The notes: generated by a model not told the origin, from the letters alone. A DNA stretch of 63,414 bases from a virus (IMGVR_UViG_3300029822_000009:1-63414), one strand, 5' to 3'. Numbered from the stretch's first letter, positions 1 through 63,414 are shown. Program-made: numbers and translations.

Positions 1-707
1 TCAGATATTGGTTTAGTAAAGTCATATATAAAATATTGTGTAGTAAATTCATTAACATAACTATTCCAATAACTACTAGATGTAGATATACACCATGATT
101 TAGAACCAATTTTACAAGATGCATCGTAATCATTTACTTGTACGATTAGCATTTCTTCTGATTCTAATACGATATCAACATTTAAACCTTCCATTTTTTT
201 CTTTATTGTTTCTAAATTAAATCCACCCTTTAAATTCTCTATTAATCCTTTTGTGTCATTATACATATCATTTGAATTTTTAAATCTACCTCCTTTTTTA
301 GAATAAAAATCTTTTATCATGGGTGCAACATCAATGTTTAATTCTATTAACTTTTTTAGTTTTTCATCTGCTAACTCTCTTGTTCTACTTGGTATAGCAT
401 TAATAACTTGATTTACTTTTTTATTTATCTCAAAATTTTGAATATAATCGAATAAATCTTCAGCTTTATTAAATTCTTCAATTGGTTTATCAATATTAAC
501 ATTTTTTAATTCTTTAAATACGGTTTCTAATTCTTCAAATGGTGTTCTATCAACAAACATCCATTTTGTAAATTGTCCAATATAACCCATGTTTCTAGAT
601 AACATATCTCTTAATTTTAGAAATTCAGGATCTTTTTCATTTATTCTTCTATCGCTTAATATTTTTTTAGCCTTTTGTAAGTTCTCAAATAATTTATACT
701 TTAACAT
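1..707 (-). CDS. Hypothetical protein, runs off window start; paralog of 32694..34151
   Basis: ATG at 707, MLKYKLFENLQKAKKIL..., open to base 1. Shares a SWCI..S.SYW..YV motif with 32694..34151. Not in the ORF track. Confidence 0.75.
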   Translation of the reverse strand, partial: MLKYKLFENLQKAKKILSDRRINEKDPEFLKLRDMLSRNMGYIGQFTKWMFVDRTPFEELETVFKELKNVNIDKPIEEFNKAEDLFDYIQNFEINKKVNQVINAIPSRTRELADEKLKKLIELNIDVAPMIKDFYSKKGGRFKNSNDMYNDTKGLIENLKGGFNLETIKKKMEGLNVDIVLESEEMLIVQVNDYDASCKIGSKSWCISTSSSYWNSYVNEFTTQYFIYDFTKPIS

Positions 708-747
708 AACCTTATATTATTTTTTATTTATATATTAAATTCTTAAT

Positions 748-1275
748 TTAATAAATTACACTACACATTATCATATAGTCGTCTAAAAATTTTATTAAAT
801 GTTTAATAGTCGGACATATATAATTAAATTTTAATTGTCTATGATTGTTTATATGTTTTACTGTTATAAAATGATTATAATTATTAATATAATAATAACT
901 TTCTCCATCACTGATAAATAAACTTGTAAATTTTGCTCTTATAGGATCTTCCCCCTGTTCTAACATATTAAATCTAGCATAATTCATATTATTGTTATCA
1001 ACTTTAATCTGTTTTTCTATTAAATCAACTTCTTCGTCACTAAATCTAACTACTGTTCTATTACGAACTAATCCATCTAAAAATGTTTGATAAATATAAA
1101 AATAATCTTTAATTTTATCTCCGAATTCTTTAGCTAAATCATACAAATGATTTAATGTTAATATTCTAAATTTTTCTTCTAATGATTCATCCTCTAATAA
1201 CTTTAATATATGTTCTTCACTTTTTGGTTTTAAAAGATGTCTTATTGATTCATTATATGTTTTTAAATGTTTCAT
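748..1275 (-). CDS. Hypothetical protein with MKHLKTYNESIRHLLKPKSEE leader
   Basis: ORF track; leader shared with several ORFs. Confidence 0.7.
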   Translation of the reverse strand: MKHLKTYNESIRHLLKPKSEEHILKLLEDESLEEKFRILTLNHLYDLAKEFGDKIKDYFYIYQTFLDGLVRNRTVVRFSDEEVDLIEKQIKVDNNNMNYARFNMLEQGEDPIRAKFTSLFISDGESYYYINNYNHFITVKHINNHRQLKFNYICPTIKHLIKFLDDYMIMCSVIY

Positions 1276-1818
1276 AATAATCCTTTATTTTTAAGTTGTT
1301 TTATATCATCAGCAACTCCATGATCTTCTGATAAATACCATTTAACAATATCTTCTTTTTCCTTCATTATATATTTTAATATATCATATCTTTTATAATC
1401 TAAACAAGTTACAATAGAATTTCTAGATAAATCATCTATCATTAAAATATCAATATCTTTATGATCTAATAAAAGTTTAACAATATCAAAATTATTATAA
1501 GCAATAGCGGCATTTAATGGATTTTCTGTTCTATAAAAATTATCTTCTGGATTTGGATACATACCAATATCTAATAAATATATTAACAATATCAATATTT
1601 CCATATTTTGATGCTAGTACTAATGGGTAATTATGATCTTCTGGTAATCCTTTAATATATGATTCTAATTGTTTAACAATATCGATAAGACCATATTTAC
1701 AAGCTACTAATAATTTATCCCAGTAACCTAAACTATCTAATTGTTTAGATATTTCTTCTTCACTCTTTGGTTTCAAAAGATGTTTAATTGATTCATTGTA
1801 TGTTTTTAAATATTTCAT
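1272..1818 (-). pseudogene. Ankyrin-repeat protein split by a 1-nt frameshift near 1580
   Basis: 1540..1818 (ACKYG, ASKYGNIDIV) and 1272..1604 (YLLDIG...PLNAAIAYNNFDIVKLLL) join into continuous ankyrin repeats if one base is removed. Confidence 0.65.
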
Positions 1819-1847
1819 TTAAAAATTAATATATTTTAAACTATATA

Positions 1848-2501
1848 TTAATTTTTAATACCGAAATAACATAATAAAAAACTATCATTTATATCATCAA
1901 ATGGTTTTGGGATATTTTTAGGTTTTAATAATATCTCACTGTTATTTTTTATGTAATCTAAATAATTATTATTTAAGTCTAATTTCATTAAACATTCCAT
2001 CATATCTTTTTTATCGAAAACTCCACCTGCTTTACCTTTTTCATTTCTAGCAATTCCTTTTTTATCTACTTCATAAACGTATTCTGATATGGTTTTTTTA
2101 AGAGTAGATGGTGGAATGATATGAAGTTTAACATTTGGGTTTTTAAGTAATTTATGACGTATTAAAGTACCAAATACAACTAGATCAATTAATCTTCCTT
2201 GTGCGGATGAATAAGAATATCCTTCAATAAAAACTTTAGTTTCTTGATCAATCATTTTTTCTATATCTTGTATAATCTTATCAGTAACCAAATCATATAT
2301 TTTAATTTTTTCAGTTTCAGATTCAGAAAAATCATCACAATCTTCAAATTGATGAAAATTAAAATTTACCATATTATCAATTTCTTTAATCCATTTATAA
2401 TTTGATTTTTTGTTAGTATAATTATATAAAGTGAATTCGTTATTTTTAAAAATAGTTATTGCGGTAGAATTTAATGATGGATCTATTCCAATTATTATCA
2501 T
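1848..2501 (-). CDS. RuvC-like Holliday junction resolvase
   Basis: IIGIDPSLNST, FIEGYSY, PPSTLKK, DDINDS: RNase H-fold acidic motifs. Confidence 0.8.
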   Translation of the reverse strand: MIIIGIDPSLNSTAITIFKNNEFTLYNYTNKKSNYKWIKEIDNMVNFNFHQFEDCDDFSESETEKIKIYDLVTDKIIQDIEKMIDQETKVFIEGYSYSSAQGRLIDLVVFGTLIRHKLLKNPNVKLHIIPPSTLKKTISEYVYEVDKKGIARNEKGKAGGVFDKKDMMECLMKLDLNNNYLDYIKNNSEILLKPKNIPKPFDDINDSFLLCYFGIKN

Positions 2502-2550
2502 ATTTAATTTTTTTATTTTTATATATAATAAAAAATTAGTTCAACCATAA

Positions 2551-3591
2551 ATGATTGTAAAATATAATATGTTTAATGAGTCTATAAGACAATATTTAAA
2601 ACCTAAAAGTGAAGAAGAAATAGAAAGACATATTAAATCGTTAAATATTAGTGTATTAAATAGGTTTTATATGGCACTAAAATATGGTGTATTTAATATT
2701 ATAAAAGATATTATTAATAATAATCCAAATATAATTTCAACAAATAATAATATTGCAATAAGAACTGCAAGTGAATATGGGTATTATGATATAGTAAAAT
2801 ATTTATTATATGAAATAGATAAAAGAAAAGGTAATTATGATGCAATATTTAAAGTTGATAATGTTTTTACAATGTCATCAATAGATAAAGCATATAATAA
2901 TAAACATTATAATATAGTAGAATTATTATTAAAACACCCAAAATGTAAAGATTATTTAAGTGATAAAATAATAAATATTTATAAAGAACATATAGAAGAT
3001 TATAAAAAACAAAAAGAATATTTAAAACAATTAGGACTAAAAAACGAATCAATTAAACATCTTTTAAAACCAAAAAACGAAGATGATATTATAAATAGTT
3101 TAGAAAAATTAAAACCTAATGAAAAAATAAGAACCATATTTAAATATGGTCTAAGACATTTAATCAGTGATGATGAATTAAAAGAATTACTTAACAATAC
3201 TAACGATGGTGAAATATTAGATATTATAATTGATAATAATTTACTAAATTTAGTTAATAATGATACAATTGGAAAATTATTAAATAAACACAAATCACCA
3301 TTAGATATTTTAATTAAATATCCTGATTTATTAGAATATTTAGAAGATGATTATTTTTTAAAAGATCAATTATCTTATTATAATATTGAAATATTAATAA
3401 GTATATTATATCAATACCCACATATTAAAAGTTTATTTAGTAATAAAGAAATTGAAGAAATTGAACATATGTTTAAAGATTATGTGTATAATTACACTGA
3501 TGTTAATGACATGTTGGCATACATAGACGAATATGATTTATTAAAATTTTTTACAGAAAAAGAAATTAGAGAATTAGAAAAAGAATTATAG
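2551..3591 (+). CDS. Ankyrin-repeat protein with two copies of the NESI..LKPK leader
   Basis: AIRTASEYGYYDIVKYLL, HYNIVELLLKHP; internal NESIKHLLKPKNEDD. Confidence 0.7.
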   Translation: MIVKYNMFNESIRQYLKPKSEEEIERHIKSLNISVLNRFYMALKYGVFNIIKDIINNNPNIISTNNNIAIRTASEYGYYDIVKYLLYEIDKRKGNYDAIFKVDNVFTMSSIDKAYNNKHYNIVELLLKHPKCKDYLSDKIINIYKEHIEDYKKQKEYLKQLGLKNESIKHLLKPKNEDDIINSLEKLKPNEKIRTIFKYGLRHLISDDELKELLNNTNDGEILDIIIDNNLLNLVNNDTIGKLLNKHKSPLDILIKYPDLLEYLEDDYFLKDQLSYYNIEILISILYQYPHIKSLFSNKEIEEIEHMFKDYVYNYTDVNDMLAYIDEYDLLKFFTEKEIRELEKEL

Positions 3592-3671
3592 ATTATTGTT
3601 TAAAACTTTTTAATAAATTTTATGTATAATATGCATATAGATATTTAAATATCTTAAAAAATAATAATAGG

Positions 3672-4046
3672 ATGGACTGCCCTATTTATTCAAAACACAA
3701 AAATATCATTAATGGTATTTATATGGATCGAAACCCATCAACATGGAAAGAAATACCATTAATTGATGATATTGATGCAGAAGATGATGATGGCGAATTA
3801 TTTGCATTATTCAAAGATGTTAAAATATATGACATTGAACAACTATCAGGATTCACCAACCCAAAAGATATACACAATATACAAGAAACAATATTTGTAA
3901 TTAGAAGAAATGGTAATTATTACTTATGTGAAACACAGGGAGAAAATTATGTTAAATTCTCTACTAATATAACAAAAGTAGATTTTGTTCAAATATACGA
4001 TAGATTAAATAAAATTAAAAAAATTAGAGAAAATTTAAATAGTTAA
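3672..4046 (+). CDS. Hypothetical protein, C-terminal RLNKIKKI tag
   Basis: ORF track. Confidence 0.65.
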   Translation: MDCPIYSKHKNIINGIYMDRNPSTWKEIPLIDDIDAEDDDGELFALFKDVKIYDIEQLSGFTNPKDIHNIQETIFVIRRNGNYYLCETQGENYVKFSTNITKVDFVQIYDRLNKIKKIRENLNS

Positions 4047-4622
4047 TTTTATTTTTTTCTTTATTTTATTTATTTTAATATTTCTTAAACCACTAATTGA
4101 ACTATTTTTATCAACAGTAAAAAAATCAAACTCATCAGGAATATATTGTAAACTATAATTTTTAACAACACTCATTATAACCTTATTAGTTATATATTTA
4201 TTCATAGTATTAAAATCATCTCTAATTTTTACACCACTAAAAAATTCATGTGCATCATCAATCAATATCATATCAAAGTTATGACCTCTTGGTATATCTG
4301 TAAATATCATAATATTTGTACCATTAATTAATTGAATTGAATTTGAATTTTTACCAAATTTTGCATAATGTGTTAAAATATTATTATATAATCTTGTATT
4401 TTCTAAAAAACGTTCTAATATTCTATGTTTTTCTTTCTCATATTCTACTAAAAATAATATTTTACTATTAGGTTTTCTATTGCTAAATTGAATAGTATAA
4501 TCAATTAAAAAATCAGTTTTTGATGTTTTTCTATCAGAAGATAATATTAAATATTTATATCTATCAGATAAATAATATCTATATTGATTCATTCTATTAA
4601 TATCATCTTTTGTATAAATCAT
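4035..4622 (-). CDS. Terminase-ATPase-like fragment (degenerate), C-terminal RNIKINKI tag
   Basis: LSSDRKTSKT (Walker A-like), IQLINGTNI, PRGHNFDMILIDDA (Walker B-like). Confidence 0.55.
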   Translation of the reverse strand: MIYTKDDINRMNQYRYYLSDRYKYLILSSDRKTSKTDFLIDYTIQFSNRKPNSKILFLVEYEKEKHRILERFLENTRLYNNILTHYAKFGKNSNSIQLINGTNIMIFTDIPRGHNFDMILIDDAHEFFSGVKIRDDFNTMNKYITNKVIMSVVKNYSLQYIPDEFDFFTVDKNSSISGLRNIKINKIKKKIKLTI

Positions 4623-4670
4623 TTTACGATTCTATTTTTTTAATATATAACATAAAATAAAAATTGTTTA

Positions 4671-5498
4671 ATGATAGGAGAACATAGAAATTTTGATGAT
4701 GTTTATTTTAGAATGGTTAGTGCAGCATTAGTAAAAACTTTAAATAGATGTATATCTTGGATAAATTATTTTGAAGATCAAAAAATCAGAGTAATAGTAC
4801 CATTTTATATGTCAGTTGCTGGTAGTGATAAATTTGTACTTGACGCTTTTGTTGATGATGTTGTAGATGCTAGAATAGAATTAAATACTGATCAAATACC
4901 AAGAGGAATAGTATCCTTTAATGGATTTAGTACAAAAACAGGTGAATTTGCAAACCCAAACCAATATATATCAAAGAAAACTGAAATGGATGGTGATATG
5001 AAATCATTTATTATGAAAACAAAAGGAATACCAGTTGATATAAATTATGATATAGACATTGTTTTAATGACAGAAATAGATGTAATGAAAGCTTCTGAAA
5101 AAATAATTAATATGTTATTTAACTGGATGTTTTTTAACATTGATTATTATGGTATAAAGGTCGACTGCAGTTTTACTTTACCTGATGATAAAAGTATAGA
5201 GATAGTAAGAGAACAAAACTTAGATTCTGATGTAAAGAAACATATTAAATTTTCATTAGTAGTCAGTACATATTATCCTAGTTTTTATCATGATACTGAT
5301 CAGTATATTATTTGTGACAATGATCAAGAACTAAATTGGAATAGAATATGTTTCATGAGACCTTCTTTAAGAGATAAAAGTGAATTAGAATCAATTAAGC
5401 CTGTATATTGGAAAAATTGGATTTGGGATAAAGATGATTATTATAATGATAAACCAGATGGTCAAGATAGATTAAATTTACCGCCTGAAAATTTTTAA
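4671..5498 (+). CDS. Tail terminator / sheath stabiliser (T4 gp15-like)
   Basis: IRVIVPFY, QIPRGIV, IPVDINYDIDI..EKIINML pattern recalls gp15; late-type promoter upstream. Confidence 0.6.
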   Translation: MIGEHRNFDDVYFRMVSAALVKTLNRCISWINYFEDQKIRVIVPFYMSVAGSDKFVLDAFVDDVVDARIELNTDQIPRGIVSFNGFSTKTGEFANPNQYISKKTEMDGDMKSFIMKTKGIPVDINYDIDIVLMTEIDVMKASEKIINMLFNWMFFNIDYYGIKVDCSFTLPDDKSIEIVREQNLDSDVKKHIKFSLVVSTYYPSFYHDTDQYIICDNDQELNWNRICFMRPSLRDKSELESIKPVYWKNWIWDKDDYYNDKPDGQDRLNLPPENF

Positions 5499-5642
5499 TT
5501 ACGGATAAAATATTTTTAACCATCTATTCTTATAAGAAACATTGAATGCGCTTTTAGATTTATCAGAAAATTCTTTAACTCCTTTATATTTTAAAGATTC
5601 TTCTTTACATTTTTCAAATGTCCAATAATTTTTTGGTTTCAT
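5499..5642 (-). CDS. 47-aa single-repeat mini-protein of the YWT(F/Y)EKCKEE family
   Basis: MKPKNYWTFEKCKEESLKYKGVKEFSDKSKSAFNVSYKNRWLKIFYP; ATGA overlap with upstream stop; not in the ORF track. Confidence 0.65.
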   Translation of the reverse strand: MKPKNYWTFEKCKEESLKYKGVKEFSDKSKSAFNVSYKNRWLKIFYP

Positions 5643-6535
5643 TTGTTATTATTATTTTTTAATTCATATTCATTATAAAATGAATCTACTCCTATCATTT
5701 TAATTATATCATCTTTCCATTTTTCATCCCTATTGTATATTAATGAATAATGATATTTATATTTTTTAAAAATATTTTCACCTTCTTCTGTAAAATAATT
5801 TTTATAAAAATCACCATTATACTTACCTAATCCTGAATTTATTAAAAATAGTTTTGCATCTTTTACTGCACTAAAAACTGGTAATTGTGACTTAAATAAT
5901 TTATCTAAAATTTTATCTTTTACATATAAAGGTTCTAATATTATCATAAAATTAACAGTATAACCTATACCTGCATTACTTTTTATATAATCACATTTTA
6001 TTCTACATCCATTGTCAAATGATACAGATCCATTATTCCAAGTTAAAACACCAGGTTTTAAATAAAAAGGTAAAGAATAATAAATATCTTTAAATATATT
6101 AAGTATTTCAATTGAACTTTGTTTTTTGTGTGATAATATTAAAATTTCTTTATCTACGTTAGATAAGATATATTTCATTAAATACATAGTTAAACTAGCT
6201 GATATTCCCATTTGTCTAGATGATAAAATTGATAAAAATCTATCATTATTAAAATTCCTTAAAATATCTTTTTGGTAATCTCTTAGTTTTATATTTGATA
6301 TTTTATTTAAATTAGGATTATAAACAAATTTAATATCTTCCATAAAATCTATGAAATATTCCATGTTATTTTGTTTGATATTAATTAAAGTTCTTAATTC
6401 TTCGTCAGTATACTCAAATTGAATATTTCCCTTTTTAATATCTGGATTAAGTTTCCAAAAAGGAGTTGTATTTAAAATTGGTTGCAAATTTTCATCCTTG
6501 ATAATATCTACAATTTTAGTATTAAATTTAAACAT
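5639..6535 (-). CDS. Terminase large subunit ATPase-domain paralog, degenerate
   Basis: KLRDYQKDIL, SSRQMGISA (Walker A Lys replaced), LPFYLKPGVLTWNNGSVSFDNGCRI, FYNEYE; no nuclease domain. Confidence 0.7.
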   Translation of the reverse strand: MFKFNTKIVDIIKDENLQPILNTTPFWKLNPDIKKGNIQFEYTDEELRTLINIKQNNMEYFIDFMEDIKFVYNPNLNKISNIKLRDYQKDILRNFNNDRFLSILSSRQMGISASLTMYLMKYILSNVDKEILILSHKKQSSIEILNIFKDIYYSLPFYLKPGVLTWNNGSVSFDNGCRIKCDYIKSNAGIGYTVNFMIILEPLYVKDKILDKLFKSQLPVFSAVKDAKLFLINSGLGKYNGDFYKNYFTEEGENIFKKYKYHYSLIYNRDEKWKDDIIKMIGVDSFYNEYELKNNNNK

Positions 6536-6609
6536 ATTTTTATTGTTTTTTTTTCTGTCAGAAAAAAATTGACATAATTTATATATTTAAATTTAAAAGT
6601 CTAAAAACA

Positions 6610-6640
6610 AAAAAGGTGATTAAAAATTAATCACCTTTTT
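6610..6640. terminator. Rho-independent terminator
   Basis: aaaaaggtgattaa-aaa-ttaatcaccttttt inverted repeat with A/T tails. Confidence 0.7.
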
Positions 6641-6995
6641 AAAGATATTGATTAAAACCATATTTGTCCTTTTTTATTCTTGGTGAACCATAATTTACCT
6701 TATTAATAACATTATTATGTAAATAATTTTTAAAATATTTTTTAATTATATCATATAAATAATTTTCATTATTACTATATTGTGATAAACCCTTATATAT
6801 TAGGTAATCTACCCATAAAGTATTATACCTTATATCATAAGAAAACATTAATTTATTACCATTTTTATATTTTAATAAATAATTGTCTTTTTGGTGATTA
6901 TATGGAATGACACTATTAATTATATTAACAATGAAACGCTCTTCAGGTTTCATTCGTAATTCTTTTATTTTATTTATTTTTTCATTTAAATCCAT
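6639..6995 (-). CDS. Hypothetical protein (likely start MDLNEK at 6995)
   Basis: ORF track 6639..7019, internal ATG. Confidence 0.6.
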   Translation of the reverse strand: MDLNEKINKIKELRMKPEERFIVNIINSVIPYNHQKDNYLLKYKNGNKLMFSYDIRYNTLWVDYLIYKGLSQYSNNENYLYDIIKKYFKNYLHNNVINKVNYGSPRIKKDKYGFNQYL

Positions 6996-7491
6996 TAATA
7001 GTTTTAATAATTTCTTCAATTAAATTATCTATGTCCATAATTAAATTGAAATCACCATATTTATCTTGAAATTTCTTTGTGATATATCTTAACCCATTAA
7101 ATCCTTCTTCTGAACCAATTATAATTTTAAAATTTTTAATATTTTGTCCTTTTGCCCACCATTCACCTAATTCAAATCTAGTTGTTTGTGCATAACTTCT
7201 ACCATCTACCTTATCTTTTTCTTCCGCTAACCAAAAAACTATAATACCTTGTTTTGATGATAATTCTAAATGATGTGATTCCCAATCTACTTGTTCATCA
7301 TATATAAAATTATCAACATTTAATCTTTTAGGTGAACATATAATAACATTTTTGTCAATATCAATTGATTTAATTTTATTAATAATTTTATCATGCCAAT
7401 TTGATGAACCTTGAATTGGACCAGCTAAAAATATAACAATATCAGTTGGAGAAATGTCAATATATTCAGGTGATATTAAAATTTTAATCAT
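6982..7491 (-). CDS. Nucleoside 2-deoxyribosyltransferase-like protein
   Basis: IFLAGPIQG..W, EQVDWE..HL, IVFWL, TTRFELGEW. Confidence 0.8.
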   Translation of the reverse strand: MIKILISPEYIDISPTDIVIFLAGPIQGSSNWHDKIINKIKSIDIDKNVIICSPKRLNVDNFIYDEQVDWESHHLELSSKQGIIVFWLAEEKDKVDGRSYAQTTRFELGEWWAKGQNIKNFKIIIGSEEGFNGLRYITKKFQDKYGDFNLIMDIDNLIEEIIKTINGFK

Positions 7492-8126
7492 TTTTTATCT
7501 TTTATTTTAATTTCATCCATAAAAACATTTTCATCATAATGGTTTCTAATACCATTTATCTGAAATTTTATTAAATCTTCAGATACTGGTGTGAAATGCC
7601 AAGCATCAACACCTACATTAATCATATTTCTTTTAACTTTCCATGTTCCGTGTATGTGTCCAATAATATTCATCATTTGTGGTTTTCTATTTGTAGGAAA
7701 ATGATTAATATATATTTTTTCTCCATCAATTTCAATTTCTAATTCATCAACTATTTTAGTAAAGTATTCTGATAAAATTTCATCTGAAATTTCATATTTA
7801 GCAGTTCCTCCATTTTCAACGGATTTATCATAATTTCCTTTAACTAACCATTTTTCACCATTTAATTTTTTTAAATTATCTAATCCTTTTTTAGTCATTG
7901 ATACATCACCTACAACTATAACTAAATCTTCATCATTTATATTATCATTCCATTTTTGAATAATATATTCATCTACTTCTTTAGAATTTTTAAACATTAA
8001 ATCTCTACCATATAGATTCAATCTATCATCATCAAAGTGTAAATCTGAAGTAAAAAATCTTTTTCTTTCTTTCTTTTTTTCTAATAATTTGTTTTTCTCA
8101 AATTCATTCAAATTTAATATTTTCAT
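7488..8126 (-). CDS. Calcineurin-like metallophosphoesterase
   Basis: FFTSDLHF, VVGD, KGNYD, NHFP, GHIHG, NVGVDAW; likely start MKILNLNEFEK at 8126. Confidence 0.85.
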   Translation of the reverse strand: MKILNLNEFEKNKLLEKKKERKRFFTSDLHFDDDRLNLYGRDLMFKNSKEVDEYIIQKWNDNINDEDLVIVVGDVSMTKKGLDNLKKLNGEKWLVKGNYDKSVENGGTAKYEISDEILSEYFTKIVDELEIEIDGEKIYINHFPTNRKPQMMNIIGHIHGTWKVKRNMINVGVDAWHFTPVSEDLIKFQINGIRNHYDENVFMDEIKIKDKK

Positions 8127-8149
8127 TTTTATTTTATTTATTTTTTCAT

Positions 8150-9565
8150 TTAAATCCATTTTACAGAATATAAATCTGTTAATTTATTACCACCCCCATA
8201 ACTTATAGAACTCTGTAAACATTCAGATAAATATTCCATGTATTCAACCATTGTTGAATTTTTCATTTTATTTAATTTAACAGTTCCTTCGATTCTAGAA
8301 GTTTTATTACTTTGTCTTGCTGATGCACTACCATAAAATTCTTTATATTTAACATCATCAATTTCAACTATTCTGCCTGGTGAATCTAGAAAAGCAGATA
8401 ACATACCACCAACCATTACCATTGATGAACCCAATACAATAGATTTAGATATATCACCAGGATTTCTAATTCCGCCATCACATATAATATGTTTTTTAGT
8501 TACAGATGCACATTGGTTAACGATCGATGCTTGAATATTCCTACTACCAAAACCTGTTGTAGGCCATGTTGTACAGGCAGAATTATGAACTACTATACCT
8601 TCTATGTTGTATGATTCATCATCTTCTACAGTTAGATCAATAACATCACCGTTATAATCGTATTCTTCTATTCTTTCAATTTGTATTAATTGTAAATCAA
8701 TATTATCAACTTTTATATCATCAATTATTGTATTATATTTAACTAATAAATGTACTTCTTTATCTAACGATGATGATTCTATCCATTTAGCATAATTTTC
8801 AATATTAATATTATTAACAACTTCTTTGTCTTTTTTATCAATAACATAAAATTCATGATTAAGTGTACACATGGGTAAATCATTTATTTTTAATAAAATA
8901 TCCTTATTGTCATATTTATGAGTTTGTAAAACTTTACGATATATATGGTTATGTGTTAAAACAAAGTCACCAATATTAATATCCTTAATTGAAACTAATC
9001 CTTTATTTGTTAGAACTTTTGCATCTGGTGTAAAACATCCAGGTCCCACACCCACTTTTATTCCATCAGCTCCCCATTTATCTAAATCGACAGTTGCTTC
9101 AATACTTGATACATTACCAGCAATAATAAAAATATCATCACCGAAGTTTTCTTTAATAAATTTAATCATCCTTTTCATTTTTTTAGAATGACCATGTGCT
9201 ATATCAATGGTAACATAATCAGGTATCAAATTTTCTTCTTTTAATTCATTTAATAATTTATAACTATCTTCATTTACACCTATTGAAATAGATGATACTA
9301 AATTTAATTTTTTCATTTTTTTAATGAATGATTTAGAATCAAAATTAAACCTATGCATAACATAAAAGTATCCTTCTTTTGCTAATTTAATTGATAATTC
9401 TTCATTTATAACGGATTCCATGTTAGCTGGCATAACAGGATTTTTAAATGTATATTTACCAAATTTAATACTTGTATCGCATTCTGATCTACTATCTACA
9501 ATACTGTAACGAGGAACTAAATTAATATCATCAAAATCAAATTTCATATTCATATTCATATTCAT
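8150..9565 (-). CDS. guaC: GMP reductase containing an intein
   Basis: FDFDDINLVP, SRSECDTS, PVMPANM, YFYVMHRF, IDIAHGHS, KVGVGPG|SACTT; no CBS domains. Start at the MNMNMNMK run (9547-9565). Confidence 0.9.
   Translation of the reverse strand: MNMNMNMKFDFDDINLVPRYSIVDSRSECDTSIKFGKYTFKNPVMPANMESVINEELSIKLAKEGYFYVMHRFNFDSKSFIKKMKKLNLVSSISIGVNEDSYKLLNELKEENLIPDYVTIDIAHGHSKKMKRMIKFIKENFGDDIFIIAGNVSSIEATVDLDKWGADGIKVGVGPGCFTPDAKVLTNKGLVSIKDINIGDFVLTHNHIYRKVLQTHKYDNKDILLKINDLPMCTLNHEFYVIDKKDKEVVNNINIENYAKWIESSSLDKEVHLLVKYNTIIDDIKVDNIDLQLIQIERIEEYDYNGDVIDLTVEDDESYNIEGIVVHNSACTTWPTTGFGSRNIQASIVNQCASVTKKHIICDGGIRNPGDISKSIVLGSSMVMVGGMLSAFLDSPGRIVEIDDVKYKEFYGSASARQSNKTSRIEGTVKLNKMKNSTMVEYMEYLSECLQSSISYGGGNKLTDLYSVKWI
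8582..9037 (-). mobile_element. 152-aa mini-intein with no endonuclease
   Basis: Begins CFTPDAKV, block B CTLNHEF, block F VIDLTVED, ends VVHN followed by Ser. Confidence 0.9.
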
Positions 9566-9633
9566 ATCTTTATTATTTTTTTCTTTATAATATATTAATA
9601 TAAACTTAAAAAGTTTTTTATAATTAAAAGCAT

Positions 9634-9670
9634 AAAAAGGGAGAATTAATATATTAATTCTCCCTTTTTT
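9634..9670. terminator. Rho-independent terminator
   Basis: aaaaagggagaattaat...attaattctccctttttt. Confidence 0.7.
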
Positions 9671-9684
9671 CAAATATTTATATT

Positions 9685-11220
9685 TTAAATATCGGTTATT
9701 AATGTACCATTAGAATCATATTCTACTAATGTTTCGGTTATTGTATAATCTAAATTAATAATACCTTTTATATCTTGTCCTGATGGATTTTTACCATAAA
9801 ATATTACAGTTCCATCGTCATTTGTCGTCATTGTTTTTATTGTATAACCAGATGCAATAGGTGTAGTAGAAATAGATGATTTAGAATTTGTATTCACTGA
9901 ATAAATATCATTTTTAGTATAAATTATAAAACCATTAATAAACTCAGTCATTTTAGTCTGTAATTCAATAGGTCCATTTATATGTTCACTACTATTATTA
10001 ATATCTAAATATGTGTTTGTATATGTTAAATCATCTTTTGATATTGATAACAACATGTTATCATATTTATTAAAGAAATAAATATTATTATTATATGTAT
10101 ATTCATATATGAGTTTTCTTTCTAATCCCATAGGATTTTCCATACTTTTATCAATTGATTTTTCATATTGAATAAATATTGAATCATTAACCGAATCATA
10201 TATAAATTTATAATAATCATATTCACTATCCCAATTATCTTCAATTATAAGATATAAATTATCATTTAAAACAAAACTAAGATGAATAGGTAATAATGTA
10301 CTTACGGTATCATTCCATATGATGTTTTGATCTAATTTTGAATATGTTCCATTTTTTGTAATATAATTATATTGATTGACATCACTTTTATAAACAATAT
10401 GGTCATCAAACATATGAAAATCCATAAAATTACTATCATATATATAACTATCATATACAATACTAGTATTTGGTATATCACCACTTAAATCTACCTCTAT
10501 AATTTTATTATAATTATTTAAGAAATAAAATTTTGTACTATCAACATTTCTATAAAAAGGATCATTAAATGATTTCGTAATTTTATCATTATATAAACTA
10601 ATACTATGACCAACATCATAAAATTTACCATCATTTAAATTATATAATATATTACTATAATCTACAACGGTATAACTAGTATCTATAACAAAATCAACTG
10701 TATCATAATAAACTAACCACATGTCATCATTAACAAATGTAGTATCTACAACGTTAATATAATTTGTAGTCGAATCAATATGTGCACTATCATATACTGT
10801 TATATATTCATGAGTTAATACTTCATAACTAACATCAATATAATTACCATAAAATAAAATATAATTTTTATTAATTGTAAAAAAATCATCAATACCTGTA
10901 ATTTTAATAGATCCTTCATCTGATAATCTAAGTGTATCAATACTACCGTTAATATCCTCAATTAATACATAATTATCAGTAGTTTCACTTGATTTTACAG
11001 TATAATAATTAGATGGTATACTATGTATAATATTAGAATTATACATTTTTTTAAGTGAACTAATATCACTAGTATATCTACCAATAACTAAACCACTTTG
11101 ATAATTTGGTTTATCTGGATTAGTTGGAACAATATCAAAAATATCATCTTTTTCACATGATATAAATATTACTGATATTAGTAATGTTAAAAATAAATAA
11201 AATAATTTTTTCATATTCAT
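9685..11220 (-). CDS. Lipoprotein, probably surface-exposed and beta-rich
   Basis: MKKLFYLFLTLLISVIFIS-C signal peptide II followed by EKDD. Confidence 0.75.
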   Translation of the reverse strand: MNMKKLFYLFLTLLISVIFISCEKDDIFDIVPTNPDKPNYQSGLVIGRYTSDISSLKKMYNSNIIHSIPSNYYTVKSSETTDNYVLIEDINGSIDTLRLSDEGSIKITGIDDFFTINKNYILFYGNYIDVSYEVLTHEYITVYDSAHIDSTTNYINVVDTTFVNDDMWLVYYDTVDFVIDTSYTVVDYSNILYNLNDGKFYDVGHSISLYNDKITKSFNDPFYRNVDSTKFYFLNNYNKIIEVDLSGDIPNTSIVYDSYIYDSNFMDFHMFDDHIVYKSDVNQYNYITKNGTYSKLDQNIIWNDTVSTLLPIHLSFVLNDNLYLIIEDNWDSEYDYYKFIYDSVNDSIFIQYEKSIDKSMENPMGLERKLIYEYTYNNNIYFFNKYDNMLLSISKDDLTYTNTYLDINNSSEHINGPIELQTKMTEFINGFIIYTKNDIYSVNTNSKSSISTTPIASGYTIKTMTTNDDGTVIFYGKNPSGQDIKGIINLDYTITETLVEYDSNGTLITDI

Positions 11221-11269
11221 ATAGTTTTAATTTTTAGGATTTATAAAATTAATCGCACAAAAATAATAA

Positions 11270-12562
11270 TTAATTTTTAATTATACAAATATTTTCATAT
11301 AAATTATTTAAAATATAATTAATATTATCTGTATATTTAATTCTTATTAATTTAATATTATTTTTTTCACAATATTCATTTTTTATTTTATCTTTAATCT
11401 TTTGGTTTTCTAATGATTTTTTACCACCAAATATAGATATTGGCTTAAAATGTTGAATACCATCATACTCAATACATATATTATAATCAGGCAAATAAAA
11501 ATCAAATGGTAATGGTTTATTATTTTTACAATTTTCGAATCTTTTTTGATAATAATATTTTATATTAACACTATCTAATAATTTTTTAATTAATTTTTCA
11601 CCTTTTGATGTTTTACAAATAGGACAACCACTACCGTTTAAATGATGTAAAGGTTGCTGTTCAAATATACCATGAAAAGGACATATAATTTTTATTTTAA
11701 CACGATTATTTATATAATCAACTAATGAATAATCATATTTAAAATTATGAACTATATTAGATCTATCTATAAAAATATTATTATTTAAACTAATTTTATC
11801 ATTTATACATTTTACACATCCATTGCCATTTAAGTGATTAGAAGGAGTTTGTTCAAAAATTCCATGTTTTTTACATATAATTTTAACATTTGATTTACTA
11901 TTAATATATTTAGTTAAAGAATAATCATATTTATTATTATGTACTTTATTAGATTCATCTATAAATTCTTTTGTTGTTTTATTTTTACCGGCACATTTTG
12001 CACATCCATTATTATTTATATGACTAATTGGCATTTGTTTAAATACACCATGTTCTTTACATATTATTTTAACTTTAGTATATGCATTTATATAATTAAC
12101 TAAAGAATAATCATATTTTTCACCATGTACTTTTTTAGAATCTATTATAAATTGTTCTGTAGTTTTTCTCGAAACACCACTACATATTGGACAACCTTGA
12201 CCATTTAAATGATTATTTGGTTGTTGATTAAATACACCATGTTCTTTACATATTATTTTAACTTTAGTATATGCATTTTTATAATCGATTAAAGAATAAT
12301 CATATTTTTCACCATGTATTTTTTTAGATTCTAATATAAACTGTTTAGTAGTTTTTGTATTTGATTTGTTTGTACATTTTAAGCATTTTGATCCTCTTAA
12401 ATGAGACATAGGCAATTGTTCAAATATACCATGTTCTTTACATATTATTTTAACCTTAGTTTTATTATTTATATATTTAACTAATGAATAGTCATAATAA
12501 TTATTATGAATTTTATTTGATCTTATTATAAATTCACTGGTATTTAATCTTCTTGTACTCAT
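11270..12562 (-). CDS. Free-standing homing-endonuclease-like protein: five Cys/His repeats plus a Vsr/EDxHD-like nuclease
   Basis: 5x YDYS..Y.N...KVKIIC..HG.F.Q.P..H...GC..C; C-terminal PFDFYLPDYNICIEYDGIQHF. Confidence 0.8.
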   Translation of the reverse strand: MSTRRLNTSEFIIRSNKIHNNYYDYSLVKYINNKTKVKIICKEHGIFEQLPMSHLRGSKCLKCTNKSNTKTTKQFILESKKIHGEKYDYSLIDYKNAYTKVKIICKEHGVFNQQPNNHLNGQGCPICSGVSRKTTEQFIIDSKKVHGEKYDYSLVNYINAYTKVKIICKEHGVFKQMPISHINNNGCAKCAGKNKTTKEFIDESNKVHNNKYDYSLTKYINSKSNVKIICKKHGIFEQTPSNHLNGNGCVKCINDKISLNNNIFIDRSNIVHNFKYDYSLVDYINNRVKIKIICPFHGIFEQQPLHHLNGSGCPICKTSKGEKLIKKLLDSVNIKYYYQKRFENCKNNKPLPFDFYLPDYNICIEYDGIQHFKPISIFGGKKSLENQKIKDKIKNEYCEKNNIKLIRIKYTDNINYILNNLYENICIIKN

Positions 12563-12596
12563 ATCACTATATATAATATTTAAATTGTCAAAAAAC

Positions 12597-12618
12597 GACT
12601 TTTTTTTATTAATATATA
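12597..12618 (+). promoter_or_regulatory. Bipartite putative late promoter GA[CG]TTT-N10-TATATA (representative copy)
   Basis: Same spacing at 24428, 46122, 56180, 59601, 63363 (+) and 6601, 45949 (-); variants at 12589 and 48081 (-). Confidence 0.7.
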
Positions 12619-12703
12619 AATATAGATTTTATGAATCTAAAAAATAAAAAACATGCAACATATAAAGATGTTGTAAGTTTTTAAAAAACAATTAATTATA
12701 AAA

Positions 12704-13984
12704 ATGAAAAATTGGAAATTTGATTTGTTTAATTTCAAACAAGGATTAACACTTGATCAACTTGAAATTTCATCAATTGTTGAAAAACATTTACACAGAT
12801 TTGATACAATGTCTGAAAAACAACTAACTGAATCATTAAAAAATAGTTTAAAAGATTATAGTTATGATACAGATGTTAAGAAATTACTTGAAAGTTTTGA
12901 TGAAGAGTTAGAAAGTATGCCACTACTATACGAATTAAAAGATTTGTATAAAAAAGTAGAGGGTAAGAATTATGGAATGTTATATAGAGAACCATTAAAT
13001 AAAATCTTAGATATTATATCTAAAGATGATGATTCAACTAGAATGGAACATATTTTGAATGAACTAGCTCTTTATGACTGGGTACCTGAGATTAAAATAT
13101 TTATGAATAAACTGACTACTGATCCAGTAGAAAGAAAAAATATGAATTCTAATGGTGGTAAACAAAGTAAAATATTTACTGTGGTTGACGAGATTGAAGA
13201 AGGTCATGTTGCATTTATAGGTGACAGGTGGTTTATGTTAACAGAAAAAGAAATTAAACAGTGTGTTTTAAGAGATGTTGTTAAGGATGAAAATAAATTA
13301 AAAGTATTAGAAAATTTAGAAAAAGCTATGAGACTTTCTAATTTTGAAAAAGAGACTATTAATTTTAGAATTGATGAGAATTTATCAATTGGTTTAAGTA
13401 TGAATAAAAAATTATATTTAAATGGTGAAGAAGCTGACAAAGAATCTACACTAGAAGATTTATTTAATTCACCAATAGTACCATTCTTAAAAAAGAATTA
13501 TTATCATGTAATTGAGTCTGTTTCTAAAAATATTGATAAAATTGTTGATTTAGATGTTGCTTGTAAAATAACTAATTTAACAAAACCTATGACTGAAACA
13601 TTTGCATTTAATTATAAAGATAAAATGTATGTTTATAATGTTGATAAAAGAACAGGATCATTTTTATTTGAATATGATTCTGCTAATCAACTTATTCAAG
13701 ATGTACAGAGAGAAATGGGATATGATTTAACTGACTTCTTTGAAAATAAACTTTCAAAAGAGTTAAGACATTTCAAGAAACTAGAGGATAGAGAAAAACA
13801 AATTGAAATGAAAATTAAAGAAGTTAATGAATCTATTGACGAACTTAAAGAAAATGAAGATATTCTTAAAGAATCTACAGAATTAAAAGCAGCATTTGAT
13901 AATCTTTTAATTTACAAACATAATTTAACAAAAGATTTAAATCAAATTAAAGATCAAAAAGCACAAGAAAGAAAGAAACTTTAA
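12704..13984 (+). CDS. Acidic coiled-coil protein, possibly head-associated
   Basis: ORF track; late-type promoter; C-terminal heptads. Confidence 0.6.
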   Translation: MKNWKFDLFNFKQGLTLDQLEISSIVEKHLHRFDTMSEKQLTESLKNSLKDYSYDTDVKKLLESFDEELESMPLLYELKDLYKKVEGKNYGMLYREPLNKILDIISKDDDSTRMEHILNELALYDWVPEIKIFMNKLTTDPVERKNMNSNGGKQSKIFTVVDEIEEGHVAFIGDRWFMLTEKEIKQCVLRDVVKDENKLKVLENLEKAMRLSNFEKETINFRIDENLSIGLSMNKKLYLNGEEADKESTLEDLFNSPIVPFLKKNYYHVIESVSKNIDKIVDLDVACKITNLTKPMTETFAFNYKDKMYVYNVDKRTGSFLFEYDSANQLIQDVQREMGYDLTDFFENKLSKELRHFKKLEDREKQIEMKIKEVNESIDELKENEDILKESTELKAAFDNLLIYKHNLTKDLNQIKDQKAQERKKL

Positions 13985-14005
13985 TAATTTAAAGTTAATT
14001 ATTTA

Positions 14006-14031
14006 AAGGGAGTTGTTTAACTCCCTTTTTT
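14006..14031. terminator. Bidirectional terminator
   Basis: aaagggagtt..aactcccttttt between convergent genes. Confidence 0.6.
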
Positions 14032-14226
14032 AATTTTTTTAATTTTTAATTTTCTTAAAGCCAGTTCAACCTTTTCAATTCCTATTTTTTCAATTAAATA
14101 TTCAACTGAATTATTTTTAATTGCTACATCAACAGGATCTTCTTCTTTTTCAATTGTCCACATTGAATATGCATCATTTTTCCTTTTGATGAAATCACTA
14201 TAAAATATTTTATCTTTTTTATACAT
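14017..14226 (-). CDS. Small protein, IGIEKVELALRKLKIKKI
   Basis: ORF track; paralog of 14219..14386. Confidence 0.65.
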   Translation of the reverse strand: MYKKDKIFYSDFIKRKNDAYSMWTIEKEEDPVDVAIKNNSVEYLIEKIGIEKVELALRKLKIKKIKKGS

Positions 14227-14386
14227 TTTTAATTATTTTATTAAGTTTAATTTTTCTTAATTCTAATTCAATTTTCTCTATACCAATTATTTCGATGATA
14301 TCTTTAATGGAATAGTCATTTAATATAACTTTTATATTATATTGTTCATCGACATAAATTTTATATGCATTATCTCCGTCTTCCAT
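14219..14386 (-). CDS. 55-aa protein, IGIEKIELELRKIKLNKI
   Basis: Manual translation MEDGDNAYKIYVDEQ...RKIKLNKIIKNV; not in the ORF track. Confidence 0.65.
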   Translation of the reverse strand: MEDGDNAYKIYVDEQYNIKVILNDYSIKDIIEIIGIEKIELELRKIKLNKIIKNV

Positions 14387-14397
14387 ATTATAATTAT

Positions 14398-15048
14398 TTA
14401 ATTTATTTTTTCAATAAAAACTTCAAGATGATCTTTATTATATTTAATTCCAAAAGATGGTTTAAATGGATTTTGTCTACCTTTAAAATTTAATATATTA
14501 AACTCTTTATCTGTTTTGTGTTTATCTTTTAATAGTTTTTTATATTCTATTTTTAATGCAAATTCAAAATCATCCATTGTTGTTTTAACCCAACTACCAT
14601 TTGATTCAATTATTTGTTCTGGTCTTAGATGTTCACCTAAATGATGCCATAATTCACCATTATACTCAAATACTTTAGGTTTTTTAAGAACACAAGCATA
14701 ATCTTTATAACAATTTATATCTTTAACTTTTATTTTTCGATTCTTTAAAAGTTTAATATAAGTCGGATTTACTTTAGAAATAAATTCAATTTTGTCTGAT
14801 TTTTTTACTTCTACTGTATAAAAAATATCATCATATTTTATTCTATTACCATTATCATCTTTTAACCAATAACTCTTATTTGATATATGACCCGGTTCAT
14901 ATGTTGAACCAATTAAAAATTTATCAATATGACCATGAAGAAATGCATAACAACCTCTTTTTTTAGGAGGATTATGAAAAGACTTGTCACCTGTTTTATA
15001 TTGATCCTGATAAACTGATGATAAACCACCAAATCTTACAAATTTCAT
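14398..15048 (-). CDS. Hypothetical phage protein
   Basis: ORF track; FHNPP..RG.YAF, LWHHL, KDHLEVFIE motifs. Confidence 0.65.
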   Translation of the reverse strand: MKFVRFGGLSSVYQDQYKTGDKSFHNPPKKRGCYAFLHGHIDKFLIGSTYEPGHISNKSYWLKDDNGNRIKYDDIFYTVEVKKSDKIEFISKVNPTYIKLLKNRKIKVKDINCYKDYACVLKKPKVFEYNGELWHHLGEHLRPEQIIESNGSWVKTTMDDFEFALKIEYKKLLKDKHKTDKEFNILNFKGRQNPFKPSFGIKYNKDHLEVFIEKIN

Positions 15049-15425
15049 TTTGTTAAATTTTTAAGTTTTAATATTTTTTCCTTTCTATTTCTTAATTTTT
15101 TAAAATGTAAATAATTATCGTAATCATTTATTTCAATTGAATATATAAATGGAAATAATTTTTTATCTCTGATAAATGATTTATCATCAATTGTAATATT
15201 ATCATCCATATTAATAATATTATATAAGTAGTTAAAATCTATTAAAATATCATCATCTTTATATAAATATTTAACATTAATATTTAATATATCTACTACA
15301 TTAATATTATGAAAAATTGGTATGTCATAACTGTAAAATCTATAGTTACCATTATTACTAACAAATTTAAAGTTTTCTGGTTTTTTACTCCAACTAAACC
15401 ACATATTTTTATTTTTTTTACTCAT
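15045..15425 (-). CDS. Hypothetical protein, RKEKILKL tag
   Basis: ORF track; TAATTTTG promoter-like site at 15432-15439. Confidence 0.6.
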   Translation of the reverse strand: MSKKNKNMWFSWSKKPENFKFVSNNGNYRFYSYDIPIFHNINVVDILNINVKYLYKDDDILIDFNYLYNIINMDDNITIDDKSFIRDKKLFPFIYSIEINDYDNYLHFKKLRNRKEKILKLKNLTK

Positions 15426-15660
15426 AATCTACAAAATTAAATAAAAAAAATTTAATATCCAAATAAAAAAATTATAATTAATAATCAATCACTTAACAAA
15501 AAACCTTTAATTTTTTATCAAAAATAACGAAACCTTTTTAAATTTTTAATATATAACATATTATAAAATAAAATATGTATTTAAATGCAAAAAAGCAAGT
15601 TCTCCCCAATATACAAAGGTACTAAAATTTTATTAAATTCCAAAAAATAATCCAATAAAT

Positions 15661-16038
15661 ATGGCAAATTATTTAGAAGACAAAGATCTTTATTACGAAA
15701 TGATTTTATCGAAAGGAAAGGGTCAATTAACTAAAAACGCTCAAGATATGTTAATATTAATTGCAAAAAATACAGTTCGAAGAAAAGAAAGAAATTATAA
15801 TAATGTAGATGATAAGAATGATTGTATTCAACAAGGATTATTACATATGTTTCAAAATTGGAAAAATTTTAACTATAAGAAATATGATTATGCATTACCA
15901 TATTTTACAGAAATATTTAAGAGAGGTATAGCAGACGGTATGAATATATTGAATAATAAAAAGAGTTATAATGATGATGTTATAAAAATGATAAGTATTG
16001 ACAGATCAAATGACGGTAAAGGGTTACATACTTTTTAA
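15661..16038 (+). CDS. Late sigma factor (T4 gp55-like, short)
   Basis: NYLEDKDLY, MLILIA, DCIQQGL...WKNFN....ALPYFTEI pattern. Confidence 0.7.
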   Translation: MANYLEDKDLYYEMILSKGKGQLTKNAQDMLILIAKNTVRRKERNYNNVDDKNDCIQQGLLHMFQNWKNFNYKKYDYALPYFTEIFKRGIADGMNILNNKKSYNDDVIKMISIDRSNDGKGLHTF

Positions 16039-16101
16039 TTTTTATAAATTATTCATTTATAGTTTTTAATTTTTAATATATACTAAAAAAGTACAAATAT
16101 T

Positions 16102-16596
16102 ATGATATCATTTTTTAAAAAACTAAAAAAATCCGAAATTGTCATTGTAGATGATAATGAATATTATGCTCAACTTATTAAAGCTAATATTTATAAAAAG
16201 GGATTTACTAATATTAAAATATTTAATGAAGGAGAAACTGCAGTTGATTATATAAATAAAAATAAACCTATTTGCGTAATATTAGATCATATATTAACAT
16301 CAAACGGATTAAATGGTGACGGAGTTCTTAAAAAAATTAAAAAATACAACAATAATATAAATGTTATTATAATTTCTGCTCAAGAAGATGTTAAAACAGC
16401 AGCTGAATTAATGAAGTTAGGTGCATTTGATTATATTATAAAAAATGAAGACATGACGTTTTTTAATCTAGAAAATTCTTTATCAAAATTAGAAAGAATA
16501 TTAGTTATCGATAATAATAAGATATTAACAGTGTCTCTTATTTTAATGGGTATTATATTTATATTAATGTATATATTTTTATCAAATATATTATAA
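16102..16596 (+). CDS. Response regulator receiver domain with C-terminal TM helix
   Basis: IVIVDD, VILDH, NGDGVL, IIISAQ, GAFDYIIK; hydrophobic tail. Confidence 0.85.
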   Translation: MISFFKKLKKSEIVIVDDNEYYAQLIKANIYKKGFTNIKIFNEGETAVDYINKNKPICVILDHILTSNGLNGDGVLKKIKKYNNNINVIIISAQEDVKTAAELMKLGAFDYIIKNEDMTFFNLENSLSKLERILVIDNNKILTVSLILMGIIFILMYIFLSNIL

Positions 16597-16600
16597 AATA

Positions 16601-17095
16601 ATGAGTTCAAATAAATCAAAATTTAATAATAAATATAAACAAGGATTTTATCATTTACAAAATCCTAATAAATATATAGGAGATCCAACTAATATAAAAT
16701 TTAGAAGTAGTTGGGAATATGCATTTTGTACATTTTTAGATATGAATGATAAAATAATAAGGTGGTCATGTGAACAGCCCGTTATAACTTATCAAGATTT
16801 AAGAAATAAAACACATAGATATTATCCTGATTTTTATTACCAAATGTGTATAGATGGAGATCCACATAAATATAAACAGGTAATAGTAGAAATAAAACCA
16901 CAAAGTGAATTATACCCACCTAAAAGACCATTAAATGAAACAGCAAAAGCATTAGAAAATTATGAATATGCAGTAAGAACACATGTAAAGAATAAGTTAA
17001 AGTGGAATGCTGCGATAGATTATGCCAAAAATCATAATGCTGAATTTATTATAATTACTGAAAAACATTTAAAACAAAAAGGTCTTTTAAGATAA
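16601..17095 (+). CDS. Head completion nuclease (T4 gp4-like)
   Basis: YKQGFY..NP.KY.GDP..I.FRSSWE, WSCE, HRYYPDF, VEIKP, N..KW.AA, F.IITE. Confidence 0.85.
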   Translation: MSSNKSKFNNKYKQGFYHLQNPNKYIGDPTNIKFRSSWEYAFCTFLDMNDKIIRWSCEQPVITYQDLRNKTHRYYPDFYYQMCIDGDPHKYKQVIVEIKPQSELYPPKRPLNETAKALENYEYAVRTHVKNKLKWNAAIDYAKNHNAEFIIITEKHLKQKGLLR

Positions 17096-18150
17096 TGAAA
17101 AGAAAACCAAGGAATTATTGGACAAAAGATAAATGTCAAATAGAGGCTTTAAAGTATAATTCCATGAACGACTTTAAAAGAGGTAATAATGCAGCATATA
17201 GTGCATCTTATAGAAATAATTGGATAAATGATATATGTTCACATATGATACCAAAACAAAAACCAAAGGGATATTGGACTTACGAAAGATGTAAAGAAGA
17301 ATCATTAAAATATAAAACTATCACAGAATTACAAAATAATTGTTCAACTGCGTATAAAATAATAAGGGAAAATAAATGGAATGAATTATGTTTACATATG
17401 GTAAGTTCACAAAAACCAAAGGGGTATTGGACTTACGAAAGATGTAAAGAAGAAGCATTAAAATATAATAATAAAAGTCTTTTTCAAAAAGAGTGTGTAC
17501 AGGCATATTACAAAAGTCTTAAAAATAATTGGTTAGATGATATATGTTCACACATGAAAAATAAACAAAAACCAAAGGGATATTGGACTTACGAAAGATG
17601 TAAAGAAGAAGCATTAAAATATAAAAATAGATATGATTTTAACAGAAATTCTATGGGTGCATATAATAGAGCAATTAAAAGTAAATGGTTAGATGATATA
17701 TGTTCACATATGAAAGTACAAAAAAATAATACCAAAAGATGTATATATTCATACGAATTTAAAGATAATCATGTTTATATTGGATTAACATATAATTTAG
17801 AAAAAAGACATATTGATAGATTAAAATCAAAAAATGACCAGGTAACAAAACATATAAATGAAACAAATTTAAAACCAGTTAAAAAACAATTAACAGATTA
17901 TATAGATGTCAATGATGCTATAAAAATGGAAGGATATTATGTGAATAAATATAAAAATGACGGTTGGAATATTTTAAATAAAATAAAAACTGGTGCAATT
18001 GGCGGTAAATTAAAATGGACATATGAAAAATGTAAAGAAGAAGCATTAAAATATAAAAATAGAACAGAATTTTTTAAAAAATGTAAAGGAGCATATGCAT
18101 CATCAAGTAAAAATAGATGGTTAGATGAATTTTTCCCAAACCTGATTTAA
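17095..18150 (+). CDS. GIY-YIG-like endonuclease with five ~52-aa repeats
   Basis: CIYSYEF...VYIGLT....R, later E and LN; repeats KPxGYWTYERCKEEALKY...WLDDICSHM. Confidence 0.75.
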   Translation: MKRKPRNYWTKDKCQIEALKYNSMNDFKRGNNAAYSASYRNNWINDICSHMIPKQKPKGYWTYERCKEESLKYKTITELQNNCSTAYKIIRENKWNELCLHMVSSQKPKGYWTYERCKEEALKYNNKSLFQKECVQAYYKSLKNNWLDDICSHMKNKQKPKGYWTYERCKEEALKYKNRYDFNRNSMGAYNRAIKSKWLDDICSHMKVQKNNTKRCIYSYEFKDNHVYIGLTYNLEKRHIDRLKSKNDQVTKHINETNLKPVKKQLTDYIDVNDAIKMEGYYVNKYKNDGWNILNKIKTGAIGGKLKWTYEKCKEEALKYKNRTEFFKKCKGAYASSSKNRWLDEFFPNLI

Positions 18151-18173
18151 TATATACAATAAAAAATACATTT

Positions 18174-19103
18174 ATGAAATATATTCAAACCTTTGAAAAA
18201 TTCACACATTTTGATATTTGTCCACTTTGTTTAGAAAAGTATTTAAGTCAGTATAATAATATAAATGAAAGTATTTCAAATGTATCGTCATTACAAATAA
18301 ATATCCCATTAAAAGGTTGTGTTAATGCATGTAAGAGTTGTATTGCTAGAATACATAGTGCACATCTACAGATGAAAGAAATAAATAATAGGGTTATAGA
18401 TGACGAAAAATATTTAAAAAGTTTAGAATTAGTTAGTAATTATTGTAATAATGCTATATTAACAAGTGATAATGGAGAACCTGCACAGAACATGTCCTTT
18501 ATTAAAAAATTTGGTGAACTTAATAAAAAATTAAAGAAACCCTTTAAAGTTGAGATGCAAACAACTGGTGTTTTGATGAGTGATGAAAATTTAAAAATTT
18601 TAAAAGATATTAATTTACATACAGTATCATTATCTGTATTTGATATATTAGATTATAAGAATAATTTAGATATTATAGATGTTAAAAATAAATTATTATT
18701 TCATTTACCTACAATATGTAAAAAAATAAAGGATAATGGGTTTGTATTAAGAATTAGTATTAATCTTATAAAGGAATATGATAAATATTCAATGGGTGAA
18801 ATATTTAGTGCAGTAAAAGAATTAGGCGCTGATCAATTAACATTTAAAAACTTATGGTGTACAGATGATGATAATCCAATAAATAAATGGATTAAGGTGA
18901 ATAAAGCATCTGATAATATATTAGATAAGATATCGGAGTATTTAGATGAAAATGGTAATAAGATATCTAATGATAAATATAATTTTAATGGTATAAGTAT
19001 AAAACTAGTTGATAATTGTATGATGGGTAATTATTTAATAATTAGAAGTGATGGGCAATTATATGATAATTGGGAAAGTTGTGAACCGATTAAAATTGAA
19101 TAA
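18174..19103 (+). CDS. Radical SAM protein with MKYIQTFE leader
   Basis: CVNACKSC (CxxxCxxC), GEP, QTTG. Confidence 0.8.
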   Translation: MKYIQTFEKFTHFDICPLCLEKYLSQYNNINESISNVSSLQINIPLKGCVNACKSCIARIHSAHLQMKEINNRVIDDEKYLKSLELVSNYCNNAILTSDNGEPAQNMSFIKKFGELNKKLKKPFKVEMQTTGVLMSDENLKILKDINLHTVSLSVFDILDYKNNLDIIDVKNKLLFHLPTICKKIKDNGFVLRISINLIKEYDKYSMGEIFSAVKELGADQLTFKNLWCTDDDNPINKWIKVNKASDNILDKISEYLDENGNKISNDKYNFNGISIKLVDNCMMGNYLIIRSDGQLYDNWESCEPIKIE

Positions 19104-19104
19104 T

Positions 19105-20252
19105 TAAATATGATTATATTACAAGAAAAAGGAAAAAAACCAAGAAATTATTGGACATATGAAAAATGTAAAGAAGAAGCATTAAAATATAAATCTATTA
19201 CAGAATTTCAAAAAAATAGTAATGGATCATACTACAGTTCATTAAAAAATAATTGGTTAACTGATATTTGTAAACATATGATACAAAAAAGAAAACCAAA
19301 TGGTTATTGGACATATGAAAAATGTAAAGAAGAAGCATTAAAATATAAAACAATTACAGACTTACAAAAAGGAAATATTAGTTGTTATAATATATGTTAT
19401 AAAAATAAATGGATAAATGAATTATGTAATCATATGGTAAGTCCACAAAAACCTAGAAATTATTGGACATTTGAAAAATGTAAAGAAGAATCATTAAAAT
19501 ATGACAATAGGAAAGATTTTAAAAACAAAAGCAAAGGTTGTTATAGTGCTTGTTATAAAAATAATTGGATAGATGAATTATGTAAACATATGATAATTAA
19601 AGGCAATACACACAGAAAATGTATATATTCTTATGAATTTGATGATAATCATGTTTATGTTGGATTAACGTATAATTTAGAAAAAAGACATAATAATCGA
19701 TTAAAATCAAAAACAGATCAAGTTATAAAACATATGAATGAAATAAATTTAATACCTAGAAGAAAACAATTAACAGATTATATAGATGTTAGTGAAGCTA
19801 TAAAAATGGAAGAATATTATGTAAATAAATATAAAAATGATGGTTGGAATATTTTAAATAAGATGAAAACTGGTGGAATTGGAGGAGGTAATAAAATATG
19901 GACATTTGAAAAATGTAAAGAAGAAATATTAAAATATAAAAATAAAAAACAATTAAGAATTAATAACCCGTCAGTATATACAATAATAAAAAATAATAAA
20001 TGGGTAGATATTTTATGTTCACATATGAGTACTATAAGGAAACCAAATGGGTATTGGACATATGAAAAATGTAAAGAAGAATCATTAAAATATGACAATA
20101 GAAAAGATTTTAAAGAAAATAGTTCTAGTGCATATAATACATCATTAAAAAATAATTGGTTAAATGATATTTGTAAACACATGATACAAAAAAGAAAACC
20201 GAAATATAATAAACAAAAAAGTATATAAATATGATTATATTACAAGAAAAAG
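19105..20252. repeat. 27-bp direct repeat (19105-19131 and 20226-20252) flanking the second GIY-YIG gene
   Basis: taaatatgattatattacaagaaaaag twice; both ORFs start MIILQEK. Confidence 0.9.
19110..20228 (+). CDS. GIY-YIG-like endonuclease with five ~52-aa repeats; paralog of 17095..18150
   Basis: CIYSYEFDDNHVYVGLTYNLEKR; same repeat unit. Confidence 0.75.
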   Translation: MIILQEKGKKPRNYWTYEKCKEEALKYKSITEFQKNSNGSYYSSLKNNWLTDICKHMIQKRKPNGYWTYEKCKEEALKYKTITDLQKGNISCYNICYKNKWINELCNHMVSPQKPRNYWTFEKCKEESLKYDNRKDFKNKSKGCYSACYKNNWIDELCKHMIIKGNTHRKCIYSYEFDDNHVYVGLTYNLEKRHNNRLKSKTDQVIKHMNEINLIPRRKQLTDYIDVSEAIKMEEYYVNKYKNDGWNILNKMKTGGIGGGNKIWTFEKCKEEILKYKNKKQLRINNPSVYTIIKNNKWVDILCSHMSTIRKPNGYWTYEKCKEESLKYDNRKDFKENSSSAYNTSLKNNWLNDICKHMIQKRKPKYNKQKSI

Positions 20253-20965
20253 ATAAAAAATTTGAATATTATGTTAGAGCATTAAGAGGTAAATTTGGAA
20301 ATGATCTACCTTCTTTAATACATGAATCAAACAAAGAAATATTCTTAATGAGAAAAAATCCTACTAGTTGGTTTACAGGTTGTCCATTAAATGATATAAA
20401 AGTTGGTAAATTTTATTTAATTAATTACAATTTTAACGGCAATAAGTTGTATTGTCCTATTTTTGCAATAGATTATAGGGTTACAGATAATAATAAGCAT
20501 GTTATATATGCAGTCAATTTAGATTATTTACCTTTTGATTATAAAATGATATATTTTAATAAATTATCAATTGTTTATAGTCAAATTTTTGATAAAAATA
20601 ATGACTCAAATGGAGTTATGGAAGAAACCCCACTACCTGTTAAATTTGAAACAGTTTATAAAACACTTGAAAAAAATGGAGGATATCATTATTCTATATC
20701 GGCATTTGATATTACTAAAATTAATGAATGTTTTGTTGTATCTACAAGTTTGATGTATTTATTAATACATGTTCATATGAGACCTGTTAATATTGCACTT
20801 ATGAAACAATTGATGGAAGAATATCAAGAAGGTAGTGAAACAAAAGAAAAATTAAAAAATTTGCTAAATAATTTAGATGAATCTGTAAAAACATATGAAG
20901 AAGATGTACAATCTTATTATAAAAAATTAAGAAATATAGAAAATAATTATAAATTATTTGAATGA
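20231..20965 (+). CDS. DNA end protector (T4 gp2-like)
   Basis: VGKFYLINY and AVNLDYLP resemble gp2 G..Y...Y and GLNLHYIP; close to the gp4-like gene. Confidence 0.5.
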   Translation: MIILQEKDKKFEYYVRALRGKFGNDLPSLIHESNKEIFLMRKNPTSWFTGCPLNDIKVGKFYLINYNFNGNKLYCPIFAIDYRVTDNNKHVIYAVNLDYLPFDYKMIYFNKLSIVYSQIFDKNNDSNGVMEETPLPVKFETVYKTLEKNGGYHYSISAFDITKINECFVVSTSLMYLLIHVHMRPVNIALMKQLMEEYQEGSETKEKLKNLLNNLDESVKTYEEDVQSYYKKLRNIENNYKLFE

Positions 20966-21634
20966 TTTTATTGAATATCCTTCTTTTAATGGTATTTTTG
21001 GATCTACGTTAAACCTATCATTTATATAAATTTTTAATTCATTTTCAACAAAATAATCTGGTACTTCTTTATCCATTTCCATATTATAAATTTTATCAGC
21101 TAAATAAATTGAGAATTCTTGTAAAACTTCTGGTTTTATTGCTGATACTAAATCATCTGATACTACAAATGCTCTTATAAATCTATCTTTAATTGGTATT
21201 TCACCTTCTGCTACCTTCATTGATTTATCTATTATCTTTTTTAGAAAAGAATTATAATCATTACCAGGATTTGTTATTACAGGATTCAATATTTTATTAA
21301 ATGCTCTTGATGTACCTAATATATAACCTAAAGTTGCGATGATTGGAAAGAATGGAGCTAATAAAATTGGTGCTATTCTATGTACCATTTTTACTGTTCC
21401 TATTTTTAAATCAGACTGTTTTTTAGCTTTTATTGCATCTTTAAAAATAGCATATAATATACCAAATGTAAACTTTTTACCATTTTTCTTTAACTCGTGT
21501 CCTAAATTTCCATTTTTGGCAGCATTTAAATAATATTGGATTTCATTTTTATCCTTTATTCCTAATCTACTTAATGTATATTTTAAATTATCTTCATATT
21601 TTTCTAAAATTAAATATTCATTATATTTTAACAT
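20954..21634 (-). CDS. Hypothetical protein with MLKYNEY leader and a hydrophobic segment
   Basis: ORF track. Confidence 0.65.
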   Translation of the reverse strand: MLKYNEYLILEKYEDNLKYTLSRLGIKDKNEIQYYLNAAKNGNLGHELKKNGKKFTFGILYAIFKDAIKAKKQSDLKIGTVKMVHRIAPILLAPFFPIIATLGYILGTSRAFNKILNPVITNPGNDYNSFLKKIIDKSMKVAEGEIPIKDRFIRAFVVSDDLVSAIKPEVLQEFSIYLADKIYNMEMDKEVPDYFVENELKIYINDRFNVDPKIPLKEGYSIKSFK

Positions 21635-21649
21635 TATTACTATTTATTT

Positions 21650-22003
21650 TTAATATGACGAGTCATGTTGAATAGAATCTTCACGTATAATATCATTAAT
21701 ATGTTCTATTGCATCTTCTAGTGATATCACTTTAACTTTGTGATAATCATTATTTTTAAAGTAGTTATCAAATTCTTCATCTGACATATTTTTATTAATT
21801 TTGCGGTAGTAGTCATAATACAATTTATTTTGTATTTCTGCTAACTTTTCAGCATCTGATTTATTAATAAAAACTGTTCCTATATCTGTACTATAATTTG
21901 TTAATACTACCCATAAATTATTTGATTTTATACCTTTAGAAATAGCATCTTTTTCTTTACTAATAAGGTTATCGATATCATTAAATCTTTTAATTTTTGC
22001 CAT
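21650..22003 (-). CDS. Hypothetical protein
   Basis: ORF track; MAKIKRFND leader. Confidence 0.6.
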   Translation of the reverse strand: MAKIKRFNDIDNLISKEKDAISKGIKSNNLWVVLTNYSTDIGTVFINKSDAEKLAEIQNKLYYDYYRKINKNMSDEEFDNYFKNNDYHKVKVISLEDAIEHINDIIREDSIQHDSSY

Positions 22004-22034
22004 TATGATAAATTATTTTTAAGTATATATAAAA

Positions 22035-22535
22035 TTATTTTCTTTTAATTTTCTTCTGTAAATCTTTAATTTTTACGATTCTCATAATTCTTTTATTTTT
22101 TTTACCATAATTTTTAAAACAAATTGGTCCAATTCCTAATTCAATATTATCTTTAACTGTAAGTGTTCTAGCACAACAGCAACAAATTCCCATATGATAA
22201 AATTCCATATCGGTTGGAAATTCTTTATCGTTTTTAAATTGTTTTAATAACCATTTAATACCAGAAATACAATCATGAACAGCATCAACTTTAACTTTTT
22301 GAGTTCTAATATAATCTATATCATCAATTTTAATAATACCTAAATATTGATAATTACCATCTAGTAACACTGATATATAGTATATTTCATCATTATTTTT
22401 ATCTTTTGGTTTTGTAATTTTATACATGAACCATTTACCAGTTTTATTTGATTTTAGTATAAATTTACCTTTACCACCAAAAAAATATAATTTAATATCT
22501 TCTTTATCTAATATTCTAATTCCTTTATTAATCAT
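22035..22535 (-). CDS. DUF6011-like zinc-binding protein
   Basis: CCCCARTLT....ELGIGPIC; likely start MINKG. Confidence 0.65.
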   Translation of the reverse strand: MINKGIRILDKEDIKLYFFGGKGKFILKSNKTGKWFMYKITKPKDKNNDEIYYISVLLDGNYQYLGIIKIDDIDYIRTQKVKVDAVHDCISGIKWLLKQFKNDKEFPTDMEFYHMGICCCCARTLTVKDNIELGIGPICFKNYGKKNKRIMRIVKIKDLQKKIKRK

Positions 22536-22647
22536 ATCTAAATATTTTAAGTTTGATACAAAAATACTAATTATTTTAATAAAAACCAATTTTTTATAAT
22601 TTGAATTATAATTATTTTATATATAATTCTAAAATTAATAATAATAA

Positions 22648-24414
22648 ATGGCATCATATAGACAACAAAATAATCAAGGTATGTTAGGTGGAACTGGAAT
22701 AAACCAAGGATTTTTTAATAAAATGCTTAGAAAAATAAGTAATTATGGATTATTATATGATATTGACACAGCAAGACAGTCATTTGCAATTGGAGCATCA
22801 GAAAATCCTGAATCATATTCAAATATGGGTAATATTACAGAAGGTCCTTATATGTATGATTTATTTACCAAAAAGATGATATCTAAGATATTAGATAAAA
22901 AATCAATTGCTCAACTAGATAGATCTTATTTTGATAAAAGAAAAATATTAAGACAATATTCAATAAAAGACGAAATAAGAGATTATATTAACCAGATCGC
23001 AGATGAAGTAATTATATTCAATGATAAAAATAAATTTTGTTGGGCTGCTGATTTACCAGATGAATTTGATGATATTATAAGAAAAAAAGTCCATGAAAAT
23101 TTTCAAAAATTATATAATGTATTTGGTTTTAATGATGGTATAACAGCATGGAATCATTTAAAAGATTTATTAATTGATGGATTTATTGCATTTGAAATTG
23201 TATATGATAAAAAACAAAAAAATATAACAGATTTAGTAAAGTTAGATCCATTGACATTAGTACCTGCAGCTGATCCAGAAACTCAAACAATTGTATGGAT
23301 ACAGTATCCTGATAATCCAAGATTAAGAAGAGTACTATTAGATGCACAAGTTGTTTATATATCTTATGGTAATAATCAAGATTATGGGGAGACATCTTAT
23401 GTTGAACCTTTAATAAGACCTTATAATCAATTAAAATTAATAGAACAAACAAAATTACTTTATAATATAAATCAAGCTGCAATTTATAAAAAATTCGTTA
23501 TACCTGTTGGTGGTTTATCGAGACAACAAGCTGAACAACAAATATATCAATTAATGTCTGAATATCATGAAGATATACAATGGGATGATAATTTAGGTAC
23601 AGTAAGTATAAATGGTAGTTCACATATTCCACATAGTAAAGATTTTTGGTTTCCGTCTTCTAATGAAGGAGGAACACCTGAAATTACAATAGAAACACCA
23701 CAAGGTAATGATTTAAATGAAGATCAAATTTTAAATTGGTTTGATAAAAATTTAAAAAAGGCATCAAGAATACCATTTTCTAGATTTGAAAAGGAGTCAG
23801 GTGGTGGTAATTTATATCAAGATGCATCAGAAATGACAAGAGATGAAATAAAATTTCAAAATTTTATTAAAAGAATAAGAACAGTATTTAGAGAATTATT
23901 AATAAAACCTCTTAAAATTCAAATGATGAGAGATTTCCCAGAATTAATGCAAGATTATAATTTTATAAATAATTTAAATGTTATATTTAACTCTAATGAA
24001 TTATTTGAAGAATGGAAATATTTAGCAAATTTAGAAAAAAGATCAAATATCGCATCAACATTATCATCTAATTTACAAAATGCAGAAGGTGAAGGATATT
24101 TATCTTTAGAATGGATTATTAGAAATATTATGAAATTTACCGATAAAGATATTGCAGAAAATGATAAATACAAATTAAAAGAAAAAGGATCACTTAGTGG
24201 AAGAGAAGGTGTTGAAGGTGAAGAAGGAATGGGTGAAGAAGAATTTGGTGGACCTCCATCTGGACCAGGTGCACCATTTTTTGGAGGGAGTGAACCACCA
24301 TCATCAGGTGGAGAATTTGGAGGAGAACCACCCGCACAAGGCGGTGAATTAGGAGGAGAAGCACCTGCACAAGGCGGACAAGCTGAAACAGGAGGAGAAG
24401 AACCTGTTCAATAA
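22648..24414 (+). CDS. Portal protein (T4 gp20-like)
   Basis: EI...INQIADE, IDG..FE, SYVE....PYNQLK.IE, DFWFP, TRDEIKF..FI.RIR..F; Gly/Glu/Pro-rich tail. Confidence 0.9.
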   Translation: MASYRQQNNQGMLGGTGINQGFFNKMLRKISNYGLLYDIDTARQSFAIGASENPESYSNMGNITEGPYMYDLFTKKMISKILDKKSIAQLDRSYFDKRKILRQYSIKDEIRDYINQIADEVIIFNDKNKFCWAADLPDEFDDIIRKKVHENFQKLYNVFGFNDGITAWNHLKDLLIDGFIAFEIVYDKKQKNITDLVKLDPLTLVPAADPETQTIVWIQYPDNPRLRRVLLDAQVVYISYGNNQDYGETSYVEPLIRPYNQLKLIEQTKLLYNINQAAIYKKFVIPVGGLSRQQAEQQIYQLMSEYHEDIQWDDNLGTVSINGSSHIPHSKDFWFPSSNEGGTPEITIETPQGNDLNEDQILNWFDKNLKKASRIPFSRFEKESGGGNLYQDASEMTRDEIKFQNFIKRIRTVFRELLIKPLKIQMMRDFPELMQDYNFINNLNVIFNSNELFEEWKYLANLEKRSNIASTLSSNLQNAEGEGYLSLEWIIRNIMKFTDKDIAENDKYKLKEKGSLSGREGVEGEEGMGEEEFGGPPSGPGAPFFGGSEPPSSGGEFGGEPPAQGGELGGEAPAQGGQAETGGEEPVQ

Positions 24415-24472
24415 ATTTTAAAAAAATGAGTTTTATATTTTAATATATAAATAAAAATTAAAAATACTTGAT

Positions 24473-24640
24473 ATGACAGATATTACTAATATAGAAAAAG
24501 TAAGACAATTATTAAGGCAATTACAGACAATGTTGTTTGATACAACAGTTGAAAAAAAGGATTTATTTACAATTACAACTGAAATGGAAAAATATTTAGA
24601 TAAATCAAGTATTGATTTTAATAAACTAATAAATAAATAA
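24473..24640 (+). CDS. 55-aa hypothetical protein
   Basis: MTDITNIEKVRQLL...KLINK after a late-type promoter; not in the ORF track. Confidence 0.55.
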   Translation: MTDITNIEKVRQLLRQLQTMLFDTTVEKKDLFTITTEMEKYLDKSSIDFNKLINK

Positions 24641-24663
24641 ATAACAAAAAATAATAATTAAAA

Positions 24664-26025
24664 ATGGCAAAAATAATTGATCCAGATGATTTAACACAAG
24701 ATGTTCAGGTTGTATTTCACACTGACACTAAAGAAATAGAATTAATACCAGATGGTGTAACATTTATAGCAGCAGATGGAGTAACATTACAATGTTTATA
24801 TTCTTTTGCTAAGGAAAGATGGAAAGCAGATAGCGAATTAATTAAATATCCATTTCCATTTATTGCAATTACTGCTGAACAGTTTGAAGTAGTGAATGAA
24901 TGGAATTTTTCATCAGGTGGAACTGTTAACTATATAAGAGATGGTGGATGGGCAGTAAAAGATTTAGTTGGTAATTCTATTGAAGAATATATGAATTTAA
25001 CAACACTTGGTTCTTTTGATGATCCAGGTAGTGATACTGCGTATTATCAACAATCTGAAAATGGAGAAGGTATATCTACTGTTTATCCCGGACCTGTTAA
25101 TCAAGCTATAAAAATATTTGGAGATGCGACACATGGTAATTTCGATTATACCACATATTTTAAAATATTTTTAAGAGTTCAAGGTAAATTATATAGTTTC
25201 TATGATCTTATTGATGAACAAAATCTAGCAGAATTAACATATAGAAAATATGCACTACCATTATCAAATACAATTGACTTAAAAATAACAGCCAATGATA
25301 CTGTTATATCTACACAAACACCATATACAAATATGGGTATAACCTATTATAATACTCCACAATCTATAACAATTGGATCAGGTACATATGATTTCTCAAT
25401 TATTATTGATGGTGCTAGTGGAACAGCTGAACAAATATATTCATTTGTTGCTTATCAATTAAGACAACAAGCTGATATAGATGATGGAGTAGGTGTTGTT
25501 AGTGGTTATACTGCTGCTGAATTATTACAATTTGTCGGTGATACATTACAAACACTTTATACAGATAAAGGTGGAGTATATATTGAAAATTTCTTAGCTA
25601 ATGATACAAACAGATTAGTATTTAGAGATGATACTAATGTATCCAGAGTTTATCCATATGTTGCAGCTGGTACAATACTATTTAACGATAACTTGATAAA
25701 CGATACAGATTCTACTTATTGGGTTTTCTTTACTAATGCTAATGGTAATGAATTTGGAACACCAAATGCAATTATTATAAATGATAATGATGGAAATCCA
25801 TTATCTGGATTAACAAATAGTCAATCAAGTATATCATTTTCATATGATTATGAAGGTAATACACAAGGTGGTAGAACTGCAAATACAGATGCTCCTTATA
25901 CAGCAGTTGCAATTGGTTTATCTACTGGTCAATATGTAAAAACAACTGGTACTATAACAAGATCAACTGCAAACGTTATCAACTTTGTGGCTGCTCTTGA
26001 AAGAAACTACTCTAACCCACTATAA
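24664..26025 (+). CDS. Putative virion structural protein
   Basis: Acidic Thr/Gly-rich; N-terminal LYS..KE.W domain shared with 28526..30880. Confidence 0.6.
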   Translation: MAKIIDPDDLTQDVQVVFHTDTKEIELIPDGVTFIAADGVTLQCLYSFAKERWKADSELIKYPFPFIAITAEQFEVVNEWNFSSGGTVNYIRDGGWAVKDLVGNSIEEYMNLTTLGSFDDPGSDTAYYQQSENGEGISTVYPGPVNQAIKIFGDATHGNFDYTTYFKIFLRVQGKLYSFYDLIDEQNLAELTYRKYALPLSNTIDLKITANDTVISTQTPYTNMGITYYNTPQSITIGSGTYDFSIIIDGASGTAEQIYSFVAYQLRQQADIDDGVGVVSGYTAAELLQFVGDTLQTLYTDKGGVYIENFLANDTNRLVFRDDTNVSRVYPYVAAGTILFNDNLINDTDSTYWVFFTNANGNEFGTPNAIIINDNDGNPLSGLTNSQSSISFSYDYEGNTQGGRTANTDAPYTAVAIGLSTGQYVKTTGTITRSTANVINFVAALERNYSNPL

Positions 26026-26045
26026 ATTTAAATTAATTTATAATA

Positions 26046-26076
26046 AAAAGGTGATAAAATTAATTATCACCTTTTT
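26046..26076. terminator. Rho-independent terminator
   Basis: aaaaggtgataa...ttatcaccttttt. Confidence 0.7.
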
Positions 26077-26110
26077 ATTTTTAATATATAAAATAAAAAT
26101 AAATAAAATT

Positions 26111-26596
26111 ATGGTTACTGTAATTTTCCATATGACAGATTGGGAACAATTTCCTGGTAGTGATAATCCTAGAAGCCAAATGAATAATTGGTGTCAGAAC
26201 ATTAAAGCATTTGGTGTTAATAAATTGGTTATGATTGATAAAACTGAATTTAAATTAGGACAATATTATAAACATGATGATCTAGATTTAATATTTGAAA
26301 GATATGATAGTATATCAGATTATTTTATTAATTATCCAATAGAAACAAATAATTATGTTTTTTTAGAATTAAAAACATTCATAAATAATTTTGATTATAT
26401 AAATTATCCATTATCTACTTATAATCATCCAGAAAATGCAATATATGTAGTTGGGCCAGATTTTAGTAGTATTGAACCATTAGATGAATCATCAGGTGAT
26501 TGGGTTTATATTGATACTCCTAATAATATGGCATTATATGCACATGCAGCTATAATGATTACATTATATGATAGAAGTTTAAAAATTAATAATTAA
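26111..26596 (+). CDS. SPOUT (SpoU/TrmH-like) fold protein
   Basis: HPENAIYVVGPD, WVYID, LYAHAAIMITLYDR resemble the SpoU C-terminal knot; ATG at 26111. Confidence 0.5.
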   Translation: MVTVIFHMTDWEQFPGSDNPRSQMNNWCQNIKAFGVNKLVMIDKTEFKLGQYYKHDDLDLIFERYDSISDYFINYPIETNNYVFLELKTFINNFDYINYPLSTYNHPENAIYVVGPDFSSIEPLDESSGDWVYIDTPNNMALYAHAAIMITLYDRSLKINN

Positions 26597-26598
26597 AA

Positions 26599-28161
26599 AT
26601 GGCAGTTTCTATAACAACTGATCTAGTAACATTATATACTGCTAATACTGCATTTGGTGGAGGAACAGTATATACTGGTTTTCAAAGATTTGGAACAGGT
26701 TGTAATGGTTTTCAAGCTAATACTGCAAATACTAATTTTCATAGGTATGGAACTGTAACATCATTTAATTTAGTTGGTAAAAGTATATATTCTTGGATGA
26801 TTGGACCTGCTTCTATTGATACATATGCAAATGGTGGATATAGAATTGTTATTGGTGATGGTACTAATATAAGAGCTTATTTTGTTGGTGGTAGAGATTT
26901 AAAATCTTTCAGTTCACAAGGTTGGTACTGTTTTATATTAAATGGTGATAATTTACCCACAAATTTTACACAAATAGCAGGTGCATCCCAACCAAACTTA
27001 TCAAATTTAACTCAAGTTGGGGTTGGGTTTAGAGCTACAACAAAAGCTACTGGTAACTCACCTAACTGTTTTTATGATGTTGCTAGATATGGAACTGGAC
27101 TGGTTATTGGTGGAGGAACAAGTGCAGATCCAGGTAAATTTTCTGAAATATTATCACAGGATGATTCTATAAATAATGCATGGGGAATAATAGAAAGTTT
27201 AGGGACTGGTATATATGGAGTTCAAGGAAGATTGACATTCGGATCAACTACATCAAGTTCATATTTTGAAGATATTAATTCTACAATCGTATATGAAAAT
27301 AGATTAGTTAGTACATCATTTTATCAATTTAATGTACAAGGATCATCAGCAAATACTAATGTTTTTCAATTAGGTACTAAACTAGGAACAGGTGATAACG
27401 CATCTGGATTAAATGGTTGTACTATACAGTCATCTGATCCCGTATTAAAAATAAATTTTACAGGAACAAATGTAAACAATTTAAATATTTATGGATCAAC
27501 ATTTTATAATTGTAAAGATACTATTGATTTAAGTACAAATAATAATCATGAATTTATAGGAAATACAATAATTAAATCTGGACAAGTAAATGCAAATCAA
27601 ATGTATATAAGAAATTGTTTTTTTAATAATACATATAGTACTGATTCATCATTATTATGGAACAATACAATTGATATAAGAAATTCTAGCTTTATTGGTA
27701 ATAGTGATATAACAAATAATCCTGCTGCAATAGAACATGATTCTACAGGAACATATAACTATTATGATTTATTATTTTTAAATAATGATTATGATGTATT
27801 AAATACAAGCAATGGACAAGTTACTATTAATAGTATAAATACATCTAATCCATCTACTTTTTTAAATCAAGGAACATCAACTACAACTATAAATAATGTT
27901 AGAACTTTTAAATTAACAGGATTAAAAGAAAATACTGAAATTAGATTAATAAGAAAAACTGATAGATTTGAAATTGATGGGATAGAAAATTCAGGAACAG
28001 AATATGAATATCAATATAATTATACAGGTGATATAGAAATATATGTACATATACATAATCTACAATATGAATTTATAAGATTAGAATCAATATTAACTAG
28101 TACTAATACAACTATACCAATACAACAAAATTTTGATAGAAATTATAAAAATCCAGTTTAA
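26599..28161 (+). CDS. Putative virion fibre/spike protein (beta-helix-like)
   Basis: Gly/Thr/Asn-rich; C-terminal DRNYKNP like ERNYSNP of 24664..26025. Confidence 0.55.
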   Translation: MAVSITTDLVTLYTANTAFGGGTVYTGFQRFGTGCNGFQANTANTNFHRYGTVTSFNLVGKSIYSWMIGPASIDTYANGGYRIVIGDGTNIRAYFVGGRDLKSFSSQGWYCFILNGDNLPTNFTQIAGASQPNLSNLTQVGVGFRATTKATGNSPNCFYDVARYGTGLVIGGGTSADPGKFSEILSQDDSINNAWGIIESLGTGIYGVQGRLTFGSTTSSSYFEDINSTIVYENRLVSTSFYQFNVQGSSANTNVFQLGTKLGTGDNASGLNGCTIQSSDPVLKINFTGTNVNNLNIYGSTFYNCKDTIDLSTNNNHEFIGNTIIKSGQVNANQMYIRNCFFNNTYSTDSSLLWNNTIDIRNSSFIGNSDITNNPAAIEHDSTGTYNYYDLLFLNNDYDVLNTSNGQVTINSINTSNPSTFLNQGTSTTTINNVRTFKLTGLKENTEIRLIRKTDRFEIDGIENSGTEYEYQYNYTGDIEIYVHIHNLQYEFIRLESILTSTNTTIPIQQNFDRNYKNPV

Positions 28162-28526
28162 TCCTTATCTATAAACTTTACTGATATACTATAATTGTTA
28201 TGTAAATTATTTAGTAATTCAACTTCTATCTTCTTTTGTATTAATTGAGCTGTTATATTTTTACCCCATTTAAAAGGTTGTTTATCCCAATTTACAAATA
28301 CTTCAATATGATCAACATCTACTCCTTGTTCTTTTAGTTTCTTTAAATCATCATATAGATGTTTATCATCTTTAGGGTGTGGTTCAAATGCAGATACTCC
28401 ACCTTTTTTCTTAACATATATAATATACTGAAAAGTTGGTAATATAAATCCTTTTGTTATAGCAGATATATTTAACCAACCTTTCGTTATTATATTATTG
28501 GTTATATGATTAGATGTTGTATTCAT
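28158..28526 (-). CDS. Hypothetical protein
   Basis: ORF track. Confidence 0.6.
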   Translation of the reverse strand: MNTTSNHITNNIITKGWLNISAITKGFILPTFQYIIYVKKKGGVSAFEPHPKDDKHLYDDLKKLKEQGVDVDHIEVFVNWDKQPFKWGKNITAQLIQKKIEVELLNNLHNNYSISVKFIDKD

Positions 28527-30880
28527 TAATTTCTTCTTACTTTATAGTTAATTAATCTACTAGAACCATCATATAATGCAGTCATACTATATGTTTCTAA
28601 TGGATTAACATCATTATCACAATCTATATTATTGTTATATATTTTAATAGTAGCTGTAGTTAATGCATTATTAGAATCATAAACATGATCAACTATTCTG
28701 AAATTTTCTTGTGTCAATCCTAAAATTCTTTTTATTTGAGCATCTAAATTATTAACTGATATAAACATATCATTAATTTGATCAGCCATATTGTCAATAG
28801 ATTCCTTAATTTCAGTAAATCCGCTTTCAATTTCAGTAAAACCACTAGTCATAATTAAAACATTTTCATTCATTTCATAAGTAACTCCACTTATAAATGA
28901 TACTTTTGTATCTAATGATTCTACTTGAATTGCCATATTATCAACAGAATCAATAACATTATCAAATCCTTGATCAATATTAGTAAAACCACTAGTCATA
29001 TATAATACATTTTCATTCATTTCATGAGTAACTCCACTTATAAATGATACTTTTGTATCTAATGATTCTACTTGAATTGTCATATCATCAATAGATTCCT
29101 TAATTTCAGTAAAACCACTTTCTATATTAGTAAAACCACTAGTCATAATTAAAACATTTTCATTCATTTCATATGTAACTCCACTGATAAATGATACTTT
29201 TGTATCTAATTCACTTATATCTAATATAATATCAGTTAATGATTCATCAATTTCTATTATATCATCTCCTATATTTATAATATCTTGTATTATAATATCT
29301 GACTTATTATTTATATCAGATGTTATACCACTAATATTTGAAACCTTATCATCTATCGATATTGTATTTTGTAAAACATCATCTAATACACCACTAATAT
29401 CAGTAATATTATCATTTATAACATTAATATCTTCATAAATATCATCTACTTTATCACTAATATATGTAACTTTAATATCTAAATTATTAATTTGTGATAC
29501 AATTTCATCCATTGATTCAGTAACACCACTAAATTGAACAGTTAATCCACTAATTTGTTCTGTTATAATTATTGTATTATCTAATATTTTTATAGTAGTG
29601 CCAGTCAATTCATTAATATTATCATTAATACCAACAGTTATTCCACTTAATTCTATTAAATTGGTATCTATATTATTAACAATATTATTTGTATCATAAG
29701 TTATTCCACTTAATTCTATTAAATTGGTATCTATATTATTAACAATATTATTTGTATCATAAGTTATATCGCTAATTGAATTGACAGTAATATCAATATT
29801 ATTAACTGTGTCGAAGATTTTTTTACTAATATCCATTATAAACCCATCTAATACTAGTGTTATTCCACTGCTAGCATAATTTTCTAAATATCCTACACCT
29901 CTAATATCAATAGTTCCGCCACTACAAGATTCATCTAATATTATTTTACCTGCAATTAACTCTATATTAATAACATCATTATCATTTGTATTTATTACTT
30001 TAACTTCACCAGAATATGATCTTATTAAAGTTTTGGTATTTTTATTATTATTAGTATCTATTATTAATTCTTTATTACTATTACCTGTAAAACAATTACT
30101 TAATATTAAATTATTATCTATTTTTATTGTTGATGATAATTGAGTATTTTTAATATTTCCGTTTATATTATAAATATCATTTTCTATTATACTATCTATT
30201 ATTGATGTTTTACTACCATTAAAATCACCTTGTATTGTAACATTATAAAAATATGTGTTATTTAATATAATAGATGATATATTAGATGTTACTATATATT
30301 CGTTTTTATCACCATATATGCTAAATTCTGATAAATTATAGTCATCTGTAATATTAAGATCTGATCTTATATATATCTTATTTAAGTTATATGTATTAGC
30401 AATAATTATAGCTTGTTGTATATTATTTACAGGTTGGGCTATTGTTCCAACGGGATGCTCTATTCCTACATATGGTGAATTAAAATCAAAATAAACTCTA
30501 TCTCCATAAGCTAATCTTTTTTCAACATCAGATCTAACAATAGGTACATCTGATGTATTATTTGTAACAGAAGCATTATTTATAATAAATGGACTTAAAC
30601 CATCATCTGAATATAAATTCATATCAACTGTTATAGACATATTTTCTACGTAAACTTTCCACCCGTTTGTTAAAAAATAATATGGTGGTGTTGATTGAAA
30701 TTCCGATATTGGCTCACCTCCAAATGTAAAAAAAGCAGCATCATATTTAGCATTATCATCTATTAAAACCCATTCTTTCCAATTTGAGTATAAATCAATT
30801 CCAACATCAATATATGTTATACCAGTAAGAACTATTATTAATTTATTAATATGGTCAAAAGTAACTACATCATTTCCCAT
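28526..30880 (-). CDS. Fibre-like protein with long heptad coiled coil
   Basis: GT...PV.NI..A motif; 21-aa and 49-aa internal repeats. Confidence 0.65.
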   Translation of the reverse strand: MGNDVVTFDHINKLIIVLTGITYIDVGIDLYSNWKEWVLIDDNAKYDAAFFTFGGEPISEFQSTPPYYFLTNGWKVYVENMSITVDMNLYSDDGLSPFIINNASVTNNTSDVPIVRSDVEKRLAYGDRVYFDFNSPYVGIEHPVGTIAQPVNNIQQAIIIANTYNLNKIYIRSDLNITDDYNLSEFSIYGDKNEYIVTSNISSIILNNTYFYNVTIQGDFNGSKTSIIDSIIENDIYNINGNIKNTQLSSTIKIDNNLILSNCFTGNSNKELIIDTNNNKNTKTLIRSYSGEVKVINTNDNDVINIELIAGKIILDESCSGGTIDIRGVGYLENYASSGITLVLDGFIMDISKKIFDTVNNIDITVNSISDITYDTNNIVNNIDTNLIELSGITYDTNNIVNNIDTNLIELSGITVGINDNINELTGTTIKILDNTIIITEQISGLTVQFSGVTESMDEIVSQINNLDIKVTYISDKVDDIYEDINVINDNITDISGVLDDVLQNTISIDDKVSNISGITSDINNKSDIIIQDIINIGDDIIEIDESLTDIILDISELDTKVSFISGVTYEMNENVLIMTSGFTNIESGFTEIKESIDDMTIQVESLDTKVSFISGVTHEMNENVLYMTSGFTNIDQGFDNVIDSVDNMAIQVESLDTKVSFISGVTYEMNENVLIMTSGFTEIESGFTEIKESIDNMADQINDMFISVNNLDAQIKRILGLTQENFRIVDHVYDSNNALTTATIKIYNNNIDCDNDVNPLETYSMTALYDGSSRLINYKVRRN
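28790..29767 (-). repeat. Coding tandem repeats: about 3 x 147 bp and 2 x 63 bp
   Basis: tacttttgtatctaat at 28901, 29048, 29195; ITYDTNNIVNNIDTNLIELSG twice. Confidence 0.85.
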
Positions 30881-30934
30881 TCATTCATATATAAATTTAT
30901 CATATATATAAAATAAATTAAATCCAATTTAATT

Positions 30935-31903
30935 TTAACATAAATCTTTAAAAACACTGAAATATTCAGAAATTGTATTCTGGTATTTTTTATTTTTATT
31001 ATATATATCAACTATATCATTATAATACATTTTAAAAATAGAATAACCATCTTTTATATCATCTATTAATAAATCCGGTGTTTCATCGGAAAAATAAATA
31101 TGAATATCATCATCTATTACTATTCCATTACTTGCATTAACCAGTTCCATTAATCCGCCACTAGATACATGTAATATTGGTAATTGACATTGTAAAGCTT
31201 GACAAGTGACCTTAGATCCAGCATCTCTATAAAATAATGATAAAAAAGCATCAGATTCACCAATCAACTTAGACATTTGTTCATCATTATCAACATATCC
31301 TAATTTTATAATATTATCAGGTAAATCAACATCACAATACCCTATTAATTTTATAATATCATCCTTATTAATAAATTTTGATAATTCTATAATACTTTTT
31401 AATCTTTTAGGATGTCTATTCCAATTAGTTGCAGATGATATAAAAGTAAATTTTTCATTTTTTATTTTTCTTTTATAAAATACTTTATCATCTACATTAT
31501 TTAATATTACTTTATAATTAAGTGGAGAATAACCATATAGTTTTTTCAATGAATCTTTAGAAAATTTACTTATAAAAATAACCATATCAGATTCTAATGC
31601 TGCCCTATTTAACATACAATTTTTATATTTTAATTCATTTTGCCAATATATACCATCCATTCTTTTCACTAGAGCAATATCTTTTTTATCTGCCCATTCT
31701 AATATATCTATTGGGTATGTAGTATTTGTTACAATAATATCAGATTCTTTATAATCATAAACTCTTTCAAAATTATATAAATGAGCATATTTTGTTAAAT
31801 CCCTCATTATGTCATTCTCAATTGGTCCATAAGAATTATTATTATGTAATTTATTCGATAATGAATTTATCGAGCAATCATAATATTTTTTTATTTTTTT
31901 CAT
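30935..31903 (-). CDS. Glycosyltransferase (GT-B/GT4-like)
   Basis: RMDG, VIFISKFS, ILNNVD...F, DAFL, ALQCQLPI....GG..ELV. Confidence 0.8.
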   Translation of the reverse strand: MKKIKKYYDCSINSLSNKLHNNNSYGPIENDIMRDLTKYAHLYNFERVYDYKESDIIVTNTTYPIDILEWADKKDIALVKRMDGIYWQNELKYKNCMLNRAALESDMVIFISKFSKDSLKKLYGYSPLNYKVILNNVDDKVFYKRKIKNEKFTFISSATNWNRHPKRLKSIIELSKFINKDDIIKLIGYCDVDLPDNIIKLGYVDNDEQMSKLIGESDAFLSLFYRDAGSKVTCQALQCQLPILHVSSGGLMELVNASNGIVIDDDIHIYFSDETPDLLIDDIKDGYSIFKMYYNDIVDIYNKNKKYQNTISEYFSVFKDLC

Positions 31904-32663
31904 TTACCCACCAATTTGTTTTTAATTTTAAAAAAGTATCATCTTCAAAATGTACCACATATCCTTCTATATTATGTTCTGATTTACAATCTATTATTAA
32001 TTGTTCTAATGTTTTATTATGGTATTCAACCATATTTATACCTTCTGATTTATAATTTTCAATATCTAAGTATTTACCAGTTTTATTACATCTTAATTTT
32101 AATAAAATTAAATCTTTTCTATCTCCATAATCCACATACATCTTTGTTCCTATATACTCAAAAATTGGCTGTATGTTTTTATTTAAACACCTATTAATGA
32201 AATCAAAATAATTTTTATCTGATAAAAAATCATTAACTTTTAAATTTATAGTTTCATCTATTCCATGTTTAGTAAATGATATAATTTTATTATTTGGTAA
32301 TTTTAAAAAAGATACTAAATAACCATCTTCTTTTGTTGTTATATTTTTTATTTTTTTATCTTTAAATAATTCATATCTACAATGATTATATTGATCAATT
32401 TCCCAAAATTTATGTAACAATAAATGATGATTAAATACACTACCATCATCATCAAATACAAAACAAATACCCTTTAATTCTAATGCATTAATATTCGGAT
32501 TATCTAATATAGGTAACATAAAATTATTATATTTAGCATACCTATATCCAAAAATTGATAAATTATAATTATCTATAACATATTTATTTTCATAGAAATA
32601 CATATCAGGATTGTTATTAATAATATTTATACAATCTTCATATGTTGGAATATAAAATTTCAT
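31878..32663 (-). CDS. RNA ligase (T4 Rnl1-like)
   Basis: ELKGICF, HKFW, KEDG motif I, FEY, EGYVV, KLK. Confidence 0.75.
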   Translation of the reverse strand: MKFYIPTYEDCINIINNNPDMYFYENKYVIDNYNLSIFGYRYAKYNNFMLPILDNPNINALELKGICFVFDDDGSVFNHHLLLHKFWEIDQYNHCRYELFKDKKIKNITTKEDGYLVSFLKLPNNKIISFTKHGIDETINLKVNDFLSDKNYFDFINRCLNKNIQPIFEYIGTKMYVDYGDRKDLILLKLRCNKTGKYLDIENYKSEGINMVEYHNKTLEQLIIDCKSEHNIEGYVVHFEDDTFLKLKTNWWVNEKNKKIL

Positions 32664-32693
32664 TTAATTTATATTCATTATTAATATATAAGT

Positions 32694-34151
32694 TTATCTC
32701 CAATATCTATCTCTTTCATCTTCTTCTATGTCATAATCACTATAATGTATATTAGTTCCCATTATTGAAGCAGTATCAAAAATTTCATTTAATGTTATAT
32801 CATGTTCTTTTAATATTTTATTTATTTGATCATCTGATATGTAATTATCGTTTTTAATGTGTCCGGTATAATAACTACCATTACTATATATTGTTACTCC
32901 TATTTTTCTATATATGGAATTTGATTTTTGTTTTAAATCTATAATTACTAATTGAATATTACTAGTTCCAACATAGTCTTGCCAATATGATAATGAATCT
33001 TTTATACACCAACTAGTATCATTTGCGATTTGTTGTAGAGCATCATGTGATAATACTCTAATAACCATTAATTCACCATCATTAAATACCATTTTTAATT
33101 CACTGTTATTTCTTACTTTTTTTTCTATTTCTTCATCATCATTACTAGACATTACAAATTTCATAAGAGCTTCAATAAGTTCTTCTTGTGTTTTATATCT
33201 AGAAACTTTTTTCAAAAAGAAAGTTCTATACATTTCTAATTTTTTCTTTGACTCTTCATTATCTGAACTTAATTCTCTAATCAATTCAATAAAATAATCA
33301 TTTGTATGTAAGTTCTTTCTTAAATAAGATGGATATTCACTTGCAAATATTTTAGCTTTATTAATATCGATTATTCTAACTAGATCATCTTCTAATCTTT
33401 CAAAATTTGTATTATATGTTCTACCATTTATAGTATATGGTAATTTTTGAAACATATATTCATGAACTCTTTGAGGTAAATTCCTTAAAATATTTTTATT
33501 ATCATTTAATGTTCTTAATAATATTCTTAACCGTGTCAATGATATTTTTTCTTGAAAATGAAAATATGTAAATAAACCTAATAGACCATTTTTATTATTC
33601 AACATTTTAATAATTCTAATATAATTAGTATTAGTTTCGTCTTTTTGATGTCTTTTTAATACTTTTATTGCTAAATCTCTATTTTCTTTTATATACGTTT
33701 TATAACCAAATACTCTAAAATTATCCTTAATGAATGTTCTTACTTTAAATAATAATGCATAATCTTCTTTTAATAATAAATCATCACAAATATTATCTAA
33801 TTGATTTCTTGACATTCTATAATATTCTTTTGGTAATTCGTATTTTTCTACCAATTTACATTGTATATCATTCAATAAGTGTTGATATGTTCTTTTTTTA
33901 TCGGGGTGATTATTAACAACATTTCTTATAAAATTAGCAAATCTATTATCATTTAATTCTAAAAATGATTGATACATTAAATCTTTAAAATTACTAAATT
34001 GATATATTTCTTTTCCACTTAATAGAAAATCATCAATTTCTTTTTTAATTTCTTCTTCAACATTACTCCCTAATTTTTGAACTAATTTATTTACAATTGG
34101 ATTAGTTTTTAATGCATCCTTTATTTTATCCTTTATTAAATTATCATACAT
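32694..34151 (-). CDS. Hypothetical protein; paralog of 1..707
   Basis: GLFTYF, NFERLEDDL, TSWCIKDSLSYWQDYV. Confidence 0.7.
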   Translation of the reverse strand: MYDNLIKDKIKDALKTNPIVNKLVQKLGSNVEEEIKKEIDDFLLSGKEIYQFSNFKDLMYQSFLELNDNRFANFIRNVVNNHPDKKRTYQHLLNDIQCKLVEKYELPKEYYRMSRNQLDNICDDLLLKEDYALLFKVRTFIKDNFRVFGYKTYIKENRDLAIKVLKRHQKDETNTNYIRIIKMLNNKNGLLGLFTYFHFQEKISLTRLRILLRTLNDNKNILRNLPQRVHEYMFQKLPYTINGRTYNTNFERLEDDLVRIIDINKAKIFASEYPSYLRKNLHTNDYFIELIRELSSDNEESKKKLEMYRTFFLKKVSRYKTQEELIEALMKFVMSSNDDEEIEKKVRNNSELKMVFNDGELMVIRVLSHDALQQIANDTSWCIKDSLSYWQDYVGTSNIQLVIIDLKQKSNSIYRKIGVTIYSNGSYYTGHIKNDNYISDDQINKILKEHDITLNEIFDTASIMGTNIHYSDYDIEEDERDRYWR

Positions 34152-34204
34152 AATAAAATTTTTATTTTATTTTATTTATATATAAATAAAATTTTACTTA
34201 ATTC

Positions 34205-34705
34205 ATGAAGTATTTAAAATCATATAACGAATCCATTAAACATCTTTTAAAACCCAAAGATAGTGAAGAAGTATCAAAAACTGTTGAAATAAGAGATCAG
34301 ATTTATATACAACAACATAAATGTCAATATGAAATTTTAAAATTTTTAAAATCTATAAAATTTAAATTTGATTATCCAATTGAATTAATAAAAGAACCAA
34401 CTATGTTTGATATGATTGGTAGTATAATTATTACTGATTTTATAAAAGAACATAAAAGAATAATACCAAACTTTAATAAATTATCATATGATGAACAAAA
34501 TATAGCATGGGATAAAAGTATTAATAATATAATTAAACCTAAAATTAAAGAAATATTAAATCAATATGATTTTAAATTAAATGATGACGGTATTAAATAT
34601 GGTCAAGGTGATTTATTAATAGAATTTTCTACACCATATGACGAATTATTAAAATTTAGTAAATCAAATTTTAAAATAGTATCTGATAAATTTATAAAAA
34701 AATAA
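34205..34705 (+). CDS. Hypothetical protein with MKYLKSYNESIKHLLKPK leader
   Basis: ORF track. Confidence 0.7.
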   Translation: MKYLKSYNESIKHLLKPKDSEEVSKTVEIRDQIYIQQHKCQYEILKFLKSIKFKFDYPIELIKEPTMFDMIGSIIITDFIKEHKRIIPNFNKLSYDEQNIAWDKSINNIIKPKIKEILNQYDFKLNDDGIKYGQGDLLIEFSTPYDELLKFSKSNFKIVSDKFIKK

Positions 34706-34711
34706 AATTTC

Positions 34712-35368
34712 ATGAAAAAATTTACTACTATATTAAACGAGAAAATGGAAATAGAAAAAGGAACAATTAAATTATCTGTTCTTTTTACTGATATTGTTGA
34801 TAGTGCTGAAAAATGGAGAGATAGTAAAGAAGATATGATGAAATCATTAGAACAACAATCTATTTTGTTCGATAATTTATCAAAGAAACATAAAGGTATA
34901 ATTGTAAAATCTATTGGAGATGCATATATGGTATCATTTAAAAAAATTGAAGATTCGATAAAATTTGCAATAGAATTACAAAATGAATTAAAAGAAAATC
35001 CAATTAAAGTAAATAATAAAAATATAAATATTAGAATTGGAATTTGTTATGGAGAAGTACATGAAACTACAATTGAATTACAAGGACATAAAATTATTGA
35101 TTATATGGGAAATGTAGTAAATAGTGCTGCAAGAATAGAAGGAAAGGTATGTAAACCAGGTAATGTGGTTTTTTCTTCTTTTGATGAAAATATTGATATT
35201 AAAGATTTATTAAAAGATTATAAAGTAGATTTTATAAAATTTAAAAATGAAGGAGATGAAGCTAAAAGATCATCAAGGCTACTAACAGATGTACAAAGAT
35301 ATTATTATAAAGATATTAAGGAACTAAAAGGAATTAAAGAAATAGAAGTTTATCATATAAATTTATAA
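34712..35368 (+). CDS. Class III adenylate cyclase
   Basis: VLFTDIVDS, VKSIGDAYM, IRIGI, DYMGNVVNSAARIE; Lys/Asp ATP-specificity residues present. Confidence 0.85.
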   Translation: MKKFTTILNEKMEIEKGTIKLSVLFTDIVDSAEKWRDSKEDMMKSLEQQSILFDNLSKKHKGIIVKSIGDAYMVSFKKIEDSIKFAIELQNELKENPIKVNNKNINIRIGICYGEVHETTIELQGHKIIDYMGNVVNSAARIEGKVCKPGNVVFSSFDENIDIKDLLKDYKVDFIKFKNEGDEAKRSSRLLTDVQRYYYKDIKELKGIKEIEVYHINL

Positions 35369-35409
35369 CTTTTTTTATTTTCATTACTATATAAATAAAA
35401 ATTTTAGTA

Positions 35410-35820
35410 GTGAAAGATTTAATCAATAAATTAATAATTGATCAACCTTTTGGTATTTATACAAGAAATGGTTTAGAATATACATTAAAGGATATTAAAA
35501 ATAAACTTCATATTTATTTATTAGATTTTAATGATGTTAAATCATTAAATGAAAAACATGGTTATAAATCGGTTAATGAAATTTTTAAAAAAACCTTTTC
35601 AGAATTAAATGACAAATTTATCATCGGTAGAGCTTTCTCGGGTGATGAAATATTTATATGTACTACTAATGAAGATGCTGAAATATGGGCAATTAATTAT
35701 ATAGAAAAAATTTGTTCAAAAAACAATTTATATTTTGAACATATATATTCTATTTTTGATCCATTTGAAGAAGATATAAAAGATAAATTTGATAAAATGA
35801 TAGAACAATTACATGGATAG
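35410..35820 (+). CDS. Truncated/degenerate GGDEF-like domain protein
   Basis: LLDFNDVKSLNEKHGY...IGRAFSGDEIFI; GTG start. Confidence 0.7.
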   Translation: MKDLINKLIIDQPFGIYTRNGLEYTLKDIKNKLHIYLLDFNDVKSLNEKHGYKSVNEIFKKTFSELNDKFIIGRAFSGDEIFICTTNEDAEIWAINYIEKICSKNNLYFEHIYSIFDPFEEDIKDKFDKMIEQLHG

Positions 35821-35977
35821 ATATTATACAAAATTAATATCAACTGATTTAATTGAAGTTAAACCATTAGATAAACCAAATGGTACTTTATACTATATGG
35901 ATTATACATATAAAGATTTGTTAAAAGAAAGAAAAGAAAAAATTGATAAAATCATAGGAAAATGGAAGAAAAAATAA
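35813..35977 (+). CDS. 54-aa protein resembling a major-capsid segment, with RKEKIDKI tag
   Basis: MDRYYTKLISTDLIEVKPLDKPNGTLYYMDYTYKDLLKERKEKIDKIIGKWKKK; not in the ORF track. Confidence 0.65.
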   Translation: MDRYYTKLISTDLIEVKPLDKPNGTLYYMDYTYKDLLKERKEKIDKIIGKWKKK

Positions 35978-36258
35978 CCGAAAATCAAGTAATGGATTAT
36001 TGTCTTCATTTATTAGATGGTTGTAAAAGATTAAATTTAAATTATTATAAATTTGATTTCTATAAGAGATTAAATGATTTTTATAATAAAAGATTAGTTA
36101 ATGGGAATTATATGGTTAATGTATCAAATAAAGAATGTGTTAATTTTCTTGAAGATATATCAAAAGAAATTAATTATTATTATGAAAGCAGAAGTCCAAA
36201 ATATAGAAAGTATAAATTACAAAATATAATAAAAAGAAATGAAGTCAGAAAAAATTAA
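35962..36258 (+). CDS. Hypothetical protein, RKYKLQNI tag
   Basis: ORF track. Confidence 0.6.
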   Translation: MEEKITENQVMDYCLHLLDGCKRLNLNYYKFDFYKRLNDFYNKRLVNGNYMVNVSNKECVNFLEDISKEINYYYESRSPKYRKYKLQNIIKRNEVRKN

Positions 36259-36502
36259 AAGTGATATTAATAATATACTAGAAAAATATTTTTTTGAATT
36301 TAATACAGATAAAACTAGAAATCAAATATGTAATGAATTATCTAATTATTTAAATATGGATGTTATCGATAAGACAACCAATGATATGATAAGGTATGAT
36401 CAATTTGATTTTAGAGTAAAAATAGGTAATAATTATTATCCGTTAAATGATACATTAATTCATATAGAAAGAATTGAAAAATTAAAAAGAATAATGAAAT
36501 AA
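36239..36502 (+). CDS. Small protein resembling the tail-sheath C-terminal domain, RIEKLKRI tag
   Basis: YFFEFNTDKTRNQICNELSNYL recalls the sheath FE.N...TR motif. Confidence 0.55.
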   Translation: MKSEKIKSDINNILEKYFFEFNTDKTRNQICNELSNYLNMDVIDKTTNDMIRYDQFDFRVKIGNNYYPLNDTLIHIERIEKLKRIMK

Positions 36503-36505
36503 CTT

Positions 36506-36973
36506 ATGAATAAACACGAACAATTAGAAAAATTAGAAAAAGAATTAAAAAAATTAAAAGATTTACATAAATCAATGTGGGAATCATATGGTAGTGAATT
36601 ATCATCTGGTGATATGGAAAATAAAGAAAAAGAATTAGAATATAAAATTAGAGAAATTAAAAATGAAATAGTTAAAGATTTCTTTATTGAAAGAGGAGCA
36701 TATCCAGATTTTGAAATTATTAATTCACCAATGTTTATAATTAAAGATAAAGGAATAACTAAAACGTTAATGTTACAAACATTAGGAATAAATGTTAGTT
36801 ATTTTATTGATGAATACTTAAATAATTTAAATATAAAAACTTTTATTTATAATAATGGTGATATAGATTCATTTAATGATAATATGTTTTCAATAAGATT
36901 TGCAACATTAGAATGTGATGATAGACTTATGAAATATAGAAAGAATAAAATTAATAAAATATATGGTAAATAA
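36506..36973 (+). CDS. Hypothetical protein, RKNKINKI tag
   Basis: ORF track. Confidence 0.6.
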   Translation: MNKHEQLEKLEKELKKLKDLHKSMWESYGSELSSGDMENKEKELEYKIREIKNEIVKDFFIERGAYPDFEIINSPMFIIKDKGITKTLMLQTLGINVSYFIDEYLNNLNIKTFIYNNGDIDSFNDNMFSIRFATLECDDRLMKYRKNKINKIYGK

Positions 36974-37958
36974 ATTAGAAGAAATAGGATTTTATTCTCT
37001 TAGTGATGAAAGAGCTAAGAATGCATCATTAACATCACAAATGAAGAGATGCGAGATGATTATCACTGAATACTGCAATTTCAATTGCCCATATTGTAGA
37101 GGATTAAAATCAGAAATATATGGTAATCGGAAACATAAAATGTTATCATTAGATGAAGTAAAGCAAAATATAGATTATTGGTGTGAAAATGAACCATTAG
37201 AAAATATAAGATTTTCTGGAGGAGAACCAACATTACACCCAAATATTAAAGAAATAGTTAAATATTCAAAAGAAAAAGGAATAAATAGAATTGCTATATC
37301 AACTAATGGTTCTAATAACTTAGAATTATATAAACAACTTATAAATTTAGGTGTTAATGATTATTCAATATCATTAGATGCTTGCTGCAGTGAAGACGGC
37401 GATAAAATGGCAGGTGATATTAAAGGATCTTGGGATATAGTAATAAACAATATAAAAGAAATATCTAAATTGACATATGTATCTGTGGGTATCGTATTAA
37501 ATGAAATGAATATTGATAAAACAATAGATACTATTAAATTTGCTGATTCATTAGGAGTTTCAGATATCCGTATAATAAGTTCTGCTCAATTTAATCAACC
37601 TATACCAAGATTAAATGAAGTACCAGAAACAATTAAGGAAAAATATCCTATATTAAGATATAGAATTGATAATTTTGCAAATGGTATAAATGTTAGAGGA
37701 TTAACTGAAAACGATAGTCATAAATGTCATTTAATGTTAGATGATAGTGTTATAGCGGCTGATTTTCATTTTCAATGTGTTATTCACATGAGAGAAGGAG
37801 GTAAACCAATTGGTAAAGTTGGACCAAATATGAGACAGGAAAGATATGATTTTATACAATCATTTGATACTCATAAAGATCCAATATGTAAAAAGAATTG
37901 TTTAGATGTTTGTCGTTTTTTCAATTCTAGATATGATTATTATAATAGATGTTTGTAA
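36963..37958 (+). CDS. Radical SAM protein
   Basis: CNFNCPYC, FSGGEPTL, STNG; C-terminal Cys cluster. Confidence 0.85.
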   Translation: MVNKLEEIGFYSLSDERAKNASLTSQMKRCEMIITEYCNFNCPYCRGLKSEIYGNRKHKMLSLDEVKQNIDYWCENEPLENIRFSGGEPTLHPNIKEIVKYSKEKGINRIAISTNGSNNLELYKQLINLGVNDYSISLDACCSEDGDKMAGDIKGSWDIVINNIKEISKLTYVSVGIVLNEMNIDKTIDTIKFADSLGVSDIRIISSAQFNQPIPRLNEVPETIKEKYPILRYRIDNFANGINVRGLTENDSHKCHLMLDDSVIAADFHFQCVIHMREGGKPIGKVGPNMRQERYDFIQSFDTHKDPICKKNCLDVCRFFNSRYDYYNRCL

Positions 37959-37994
37959 TTAATATATAGAATAAAATAAAATAAACATAATAAA

Positions 37995-38204
37995 ATGAAT
38001 AAAAAATTAAAAGTTGGATTAGATTTAACAAAACCAAAAATTAAAAAATTTAATGAATTTAATGAATTGATCATACAAGAATCAATTAATAATACTGATG
38101 TAAATTTAATTAAAAAATCATTCCAAAATATTGGTATTGATATAGTTAATGATAAATCAGGTTATAAAATAGATATTACAAAATATGGGGAAGATATTGA
38201 ATAA
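37995..38204 (+). CDS. Hypothetical protein
   Basis: ORF track; KIKKFNEF motif. Confidence 0.5.
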   Translation: MNKKLKVGLDLTKPKIKKFNEFNELIIQESINNTDVNLIKKSFQNIGIDIVNDKSGYKIDITKYGEDIE

Positions 38205-38538
38205 AAACTGGTTATCTAATGGTGAAATAATTAAACAATATAATTGTATATGGGATACTGGTTCAATGGAAACATTAATATCTGAAAAAGTTATAAATGA
38301 TTTAAATCCAATAAAAAATGGATATGTATTTATAAATACTATTCATGGAGAAAAGAAATCAGATAAATATATTTTACAATTGTTATTAGAAGATCATTCA
38401 AAATCTATAAAAATAAATTCTGCTTGTTTTGGAAAAAGTAGAGAATTTGACATTATTATTGGAATGGATATAATTGAATATGGTTTATTTGTTTTAGATA
38501 AAGGTAAATTTTCATTTACAATTGAACAACTTAAATAA
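38185..38538 (+). CDS. Retropepsin-like aspartic protease
   Basis: IWDTGS and DIIIGMDII. Confidence 0.75.
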   Translation: MGKILNKNWLSNGEIIKQYNCIWDTGSMETLISEKVINDLNPIKNGYVFINTIHGEKKSDKYILQLLLEDHSKSIKINSACFGKSREFDIIIGMDIIEYGLFVLDKGKFSFTIEQLK

Positions 38539-38540
38539 AT

Positions 38541-38789
38541 ATGGCAATACATAACAAATGGTTAAACGATTATGCTAAAGAACACACATTTAAAATTTTT
38601 AAAACAAATGAACCTTGTCCACATAAAGGATGTTATAATCATGTTATAACCCCATGTGAATTATGTGGTAGAATAGGAATGCAAGGTGACTTTAAAATAA
38701 GTATAAATGATCTAGAAAAAATTAAAAATAGACATAGAAAAATAAATAAATTATATGAGAAAAACAATTGGGTTAGTAGCACACGATAA
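38541..38789 (+). CDS. Small Cys/His zinc-binding protein, RHRKINKL tag
   Basis: PCPHKGCYNH...CELCGR. Confidence 0.6.
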   Translation: MAIHNKWLNDYAKEHTFKIFKTNEPCPHKGCYNHVITPCELCGRIGMQGDFKISINDLEKIKNRHRKINKLYEKNNWVSSTR

Positions 38790-39201
38790 TAGAAAAGAAG
38801 ATTTAATAGAATGGGTACAGTATAATGCTAAAAGAATAAGTAAACATAAATTAGTATGTACCGGCACTACTGGTAAATTAATAATGGTGGCATTAGATGA
38901 AAAAGGATATTCAACAGAAATGGAAATACTTAAAAGTGGTCCATTGGGAGGAGATCAAGAATTAGGAGCAAGAATAACAAATGAAGAAATTGATGTTTTG
39001 ATATTTTTATGGGATCCTATGTCAGTTCAACCACATGATGTTGATGTTAAAGCTTTATTAAGATTATCTGTATTATATAATATACCAACAGCATCTAATA
39101 GGTCGACAGCAGATTATATTATATCATCAGAATTGTTTAAAGACAAAGATTATAAACCAACTAAAAAAGATTATTCTAAATACATTAATAGAGAAATATA
39201 A
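38755..39201 (+). CDS. mgsA: Methylglyoxal synthase
   Basis: LVAHDNRK, TGTTG, SGPLGGDQ, WDP...QPHDVDVKALLR. Confidence 0.93.
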   Translation: MRKTIGLVAHDNRKEDLIEWVQYNAKRISKHKLVCTGTTGKLIMVALDEKGYSTEMEILKSGPLGGDQELGARITNEEIDVLIFLWDPMSVQPHDVDVKALLRLSVLYNIPTASNRSTADYIISSELFKDKDYKPTKKDYSKYINREI

Positions 39202-39202
39202 T

Positions 39203-39925
39203 ATGAAAACAAATAAAGTGTATAATGGTGATTGTTTAGAAATAATGAAAAATATACCAGATAAATCTATTGATTTAATTGTTTGTGATTTACCATTTGG
39301 TTCAACCGCAAATAATTGGGATATTATAATACCATTTGAACCTTTATGGGAACAATATAAAAGAATAATGAAAAAAGAAACACCTATAATTCTATTCGGT
39401 ACAGGTTTATTTGCATATAAATTAGCATTATCTAACGAAAAAATGTTTAAATATGAAATAATATGGCATAAATCAAAATCTGGTTCTGCCTTTACTGCTA
39501 AATATAGACCAGTTGCTAAGCATGAAAATATATTGGTTTTTGGTAAAGGAAAAATAAAATATAATCCACAATTAATTGAAGGCGAACCTTATAAAAGAAA
39601 ATGGACAGAACATAAATTAAACAACATGAAATATGGTTTTAAAGGAGTAGAACATGATAATAAAGGAACTAGACATCCAGGTAGTGTTCAATTTTTCCAA
39701 CAAAAATGGAGAAGACAAGATCAAGTCCATCCAACTCAAAAACCAGTAGAATTGTTAGAATGGATTATAAAATCGTATTCAAATGAAGATGATATTGTAT
39801 TGGATAATACCGCAGGTAGTGGAACAACTGGTGTCGCATGTATAAATACAAATAGAAATTATATTTTAATTGAAAAAGAACAAAAATATATTGACATAAT
39901 AAATAAAAGATTAAATAATGGATAA
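39203..39925 (+). CDS. DNA methyltransferase (N4C/N6A, beta-like)
   Basis: GDCLE, CDLPFG, HENILVF, HPTQKP, VLDNTAGSGTT. Confidence 0.9.
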   Translation: MKTNKVYNGDCLEIMKNIPDKSIDLIVCDLPFGSTANNWDIIIPFEPLWEQYKRIMKKETPIILFGTGLFAYKLALSNEKMFKYEIIWHKSKSGSAFTAKYRPVAKHENILVFGKGKIKYNPQLIEGEPYKRKWTEHKLNNMKYGFKGVEHDNKGTRHPGSVQFFQQKWRRQDQVHPTQKPVELLEWIIKSYSNEDDIVLDNTAGSGTTGVACINTNRNYILIEKEQKYIDIINKRLNNG

Positions 39926-40331
39926 AGAAATAATTAGAAAAAAATGGGAGCCTATTATAGAAATGCAAATAGAACCTATTAAATTAGATTATCAAACAGA
40001 AGTGGAAATATCAGTATGGGTAGAGAGGTATATGGCTTCAAATATAGAACACGAAAGAAGGATATCATTTTTAACAACATCATTTAAAAAATATAGAAAC
40101 TTATTATTAACCGATAAAGGATATTCAATTAATGTAATAAAAACTTTTTATAATCCATTAATAAATGAAATATGTTATGAATTAGAAAACGGCGAAGTTA
40201 TAATTAATAATAAAAAATATGAAACTCAAATTAGTAGTGACTATAGAATAAATTTATTTTATTCAATTGTTGATCCTGGTAATCCTAAATTAAGAAATTT
40301 AAAAATTAATAAATTAATAAATGGTAGATAA
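39918..40331 (+). CDS. Hypothetical protein with capsid-like N-terminus (KKWEPIIE) and RNLKINKL tag
   Basis: ORF track. Confidence 0.6.
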   Translation: MDKEIIRKKWEPIIEMQIEPIKLDYQTEVEISVWVERYMASNIEHERRISFLTTSFKKYRNLLLTDKGYSINVIKTFYNPLINEICYELENGEVIINNKKYETQISSDYRINLFYSIVDPGNPKLRNLKINKLINGR

Positions 40332-40617
40332 ATATTTAATAAAAGTAATAAGACATTTTAATTCTTTAGAAAAAGAATTAGATAATATCATTCAATCCAT
40401 AAAAAGTAAAAAATTAAATGATTATGAATTATTAAAACTACGAAGTCCCAACGAAATATTAACAGATGTGGAAGAAACATCATATGAACTAAGAAGAATA
40501 GAACCTAATAAGAAAATAAGAAAATTAACTGAATTATTTATATATTTTTTAGATAAAGAAGATTATAATAATTGTCAAAAAATAATAAATATTATAAAAT
40601 GCAAGAAATCACAATAG
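40321..40617 (+). CDS. Hypothetical protein
   Basis: ORF track. Confidence 0.55.
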   Translation: MVDKYLIKVIRHFNSLEKELDNIIQSIKSKKLNDYELLKLRSPNEILTDVEETSYELRRIEPNKKIRKLTELFIYFLDKEDYNNCQKIINIIKCKKSQ

Positions 40618-41066
40618 AATATGAAAGAAGATTTATTTTAAAAGATTTTCCAAATGATTTTGATACATACAAAAAATCAAGAATAGAACAATGGTATTTA
40701 ACTAAACCGGATAATCCAGTTTCTATAAGAATAAGAAGATATGATGATGGTAGATGTTATTTTGATGTTAAGAAAGGGTTTGGTATGGAAAGAGAAAAGA
40801 TAGGAAATAAACATGAATTTAAAGATATTGAAATATATACTAAAAATGCATACCCTATGCAAAAAGATAGATATAAAAAACACCATGATGATTATCTTAT
40901 GATAATTGATATATTTGATGATGGATTAAAACTAATAGAAATAGAATCTAAAAATAAAGACGTAATTCAAAATTTTCAACCTTTAGATTGGTTTGGTGAA
41001 GAAGTTACTAATAATATTGAATATACTAATAATTATATTGCTTATGATAATTATTTAAAACATTAA
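40599..41066 (+). CDS. CYTH domain protein
   Basis: EYERRF, IEQWYL, IRIR, K.RY, IEIE, WFGEEVT...Y.N; ATG at 40599. Confidence 0.8.
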   Translation: MQEITIEYERRFILKDFPNDFDTYKKSRIEQWYLTKPDNPVSIRIRRYDDGRCYFDVKKGFGMEREKIGNKHEFKDIEIYTKNAYPMQKDRYKKHHDDYLMIIDIFDDGLKLIEIESKNKDVIQNFQPLDWFGEEVTNNIEYTNNYIAYDNYLKH

Positions 41067-41452
41067 TCATAGTATAAATTCATACAAATAACTCTAAATA
41101 GTTCGTGATCACTATCACCCTTTGATGTCACCTTAAAACCAAAACCATAATCATCTTCAGTTGAATCATCTACTATTCTATCTTTTTGCCTATCAATGGG
41201 ATTTATATTATGTAACCAATCTTTAACAAATTCAAAACATTTATCTTCATTAAATGGTTTCTTGAATTTAATTACACCTTCGCTATCTCTCCAATATAAT
41301 ATTAACGTATCAACTGTACTAGTAAAACCGATAACTTCATGGTGTGTTGAAAATGCAATTTTAATTGCACTCCTTAAAACATCAATGGAATCAGATTTAA
41401 TTTTGAATACATTAATTATCGCGTTACTATATAATTTGTCTTTAGTTGCCAT
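41063..41452 (-). CDS. Hypothetical protein
   Basis: ORF track; likely start MATKDK. Confidence 0.55.
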   Translation of the reverse strand: MATKDKLYSNAIINVFKIKSDSIDVLRSAIKIAFSTHHEVIGFTSTVDTLILYWRDSEGVIKFKKPFNEDKCFEFVKDWLHNINPIDRQKDRIVDDSTEDDYGFGFKVTSKGDSDHELFRVICMNLYYD

Positions 41453-41517
41453 GACATTATATTTTAGTATCAACAAATTATAAAAGTTTAAAAAATTTTT
41501 AAAATAATTAAAAAATA

Positions 41518-41546
41518 AAAAAGGGAGTTAAAAACTCCCTCTTTTA
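41518..41546 (-). terminator. dnaK terminator
   Basis: agggagtt-aaa-aactccct hairpin with a U-tract on the minus strand. Confidence 0.7.
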
Positions 41547-44500
41547 TTTCACTTCTTCAAAATCGGCATCTGTAACATTTTGATCACCATTGTCTTGTGG
41601 TGGATTATCCTGTGGTGCATCCTGTGGTTGTGATTGATAAATTCTAGTTGAAATTTCATTCCATTTTTTGATAATATTTTCAGTATCAATCTTAATTTTA
41701 TCAAAATCTTTTTCAGAATGAGATTTTTTCAATTCTTCTACCAATTTTGTCAAATCTTCCTTTTCATTATCAATGAATTTATCAGTGAATTCTTCGATTT
41801 GTTTTTCTGTTTGAAATACCATTGAATCAGCATTATTCAAAATATCTATTTCTTCTTTTGTCTTTTTATCAGATTCTTCATTTTCTTTAGCTTCTCTTTT
41901 CATTCTTTCAATTTCATCATCTGATAAATTAGATGAACCTTCTATTCTAATAGATTGTTTTTTACCTGTTCCTTTATCTTCTGCTGATACATGTAATATT
42001 CCATTTGCATCCACATCTAGCATCACTTCTATTTGTGGTACTCCTCTTCTAGCAGGTGGTATACCATCTAGGTGAAATCTACCTAATGTTTTATTATCTT
42101 TTGCTAAAGGTCTTTCACCTTGAAGAACATGTATCTCTACACTTGGTTGATTGTCAGATGCAGTTGAGAAAACCTGTGATTTTCTTGTTGGTATTGTAGT
42201 ACCAGCTTCCACTAATTTTGTCATTACATTACCCATCGTTTCAATTCCTAATGAAATTGGAATAATATCAAGAAGTAATACATCATCAACTGTACCAGTT
42301 AATACACCACCTTGAATTGCTGCTCCCATAGCTACTGATTCATCAGGGTTTAATATTTTTGATGGTTCTTTTCCAAATACTTCTTTAGCAACTTTTTGTA
42401 CAATTGGTATTCTTGTTGATCCACCAACTAGTAAAATTTCATCAATATCAGATGCATTATAACCAGAATCCTTTAATGATTTAATACATGGTTCTTTTAA
42501 TTTTTTTAATAACTCATCACTAAGTTGTTCAAATTTTGCTCTTGATAATGTCGTAACCAAATGTTTTGGTATACCGTCTACTGGCATAATATATGGTAGA
42601 TTAATTTCAGTTGATGTAGTAGATGATAATTCTATTTTAGCTTTTTCAGCTGCTTCTCTTAATCTCTGATATGCCATTTTATCTTGTTTAATATCAATAC
42701 CATTTTCTGACTTAAATTGTTCAACTAACCAATCTACAATAACTTCATCAAAATTATCACCACCTAAATTTACATCACCATTAGTTGATTTTACTTCAAA
42801 TACACCATCACCTAGTTCTAAAATCGAAATGTCAAATGTACCCTTTTTGTTATCGTTAAGCTCTTTATCTTAACTTCTACATATTTCTATGTAGTTCAGA
42901 CTATATCTTAAAAAGTGTTTAAAAAGTCATCTAAATATTGTGTAAAAATAATTTTATATACCATATTGTTTTCTTTTGCATATTTTTTAGCAATTCTTTC
43001 TTTCATTAACCATTTACCACTTTTAACTTGTTCTTTATGCCATATATGATTATCTTTTATTTCCAATAAAATTTTTTTATCTGGTATTTCAAAATCAACA
43101 TAATAGTGATACAATTTATTATTAAAATAATAATCTAGTATAGGTCCATTTTTTATTAAGATTTTTTTATTATTCATAAAATTAATAACTTTTAATTCTG
43201 GTTTACTTTGATAATTTACTATATCATTATTTATGTTTAAATGTTTTCTTAATTTAAAAGTTTTATTAACAAATGAACAATTTTTACACATTATTTTATA
43301 ATTATTTATTTTTTCTTTTGGTTTTCTTGTTGTATTAAAAGTACACCCACAATTATCACATTTATAAGTTATATTATTAAAATTTATAAATAAATCATTT
43401 TTAAAATCATATAAATATGATGAATATTTTATTTGATTATTAGTTTTTAAGTGTTCATAAAAAATAAAATTATCATTAAATAATATACCATTTACTTTAA
43501 CTATTGATTTTTTTATTTTATTAAAATCATCAATATTGATATGTGTATTATAATAATTCTTAATAAAAATTTTAGATTCATTAAAAAAATCATTATTAGA
43601 TTCATTTATATAATCTATACTATTAATTTTTTTTGGTTTTATTTTAATATTCTTTGGTTTTATTTTGCCATTTTTACTATATGTTTCCTTCATAAACATT
43701 GATTGATTTAATCTTTTATCATATGTTTCAGAACAATTTATACAATTTAATGTTTTTTTTACTAAAAATTTTTTTAGTAAAATTGTGTGTGTATTACCAC
43801 ATGTATGACAAACATAAGTTATTTTTGTTCTTTTTAATTTTACCAAATTATTATTAAAATATAAACGTTTTGTTAAATTATTAGTTATTATAGATTTTTC
43901 TGTTATAATGTCAAATGTACCACCTGATAATATGACATTATCTACAATAACATTTTTAATATTTTTACACAATATTTCAAAGAACTCTTTATTTTCGTTC
44001 ATACATTTAATTTTTATTTTATATATTAAAATCAAATGTACCACTTTTTTCCATTTTTCATGGGAATTTTATCATATGAATAATTCACTTAGATTACTTT
44101 TCCTAGTCGTTGAACCTTTTTCCTCTTTCAAGGAAACTTGGCTGCTGATTGTCCAATTCTTTAATTTTTTAAACCATCACACTTATAATTACTTATTATG
44201 TTGTGGTATTAAAGACTCTAAGGAGTTTCCAGCAATTTAATGGATTTTAAATATTTAAAAGAACGATATTCTAAATACTAACGGGAGGCAGTCATTTTAA
44301 TTTTTACCACCCAAATCAAACACAGCAATCTTTTTATCACCTTTAACTTTATCCATTCCATATGAAAGTGATGCTGCTGTTGGTTCATTAATAATTCTTA
44401 ATACATTAAGTCCAGCAATTTCACCTGCTTCTTTAGTTGCAGTTCGTTCTTGATCGTTAAACCAGGCGGGAACTGTAATAACTGCATCTTTAACTTCTGT

Positions 44501-45157
44501 ACCTAAGTATTCTTCCGCTGTTTTTTTCATTTTTTGAAGAACAATAGCAGAAATTTCTTGTGGAGTATAGTCTCTATCATTAACTTCAACAACGGCTAAA
44601 CCGTTTTTACCTTCTTTTACTTTAAATGGAAAATGTAGATGTTTTATATCCTCATATTTCTTTCCAATTAATCTTTTAACACTAAAAATAGTGTTTTCAT
44701 TAGTGATCATTTGTCTTTTTGCTGGATCACCAACTTTAATTTCACCATTTGGCATAAAACCAACAATTGAAGGTGTTGTTCTTTTACCTTCACTATTTGC
44801 AATCACTGTTGATTGACCATTTTCAATAACAGATACACACGAATTTGTTGTACCTAAATCTCTTTACCACACTTAGTTTCCTAAGCCATTTCTGTTGTGG
44901 TCTGGACTATACCATTATCCTTTTTACAGGATAGAGTGATTATAGTCTCTGAACCTTATTCCTAATAGGAATCTTGGCTGCGGATTGCCCAATTTCAATT
45001 GTTTTTACTATACCTTTGTCATTAACATCGCCATTATTATATTACTACAATAACTTAGTAAATTGAACTTAAGGGTGTTCCCGCAATTTACACTCTTTAA
45101 TCATCTTATGTTACCATAAGAGGGGACCGATTAATTAATCCCAATACATTTACTCAT
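41544..45157 (-). CDS. dnaK: Chaperone DnaK, three exons: 45157-45138, 44861-44306, 42842-41544 (624 aa spliced)
   Basis: Joined exons give MSKCIGI|DLGTTNS...TVPAWF...DLGG|GTFDISIL...VGGSTRIP...DADFEEVK in frame (20+556+1299 nt). Confidence 0.93.
42843..44305 (-). ncRNA. Group I intron 2 in dnaK (1463 nt) carrying an endonuclease ORF
   Basis: 5' exon ends in U, intron ends in G. P AAUUGCUGGAA (44227-37), Q AAUCAGCAGC (44141-50), R GUUCAACGACUA (44104-15), S AAGAUAUAGUCU (42898-909). Confidence 0.92.
42908..44002 (-). CDS. Intron-encoded putative homing endonuclease (CxxC zinc ribbons plus PD-(D/E)XK-like domain)
   Basis: [14 protein letters not shown]....LEIKD.H.WH; lies between R and S; own TATATA promoter at ~44020-44025. 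Confidence 0.8.
   Translation of the reverse strand: MNENKEFFEILCKNIKNVIVDNVILSGGTFDIITEKSIITNNLTKRLYFNNNLVKLKRTKITYVCHTCGNTHTILLKKFLVKKTLNCINCSETYDKRLNQSMFMKETYSKNGKIKPKNIKIKPKKINSIDYINESNNDFFNESKIFIKNYYNTHINIDDFNKIKKSIVKVNGILFNDNFIFYEHLKTNNQIKYSSYLYDFKNDLFINFNNITYKCDNCGCTFNTTRKPKEKINNYKIMCKNCSFVNKTFKLRKHLNINNDIVNYQSKPELKVINFMNNKKILIKNGPILDYYFNNKLYHYYVDFEIPDKKILLEIKDNHIWHKEQVKSGKWLMKERIAKKYAKENNMVYKIIFTQYLDDFLNTF
44862..45137 (-). ncRNA. Group I intron 1 in dnaK (276 nt, ORF-less)
   Basis: P1 exon GGGAU pairs with intron GUCCC giving the U-G wobble; P AAUUGCGGGAA, Q AAUCCGCAGC, R GUUCAGAGACUA, S GGUAUAGUCC; terminal G at 44862. Confidence 0.92.
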
Positions 45158-45177
45158 AATTTTTATTTTTTTTTTAA

Positions 45178-45906
45178 TTAGACATTATTGTTATTTTCAT
45201 TTATTTTATTATTTAAAAAAAATTTCCAATTATCTCTATTATAATTGGTTATACCGTGACATTTATAACATAAACAAACTAAATTATTTTCATTTATATT
45301 TTCTTTATCATAATCTATATGATGAATTGCTAATTTTTGTGTATGTTTATCACAAATTACACATTTATATTTATATTTTTCTTTTATTTTTCTTTTTAAT
45401 TTTTTATTAAAACCAAAAGGATATGGTTCACAGGATGTTCCACCTTTCCAATTTGGGTGATATTCTCCTTTTGGTGTATTTTCTAATAATTTTAAATATC
45501 CATCAATTGTATATGACCTCTTTCCTTTTCTATTATCACTTGATATTTTTTTATATTCTTCAGAATGTTTTTTATTATACATTCCATTTTTTTCCTTTAA
45601 TCTGGGATTTTCCGATAAATATTTTTTAAGACTTTCTGATATTTTTAAAGCGACTTCTTTATTAGTTGATGGGTTATTATTACCACTAACTCTTAAACTT
45701 GCTTCATATCTTATTCTATCTGCTACTTCTTTACCAACTCTATCTTCCCATTTTATATTTCGTTGCCATTCATTTTGACATTTAGTTGAACAAAATCTTT
45801 TATTATGAACAGGTTTTCCAAAATTTTTACTATTTTTCTTTGAAACCAATTTTATTTCCATAATATTATCACATATTTCACATTTTTTATAAATAATATT
45901 TTCCAT
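45178..45906 (-). CDS. Free-standing HNH endonuclease with NUMOD3-like motifs
   Basis: FCSTKC, NGMYNKKHSEE, HPNWKGG, CVIC....LAIHHIDY.K.N....NLVCLC..CH. Confidence 0.85.
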   Translation of the reverse strand: MENIIYKKCEICDNIMEIKLVSKKNSKNFGKPVHNKRFCSTKCQNEWQRNIKWEDRVGKEVADRIRYEASLRVSGNNNPSTNKEVALKISESLKKYLSENPRLKEKNGMYNKKHSEEYKKISSDNRKGKRSYTIDGYLKLLENTPKGEYHPNWKGGTSCEPYPFGFNKKLKRKIKEKYKYKCVICDKHTQKLAIHHIDYDKENINENNLVCLCYKCHGITNYNRDNWKFFLNNKINENNNNV

Positions 45907-46020
45907 TTTATTATATTTATTTTTAATTATATATTAAAAATATAAACTCCAAAAATGTTAAATATTATTTGGTATCGACTATAATTTATTTTTTAGTTAA
46001 TATTATTTGTTCGTTATTTA

Positions 46021-46035
46021 TCAATTAACATGCCA
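46021..46035 (-). promoter_or_regulatory. Sigma54-like -24/-12 element upstream of HNH-dnaK
   Basis: TGGCATGTTAATTGA on minus strand; TGACATA repeats just upstream. Confidence 0.5.
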
Positions 46036-46218
46036 TTAGATTTTTATGACATAATGACATAAAATTTTAAATAAAATATGACATATAATGTATCTATATA
46101 ATAAATAAAAGTTTATTTTTGGACTTTAAAGATTAAATATATAATATACTTGTTAATAACTTTTTTTATTTAAAATTATATTAATACTTATATTTGTACA
46201 AAAATTAAAAAAAATCTT

Positions 46219-46869
46219 ATGATAAAAATATTTAAATTAATAACTATTATTATATTATTGTTTCTACCTATAAGGTCTGCTACTTTTTCATTAAATGATG
46301 ATTATAAAAGAATTAGGCATGATTTATCAATAAAAAAGATATTATCTAATGATATAAGAGAAGAAATACATATAATATTATATGATGATAATGATAAAAA
46401 GACATTAAAAAAATTAAAAATAGATATTATTAATGGTGTAGATGATAATCATTTATTATATATGGAATATCAAAGAAAATATTATAATATACCTAAAGAA
46501 ATATATTATAGACAATTATGGCAAGAAAGTACATACAATCCAAATGCAAAAAGTCACATGGGCGCAATTGGATACATGCAAGTATTACCAAGTACATTTA
46601 ATAGGGTTAAAGATTATTTAGAATTAGATATAGAAGATATAAATAATCCATACGACAATATAAAATGTGGTGCTTTTCTTATGAGACATTTAAAAAATAG
46701 AATAGATAACAGATATCCAAACTATAATGAATATAAAAAGTGGAAACGTACATTATCGTCATACAACGCTGGATATTCTGTTCATAATAAAGCTTTAAGA
46801 GATTATACGGAAACTAAACAATACGTAGAATTTATATTGGGAATATATGAACTACAAACAAACTATTGA
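46219..46869 (+). CDS. Lytic transglycosylase (SLT) with N-terminal signal/anchor
   Basis: QES.YNPNAKSHMGAIGYMQV.P.T, NIKCG, SYNAG, ETKQYV. Confidence 0.88.
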   Translation: MIKIFKLITIIILLFLPIRSATFSLNDDYKRIRHDLSIKKILSNDIREEIHIILYDDNDKKTLKKLKIDIINGVDDNHLLYMEYQRKYYNIPKEIYYRQLWQESTYNPNAKSHMGAIGYMQVLPSTFNRVKDYLELDIEDINNPYDNIKCGAFLMRHLKNRIDNRYPNYNEYKKWKRTLSSYNAGYSVHNKALRDYTETKQYVEFILGIYELQTNY

Positions 46870-48257
46870 ACCCTAATGGGTAAAGATTTGTTTGTTTCTA
46901 CGCCACAAGCACAATGCAACCATTCACTTTGAGTGACGCTGGGCTGGTTCCTCAACCCAAAATTTCTTATATTTATTGCAGCATTTACATCTCTATCATG
47001 TTGATAATCACATACTTGACATGTCCAATTTCTATCATTTAATTTTAAATTTTTATTTATTGAACCACAATTTGAACACGTTTTACTTGATGGATCGAAT
47101 CTACCAATGATTGAAAGGTTTTTCCCATACCAGTCACACTTATACTCTAAAAATGATTTAAATGTGTACCAACCCATGTCACCGATTGATCGACTTAAAT
47201 TTTTATTTTTCAACATATTAGATACACCAAGATCTTCAATACAAATCGTGTCATAATTATCTACTAAAAACTTACTTATTTTATGTAAATAATCAAGTCT
47301 TTGATTTTTAATGTGTTCATGTAAAAGTGCAACTTTTAATTTTTGTTTTAAATAATGATTTGATCCTTTTTGTTTCCTTGCTAAAGAACGCTGCTCAACC
47401 CTTAACATTTTCATTGAAGATTTAAAGAAATCTTGGTTCTTGAATTTCTTTCCATCTGAAGTTATAACTAAATCTTTGATACCTAAATCAATACCAACAG
47501 TTGTTTCTAGTCTTATCGGTTTCTTTTCAGGAAAAGATTTTTTATTGTCTACTAAAATTGAAATATAGTATTTATTAGTCACTGATTTACTTATAGTTAT
47601 AGTTTTTATATCACCTTTAAATTCTCGATGATAATCAATATCAACCATTTTAAGTTTTGGAATGAAAATTTGTTTTTTATCATTTGATAGTTTCACTCCT
47701 TGAGGGAGTTGAAATGACTGTTTTCCATATTTTGATTTAAACTTTGGAAACCCTTGTCCCTTAAAGAAATTTGTATACGCATTATCAAGATTTCTCATTG
47801 TCATCTGTAAAGCTTGTGATGGACAATCGTTTAACCAAGTTAAATCTTTCTTTAAATCAGTGATTTGTTTGTTTAAATCAAAACAGGTTAAATGTTTTTT
47901 ATTTGCAGTATATGCTTGGATTTTAGTCTCTAAACCTAGATTATATACGAATCTAACTTGACCAAAAATATTTAATAACAATTCTTTTTGGTTTTGATCT
48001 GGATATATTCTATATTTGTAAGACTTTAACATTTACAGAAAACTTTTTTTATTTGTAATTATATATTAATTTGAAAAGGTCACTTTTTTCTATTTTTGAT
48101 GGACTTGGGTGTTAAATTTATTTAACATATTAAAAATCAATTAATTAAAAATTAAAAATATTTAAAAAATAATTTGAAATTCATCCAACAAACTATTAAA
48201 CCCTAAAGGGTAAAGATTTTTTGGTTTTCTTTCAAAAATCATATAAAAACAGTGTGT
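46847..48257 (-). mobile_element. IS200/IS605-family tnpB-only element (ends approximate)
   Basis: Near-identical subterminal hairpins at 46857-46889 and 48187-48219 (31/33 nt); no tnpA. Confidence 0.75.
46863..48032 (-). CDS. tnpB: RNA-guided endonuclease TnpB
   Basis: YKYRIYP, GFPKFKSK, GIDLGIK, IEDL, PSSKTCSNCG, C..C...HDRDVNAAINI; RuvC D-E-D intact. Confidence 0.92.
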   Translation of the reverse strand: MLKSYKYRIYPDQNQKELLLNIFGQVRFVYNLGLETKIQAYTANKKHLTCFDLNKQITDLKKDLTWLNDCPSQALQMTMRNLDNAYTNFFKGQGFPKFKSKYGKQSFQLPQGVKLSNDKKQIFIPKLKMVDIDYHREFKGDIKTITISKSVTNKYYISILVDNKKSFPEKKPIRLETTVGIDLGIKDLVITSDGKKFKNQDFFKSSMKMLRVEQRSLARKQKGSNHYLKQKLKVALLHEHIKNQRLDYLHKISKFLVDNYDTICIEDLGVSNMLKNKNLSRSIGDMGWYTFKSFLEYKCDWYGKNLSIIGRFDPSSKTCSNCGSINKNLKLNDRNWTCQVCDYQHDRDVNAAINIRNFGLRNQPSVTQSEWLHCACGVETNKSLPIRVQ

Positions 48258-48259
48258 AA

Positions 48260-48880
48260 TTATTTTTTTTTATCTTTATATGATTCTATTTCATCATTTA
48301 GTTTATCTAAATCTACAATGTGATAATCATCTTCATCACTAAATATTTCTTGTTCAATATTAGTATCACCAGTATTTATACTTGATAATTCTTCTCTTAT
48401 ATCTTTATAAAAATCTTTCATCTTTTTTTGTATATCATAAAGCATTTTAATAGAATCACGTATTTCTTTTTGAAATGTTCCTACTGCTTGATACATGTCA
48501 GGATCATTTATACCCATATCTAATTGTTTCATTAGATTTATTAATCCTCTTTTTGAACAAAATAATGAAAATTTTAAATCAGCTAAGGCAAGTGCATCAT
48601 TTTTAACAATATTACTAATATTTCTTTTTTCTAATTCTTCAGCATTTAAATATAAACTAGATAAACAACTTAATGTTTCTTCACAATCTGATTGTATAGA
48701 ATCTATTTCTTCTTGATAATTAAATACTTCTATATCATTAAGACCAGGTAAAAGATCATCATTAGGAAATAAATCATTAGGATTTAAATCTAATTGTTCA
48801 TTCAATCCCTTCATTTCTCCTTCTAATGATGATATATTATTTCTTAATTGATTTATTTTCATTGGATTCTTTTTTGCCAT
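48260..48880 (-). CDS. Possible terminase small subunit (T4 gp16-like)
   Basis: DPDMYQAVGTFQKEIRDSIKMLYDIQKKMKD resembles the gp16 PRHMEVF...LHKDMKD helix. Confidence 0.4.
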   Translation of the reverse strand: MAKKNPMKINQLRNNISSLEGEMKGLNEQLDLNPNDLFPNDDLLPGLNDIEVFNYQEEIDSIQSDCEETLSCLSSLYLNAEELEKRNISNIVKNDALALADLKFSLFCSKRGLINLMKQLDMGINDPDMYQAVGTFQKEIRDSIKMLYDIQKKMKDFYKDIREELSSINTGDTNIEQEIFSDEDDYHIVDLDKLNDEIESYKDKKK

Positions 48881-48963
48881 ATAATATTAATTTTTATTTT
48901 ATATATTAAAATATGATGAACTTATATTTATTTATATATATTTTAAATTAATAATTATTAATA

Positions 48964-49539
48964 ATGATATTAGATTTAATATTTGAACAAATTAATTTTA
49001 TAAATGGGTTAATTATAGATTTAAATGATATACCTGATAATGATTATTCTAAGTATATACAATCGTTATGTTATAATAAAATATTTAATATTAATGATGT
49101 ATCTGTTGTTTTAGATAACGATGAAAAAATAATAAATATTATAACTGACAATGGTGTAAATCATATTGATTTTAAATTTTTTAATAATAGTACAAAATTA
49201 TTTAATATATCTAATATTATATCAATTGATAAAATAAGAAAATTACTTTTTAATAATACAAATAATATTATTTATGTTATAATAAAATATACAATAGATA
49301 ATAATAAAATAAAAATTGATAATATAGATGTTAAAAAAATTGAAAATTTTAATTGGGATAATCTAACTATACAAAATTTAGGGAAGGGTCAATTACAATT
49401 TAAAAATACATCTATTACTAATATATATGATAATAATATCAACAGGCAAGATTGGTTAAATAGATTAAAAAATGAATCTATATCATATTACGATAAAATG
49501 ATATTAAGAATAACAGAGTATAAAATGGAGTGGGAATAA
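48964..49539 (+). CDS. Hypothetical protein, weakly restriction-endonuclease-like
   Basis: HIDFK, NIIS, LTIQNLGKGQLQ. Confidence 0.4.
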   Translation: MILDLIFEQINFINGLIIDLNDIPDNDYSKYIQSLCYNKIFNINDVSVVLDNDEKIINIITDNGVNHIDFKFFNNSTKLFNISNIISIDKIRKLLFNNTNNIIYVIIKYTIDNNKIKIDNIDVKKIENFNWDNLTIQNLGKGQLQFKNTSITNIYDNNINRQDWLNRLKNESISYYDKMILRITEYKMEWE

Positions 49540-49592
49540 TTATTTAGTTATTTAATTTTAAACATTAATTTATAATTTGAATATAATTTATT

Positions 49593-50435
49593 ATGAATAT
49601 ATGGATAACTAAAAATATAAGATTTGGGTATAAATACACTCTTAATAAATCATCAAGAGAAGAAATATTAAAATCTACCAATTGGTTAACTAGTTTATTA
49701 AAAAATAAAGCCAATAATGATGATATTTTTATATTATCTGGTGGGTTATTTTCAAATACTAACCCATCAGTAGTAGCTATAAATGATGCTCATAATTTTT
49801 TATTAGAACTAAAAAGCATCTGCAACGTGTATTTAATAAATAGTAGTAGAGATAATAGACTATTTGACGGTAACTATTTTTCAACATTAAATATATTTAA
49901 TTATGTAAATATTATAAATGACACAACAGATATATCAAATATTACAATAATACCGTTTAATAAAACTTATAATAATGGCATATCATTAGATGTAGAATTA
50001 GGAATGTTTAATGATGATAAAATACCAAATTTAATGCAACTAGAAGAAAATGATGGTGATCAAGGAGTTATCGTTTATAATGATATTAAACAAAAACATA
50101 TTTTTTTAGAAAATAAAAAATCACCTAAACACGAAACAATCACAATAAACAACATTAAAGAACTTAAAGAATTAAGTGATAATATCCCAAATAATCATAT
50201 TCATATAGTTATTGATAAATCATTAATCGATAATTATAAAACACAAACCGATATATTACTATTTAAAATTAATCCAGTTAGTATAAAATATACTGATGAT
50301 AAATATGATGAAATTGTAAATGATGTTAATATCAATTCAATTGATGTTGATGATGCTATAATATCACACATCGGAGATAATGATCAATTATTAAATCAAT
50401 TTAATAGGATTAAATTAATTTTAGATAATAAATAA
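49593..50435 (+). CDS. Degenerate Mre11/SbcD (gp47)-like protein
   Basis: IWITKNIRFG, ILSGGLF, LINSSRD align with DxH/GD/GNHD but lack the ligands. Confidence 0.5.
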   Translation: MNIWITKNIRFGYKYTLNKSSREEILKSTNWLTSLLKNKANNDDIFILSGGLFSNTNPSVVAINDAHNFLLELKSICNVYLINSSRDNRLFDGNYFSTLNIFNYVNIINDTTDISNITIIPFNKTYNNGISLDVELGMFNDDKIPNLMQLEENDGDQGVIVYNDIKQKHIFLENKKSPKHETITINNIKELKELSDNIPNNHIHIVIDKSLIDNYKTQTDILLFKINPVSIKYTDDKYDEIVNDVNINSIDVDDAIISHIGDNDQLLNQFNRIKLILDNK

Positions 50436-51005
50436 TTATTTAGCAAAAATTTCTAACCACATAGACTCATTACCATATAATTTACCTTCTTTAATATTAA
50501 ATTGTTTTATATTAAAATATTTAGATATTATATTTTTCCATTTATCAGGTGTTAATATAACTTTGTTATGTTTAAAAGTTACATCTTGTTCTATTTTAAC
50601 AGTTATTAACAAACTATTACCTATTCTATTTAATTCACCGAATATATAATCTAATTGTTCCTCATTAAAATAATGCAATCCTAACCTACTATAAATTAAA
50701 TCAAATTCTTTACTATCAAAAGGGAATTCTTTTCTTGTATCATGTTTTATACAATTTAATCCTTTATTAATAGCATTATCAACATAATTATCATCTAATT
50801 CTGTACATATAACATTATATCCAATTTTTTGAAGATATAATGAATCTTCTGCGTTACCACATGATATTTCAAGTATTTTTGATCCTTTTTCAAAATTGCC
50901 TTCTATTATCTTCATTAATTCATAATCTATATTATCCTTTAAATCTAATAAAGGAGAATTAACTATTTGTTCATTAATATATTCATTATATCTTTTAATC
51001 TTCAT
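50436..51005 (-). CDS. Class I SAM-dependent methyltransferase with MKIKRYNEYINE leader
   Basis: KILEISCGNAED, FDLIYSRLGLHYF. Confidence 0.8.
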   Translation of the reverse strand: MKIKRYNEYINEQIVNSPLLDLKDNIDYELMKIIEGNFEKGSKILEISCGNAEDSLYLQKIGYNVICTELDDNYVDNAINKGLNCIKHDTRKEFPFDSKEFDLIYSRLGLHYFNEEQLDYIFGELNRIGNSLLITVKIEQDVTFKHNKVILTPDKWKNIISKYFNIKQFNIKEGKLYGNESMWLEIFAK

Positions 51006-51112
51006 AATAGTATGTTTTTTATTTATATATTAATAATAAAAAATAGTTATATTGATTGACAAAAATTCAGTTTATTTTTATTTTTTATGACATTTTTTCT
51101 TAAAATTTCTAA

Positions 51113-51127
51113 TGGCATATCATTTGA
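51113..51127 (+). promoter_or_regulatory. Sigma54-like -24/-12 element upstream of hsp20
   Basis: TGGCATATCATTTGA; TGACA motifs upstream. Confidence 0.5.
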
Positions 51128-51175
51128 CAATATGATATTAGAATTTATTAAATCACAAAAAATAATTTTAAAGCT

Positions 51176-51610
51176 ATGTTAATGATAAGAAACAAACAAG
51201 GATTACCAACAATGGAGAGTTTTGTAAACGACTTTTTTGGTTTACCATCACTACTAAATGAAAAGTTTGTAAATAGGAACTTTGTAGGTGATGTGAATGT
51301 TGCTGAAAACGAAGACAGTTATGAATTGTCGGTTGCTCTACCTGGATACAAAAAAGATGATGTATCTATTGAAATTGAAGATGATGTTCTTGTAATTAAG
51401 AGTGATGTTGAAAACAAAACTGAAGATGAAGGAAAAAATTATGTAAGAAAAGAGTATTACAAGAGATCATTTGAAAGAAGATTCGTTTTATCAGATGATA
51501 TCGATATTAATAAAATTGATGCTAAAATGGAAGATGGTATTTTAAATATTATTATTGATAAGATTAAAGAACTTAAAACGGAAAGTGTCAAAAAAATTGA
51601 TATTAAATAA
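51176..51610 (+). CDS. Small heat-shock protein Hsp20
   Basis: VNVAENE, LPGYKKDDV, SFERRFVL, IDAKMEDGILNI, KKIDI. Confidence 0.92.
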   Translation: MLMIRNKQGLPTMESFVNDFFGLPSLLNEKFVNRNFVGDVNVAENEDSYELSVALPGYKKDDVSIEIEDDVLVIKSDVENKTEDEGKNYVRKEYYKRSFERRFVLSDDIDINKIDAKMEDGILNIIIDKIKELKTESVKKIDIK

Positions 51611-51633
51611 AAAGTGGGAATTTTCCCACTTTT
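51609..51633. terminator. Rho-independent terminator
   Basis: aaaaagtgggaattttcccactttt. Confidence 0.7.
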
Positions 51634-51681
51634 ATTTTTTACATGTATAATTTTTATATATAGTAAAAAATAAAATACAAT

Positions 51682-52407
51682 ATGAAATATTTAATGACAT
51701 TTGAAAGTTATTCAATTTTAGGATCAACTGAATTGATTAAAATATCTAATGATAAAGGAAAAACAATTGAAGTAAATGCTAGAATAGATACAGGATCAAA
51801 ATCGTCTAAAATATCAGCAGATATAGCAAAGAAATTAAAATTACCAGTAGTTAAACAAAAGAAAGTTTGGGGACCACTAGGTGATGAAGACAGAGTATTT
51901 GTTGAATGTCAAATGAATATTAATGGGATTGAAATAAAAACTGAAGTAGGTATAGCTAATATGTCAGATATGTCATATGAAGTTATGATTGGTAGAAAAG
52001 ATATAGAAATGGTTGATGGTATCGTAGATATTAAGAAAGGTAAAGATAATACAGTTGATATTGAAGATGTTCCAGTTGAACAAGAACAACCTGTTAATAT
52101 TATAATGACTAAAAAAGATTTAGATATTATTGGTAAAAATAGTAATGTGAATGTAATAGAAAGACTTAATCCACTACCTGATGATTTAGATAAACAAATA
52201 GATAAATTATATCATAAATCATTAAAAGATGATTATTGGAAAGGAATTGATAAAAAATTTCCAAATTATAACTCACCAAATACAGAAGATAATAAAAATG
52301 CTGTTAATTTTATATTAGGTAAAATGGTAGCTAAATATATTAATGATATTGATTGGGATAAAGTGGGTGATAAAATGTATAATAAAATAAAAGATGCTTT
52401 AACATAA
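51682..52407 (+). CDS. RimK-associated/retropepsin-like aspartic protease with MKYLMTFES leader
   Basis: ARIDTGS, R..V, MIGRKD. Confidence 0.75.
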   Translation: MKYLMTFESYSILGSTELIKISNDKGKTIEVNARIDTGSKSSKISADIAKKLKLPVVKQKKVWGPLGDEDRVFVECQMNINGIEIKTEVGIANMSDMSYEVMIGRKDIEMVDGIVDIKKGKDNTVDIEDVPVEQEQPVNIIMTKKDLDIIGKNSNVNVIERLNPLPDDLDKQIDKLYHKSLKDDYWKGIDKKFPNYNSPNTEDNKNAVNFILGKMVAKYINDIDWDKVGDKMYNKIKDALT

Positions 52408-52748
52408 TGAAACCAAAAATTAAAAAAATGAATAAATTTATAAAATTTATAGTTTTTAATAATGTAATTGCTATAACGTTAGCACCTTTTGCCATATATG
52501 TAAGAGATGATAAAATAATGAATAATGAAAAAACAATTAATCATGAGAAGATACACTGGAAACAACAGATAGAAATGTTAATATTACCTTTTTATATTTG
52601 GTATTTAATTGAATTTATAATAAGATTATTTATTAATGGTAATAGTGCATATAAAAAATTATTATTTGAACAGGAAGCATATAATAATGATAAAAATTAT
52701 AACTATTTGAATAATAGAAAAATGTATAGTTGGTTAAAATATTTTTAA
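52407..52748 (+). CDS. HExxH membrane protein
   Basis: INHEKIH..QQ.E...PFYIWY, FEQEAY. Confidence 0.7.
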   Translation: MKPKIKKMNKFIKFIVFNNVIAITLAPFAIYVRDDKIMNNEKTINHEKIHWKQQIEMLILPFYIWYLIEFIIRLFINGNSAYKKLLFEQEAYNNDKNYNYLNNRKMYSWLKYF

Positions 52749-52788
52749 AAAACATGCAGAATTATGATATTATATTTATCTTTTTTTA

Positions 52789-52796
52789 TATCTTTG
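52789..52796 (+). promoter_or_regulatory. Bacteroidota sigma-A -7 element TAnnTTTG (representative copy)
   Basis: TATCTTTG 22 nt before nadE; also 46189 (+) and 11258, 15432, 22559, 61468 (-), each shortly before a start codon. Confidence 0.6.
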
Positions 52797-52817
52797 TATT
52801 GAACTAAAACTTTTATT

Positions 52818-53678
52818 ATGTACTTTTTTAATAATTATAATGATATTCTTAGTATTATACGCGATAGTATTAGGAATTATTTATCTAATAATCAGTTAAA
52901 ATCTGTTGTATTAGGTATGTCTGGTGGTATAGATAGTGCATTAGTTGCTTCTATTGTTAAACCAGTTTGTGATGAACTAAATATCCCTCTTATTGGTAGA
53001 TCTATTACAATTGAATCTAATAAAGGAGATGAAATTGATCGTTCAATTAAAACAGGACTTGCTTTTTGTAAAGATTTTGATCATATTGATTTATCAATAG
53101 GATATCGACTAGTTATTTATGATATCAATAGAAATAATTTTAAATACGACAGTGATAATTTTTCTTCTAAAATTAGAAACGGTAATGTTAAGGCTAGACT
53201 AAGAATGTTAACACTTTATAACTTAGCTAGTTTAACTGGTGGTATTGTAATGGGTACAGAGAATCTTACAGAACACTATTTAGGTTTTTTTACTATAGGT
53301 GGTGATGAAGTTTCTGATTTTGAACCAATAAAATATCTTTGGAAAACAGAAGTTTATAATTTGGCAGAATGGATGGTAAATAATGATTTAAAAACTAATA
53401 TCGAAAAAGAAGCATTACAAGAATGTATTGATGCTAATGCTACTGATGGTTTGGGTATATCTAATACAGATTTAGATCAGATATTACCAGATTGGAGAGA
53501 TAGACATTCTAATACTAGAAGTGGATATAAAGAAGTTGATGAAATTTTTATCAAATTATTCACATCAGATGATAATACATTTAAAGAATTAAAAAATCAT
53601 CCAGTTATACAAAGATATTTAAGAAGTGATTTTAAAAGAAAAAGACCAATTTGTATAGAAAGAGAAAAATTCAAATAA
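52818..53678 (+). CDS. nadE: NH3-dependent NAD+ synthetase
   Basis: VLGMSGGIDS, NVKARLRM, GTEN.TE...GFFTIGGD, WKTEVY. Confidence 0.88.
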   Translation: MYFFNNYNDILSIIRDSIRNYLSNNQLKSVVLGMSGGIDSALVASIVKPVCDELNIPLIGRSITIESNKGDEIDRSIKTGLAFCKDFDHIDLSIGYRLVIYDINRNNFKYDSDNFSSKIRNGNVKARLRMLTLYNLASLTGGIVMGTENLTEHYLGFFTIGGDEVSDFEPIKYLWKTEVYNLAEWMVNNDLKTNIEKEALQECIDANATDGLGISNTDLDQILPDWRDRHSNTRSGYKEVDEIFIKLFTSDDNTFKELKNHPVIQRYLRSDFKRKRPICIEREKFK

Positions 53679-53714
53679 TCATATTTATATATAATAAAAA
53701 ATAATTTATTATAT

Positions 53715-54209
53715 ATGATTCTAAGAAAAGAAAATTTAAAATCTGGTGATGTATTACATTGCACATCAAATGGTTGGTTAGGAAAAATAATTAAAAAATT
53801 TACAAAGAGTAAGATCAACCATACCGCTTTGGTTATTGAGGTATGGGGAGAAATATTTATAGTTGATTCTCAAAAAGATGGAACAAATTTAAGATCATTA
53901 GATAATTGGAATAAGATGTTTAATTATGAATATAAAATATCTAGACCGTATGATTTTAGTGTTGATTTAAGAAACAGAGTAGTAAGTAAAATTGGAGCAA
54001 CACCATATGATTTTATATCATTAATATTATGGCAACCTATTTATATTTTAACTGGTAAATGGCATGGACACACAAGAAAAGATGCAGAAGATAAAATGTA
54101 CTGTTCTGAATTTGTATCATGGGTTTATTCATTAAATAATTGGTGGGAAAATAGTCCTCAAATGGTATACGAAGAATTATTAAATGATGATAGATTTAAA
54201 CTTATTTAA
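53715..54209 (+). CDS. Permuted papain-like (NlpC/P60) amidase
   Basis: LKSGDVL, NHTAL, GATPYD, YCSEFV. Confidence 0.75.
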   Translation: MILRKENLKSGDVLHCTSNGWLGKIIKKFTKSKINHTALVIEVWGEIFIVDSQKDGTNLRSLDNWNKMFNYEYKISRPYDFSVDLRNRVVSKIGATPYDFISLILWQPIYILTGKWHGHTRKDAEDKMYCSEFVSWVYSLNNWWENSPQMVYEELLNDDRFKLI

Positions 54210-54225
54210 AATTTTTAATATATAA

Positions 54226-54420
54226 ATTTAGCCGTGGTATCATGTGATTTCACGGACCATCCGAATCGTTAGATTTGGATGTCTAAGTGAAGGTGAAAAC
54301 CCTTCCACCATTAATCAAAAATTGCTGAAACTATTAATGGTATCTAGTTTAAGGAGAAGTATGAATAAGAGATAGCTTCATAATATTCTAAATAGACTTC
54401 TCCTTATTCAAGGATAAACT
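54226..54420 (+). ncRNA. Candidate structured ncRNA of unknown family
   Basis: Five stems in a relatively GC-rich intergenic stretch starting just after TTAATATATA. Confidence 0.55.
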
Positions 54421-54503
54421 TTTTAATTAATTAATCATATAAAATAATAAATACTGAAATTATTTAGATATTGTAAAATCATAAATCATTTAAAATTAAT
54501 AAC

Positions 54504-54728
54504 ATGAAAAAATTTATCATTAGATATTTACTATATTTTTATTCTACATATATTGTAGAAGAATGGGATATATTTAAACCATTTGGTAAAATTATTATTT
54601 ACCCATTTTGGGTTGTTAGATCAATAATAATGTGGGTATTATCTCCATTATTTATATTTGAGTATTTAATTATAAACTCAAAATATTATAAAAATTTTCA
54701 AATTGAAGTTAATGAATTATTAAATTAA
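54504..54728 (+). CDS. Small membrane protein
   Basis: ORF track; hydrophobic. Confidence 0.55.
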   Translation: MKKFIIRYLLYFYSTYIVEEWDIFKPFGKIIIYPFWVVRSIIMWVLSPLFIFEYLIINSKYYKNFQIEVNELLN

Positions 54729-54957
54729 TTATCTATAAATTACAATAAAATGATAACTAAAATTGTTAAAATTAAAACAAATAAAGGTAAAAACTTTATG
54801 ATGTACAGATTAAATTTTTATTAAATTGGGTATCTTTTTTAAAGAAAAAAAATGGTAAACTTCCAAAACTTTTTAATACAAAAAAGAAAGCTAAAAAAAC
54901 GGAAAAAATTAATATCTTTTTATCTAAAAATTAAATTATAAAATAAATTATAAAATT

Positions 54958-55497
54958 ATGAATACAAAATGGTATGTAATTAGAACAGTTACAGGAAAAG
55001 AAAAAAAAGCAGTTGAACAATTAGAAGCTGAATTTAAAAATCCTGAATATGAAGGTAAAATAAAACAAATTCTAATACCAATGGAAAAAGTATATATGTC
55101 CAGAAAAGGAAAAAAATATACAACACAAAGGAATTATTATCCTGGTTATGTTCTTATTGAGGTTGATCCTAGTATAATTGGTGAAATTAAAAATCTTAAT
55201 AAAAGAGTTAATAATGTCATTGAATTTTTAGGAGGGGAAAAACCAATTGCATTAAGACCTGATGAAGTTAATAGAATCTTAGGTAAGATGGATGAATTAT
55301 CCATGGCTGATGAAAAAACATTAGATATATATCATATAGGAGAAAATGTAAAAATAATTGATGGTCCATTTGTAGGGTTTGTTGGTAGCATTGATGAGGT
55401 TAATAATGATAAAAAAAGAGTTAAATTAGGTGTTAATATTTTTGGTCGAAAAACTCCTATTGAATTAGAATTTAATCAAATAGATAAAAATGTATAA
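54958..55497 (+). CDS. nusG: Transcription termination/antitermination factor NusG
   Basis: WYVIRTVTGKE, YPGYVLIE, KOW VKIIDGPF.GF.G, IFGRKTPIELEF. Confidence 0.93.
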   Translation: MNTKWYVIRTVTGKEKKAVEQLEAEFKNPEYEGKIKQILIPMEKVYMSRKGKKYTTQRNYYPGYVLIEVDPSIIGEIKNLNKRVNNVIEFLGGEKPIALRPDEVNRILGKMDELSMADEKTLDIYHIGENVKIIDGPFVGFVGSIDEVNNDKKRVKLGVNIFGRKTPIELEFNQIDKNV

Positions 55498-55852
55498 TTT
55501 ATTTTTAGATGATTTAAGAACTCCATTGGGTGTATCTTTATATAGTAGTAATCCAATTTATAAGTATGAAAAATGGATTATTGTTAGAAATTATATTGAT
55601 TTTATTAATATTATTATGGAAAAAGGTTTACCAAATCTTATTAGTTTTGATCATGATTTATCAGATTTTTATAATATTGACGGGGAAAAAATTGAAAAAA
55701 CTGGATATGATTGTGCTAAATGGTTAGTTAATTATTGCATAGATAATAATTTAAATATACCAAAATATTTAGTCCATTCATGGAATAATGTAGGATCAAA
55801 AAACATAGTTAGTTATATAGAAAATTATAAAAAAATAAAAGAAAATGATTAA
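55490..55852 (+). CDS. Cyclic-phosphate-processing receiver-like domain protein
   Basis: LFLDDLR, ISFDHDL, TGYDCAKWL, VHSWN.VG. Confidence 0.8.
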   Translation: MYNLFLDDLRTPLGVSLYSSNPIYKYEKWIIVRNYIDFINIIMEKGLPNLISFDHDLSDFYNIDGEKIEKTGYDCAKWLVNYCIDNNLNIPKYLVHSWNNVGSKNIVSYIENYKKIKEND

Positions 55853-56138
55853 AAAAGTTGAAACTAAAAAAACCATTATTACAAATATAATATTATGTGA
55901 TGATTGTGGCATTGAAATAAAAAGAGATATGGCATGTAGTGTAGCTAGATGTGAAATATGTGGTAAAGATTTATGTGATAAATGTATTGGACATGAAGCA
56001 GATACTATTGGAGATTATAGGGAAGTTTATTGTAAAAAATGCTGGGATATTGGTGAGAAATATAGATATAAAATAAATGAATTAGAAAATTCAATAGATG
56101 ATTTATATTCTGAATGGCACGAGAATTGTTTAAAATAA
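55845..56138 (+). CDS. Small zinc-finger protein
   Basis: Several CxxC pairs. Confidence 0.6.
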   Translation: MIKKVETKKTIITNIILCDDCGIEIKRDMACSVARCEICGKDLCDKCIGHEADTIGDYREVYCKKCWDIGEKYRYKINELENSIDDLYSEWHENCLK

Positions 56139-56141
56139 CTT

Positions 56142-56172
56142 AAAAACAGATAAATTATTATCTGTTTTTTTT
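56142..56172. terminator. Rho-independent terminator
   Basis: aaaaacagataa...ttatctgttttttt. Confidence 0.65.
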
Positions 56173-56226
56173 ATAAAAAGACTTTATATTTTTTATATAT
56201 AATTATAAAAAATAATAATTAATAAT

Positions 56227-56475
56227 ATGAAATTATGGAAAAAATTAATGTCTTTTTTTAGTAAAAAAGAAACAAAAAATGAAAAAATAGAAATAATATC
56301 TGATGTTAGTTCAAAACCATTAACATTAAATGAAGAAAAATCTATTGATAAAAATGTTGATGTAAAAACAGCAACTCCTAAAAAAACAGCAACTCCTAAA
56401 AAAACAGCAACTCCTAAAAAAACAGCAACTCCTAAAAAAACAGCAACTCCTAAAAATTTAAAAAATAAAAAATAA
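56227..56475 (+). CDS. Basic histone-H1-like repeat protein
   Basis: (KTATPK)x5. Confidence 0.65.
   Translation: MKLWKKLMSFFSKKETKNEKIEIISDVSSKPLTLNEEKSIDKNVDVKTATPKKTATPKKTATPKKTATPKKTATPKNLKNKK
56365..56454 (+). repeat. Perfect 18-bp tandem repeat x5
   Basis: aaaacagcaactcctaaa. Confidence 0.95.
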
Positions 56476-56478
56476 ATT

Positions 56479-56715
56479 ATGAAGATTATTAATAAAACAA
56501 AAGATTTTTTAAAATTAAAGATATTACCTTGGTTAACTAAAAATTGGTTAGAAATAATAAATTTAATTGTGTTATTTATAATGTATTCAATTATATATGA
56601 AAAACCAAATATGGTATGGGCTGAAGTTATAGGTGGTCTATGGATATTTGTACTATTAGTGTATTATATATTCTTTAAATTATTCGGTTTTAAATTACCA
56701 AAGAAAAAATCCTAA
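56479..56715 (+). CDS. Two-TM membrane protein (holin-like)
   Basis: Two hydrophobic helices, basic C-terminus. Confidence 0.5.
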   Translation: MKIINKTKDFLKLKILPWLTKNWLEIINLIVLFIMYSIIYEKPNMVWAEVIGGLWIFVLLVYYIFFKLFGFKLPKKKS

Positions 56716-56733
56716 CAAAAGTTAGGATTTTTT
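56705..56733. terminator. Bidirectional terminator
   Basis: aaaaaatcctaac-aaaa-gttaggatttttt. Confidence 0.7.
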
Positions 56734-56742
56734 AATAATTTA

Positions 56743-58260
56743 TTATTCATCATCTTCTTCATCATCTTCTTCATCAATTTCAACAGAATTATCATAATAT
56801 TCACCATCGGTATGTTCATAATATGAACTACTATCATTATCTGGTCTCCAATCTGTATATCTTTGATTTTCATCTGTATAAACTTCTATAGCATCATCTC
56901 TATCTAAGTAACTATTATACCAATTTGACCAAACAGCATATCTACTTTCAATATATTCATCATTATATTCACAATAAGTTATATCATCACCTGTATAGTC
57001 TTCAACCATATAATCACCGCCTTTTACTTCTATTGCATCACCTTGTTCAACATATTCTTCACCATATTCACACCATATCATATTTTGTTCGGCGTAATCA
57101 TTAGCTATATTTGCATTATATCTATATGACCAATAATAATCACCATCTAATCTATAGTCGTCACCGTATTCACACCAAGTTATTTCATCTTCGTGATAAT
57201 AATCACCATAATAATCAATATATACACCACCGTTGTATTCATCCGAATATCCACCTTCGGTATCATTTAATTCATAATATGGTTTATTTTTTTCGGTATT
57301 TGAAAGTATTTCATCTTCGTGGTAATAATAGGATAATGTGTCTAAATATGGGTATGAACTAGGTTCACTTATACCCCATACTTCCATATTTAATTCTTTT
57401 TTGGTATCATCTAATGGATCTACTATATACGTATAGGGTTTACTGTTTTGGTGTGATTTATATAACCACCCTTCTTTTTTAGCGTATTGTATGAATAATT
57501 CAATATCACTATCTAATACTGTATAAACTCTATCCATAAATGTTCTACCACTTGGAATATTTAGTTCCCATAATAATGATCTACCTCTAATTAAATTATT
57601 ATTTTCTCTGTCTTTTAGTATTAACATTTTTACTCCATTATCTGAATAAAAATCAATATAATCTTCACATTCTTCATATCTCATACAAGAGTTATTTAAA
57701 ACACTATTACCAGTTTCATCAACTGAATATTGTTTTTCATTGTACCAAAAATTTATATCACTACCTGATACTATTTCAAATTTAGATACATCTCTGTAAG
57801 ATTTGAATATATTTACAAATGACTCTATGTCCTCACCTGGTTTACCACTATTTTCGAATTTATCACCAAATAATTTTTTTATTAATTTACCTATTTTTAT
57901 TTTTGTTCGATTTTTTTTATATATTATAGAATTATCATCAGAATATTTATAATAATCATAATCATTTATATCATCTTCTGATTTATAACCTTTATCATTT
58001 AAAATTAAATCAATTGCTTTAGATGATGTTATAAATGATACCATATCTATACCACTATTATCAATATCAATATAAGATATTTTTGATTTTTGTTCACTTT
58101 CTTCAGATTTTAATAAATCTATGCTGATATTATTATTATAAGTATCAACAATATCACTCAATATCACCCTTAGATTATTGGAAAAAATTAATTTTATTTC
58201 TTTATTTTTTACTGATTCTACTAATGAATCTAATAAATATTCATTAAAATTATTTACCAT
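56743..58260 (-). CDS. Hypothetical protein with NNSCMR motif and acidic Tyr/Cys C-terminal repeats
   Basis: IKIGKL, LNNSCMRY, GRSLLW, FMDRVY, YPYLDT; repeated WCEY. Confidence 0.7.
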   Translation of the reverse strand: MVNNFNEYLLDSLVESVKNKEIKLIFSNNLRVILSDIVDTYNNNISIDLLKSEESEQKSKISYIDIDNSGIDMVSFITSSKAIDLILNDKGYKSEDDINDYDYYKYSDDNSIIYKKNRTKIKIGKLIKKLFGDKFENSGKPGEDIESFVNIFKSYRDVSKFEIVSGSDINFWYNEKQYSVDETGNSVLNNSCMRYEECEDYIDFYSDNGVKMLILKDRENNNLIRGRSLLWELNIPSGRTFMDRVYTVLDSDIELFIQYAKKEGWLYKSHQNSKPYTYIVDPLDDTKKELNMEVWGISEPSSYPYLDTLSYYYHEDEILSNTEKNKPYYELNDTEGGYSDEYNGGVYIDYYGDYYHEDEITWCEYGDDYRLDGDYYWSYRYNANIANDYAEQNMIWCEYGEEYVEQGDAIEVKGGDYMVEDYTGDDITYCEYNDEYIESRYAVWSNWYNSYLDRDDAIEVYTDENQRYTDWRPDNDSSSYYEHTDGEYYDNSVEIDEEDDEEDDE

Positions 58261-58296
58261 TTTATATAATATTTTTTTAACATATATATTAATATT

Positions 58297-58605
58297 TTAA
58301 TCTAGATTTTCATCTACATCGAATCCATTTTTATCATACCAATATTCACAACACGGATATTCTCTACCTTTATCATCTAAATGTACCCATACTTTATCAT
58401 TTATCCATTTAAGGGGTTTATCCTCATCTGTTGGTAGGTATTTTTCTTTTAATGGCGGATCATACCCATCTTCATTCACATAATTATAATTACATTCACA
58501 TCCTCTATGTACACAATCATCACATTTATAAGGATTACCATCATTAGAATAACCAGGTGCATATAACCACACCGCCATTTTACCACAATCACATTTTTCT
58601 TTCAT
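58297..58605 (-). CDS. Cys-rich hypothetical protein
   Basis: CDCGK.AVW, CDDCVHRGCEC, GREYPCCEY. Confidence 0.65.
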   Translation of the reverse strand: MKEKCDCGKMAVWLYAPGYSNDGNPYKCDDCVHRGCECNYNYVNEDGYDPPLKEKYLPTDEDKPLKWINDKVWVHLDDKGREYPCCEYWYDKNGFDVDENLD

Positions 58606-58668
58606 AATTTATTATAGATAAAAATTTATATATTTGTTTTATATATAAATAAAAATTATATTATAAAT

Positions 58669-59595
58669 ATGAAAAATTATGAAAAAGATGAATTCAATAA
58701 AAGTCTAATAGCTTTAACTATAATATGTTTACTTAGTTTATTTGTAACTTACATATTGTTTAAATTTTTATATTCTAGTGCTTCAGTAGAATATAAATAT
58801 TTTATTTTAGGTGGAGCAATTGCTGGGTTTTTTGTTGTTTATAAAATGTTGGATAAAACATTTTATAAACTTTTAAATTCTGGTATATCACTATACAAAA
58901 AATCAAGCACAGATAAAATAAAAATATTAGAAGATAAAATTTGTGATATTTTATTTAAAGAATTCAATCAAAAAGAACCACCTTTTAGAATGCAAAGATA
59001 TATTAATACTGATTATAAATTCTCTATATGTTATCCAGATATTTATAAAATAACAGAATCTAATATATTTGTTGTTGAGGGAATAGATAAATTTCTACAA
59101 GAAAATTTAAAAAAAGATTATAATAGAGTATTACAGAATAATGATGGAACATATATATCAGATGTTAGTTACAGTTATTTGTATAATGATATAATATATA
59201 ATAATGATAATTTATTTTATATAACAGTATCAGTAGTACATTTAATATCAGATGAATGCGAAAATAAAAATATAGACGAAGAAAATATAGATGACGAAAA
59301 AGAAAAAAAGAAATTAGATTGTTTTGGTGATTTGAGTGAATCTTATATAAATTTACAGTTAGAAAATGCAGAAAAAGTAAGTCATAGATACTTATATCAT
59401 AATAATTCATTATTTAAGGAATTAATAATTAAAGGTGAAACTAAAGATGGATTTGAAAGAAAAATAATAATAAGAGGTACATTAGTAAATGATAATATGG
59501 CTATAATAATCAAATATTATGCTTTAAAGAATGCTTACTATAGAGGTTTAGAAACATTCGAGAAAGTATTTAACACGTTTAAATTTGTAAAATGA
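58669..59595 (+). CDS. Membrane protein (2 N-terminal TM)
   Basis: LGGAIAGFFVV. Confidence 0.65.
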   Translation: MKNYEKDEFNKSLIALTIICLLSLFVTYILFKFLYSSASVEYKYFILGGAIAGFFVVYKMLDKTFYKLLNSGISLYKKSSTDKIKILEDKICDILFKEFNQKEPPFRMQRYINTDYKFSICYPDIYKITESNIFVVEGIDKFLQENLKKDYNRVLQNNDGTYISDVSYSYLYNDIIYNNDNLFYITVSVVHLISDECENKNIDEENIDDEKEKKKLDCFGDLSESYINLQLENAEKVSHRYLYHNNSLFKELIIKGETKDGFERKIIIRGTLVNDNMAIIIKYYALKNAYYRGLETFEKVFNTFKFVK

Positions 59596-59644
59596 AAAAC
59601 GAGTTTTATAATTTAATATATAGTTAAAAATAAAAATAAATAAT

Positions 59645-60034
59645 ATGAAACACATTAAAACATTCGAACAATATAATTTTAATGATGAACAACTAAATGA
59701 AGAATTATTTGGTGGTGGTATTAAAAAATCTATAGAAAAGATAGAAAATATTGATAATATGTCAGATGAAGAATTAAAAAATTTATTTATGGAAGTTTTT
59801 GAAAAAACTAAATCATTAACTAATATAGCAGTTAATCATTGGAAATTAGTTAAGAAACAATTTGATGAAGGTAAAATTTCAAGAGAAAAGATGATCGAAC
59901 TTTTAAATAAAATTAAAGAAGATTATACTAAAAATAAAAAAAATGGATATTTAGTTTTTTCTCAAGGACAAGTTTTATATAAAGTTTCAACTGCAATGAA
60001 AACATCTATGGGAGATGGTCCTTCATATGGATAA
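59645..60034 (+). CDS. Hypothetical protein with MKHIKTFEQY leader
   Basis: ORF track; bipartite promoter at 59601. Confidence 0.7.
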   Translation: MKHIKTFEQYNFNDEQLNEELFGGGIKKSIEKIENIDNMSDEELKNLFMEVFEKTKSLTNIAVNHWKLVKKQFDEGKISREKMIELLNKIKEDYTKNKKNGYLVFSQGQVLYKVSTAMKTSMGDGPSYG

Positions 60035-60051
60035 TAAGATAATTTAAAAAT

Positions 60052-60083
60052 AAAAAAGGAGATTAAATATTTAATCTCCTTTT
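60052..60083. terminator. Bidirectional terminator
   Basis: aaaaggagattaaatatttaatctcctttt. Confidence 0.65.
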
Positions 60084-60487
60084 CTTTTTAATATTTTTAT
60101 ATCTATATCATCTAATTTATCAATACCACATTCATTTATTTTATCTAAAATATCATCAATATTTAAATTATTTAATCTATAATTATTAAAAAAATATTTA
60201 TTGTCAAATAAATCTAAACCATCTATATTTTTACATTTAATAAAGTCTAATGATACATTATCAATTTTATATCTTATTTTACCATCTAATAAATTAATTA
60301 ATTTATTAATTTTATAACTATCTGATAATAAAAAGATATATTGTGTATCTTCTATAACATCACTTTTAATATATGTAATATCTTCATCTTCATCTGGAAA
60401 ATGATTGTCTTCGTGCATATCAATATATGCCATATCTTCATTTTTTATATTACTAACATTAAATATTCTTAATCTATATAAATCCAT
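60071..60487 (-). CDS. Hypothetical protein
   Basis: IDDILDKINECGIDKL. Confidence 0.6.
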   Translation of the reverse strand: MDLYRLRIFNVSNIKNEDMAYIDMHEDNHFPDEDEDITYIKSDVIEDTQYIFLLSDSYKINKLINLLDGKIRYKIDNVSLDFIKCKNIDGLDLFDNKYFFNNYRLNNLNIDDILDKINECGIDKLDDIDIKILKRKGD

Positions 60488-61452
60488 TATGGTAAATATT
60501 TATTTATTAAAGATTCATCAAATTTGATAAGATTTCTAATAGCAGATGAACTAATATGTTCATACTTTTTATCACAAGGTATATATAAAATTTTTGTATC
60601 AAGTTTTATATCTTTAATAAAAGATAGTTGATTAGATTCATAATCTAAATCTATACCATTTCTTATACCTCTAATTAAAGTTACATCAACTCCTGTATTT
60701 TCAATATGGGTTATATAATCGGTTATTAATCCATTATATTCATCAACTTGATGAAATTCTAAACAACTAGGTACATTAATTTTTCTTTTTTCTTTATCAG
60801 GATTATTTCCAAATGCCACAATAACTTTATCGAATATTTTTTCTGCCTTCTTTAAAACATCATGATGTCCAATATGGTAAGGATTAAAACTACCTGCATA
60901 AATACCAATTTTTGGTTTTCTTTTTTCTACATATGAAATTAAATGGTCAATATGATTAGATCTTTTAGTAACGGTTTTTAAAAATTCAATTCTTTTTTTC
61001 TTATAAATATCATAAGGTACAAATTGATATTCTTTGAATATTTTATGTTCATAATCAATTAAATCACCTATATCAGTATTTATAATTTCTCTGTCTAATA
61101 TCCAAAACAATTTACTTAACTCATCAGTTGGGATTTCTGATGAAGATGTATCCTTTATTATTAGTGAACATTTATTACGTATATCTAAAGGTATTTGTGT
61201 GTATTCGTTTAGTAATTCAATTGATTTTTCTTCATTATTTGATTTCTTTGGATTATAAACAATATCATGGAAATACGAACTTATTATAAGTATATCTTTA
61301 TCTATATCACTCAAATCATTAATAGATGATATCCTATTTAATAAATAATTTAAGTGATCGATATTGTGATAATATCTATGTGGTTCGTTCCATTTAGATA
61401 ATATATCATTAACTATTTCTTCTGATAAATATTTATAAATTGAATTTTTCAT
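60487..61452 (-). CDS. HD-domain / phosphopantetheine adenylyltransferase (CoaD-like) fusion
   Basis: EPHRYYH, FHDIVY; YAGSFNPYHIGH, LIRGIR..D..YE, ISSSAIR. Confidence 0.82.
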   Translation of the reverse strand: MKNSIYKYLSEEIVNDILSKWNEPHRYYHNIDHLNYLLNRISSINDLSDIDKDILIISSYFHDIVYNPKKSNNEEKSIELLNEYTQIPLDIRNKCSLIIKDTSSSEIPTDELSKLFWILDREIINTDIGDLIDYEHKIFKEYQFVPYDIYKKKRIEFLKTVTKRSNHIDHLISYVEKRKPKIGIYAGSFNPYHIGHHDVLKKAEKIFDKVIVAFGNNPDKEKRKINVPSCLEFHQVDEYNGLITDYITHIENTGVDVTLIRGIRNGIDLDYESNQLSFIKDIKLDTKILYIPCDKKYEHISSSAIRNLIKFDESLINKYLP

Positions 61453-61507
61453 AATTTATTATTTTTACAAATATATAAATAATTTTTTAATATAAAAAAT
61501 AAATTAT

Positions 61508-61789
61508 ATGAATAATATTAAAGATTTTGGAGATTTTATTAATGAGAATAAAAAAATGAAATATAATGAAAAGGGTAAATGTCCAGTATGTGGTTCTAAA
61601 AATTTAAAATATAAAGGTGGTGATATGACAGATAATACAGATGAATCTAATTATAAATGTAAAAAATGTGGGTTTAAAGGAATCGAAGTACATGAATTTA
61701 ATCCAATAGATATACCTAAATTTTCATACCATGTTAAAAGAAAAAAGAATAAAAATGATGGAAATGATGATTTTCCGGATGTGTATTAA
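61508..61789 (+). CDS. Small zinc-ribbon protein with IKDFGDFINE leader
   Basis: CPVCGS, CKKCG. Confidence 0.65.
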   Translation: MNNIKDFGDFINENKKMKYNEKGKCPVCGSKNLKYKGGDMTDNTDESNYKCKKCGFKGIEVHEFNPIDIPKFSYHVKRKKNKNDGNDDFPDVY

Positions 61790-61793
61790 TAAT

Positions 61794-62057
61794 TCATCTT
61801 TTTTTAATCCAATTTACATAATTTTTAACTTTTTCATTTGATAATAGTTTATCAATTGTATTATAATATTTACCTAATTCTTTTTCCGGTATTAACTTAT
61901 GAATTTCAGAATGGCAATCTTTTTCGCAGATATAAATACCCCTTTGAAGTTGTTCAAAAGTGTAATTTTTTCTAAACCATTTATTTGTATGTTGATATGT
62001 TGGGATTAAATGATGGAAGTTTAGTTCATTTTCTCTTCCACATAGTTCACATTTCAT
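61794..62057 (-). CDS. Small HNH-like protein
   Basis: CELCGR...FHHLIP...ICEKDCHSEIH. Confidence 0.75.
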   Translation of the reverse strand: MKCELCGRENELNFHHLIPTYQHTNKWFRKNYTFEQLQRGIYICEKDCHSEIHKLIPEKELGKYYNTIDKLLSNEKVKNYVNWIKKR

Positions 62058-62061
62058 AATT

Positions 62062-62499
62062 TCATATTTTTCTTTTCATTATATACGATATATCACCATA
62101 TTCATATTGAGAATATCCACATACCCATTCTAAATCATGTTCAATTATACATGGTCCAATTTTACTTTTCCATTTATTATTATGTTGTACAGCGGCGTGT
62201 GTCGGTATATTATTTTTACAATATAATACAATTTTTGTATATCCTTTTTCATAATTATAATCATCACACTTTATATATCCATATTTTTTATAAAGCATTA
62301 TAAATGATTCTAATTTTAAATTTCTAGGTATGTCAGATGGCCATATCTTTTCATTTGTCCACATCCAATCATCGTATATATCTAATGTATAAGATATACA
62401 ATTAAATATATTATCTTCAGTGTTGTAAATTTTTAATATCTTATAAGGTTTACCAACCATATTAGGAAACCAAAAATCAATTTTATTATTAATATCCAT
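62062..62499 (-). CDS. Papain-like fold hypothetical protein
   Basis: FNCISY, THAA, WKSKIG, IEH, YG. Confidence 0.6.
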   Translation of the reverse strand: MDINNKIDFWFPNMVGKPYKILKIYNTEDNIFNCISYTLDIYDDWMWTNEKIWPSDIPRNLKLESFIMLYKKYGYIKCDDYNYEKGYTKIVLYCKNNIPTHAAVQHNNKWKSKIGPCIIEHDLEWVCGYSQYEYGDISYIMKRKI

Positions 62500-62788
62500 T
62501 TTGGTTAGCCCAATTTTTCCAATAATTTAATCTTTCTTTGACATTATAATCTATTGGGCTTAAACCATTACCTGTTATTTCCGATAATGCCCTATCCCAA
62601 ATAATAGAATTTCTTTCCAATAATAATGGAATTACTTTTTTACCGTAAGATACTACTTTTCTATATGATTCTGTTTGTGATATTAATTCTAAATCAGGAA
62701 GATTTATATCTTCTGATTCTTTTATAAGATTTAATATAATCGACAGTTCATTATCAATAAATTCATTATATTTTATTATTTTAAACAT
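62489..62788 (-). CDS. Helical hypothetical protein with KYNEFIDNE leader
   Basis: G..VIPLLL, ALSEITG, WKNWA. Confidence 0.6.
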   Translation of the reverse strand: MFKIIKYNEFIDNELSIILNLIKESEDINLPDLELISQTESYRKVVSYGKKVIPLLLERNSIIWDRALSEITGNGLSPIDYNVKERLNYWKNWANQNGY

Positions 62789-62837
62789 AATTATTATTAT
62801 TTTTATTTATATATTAAAAAATTAATATAAAGTTTAG

Positions 62838-62909
62838 AGCACTGTGTCGGACTTGAACCGCTTCTCCTGCTTGGCAAGCAGGCACTTTACCAATTAAGCT
62901 ACACAATGC
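62838..62909 (-). tRNA. tRNA-Gly(GCC)
   Basis: Acceptor GCATTGT/ACAGTGC; anticodon arm CCTGC-TTGCCAA-GCAGG; imperfect T-stem. Confidence 0.8.
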
Positions 62910-62915
62910 ATTTTG

Positions 62916-63002
62916 TACCTTGGGTGGGAATCGAACCCACACGCTACTATTACTTCGCACCAGTTCCTAAGACTGGGGTGTCTACCATTCCACCACCAAG
63001 GC
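62916..63002 (-). tRNA. tRNA-Leu(TAG)
   Basis: CCAGT-CTTAGGA-ACTGG; long variable arm; GGTTCGATTCC. Confidence 0.92.
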
Positions 63003-63008
63003 ATATAG

Positions 63009-63081
63009 TACACTCATCACGATTCGAACGCGAATCAAATGGTCCGTAGCCATACGTTTTATCCAATTAAACTATGAGTGT
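63009..63081 (-). tRNA. tRNA-Arg(ACG)
   Basis: ACACTCA/TGAGTGT acceptor; loop CTACGGA. Confidence 0.88.
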
Positions 63082-63098
63082 AATTTATTGATAACCAG

Positions 63099-63174
63099 TG
63101 GAGCAGACGGGATTCGAACCCGCATACAGACATAGGATGCGAACCTACCGCTCAGCCAATTGAGCTACTGCCCC
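63099..63174 (-). tRNA. tRNA-Ala(CGC)
   Basis: GGGGCAG/CTGCTCC with G3-U70; loop TTCGCAT. Confidence 0.88.
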
Positions 63175-63188
63175 ATTTATTATTTTAG

Positions 63189-63259
63189 ATCTCCTGATTG
63201 GAATCGAACCAACAACTAATCCATACCACAGATTTGTTTTCCCATTAAACTACAAGAGA
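63189..63259 (-). tRNA. tRNA-Thr(GGT), atypical
   Basis: TCTCTTG/CAGGAGA acceptor; loop GTGGTAT; GGTTCGATTCC. Confidence 0.72.
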
Positions 63260-63266
63260 ATATCAG

Positions 63267-63341
63267 GGTGATTGATCAGACTCGAACTGACACATTGTAC
63301 GCATCCACAGTGCGACCGACTTACCATTATCTACAATCACC
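63267..63341 (-). tRNA. tRNA-His(GTG)
   Basis: Encoded G-1 opposite C73; loop CTGTGGA. Confidence 0.85.
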
Positions 63342-63414
63342 ATATAAAAATTGTCAAAAAAAGACTTTAAACATTTAATATATAAACTATCTAAGATACG
63401 GTTTAGGACCCGTT

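Follow-up and report, generated by a model that had tools for sequence, protein, structure and literature searches.

What does a shared terminal peptide do on a series of small proteins whose bodies differ? This question is raised by positions 35813 to 40331 of the viral sequence IMGVR_UViG_3300029822_000009, where several small ORFs finish with a common C-terminal motif. A preliminary description took these ORFs to be micro-proteins built from virion-protein fragments plus a tag, forming a candidate decoy system against immune sensors. We analyzed the entire 63,414-nucleotide stretch, referred to here as the window, which represents approximately 13% of the genome of a Mahaphage-clade huge phage, includes a T4-like portal, and has phages of 634 to 735 kb as its nearest records; genes for the major capsid protein (MCP) and scaffold are absent from the window. 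The contig recurs in anaerobic habitats. The window was divided into 89 non-overlapping gene models and also searched as 144 ATG-initiated ORFs of at least 40 amino acids (aa), and was compared with a complete 635-kb relative (944 gene models), a 735-kb relative, and a 636-kb relative. In the phmmer comparison of tag-trimmed carriers with large proteins, matches with E values above 1e-2 showed no excess over those of reversed queries, and weaker matches were therefore ignored.

The motif R-x-x-K-[IL]-x-x-[IL] ends 12 of the 89 window gene models, 10 to 19 residues ahead of the stop codon, and 6 of these 12 carriers fall within 35813-40331. All ORFs named in the preliminary description share it: RKEKIDKI in 35813-35977, RIEKLKRI in 36239-36502, RNLKINKL in 39918-40331, and RNIKINKI in the minus-strand ORF 4035-4622. 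Among the 89 gene models, tails hold 12 matches and bodies only 1, and 5,000 tail shuffles gave a mean of 0.38 matches and a maximum of 4. Likewise, 12 of the 13 in-ORF matches among the 144 ATG-initiated ORFs lie in the final 25 residues; the six window frames contain 23 matches, with those out of frame nearly confined to short non-coding-frame segments. An HMM of the tag scored the 12 carriers, which were also its training set, at 16 to 30 bits and the best other of the 89 models at 4.8 bits. The consensus is [L]-R-x-x-K-[IL]-x-K-[IL], with hydrophobic residues repeating at -1, +4, +7, and +8 counted from the arginine and 0 to 11 variable residues downstream. In an AlphaFold2 model of 39918-40331, the tag is predicted to be a terminal helix with a pLDDT of 59 to 65, compared to about 90 for the body.

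Most carriers are small ORFs. Within 35813-40331, a 98-aa plus-strand ORF at 35962-36258 (tag RKYKLQNI, 36205-36228) has a body with no Pfam or PHROG family and no paralog within the window, and the body of a 155-aa plus-strand ORF at 36506-36973 (RKNKINKI, 36938-36961) matched no Pfam or PHROG family. A related-locus search of viral contigs with 36506-36973 and 39918-40331 returned no relatives. An 82-aa plus-strand ORF at 38541-38789 (RHRKINKL, 38730-38753), searched against Pfam and PHROG, has a cysteine-rich body. Elsewhere in the window, a 124-aa plus-strand ORF at 3672-4046 (RLNKIKKI, 4002-4025) is convergent with 4035-4622, and the minus strand encodes a 69-aa ORF at 14017-14226 (RKLKIKKI, 14032-14055), its 55-aa paralog at 14219-14386 (RKIKLNKI, 14234-14257; BLAST E value for the pair, 1.9e-4), and a 126-aa ORF at 15045-15425 (RKEKILKL, 15063-15086). 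The remaining minus-strand carrier, a 166-aa DUF6011 protein at 22035-22535 (RIVKIKDL, 22059-22082; Pfam E value, 1.2e-9), adjoins the portal gene. Its tag lies past the point where the family profile stops, as phrog_20259 spans residues 7 to 141 only, and the DUF6011 homolog in the 635-kb relative finishes with a variant of the tag. Except for this protein, pairwise phmmer comparisons of the window carriers with the whole proteomes of two relatives gave only null-level matches.

The tag is not peculiar to the window. Of the 944 gene models of the 635-kb relative, 114 have it at their end, compared to 4.0 expected; 91 of the tail motifs begin 10 to 14 residues from the end, and the 27 body matches are close to the chance rate. 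A six-frame profile scan of five relatives with a 28-position tag alignment was insensitive, giving 3 to 12 candidates per genome, and genomes were therefore scanned directly instead. The carriers range from 46 to 731 aa, and when trimmed of the tag, the 114 carriers of the 635-kb relative fall into 114 separate BLAST components. An acidic residue (D or E) after the arginine is conserved in 79 of these 114. The tag is invariant in the homolog sets of the 35813, 36239, and 39918 families despite their variable termini (in the last, it is retained in 6 of 8 near-full-length homologs with 32 to 65% identity), and it is kept across genomes of 21%, 27%, and 29% GC. At tag positions, Arg, Lys, Ile, and Leu are encoded with the codon preferences of the whole genome, with Ile and Leu as well as AGA, AGG, and CGN alternating. 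We conclude that the tag is genuine, fixed in position, clade-wide, and modular, and that selection acts on the peptide.

The 735-kb relative is without this tag and has DPYGEExW in its place, in 102 copies; a 462-kb genome carries neither motif. One MCP C-terminal piece is tagged with R-x-x-K-[IL]-x-x-[IL] in one relative and with DPYGEExW in another. As 62 of the 102 DPYGEExW copies are N-terminal or internal, the role of these motifs does not in general depend on a free C-terminus. Our literature search, with supplementary files outside its scope, brought up no description of the tag or of a phage DPYGEExW motif, and none of ORFs that combine a capsid fragment with a tag.

Do the carriers consist of virion-protein fragments, as originally proposed? 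The strongest case is the 54-aa micro-protein at 35813-35977 (plus strand; tag at 35930-35953), and its suggested likeness to a gp23 segment was borne out. Pfam Gp23 (PF07068) aligned its residues 3 to 38 with profile positions 14 to 45 of 376 (E value, 1.6e-4), at 21.6 bits and thus under the 24.4-bit cut-off. An HMM built from five clade MCPs matched this ORF alone among 309 window ORFs (E value, 3.6e-6), with no reversed ORF below an E value of 1, and hhalign of the ORF family against the MCP alignment gave a probability of 93.8% and an E value of 1.8e-7. A six-frame Gp23 search of the record hit a single site, 35819-35926 on the plus strand (E value, 5e-5). This segment corresponds to residues 96 to 126 of the relatives' MCP, and BLAST aligned it with positions 100 to 126 of the MCP of the 635-kb relative at 44% identity over 27 residues. 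Five homologs of 56 to 70 aa have both segment and tag unchanged, public contigs hold a variant with an in-frame 6-nt insertion, and a search for longer homologs of the ORF found none. The sequencing runs listed for the sequence included no RNA run, and in the short contigs examined, joints and loose ends at 80% likeness look like other organisms or repeats. By these alignments, 35813-35977 is a true copy of an MCP segment with the tag attached. The segment presumably corresponds to the conserved gp23 region with the Gol peptide, which is sensed by Lit. The ORF shares with the gp23 family a 30-residue segment homologous to the conserved N-terminal portion of mature MCPs of the gp23 type; unlike family members, it spans only 32 of the 376 profile positions and no capsid fold is possible. 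It encodes a derived fragment rather than an MCP.

The other proposed fragments fared less well. The 87-aa ORF at 36239-36502 (plus strand; tag at 36470-36493), with three close homologs that retain the tag, was described as resembling a tail sheath motif. Four comparisons of this ORF all land on one sheath segment, with residues 5 to 48 (36251-36355) resembling the sheath C-terminal domain, but the likeness is weak: the PHROG tail sheath profile (phrog_10581) gave an E value of 0.0079 per protein and 9e-4 in six frames, BLAST matched the C-terminus of a relative's sheath as its only subject at an E value of 0.001, and hhalign gave an E value of 0.024 with a probability of 2%. Similarly, the 137-aa ORF at 39918-40331 (plus strand; tag at 40293-40316) was said to begin like gp23. 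Its N-terminal KKW-x-P-I-I does align at the matching position, with residues 1 to 39 against MCP residues 6 to 41 at an hhalign E value of 0.0085, but the probability is 4.7% and the clade MCP HMM search of the 309 window ORFs did not match it. This ORF belongs to a conserved family with eleven homologs; its AlphaFold2 model has a pLDDT of 81.7 with the tag helix at residues 123 to 135, and Foldseek returned no PDB or BFVD match to the model at an E value of 1e-3 or better. For the 195-aa ORF at 4035-4622 (minus strand; tag at 4062-4085), the claim of a terminase-like piece was not confirmed, as Terminase_6N (PF03237) failed to match it and matched 5975-6229 in the window instead. An HMM of two terminase-like sequences and a sequence search of the PDB also gave no match to this ORF. 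Its body is degenerate and P-loop-like (weak ResIII match; E value, 0.0079), and a single-sequence fold was unusable (pLDDT, 29.6). A language-model link to Terminase_6N clusters in the ESM Atlas (0.88 to 0.90) makes the terminase resemblance only a lead.

Capsid fragments recur in the clade. More fragment ORFs derive from the MCP than from any other protein. The 635-kb genome has 4 such small ORFs and the 735-kb genome has 7; in the latter, the portal and a protease-containing protein rank next. The copied MCP pieces come from the N-terminal 100 or so residues in 3 of 4 and 5 of 7 cases, respectively, and this bias fits docking to an assembling head at least as well as it fits decoys. When trimmed of the tag, only 2 of 107 carriers matched any large protein at an E value of 1e-3 or below, compared to 1 for reversed queries. 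The fragment-plus-tag build thus stands for 35813-35977 and recurs in relatives, but it describes a minority of carriers. Taken with the 114 separate BLAST components, these counts indicate that the tag is a proteome-wide module and not the handle of an epitope library.

We tentatively favor, at somewhat less than even odds, a reading in which the tag serves as a transferable docking peptide, confined to the C-terminus, that most likely takes putative cargo to the assembling prohead. Binding of the tag to a partner, the identity of this partner, and the destination are inferred. A short tag helix attached to many unrelated small proteins would bring all of them to one common partner, and the carriers would be cargo or assembly accessories packed into a very large capsid and perhaps carried over into the next cell infected. 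In micro-proteins with copied pieces of head proteins, above all of the MCP, the pieces could provide a further grip on that assembly. This reading is favored by the position lock, selection at the peptide level, modularity, the predicted helix, the link to head proteins, and the T4 and encapsulin precedents discussed below. It is weakened by the scarcity of head-protein similarity among carriers and by the location of carriers in long same-strand runs of small genes. In T4-like and jumbo phages, such arrays are more characteristic of early host takeover than of late head genes. The N-terminal and internal copies of DPYGEExW and the N-terminal position of the T4 targeting sequence also weaken it, and we know of no precedent for more than 100 distinct cargo species per genome, which counts against prohead cargo.

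Several other explanations have to be weighed against prohead docking. In the decoy idea, micro-proteins would display virion segments while the tag sends them to occupy, redirect, or destroy immune sensors such as Avs, CapRel, or Lit. It draws on the true MCP segment within 35813-35977, on the recurrence of MCP, portal, and sheath pieces in relatives, and on the triggering of Lit (PMC12926258) and CapRel (PMC9712102) by capsid proteins. We regard it as less likely than docking, and rather unlikely overall, because virion similarity is missing from most carriers and binding by a fragment should itself set the sensor off. Also against it is the skew of the copied pieces to the MCP N-terminal region, which T4 removes: the N-terminal region of gp23 is cut off during maturation. 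The same fragments, which represent the best-conserved stretches of head and tail proteins, could instead occupy the MCP, portal, or sheath interfaces of competing related phages or regulate the phage's own assembly, with the tag blocking or recruiting. Dominant-negative micro-proteins are established in eukaryotes, but such interference would poison the phage's own assembly unless it discriminates and would account only for the fragment-holding minority of carriers, which makes it quite improbable. About as unlikely as decoys is a degron, whereby the tag would mark many small and probably early proteins to be removed on schedule by a host or phage AAA+ or C-terminal processing protease. ClpX recognizes C-terminal degrons, the tag is a short basic-hydrophobic peptide found strictly at the C-terminus, and its carriers are mainly small accessory ORFs in early-type arrays. 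Unlike in degrons anchored on final residues, however, 0 to 11 variable residues follow the motif here, and the conserved acidic residue after the arginine and the predicted helix better suit a specific groove-binding helix. Alternatively, tag helices could bundle with one another and pool the small proteins in one complex or condensate. The predicted helix is amphipathic, at low stand-alone confidence, and has the regular hydrophobic spacing given above, but its hydrophobic face comprises just three or four residues, and self-association appears slightly less plausible still.

Two further explanations dispute that there is a transferable peptide at all. The carriers might be one fast-diverging paralog family whose C-terminal helix is simply its best-conserved part, as could be suggested by the 14017/14219 paralogs and by tandem arrays in the 636-kb relative with longer C-terminal similarity (e.g., ..FWTLAEYRK-x-IIEDLI). 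This has a low probability, given the range of carrier lengths, their differing bodies (DUF6011, MCP pieces, and a P-loop-like domain), the 114 BLAST components, and the same MCP piece with different tags in two lineages. The least credible explanation by far is a nucleic-acid signal, in which the conserved 3' end would act as RNA or DNA (a translation enhancer, promoter, or recombination site) and the peptide would be a by-product. Overlap with the beginning of the following gene on the same strand is indeed commoner among tagged genes (53 of 84) than among small untagged ones (151 of 375), and the sequence is A/U-rich. Against this, the motif invariably keeps the reading frame, codons at the tag are chosen as elsewhere in the genome, with synonymous and Ile/Leu alternation, and 22 tagged genes of the 635-kb relative have no downstream gene, as is also the case for the convergent window pair 3672/4035.

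Huge phages contain hundreds of small genes without relatives or an assigned function, and a tag on approximately one-eighth of gene models offers a first way into this set. The tag delimits a protein class that is open to testing, predicts a common receptor, and can be fused to reporters for locating carriers. A shared peptide on many unrelated small phage proteins looks like an undescribed protein-addressing system. In a more ambitious version of docking, which we consider doubtful, interchangeable terminal peptides of the largest known phages would form a proteome-scale code that sends at least 100 small, fast-evolving proteins per genome to one phage-built destination, perhaps the capsid interior. 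The basic helix R-x-x-K-[IL]-x-x-[IL] would serve in one lineage and its acidic-aromatic counterpart DPYGEExW in another, with the receptor switched in concert; among the carriers would be capsid, portal, and sheath segments copied for this purpose, and together they may form a pre-packed takeover kit that enters with the injected DNA. Should the carriers go to the capsid, the principles of T4 internal proteins and encapsulin cargo would be extended to proteome scale, and the possible delivery of a ready-made takeover kit would be explained. The capsid-piece micro-proteins also bear on capsid-sensing immunity and on the birth of phage genes from old pieces.

Known systems offer partial parallels. 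Bacterial C-terminal tags such as ClpX degrons, PEP-CTERM, and LPXTG-type signals are also short signals on many unrelated proteins, but the tag described here is phage-encoded, is not known from any host, has a tail of variable length, and is without a transmembrane segment or sortase-type motif. In T4, a terminal capsid-targeting sequence of approximately 10 aa brings proteins, including foreign ones, into the prohead core (PMC9958956). Both are short terminal peptides, and the phage studied here has a T4-like portal and belongs to a clade with a gp23-family MCP. The T4 sequence is N-terminal and present on few proteins, whereas the tag is strictly C-terminal (12 of 12 window carriers), differs in sequence, and occurs on approximately 12% of gene models, with loading being putative. 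Encapsulins provide the closer match in position: short C-terminal cargo-loading peptides bind the inner side of HK97-fold shells, put diverse cargo inside them, and are transferable to reporters (PMC7355545). Here too a short C-terminal peptide is common to unrelated proteins, but encapsulins load one to few cargo types encoded beside the shell gene, whereas the tag has another motif, a putative partner, and more than 100 carriers scattered throughout the genome.

All four small ORFs that the preliminary description had grouped by a common C-terminal motif do end in R-x-x-K-[IL]-x-x-[IL] (here called the basic tag, and ORFs that end in it carriers). The window's 144 ATG-ORFs of at least 40 aa hold 13 copies of the motif, and 12 of these copies lie inside the final 25 residues. 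A set of 89 non-overlapping gene models gives 12 tail matches and one body match, whereas 5,000 shuffles of each tail yielded 0.38 on average and 4 at most. Over six frames there are 23 matches, and the 11 beyond the tail set lie within a 520-aa ORF (one), in other-frame segments of 64 and 140 aa (two), or in segments no longer than 25 aa (eight). An HMM of the tag scores its training members, the 12 carriers, at 16 to 30 bits, whereas no other of the 89 models exceeds 4.8 bits. Six carriers fall within 35813-40331 and six outside it (at 3672, 4035, 14017, 14219, 15045, and 22035). Amid the tagged ORFs are genes for a nucleotide cyclase (34712-35368), a radical SAM enzyme (36963-37958), a retropepsin-like aspartic protease (38185-38538), an MGS-like domain protein (38755-39201), and a DNA methylase (39203-39925).

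The window comprises 63,414 bases at 19-30% GC, with a CheckV completeness of 13% for the record. A T4-like portal is encoded at 22648-24414 (Pfam Portal_T4, 6e-73), and its best matches in a phage collection come from uncultured phages of 735, 634, 636, and 642 kb, with 48-60% amino acid identity; gene order is the same as in the 735-kb relative as far as the portal. At its C terminus (24200-24414) the portal has a long, acidic low-complexity tail rich in Gly, Glu, and Pro, a feature also of the portal of the 635-kb relative. Predicted hosts of the Mahaphage clade, to which the phage belongs, are Bacteroidetes (PMC7162821). DNA near-identical to the window was found in metagenomes of fermentation, landfill, and groundwater. 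A phage Hsp70 gene is split into two minus-strand pieces (41544-42677 and 44297-44755) matching residues ~250-600 and ~50-196, respectively, of a single 621-624-aa protein in relatives; because a 364-aa ORF (42908-44002) separates them, the interruption may be an intein, or an intron that carries a homing gene. Also on the minus strand are an IMP dehydrogenase or GMP reductase-like gene (8150-9565) with mid-gene matches to Hint and intein-splicing domains and six clustered tRNA genes (Gly, Leu, Arg, Ala, Thr, and His; 62837-63340). A ~50-residue repeat makes up two proteins (17095-18150 and 19110-20228) that share 58% identity, and the 47-aa ORF at 5499-5642 is one copy of it.

The positional bias recurs in the complete 634,780-bp relative (635 kb), for which 944 gene models were called locus by locus. 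Of its 141 motif matches, 114 lie in the final 25 residues and 91 begin 10-14 residues from the end, whereas 1,000 shuffles of the tails averaged 4.0 matches and never exceeded 13; matches in protein bodies, 27 in all, come close to the chance rate. In this genome the consensus reads [IL]-R-[DEN]-x-K-[IL]-x-x-[IL]-[LGIF], with 0-2 residues after it. Carriers have a median length of 99 aa, with the tag on 21/138 models of 45-74 aa, 37/132 of 75-99 aa, 42/230 of 100-149 aa, 13/242 of 150-249 aa, 0/144 of 250-499 aa, and 1/58 of at least 500 aa. In the 636-kb relative (400 kb sampled), the strict motif matches 34 times, 27 of these in tails, and 70 of 601 models (many arrayed in tandem) have a relaxed pattern, R...I..L, within their final 18 residues.

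The basic tag is absent from the complete 735-kb genome, which has 13 motif matches, three of them in tails. Standing in its place is DP[YFW]GE[ED], present in 102 copies, mostly as DPYGEExW: 40 are in the final 25 residues (26 exactly 10 from the stop) and 62 are N-terminal or internal. Copies sit at protein ends, after an N-terminal M-I-K-K-F-x-x-F-E lead (residues 8-25), or between domains, with up to four in one protein. DPYGEExW was not found in the window, the 635-kb genome, or the sampled 636-kb and 462-kb genomes, and 400 kb sampled from the 462-kb relative held neither motif. Twelve proteins of 163-369 aa in the latter end in ..NADDFG[FL].., most commonly NADDFGFFDN, and appear to be paralogs sharing an acidic-aromatic C terminus. 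A second common motif is N-terminal: many proteins begin with MKYLK-x-[FY]-N-E or MIKKF-x-x-F (strict pattern, 26/1038 and 9/944 models in the two complete relatives), among them window ORFs 34205-34705 and 748-1275, which share 64% identity across the first 28 residues.

The proteins bearing the tag are otherwise unrelated. After trimming of their tags, the 114 carriers of the 635-kb relative gave 114 BLAST components, 112 of them singletons, and Pfam assigned three families with one member each. Within the window, only carriers 14017 and 14219 resemble each other (E 1.9e-4). Significant homologs were found in the 735-kb relative for none of the 12 window carriers and in the 635-kb relative for one, a DUF6011 protein (22035-22535) whose tag lies past the end of the family profile and whose homolog ends in a tag variant. 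Tag codons are close to genome-wide usage (Arg AGA, 71% in tags versus 76%; Lys AAA, 82% versus 74%), Ile and Leu codons are mixed, and the tag persists at 21%, 27%, and 29% GC. In the 635-kb relative, 22 tagged genes have a convergent gene downstream, and in the window 3672-4046 and 4035-4622 form a convergent pair, each tagged. Overlap with the next same-strand gene is more frequent for tagged genes (53/84) than for untagged small genes (151/375) in the 635-kb relative, which points to dense operons rather than an RNA signal. Metagenomic homologs of 35813-35977 (five, at 71-96% identity) differ at both ends, with no change in the capsid-like segment or the tag; public contigs contain an in-frame 6-nt insertion variant, and of the five substitutions listed, three are synonymous and two conservative. 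The 39918-40331 family retains the tag in six of eight near-full-length metagenomic homologs at 32-65% identity. Selection on the tag is purifying and acts at the peptide level; the peptide is locked in position and transferable, and the small proteins that bear it are many and unrelated.

The preliminary description had also likened four carriers to virion proteins. ORF 35813-35977 contains a true copy of residues 96-126 of the major capsid protein (MCP): an HMM built from five clade MCPs matched it alone among 309 ORFs (E 3.6e-6; none among reversed ORFs), hhalign against MCP gave 93.8% (E 1.8e-7), and it is the sole place in the record matching Pfam Gp23 (E 1.6e-4, with a score under the cut-off). 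For 36239-36502, four tests, each weak, picked the same C-terminal sheath segment. The resemblance of 39918-40331 to the MCP N terminus appeared as a weak hhalign match, but the clade HMM missed the ORF; AlphaFold2 predicts for it a helix-and-sheet domain (pLDDT 81.7), with the tag as a lower-confidence terminal helix, and no structural neighbors of the model were found in PDB or BFVD (E <= 1e-3). The terminase assignment of 4035-4622 gained no profile support; the ORF has Walker-like motifs by eye and a weak ResIII match, and a language model offered small Terminase_6N clusters as a lead. Separately, the match of a 298-aa minus-strand ORF (5639-6535) to the terminase ATPase profile covers just the profile's N-terminal part (E 7e-5); the ORF is similar to a 755-aa terminase in the 735-kb relative, which points to a short terminase paralog or fragment.

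Six-frame family searches found small ORFs with MCP, sheath, and portal pieces in relatives as well. In the 635-kb genome, 41 small ORFs match a large protein (E <= 1e-3) versus 3 for reversed queries, and MCP is the first donor (at least 300 aa), with four different small ORFs. With DPYGEExW masked beforehand, the 735-kb genome gave 55 versus 3, led by MCP (7), with the protease-containing protein (4) and the portal (3) next among head proteins. The majority of MCP pieces derive from its first ~100 residues; one 196-aa ORF has several MCP motifs in series, and one MCP C-terminal piece bears different tags in the two genomes, the basic tag in the 635-kb one and DPYGEExW in the 735-kb one. Overlap between tags and fragments is partial: 2 of 107 trimmed carriers match a large protein (E <= 1e-3) versus 1 reversed, and only 3 of the 735-kb genome's 55 fragment ORFs carry its C-terminal motif. 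The proposal that tagged micro-proteins act as immune decoys is a possible but less likely reading: capsid proteins do trigger Lit (PMC12926258) and CapRel (PMC9712102), but it would account for only a minority of carriers.

We infer that the tag is a candidate docking peptide, and the swap of one motif for another between lineages suggests a putative receptor that switched together with each lineage's motif. As its candidate destination we favor the assembling prohead, to which the tag would dock unrelated small proteins. The carriers' operon context, which looks early-like, and their very large number weigh against this destination; in its favor, copied pieces come preferentially from head proteins, and there is a parallel in known systems, since cargo is loaded through a short terminal peptide into both T4 proheads (PMC9958956) and encapsulin shells (PMC7355545).
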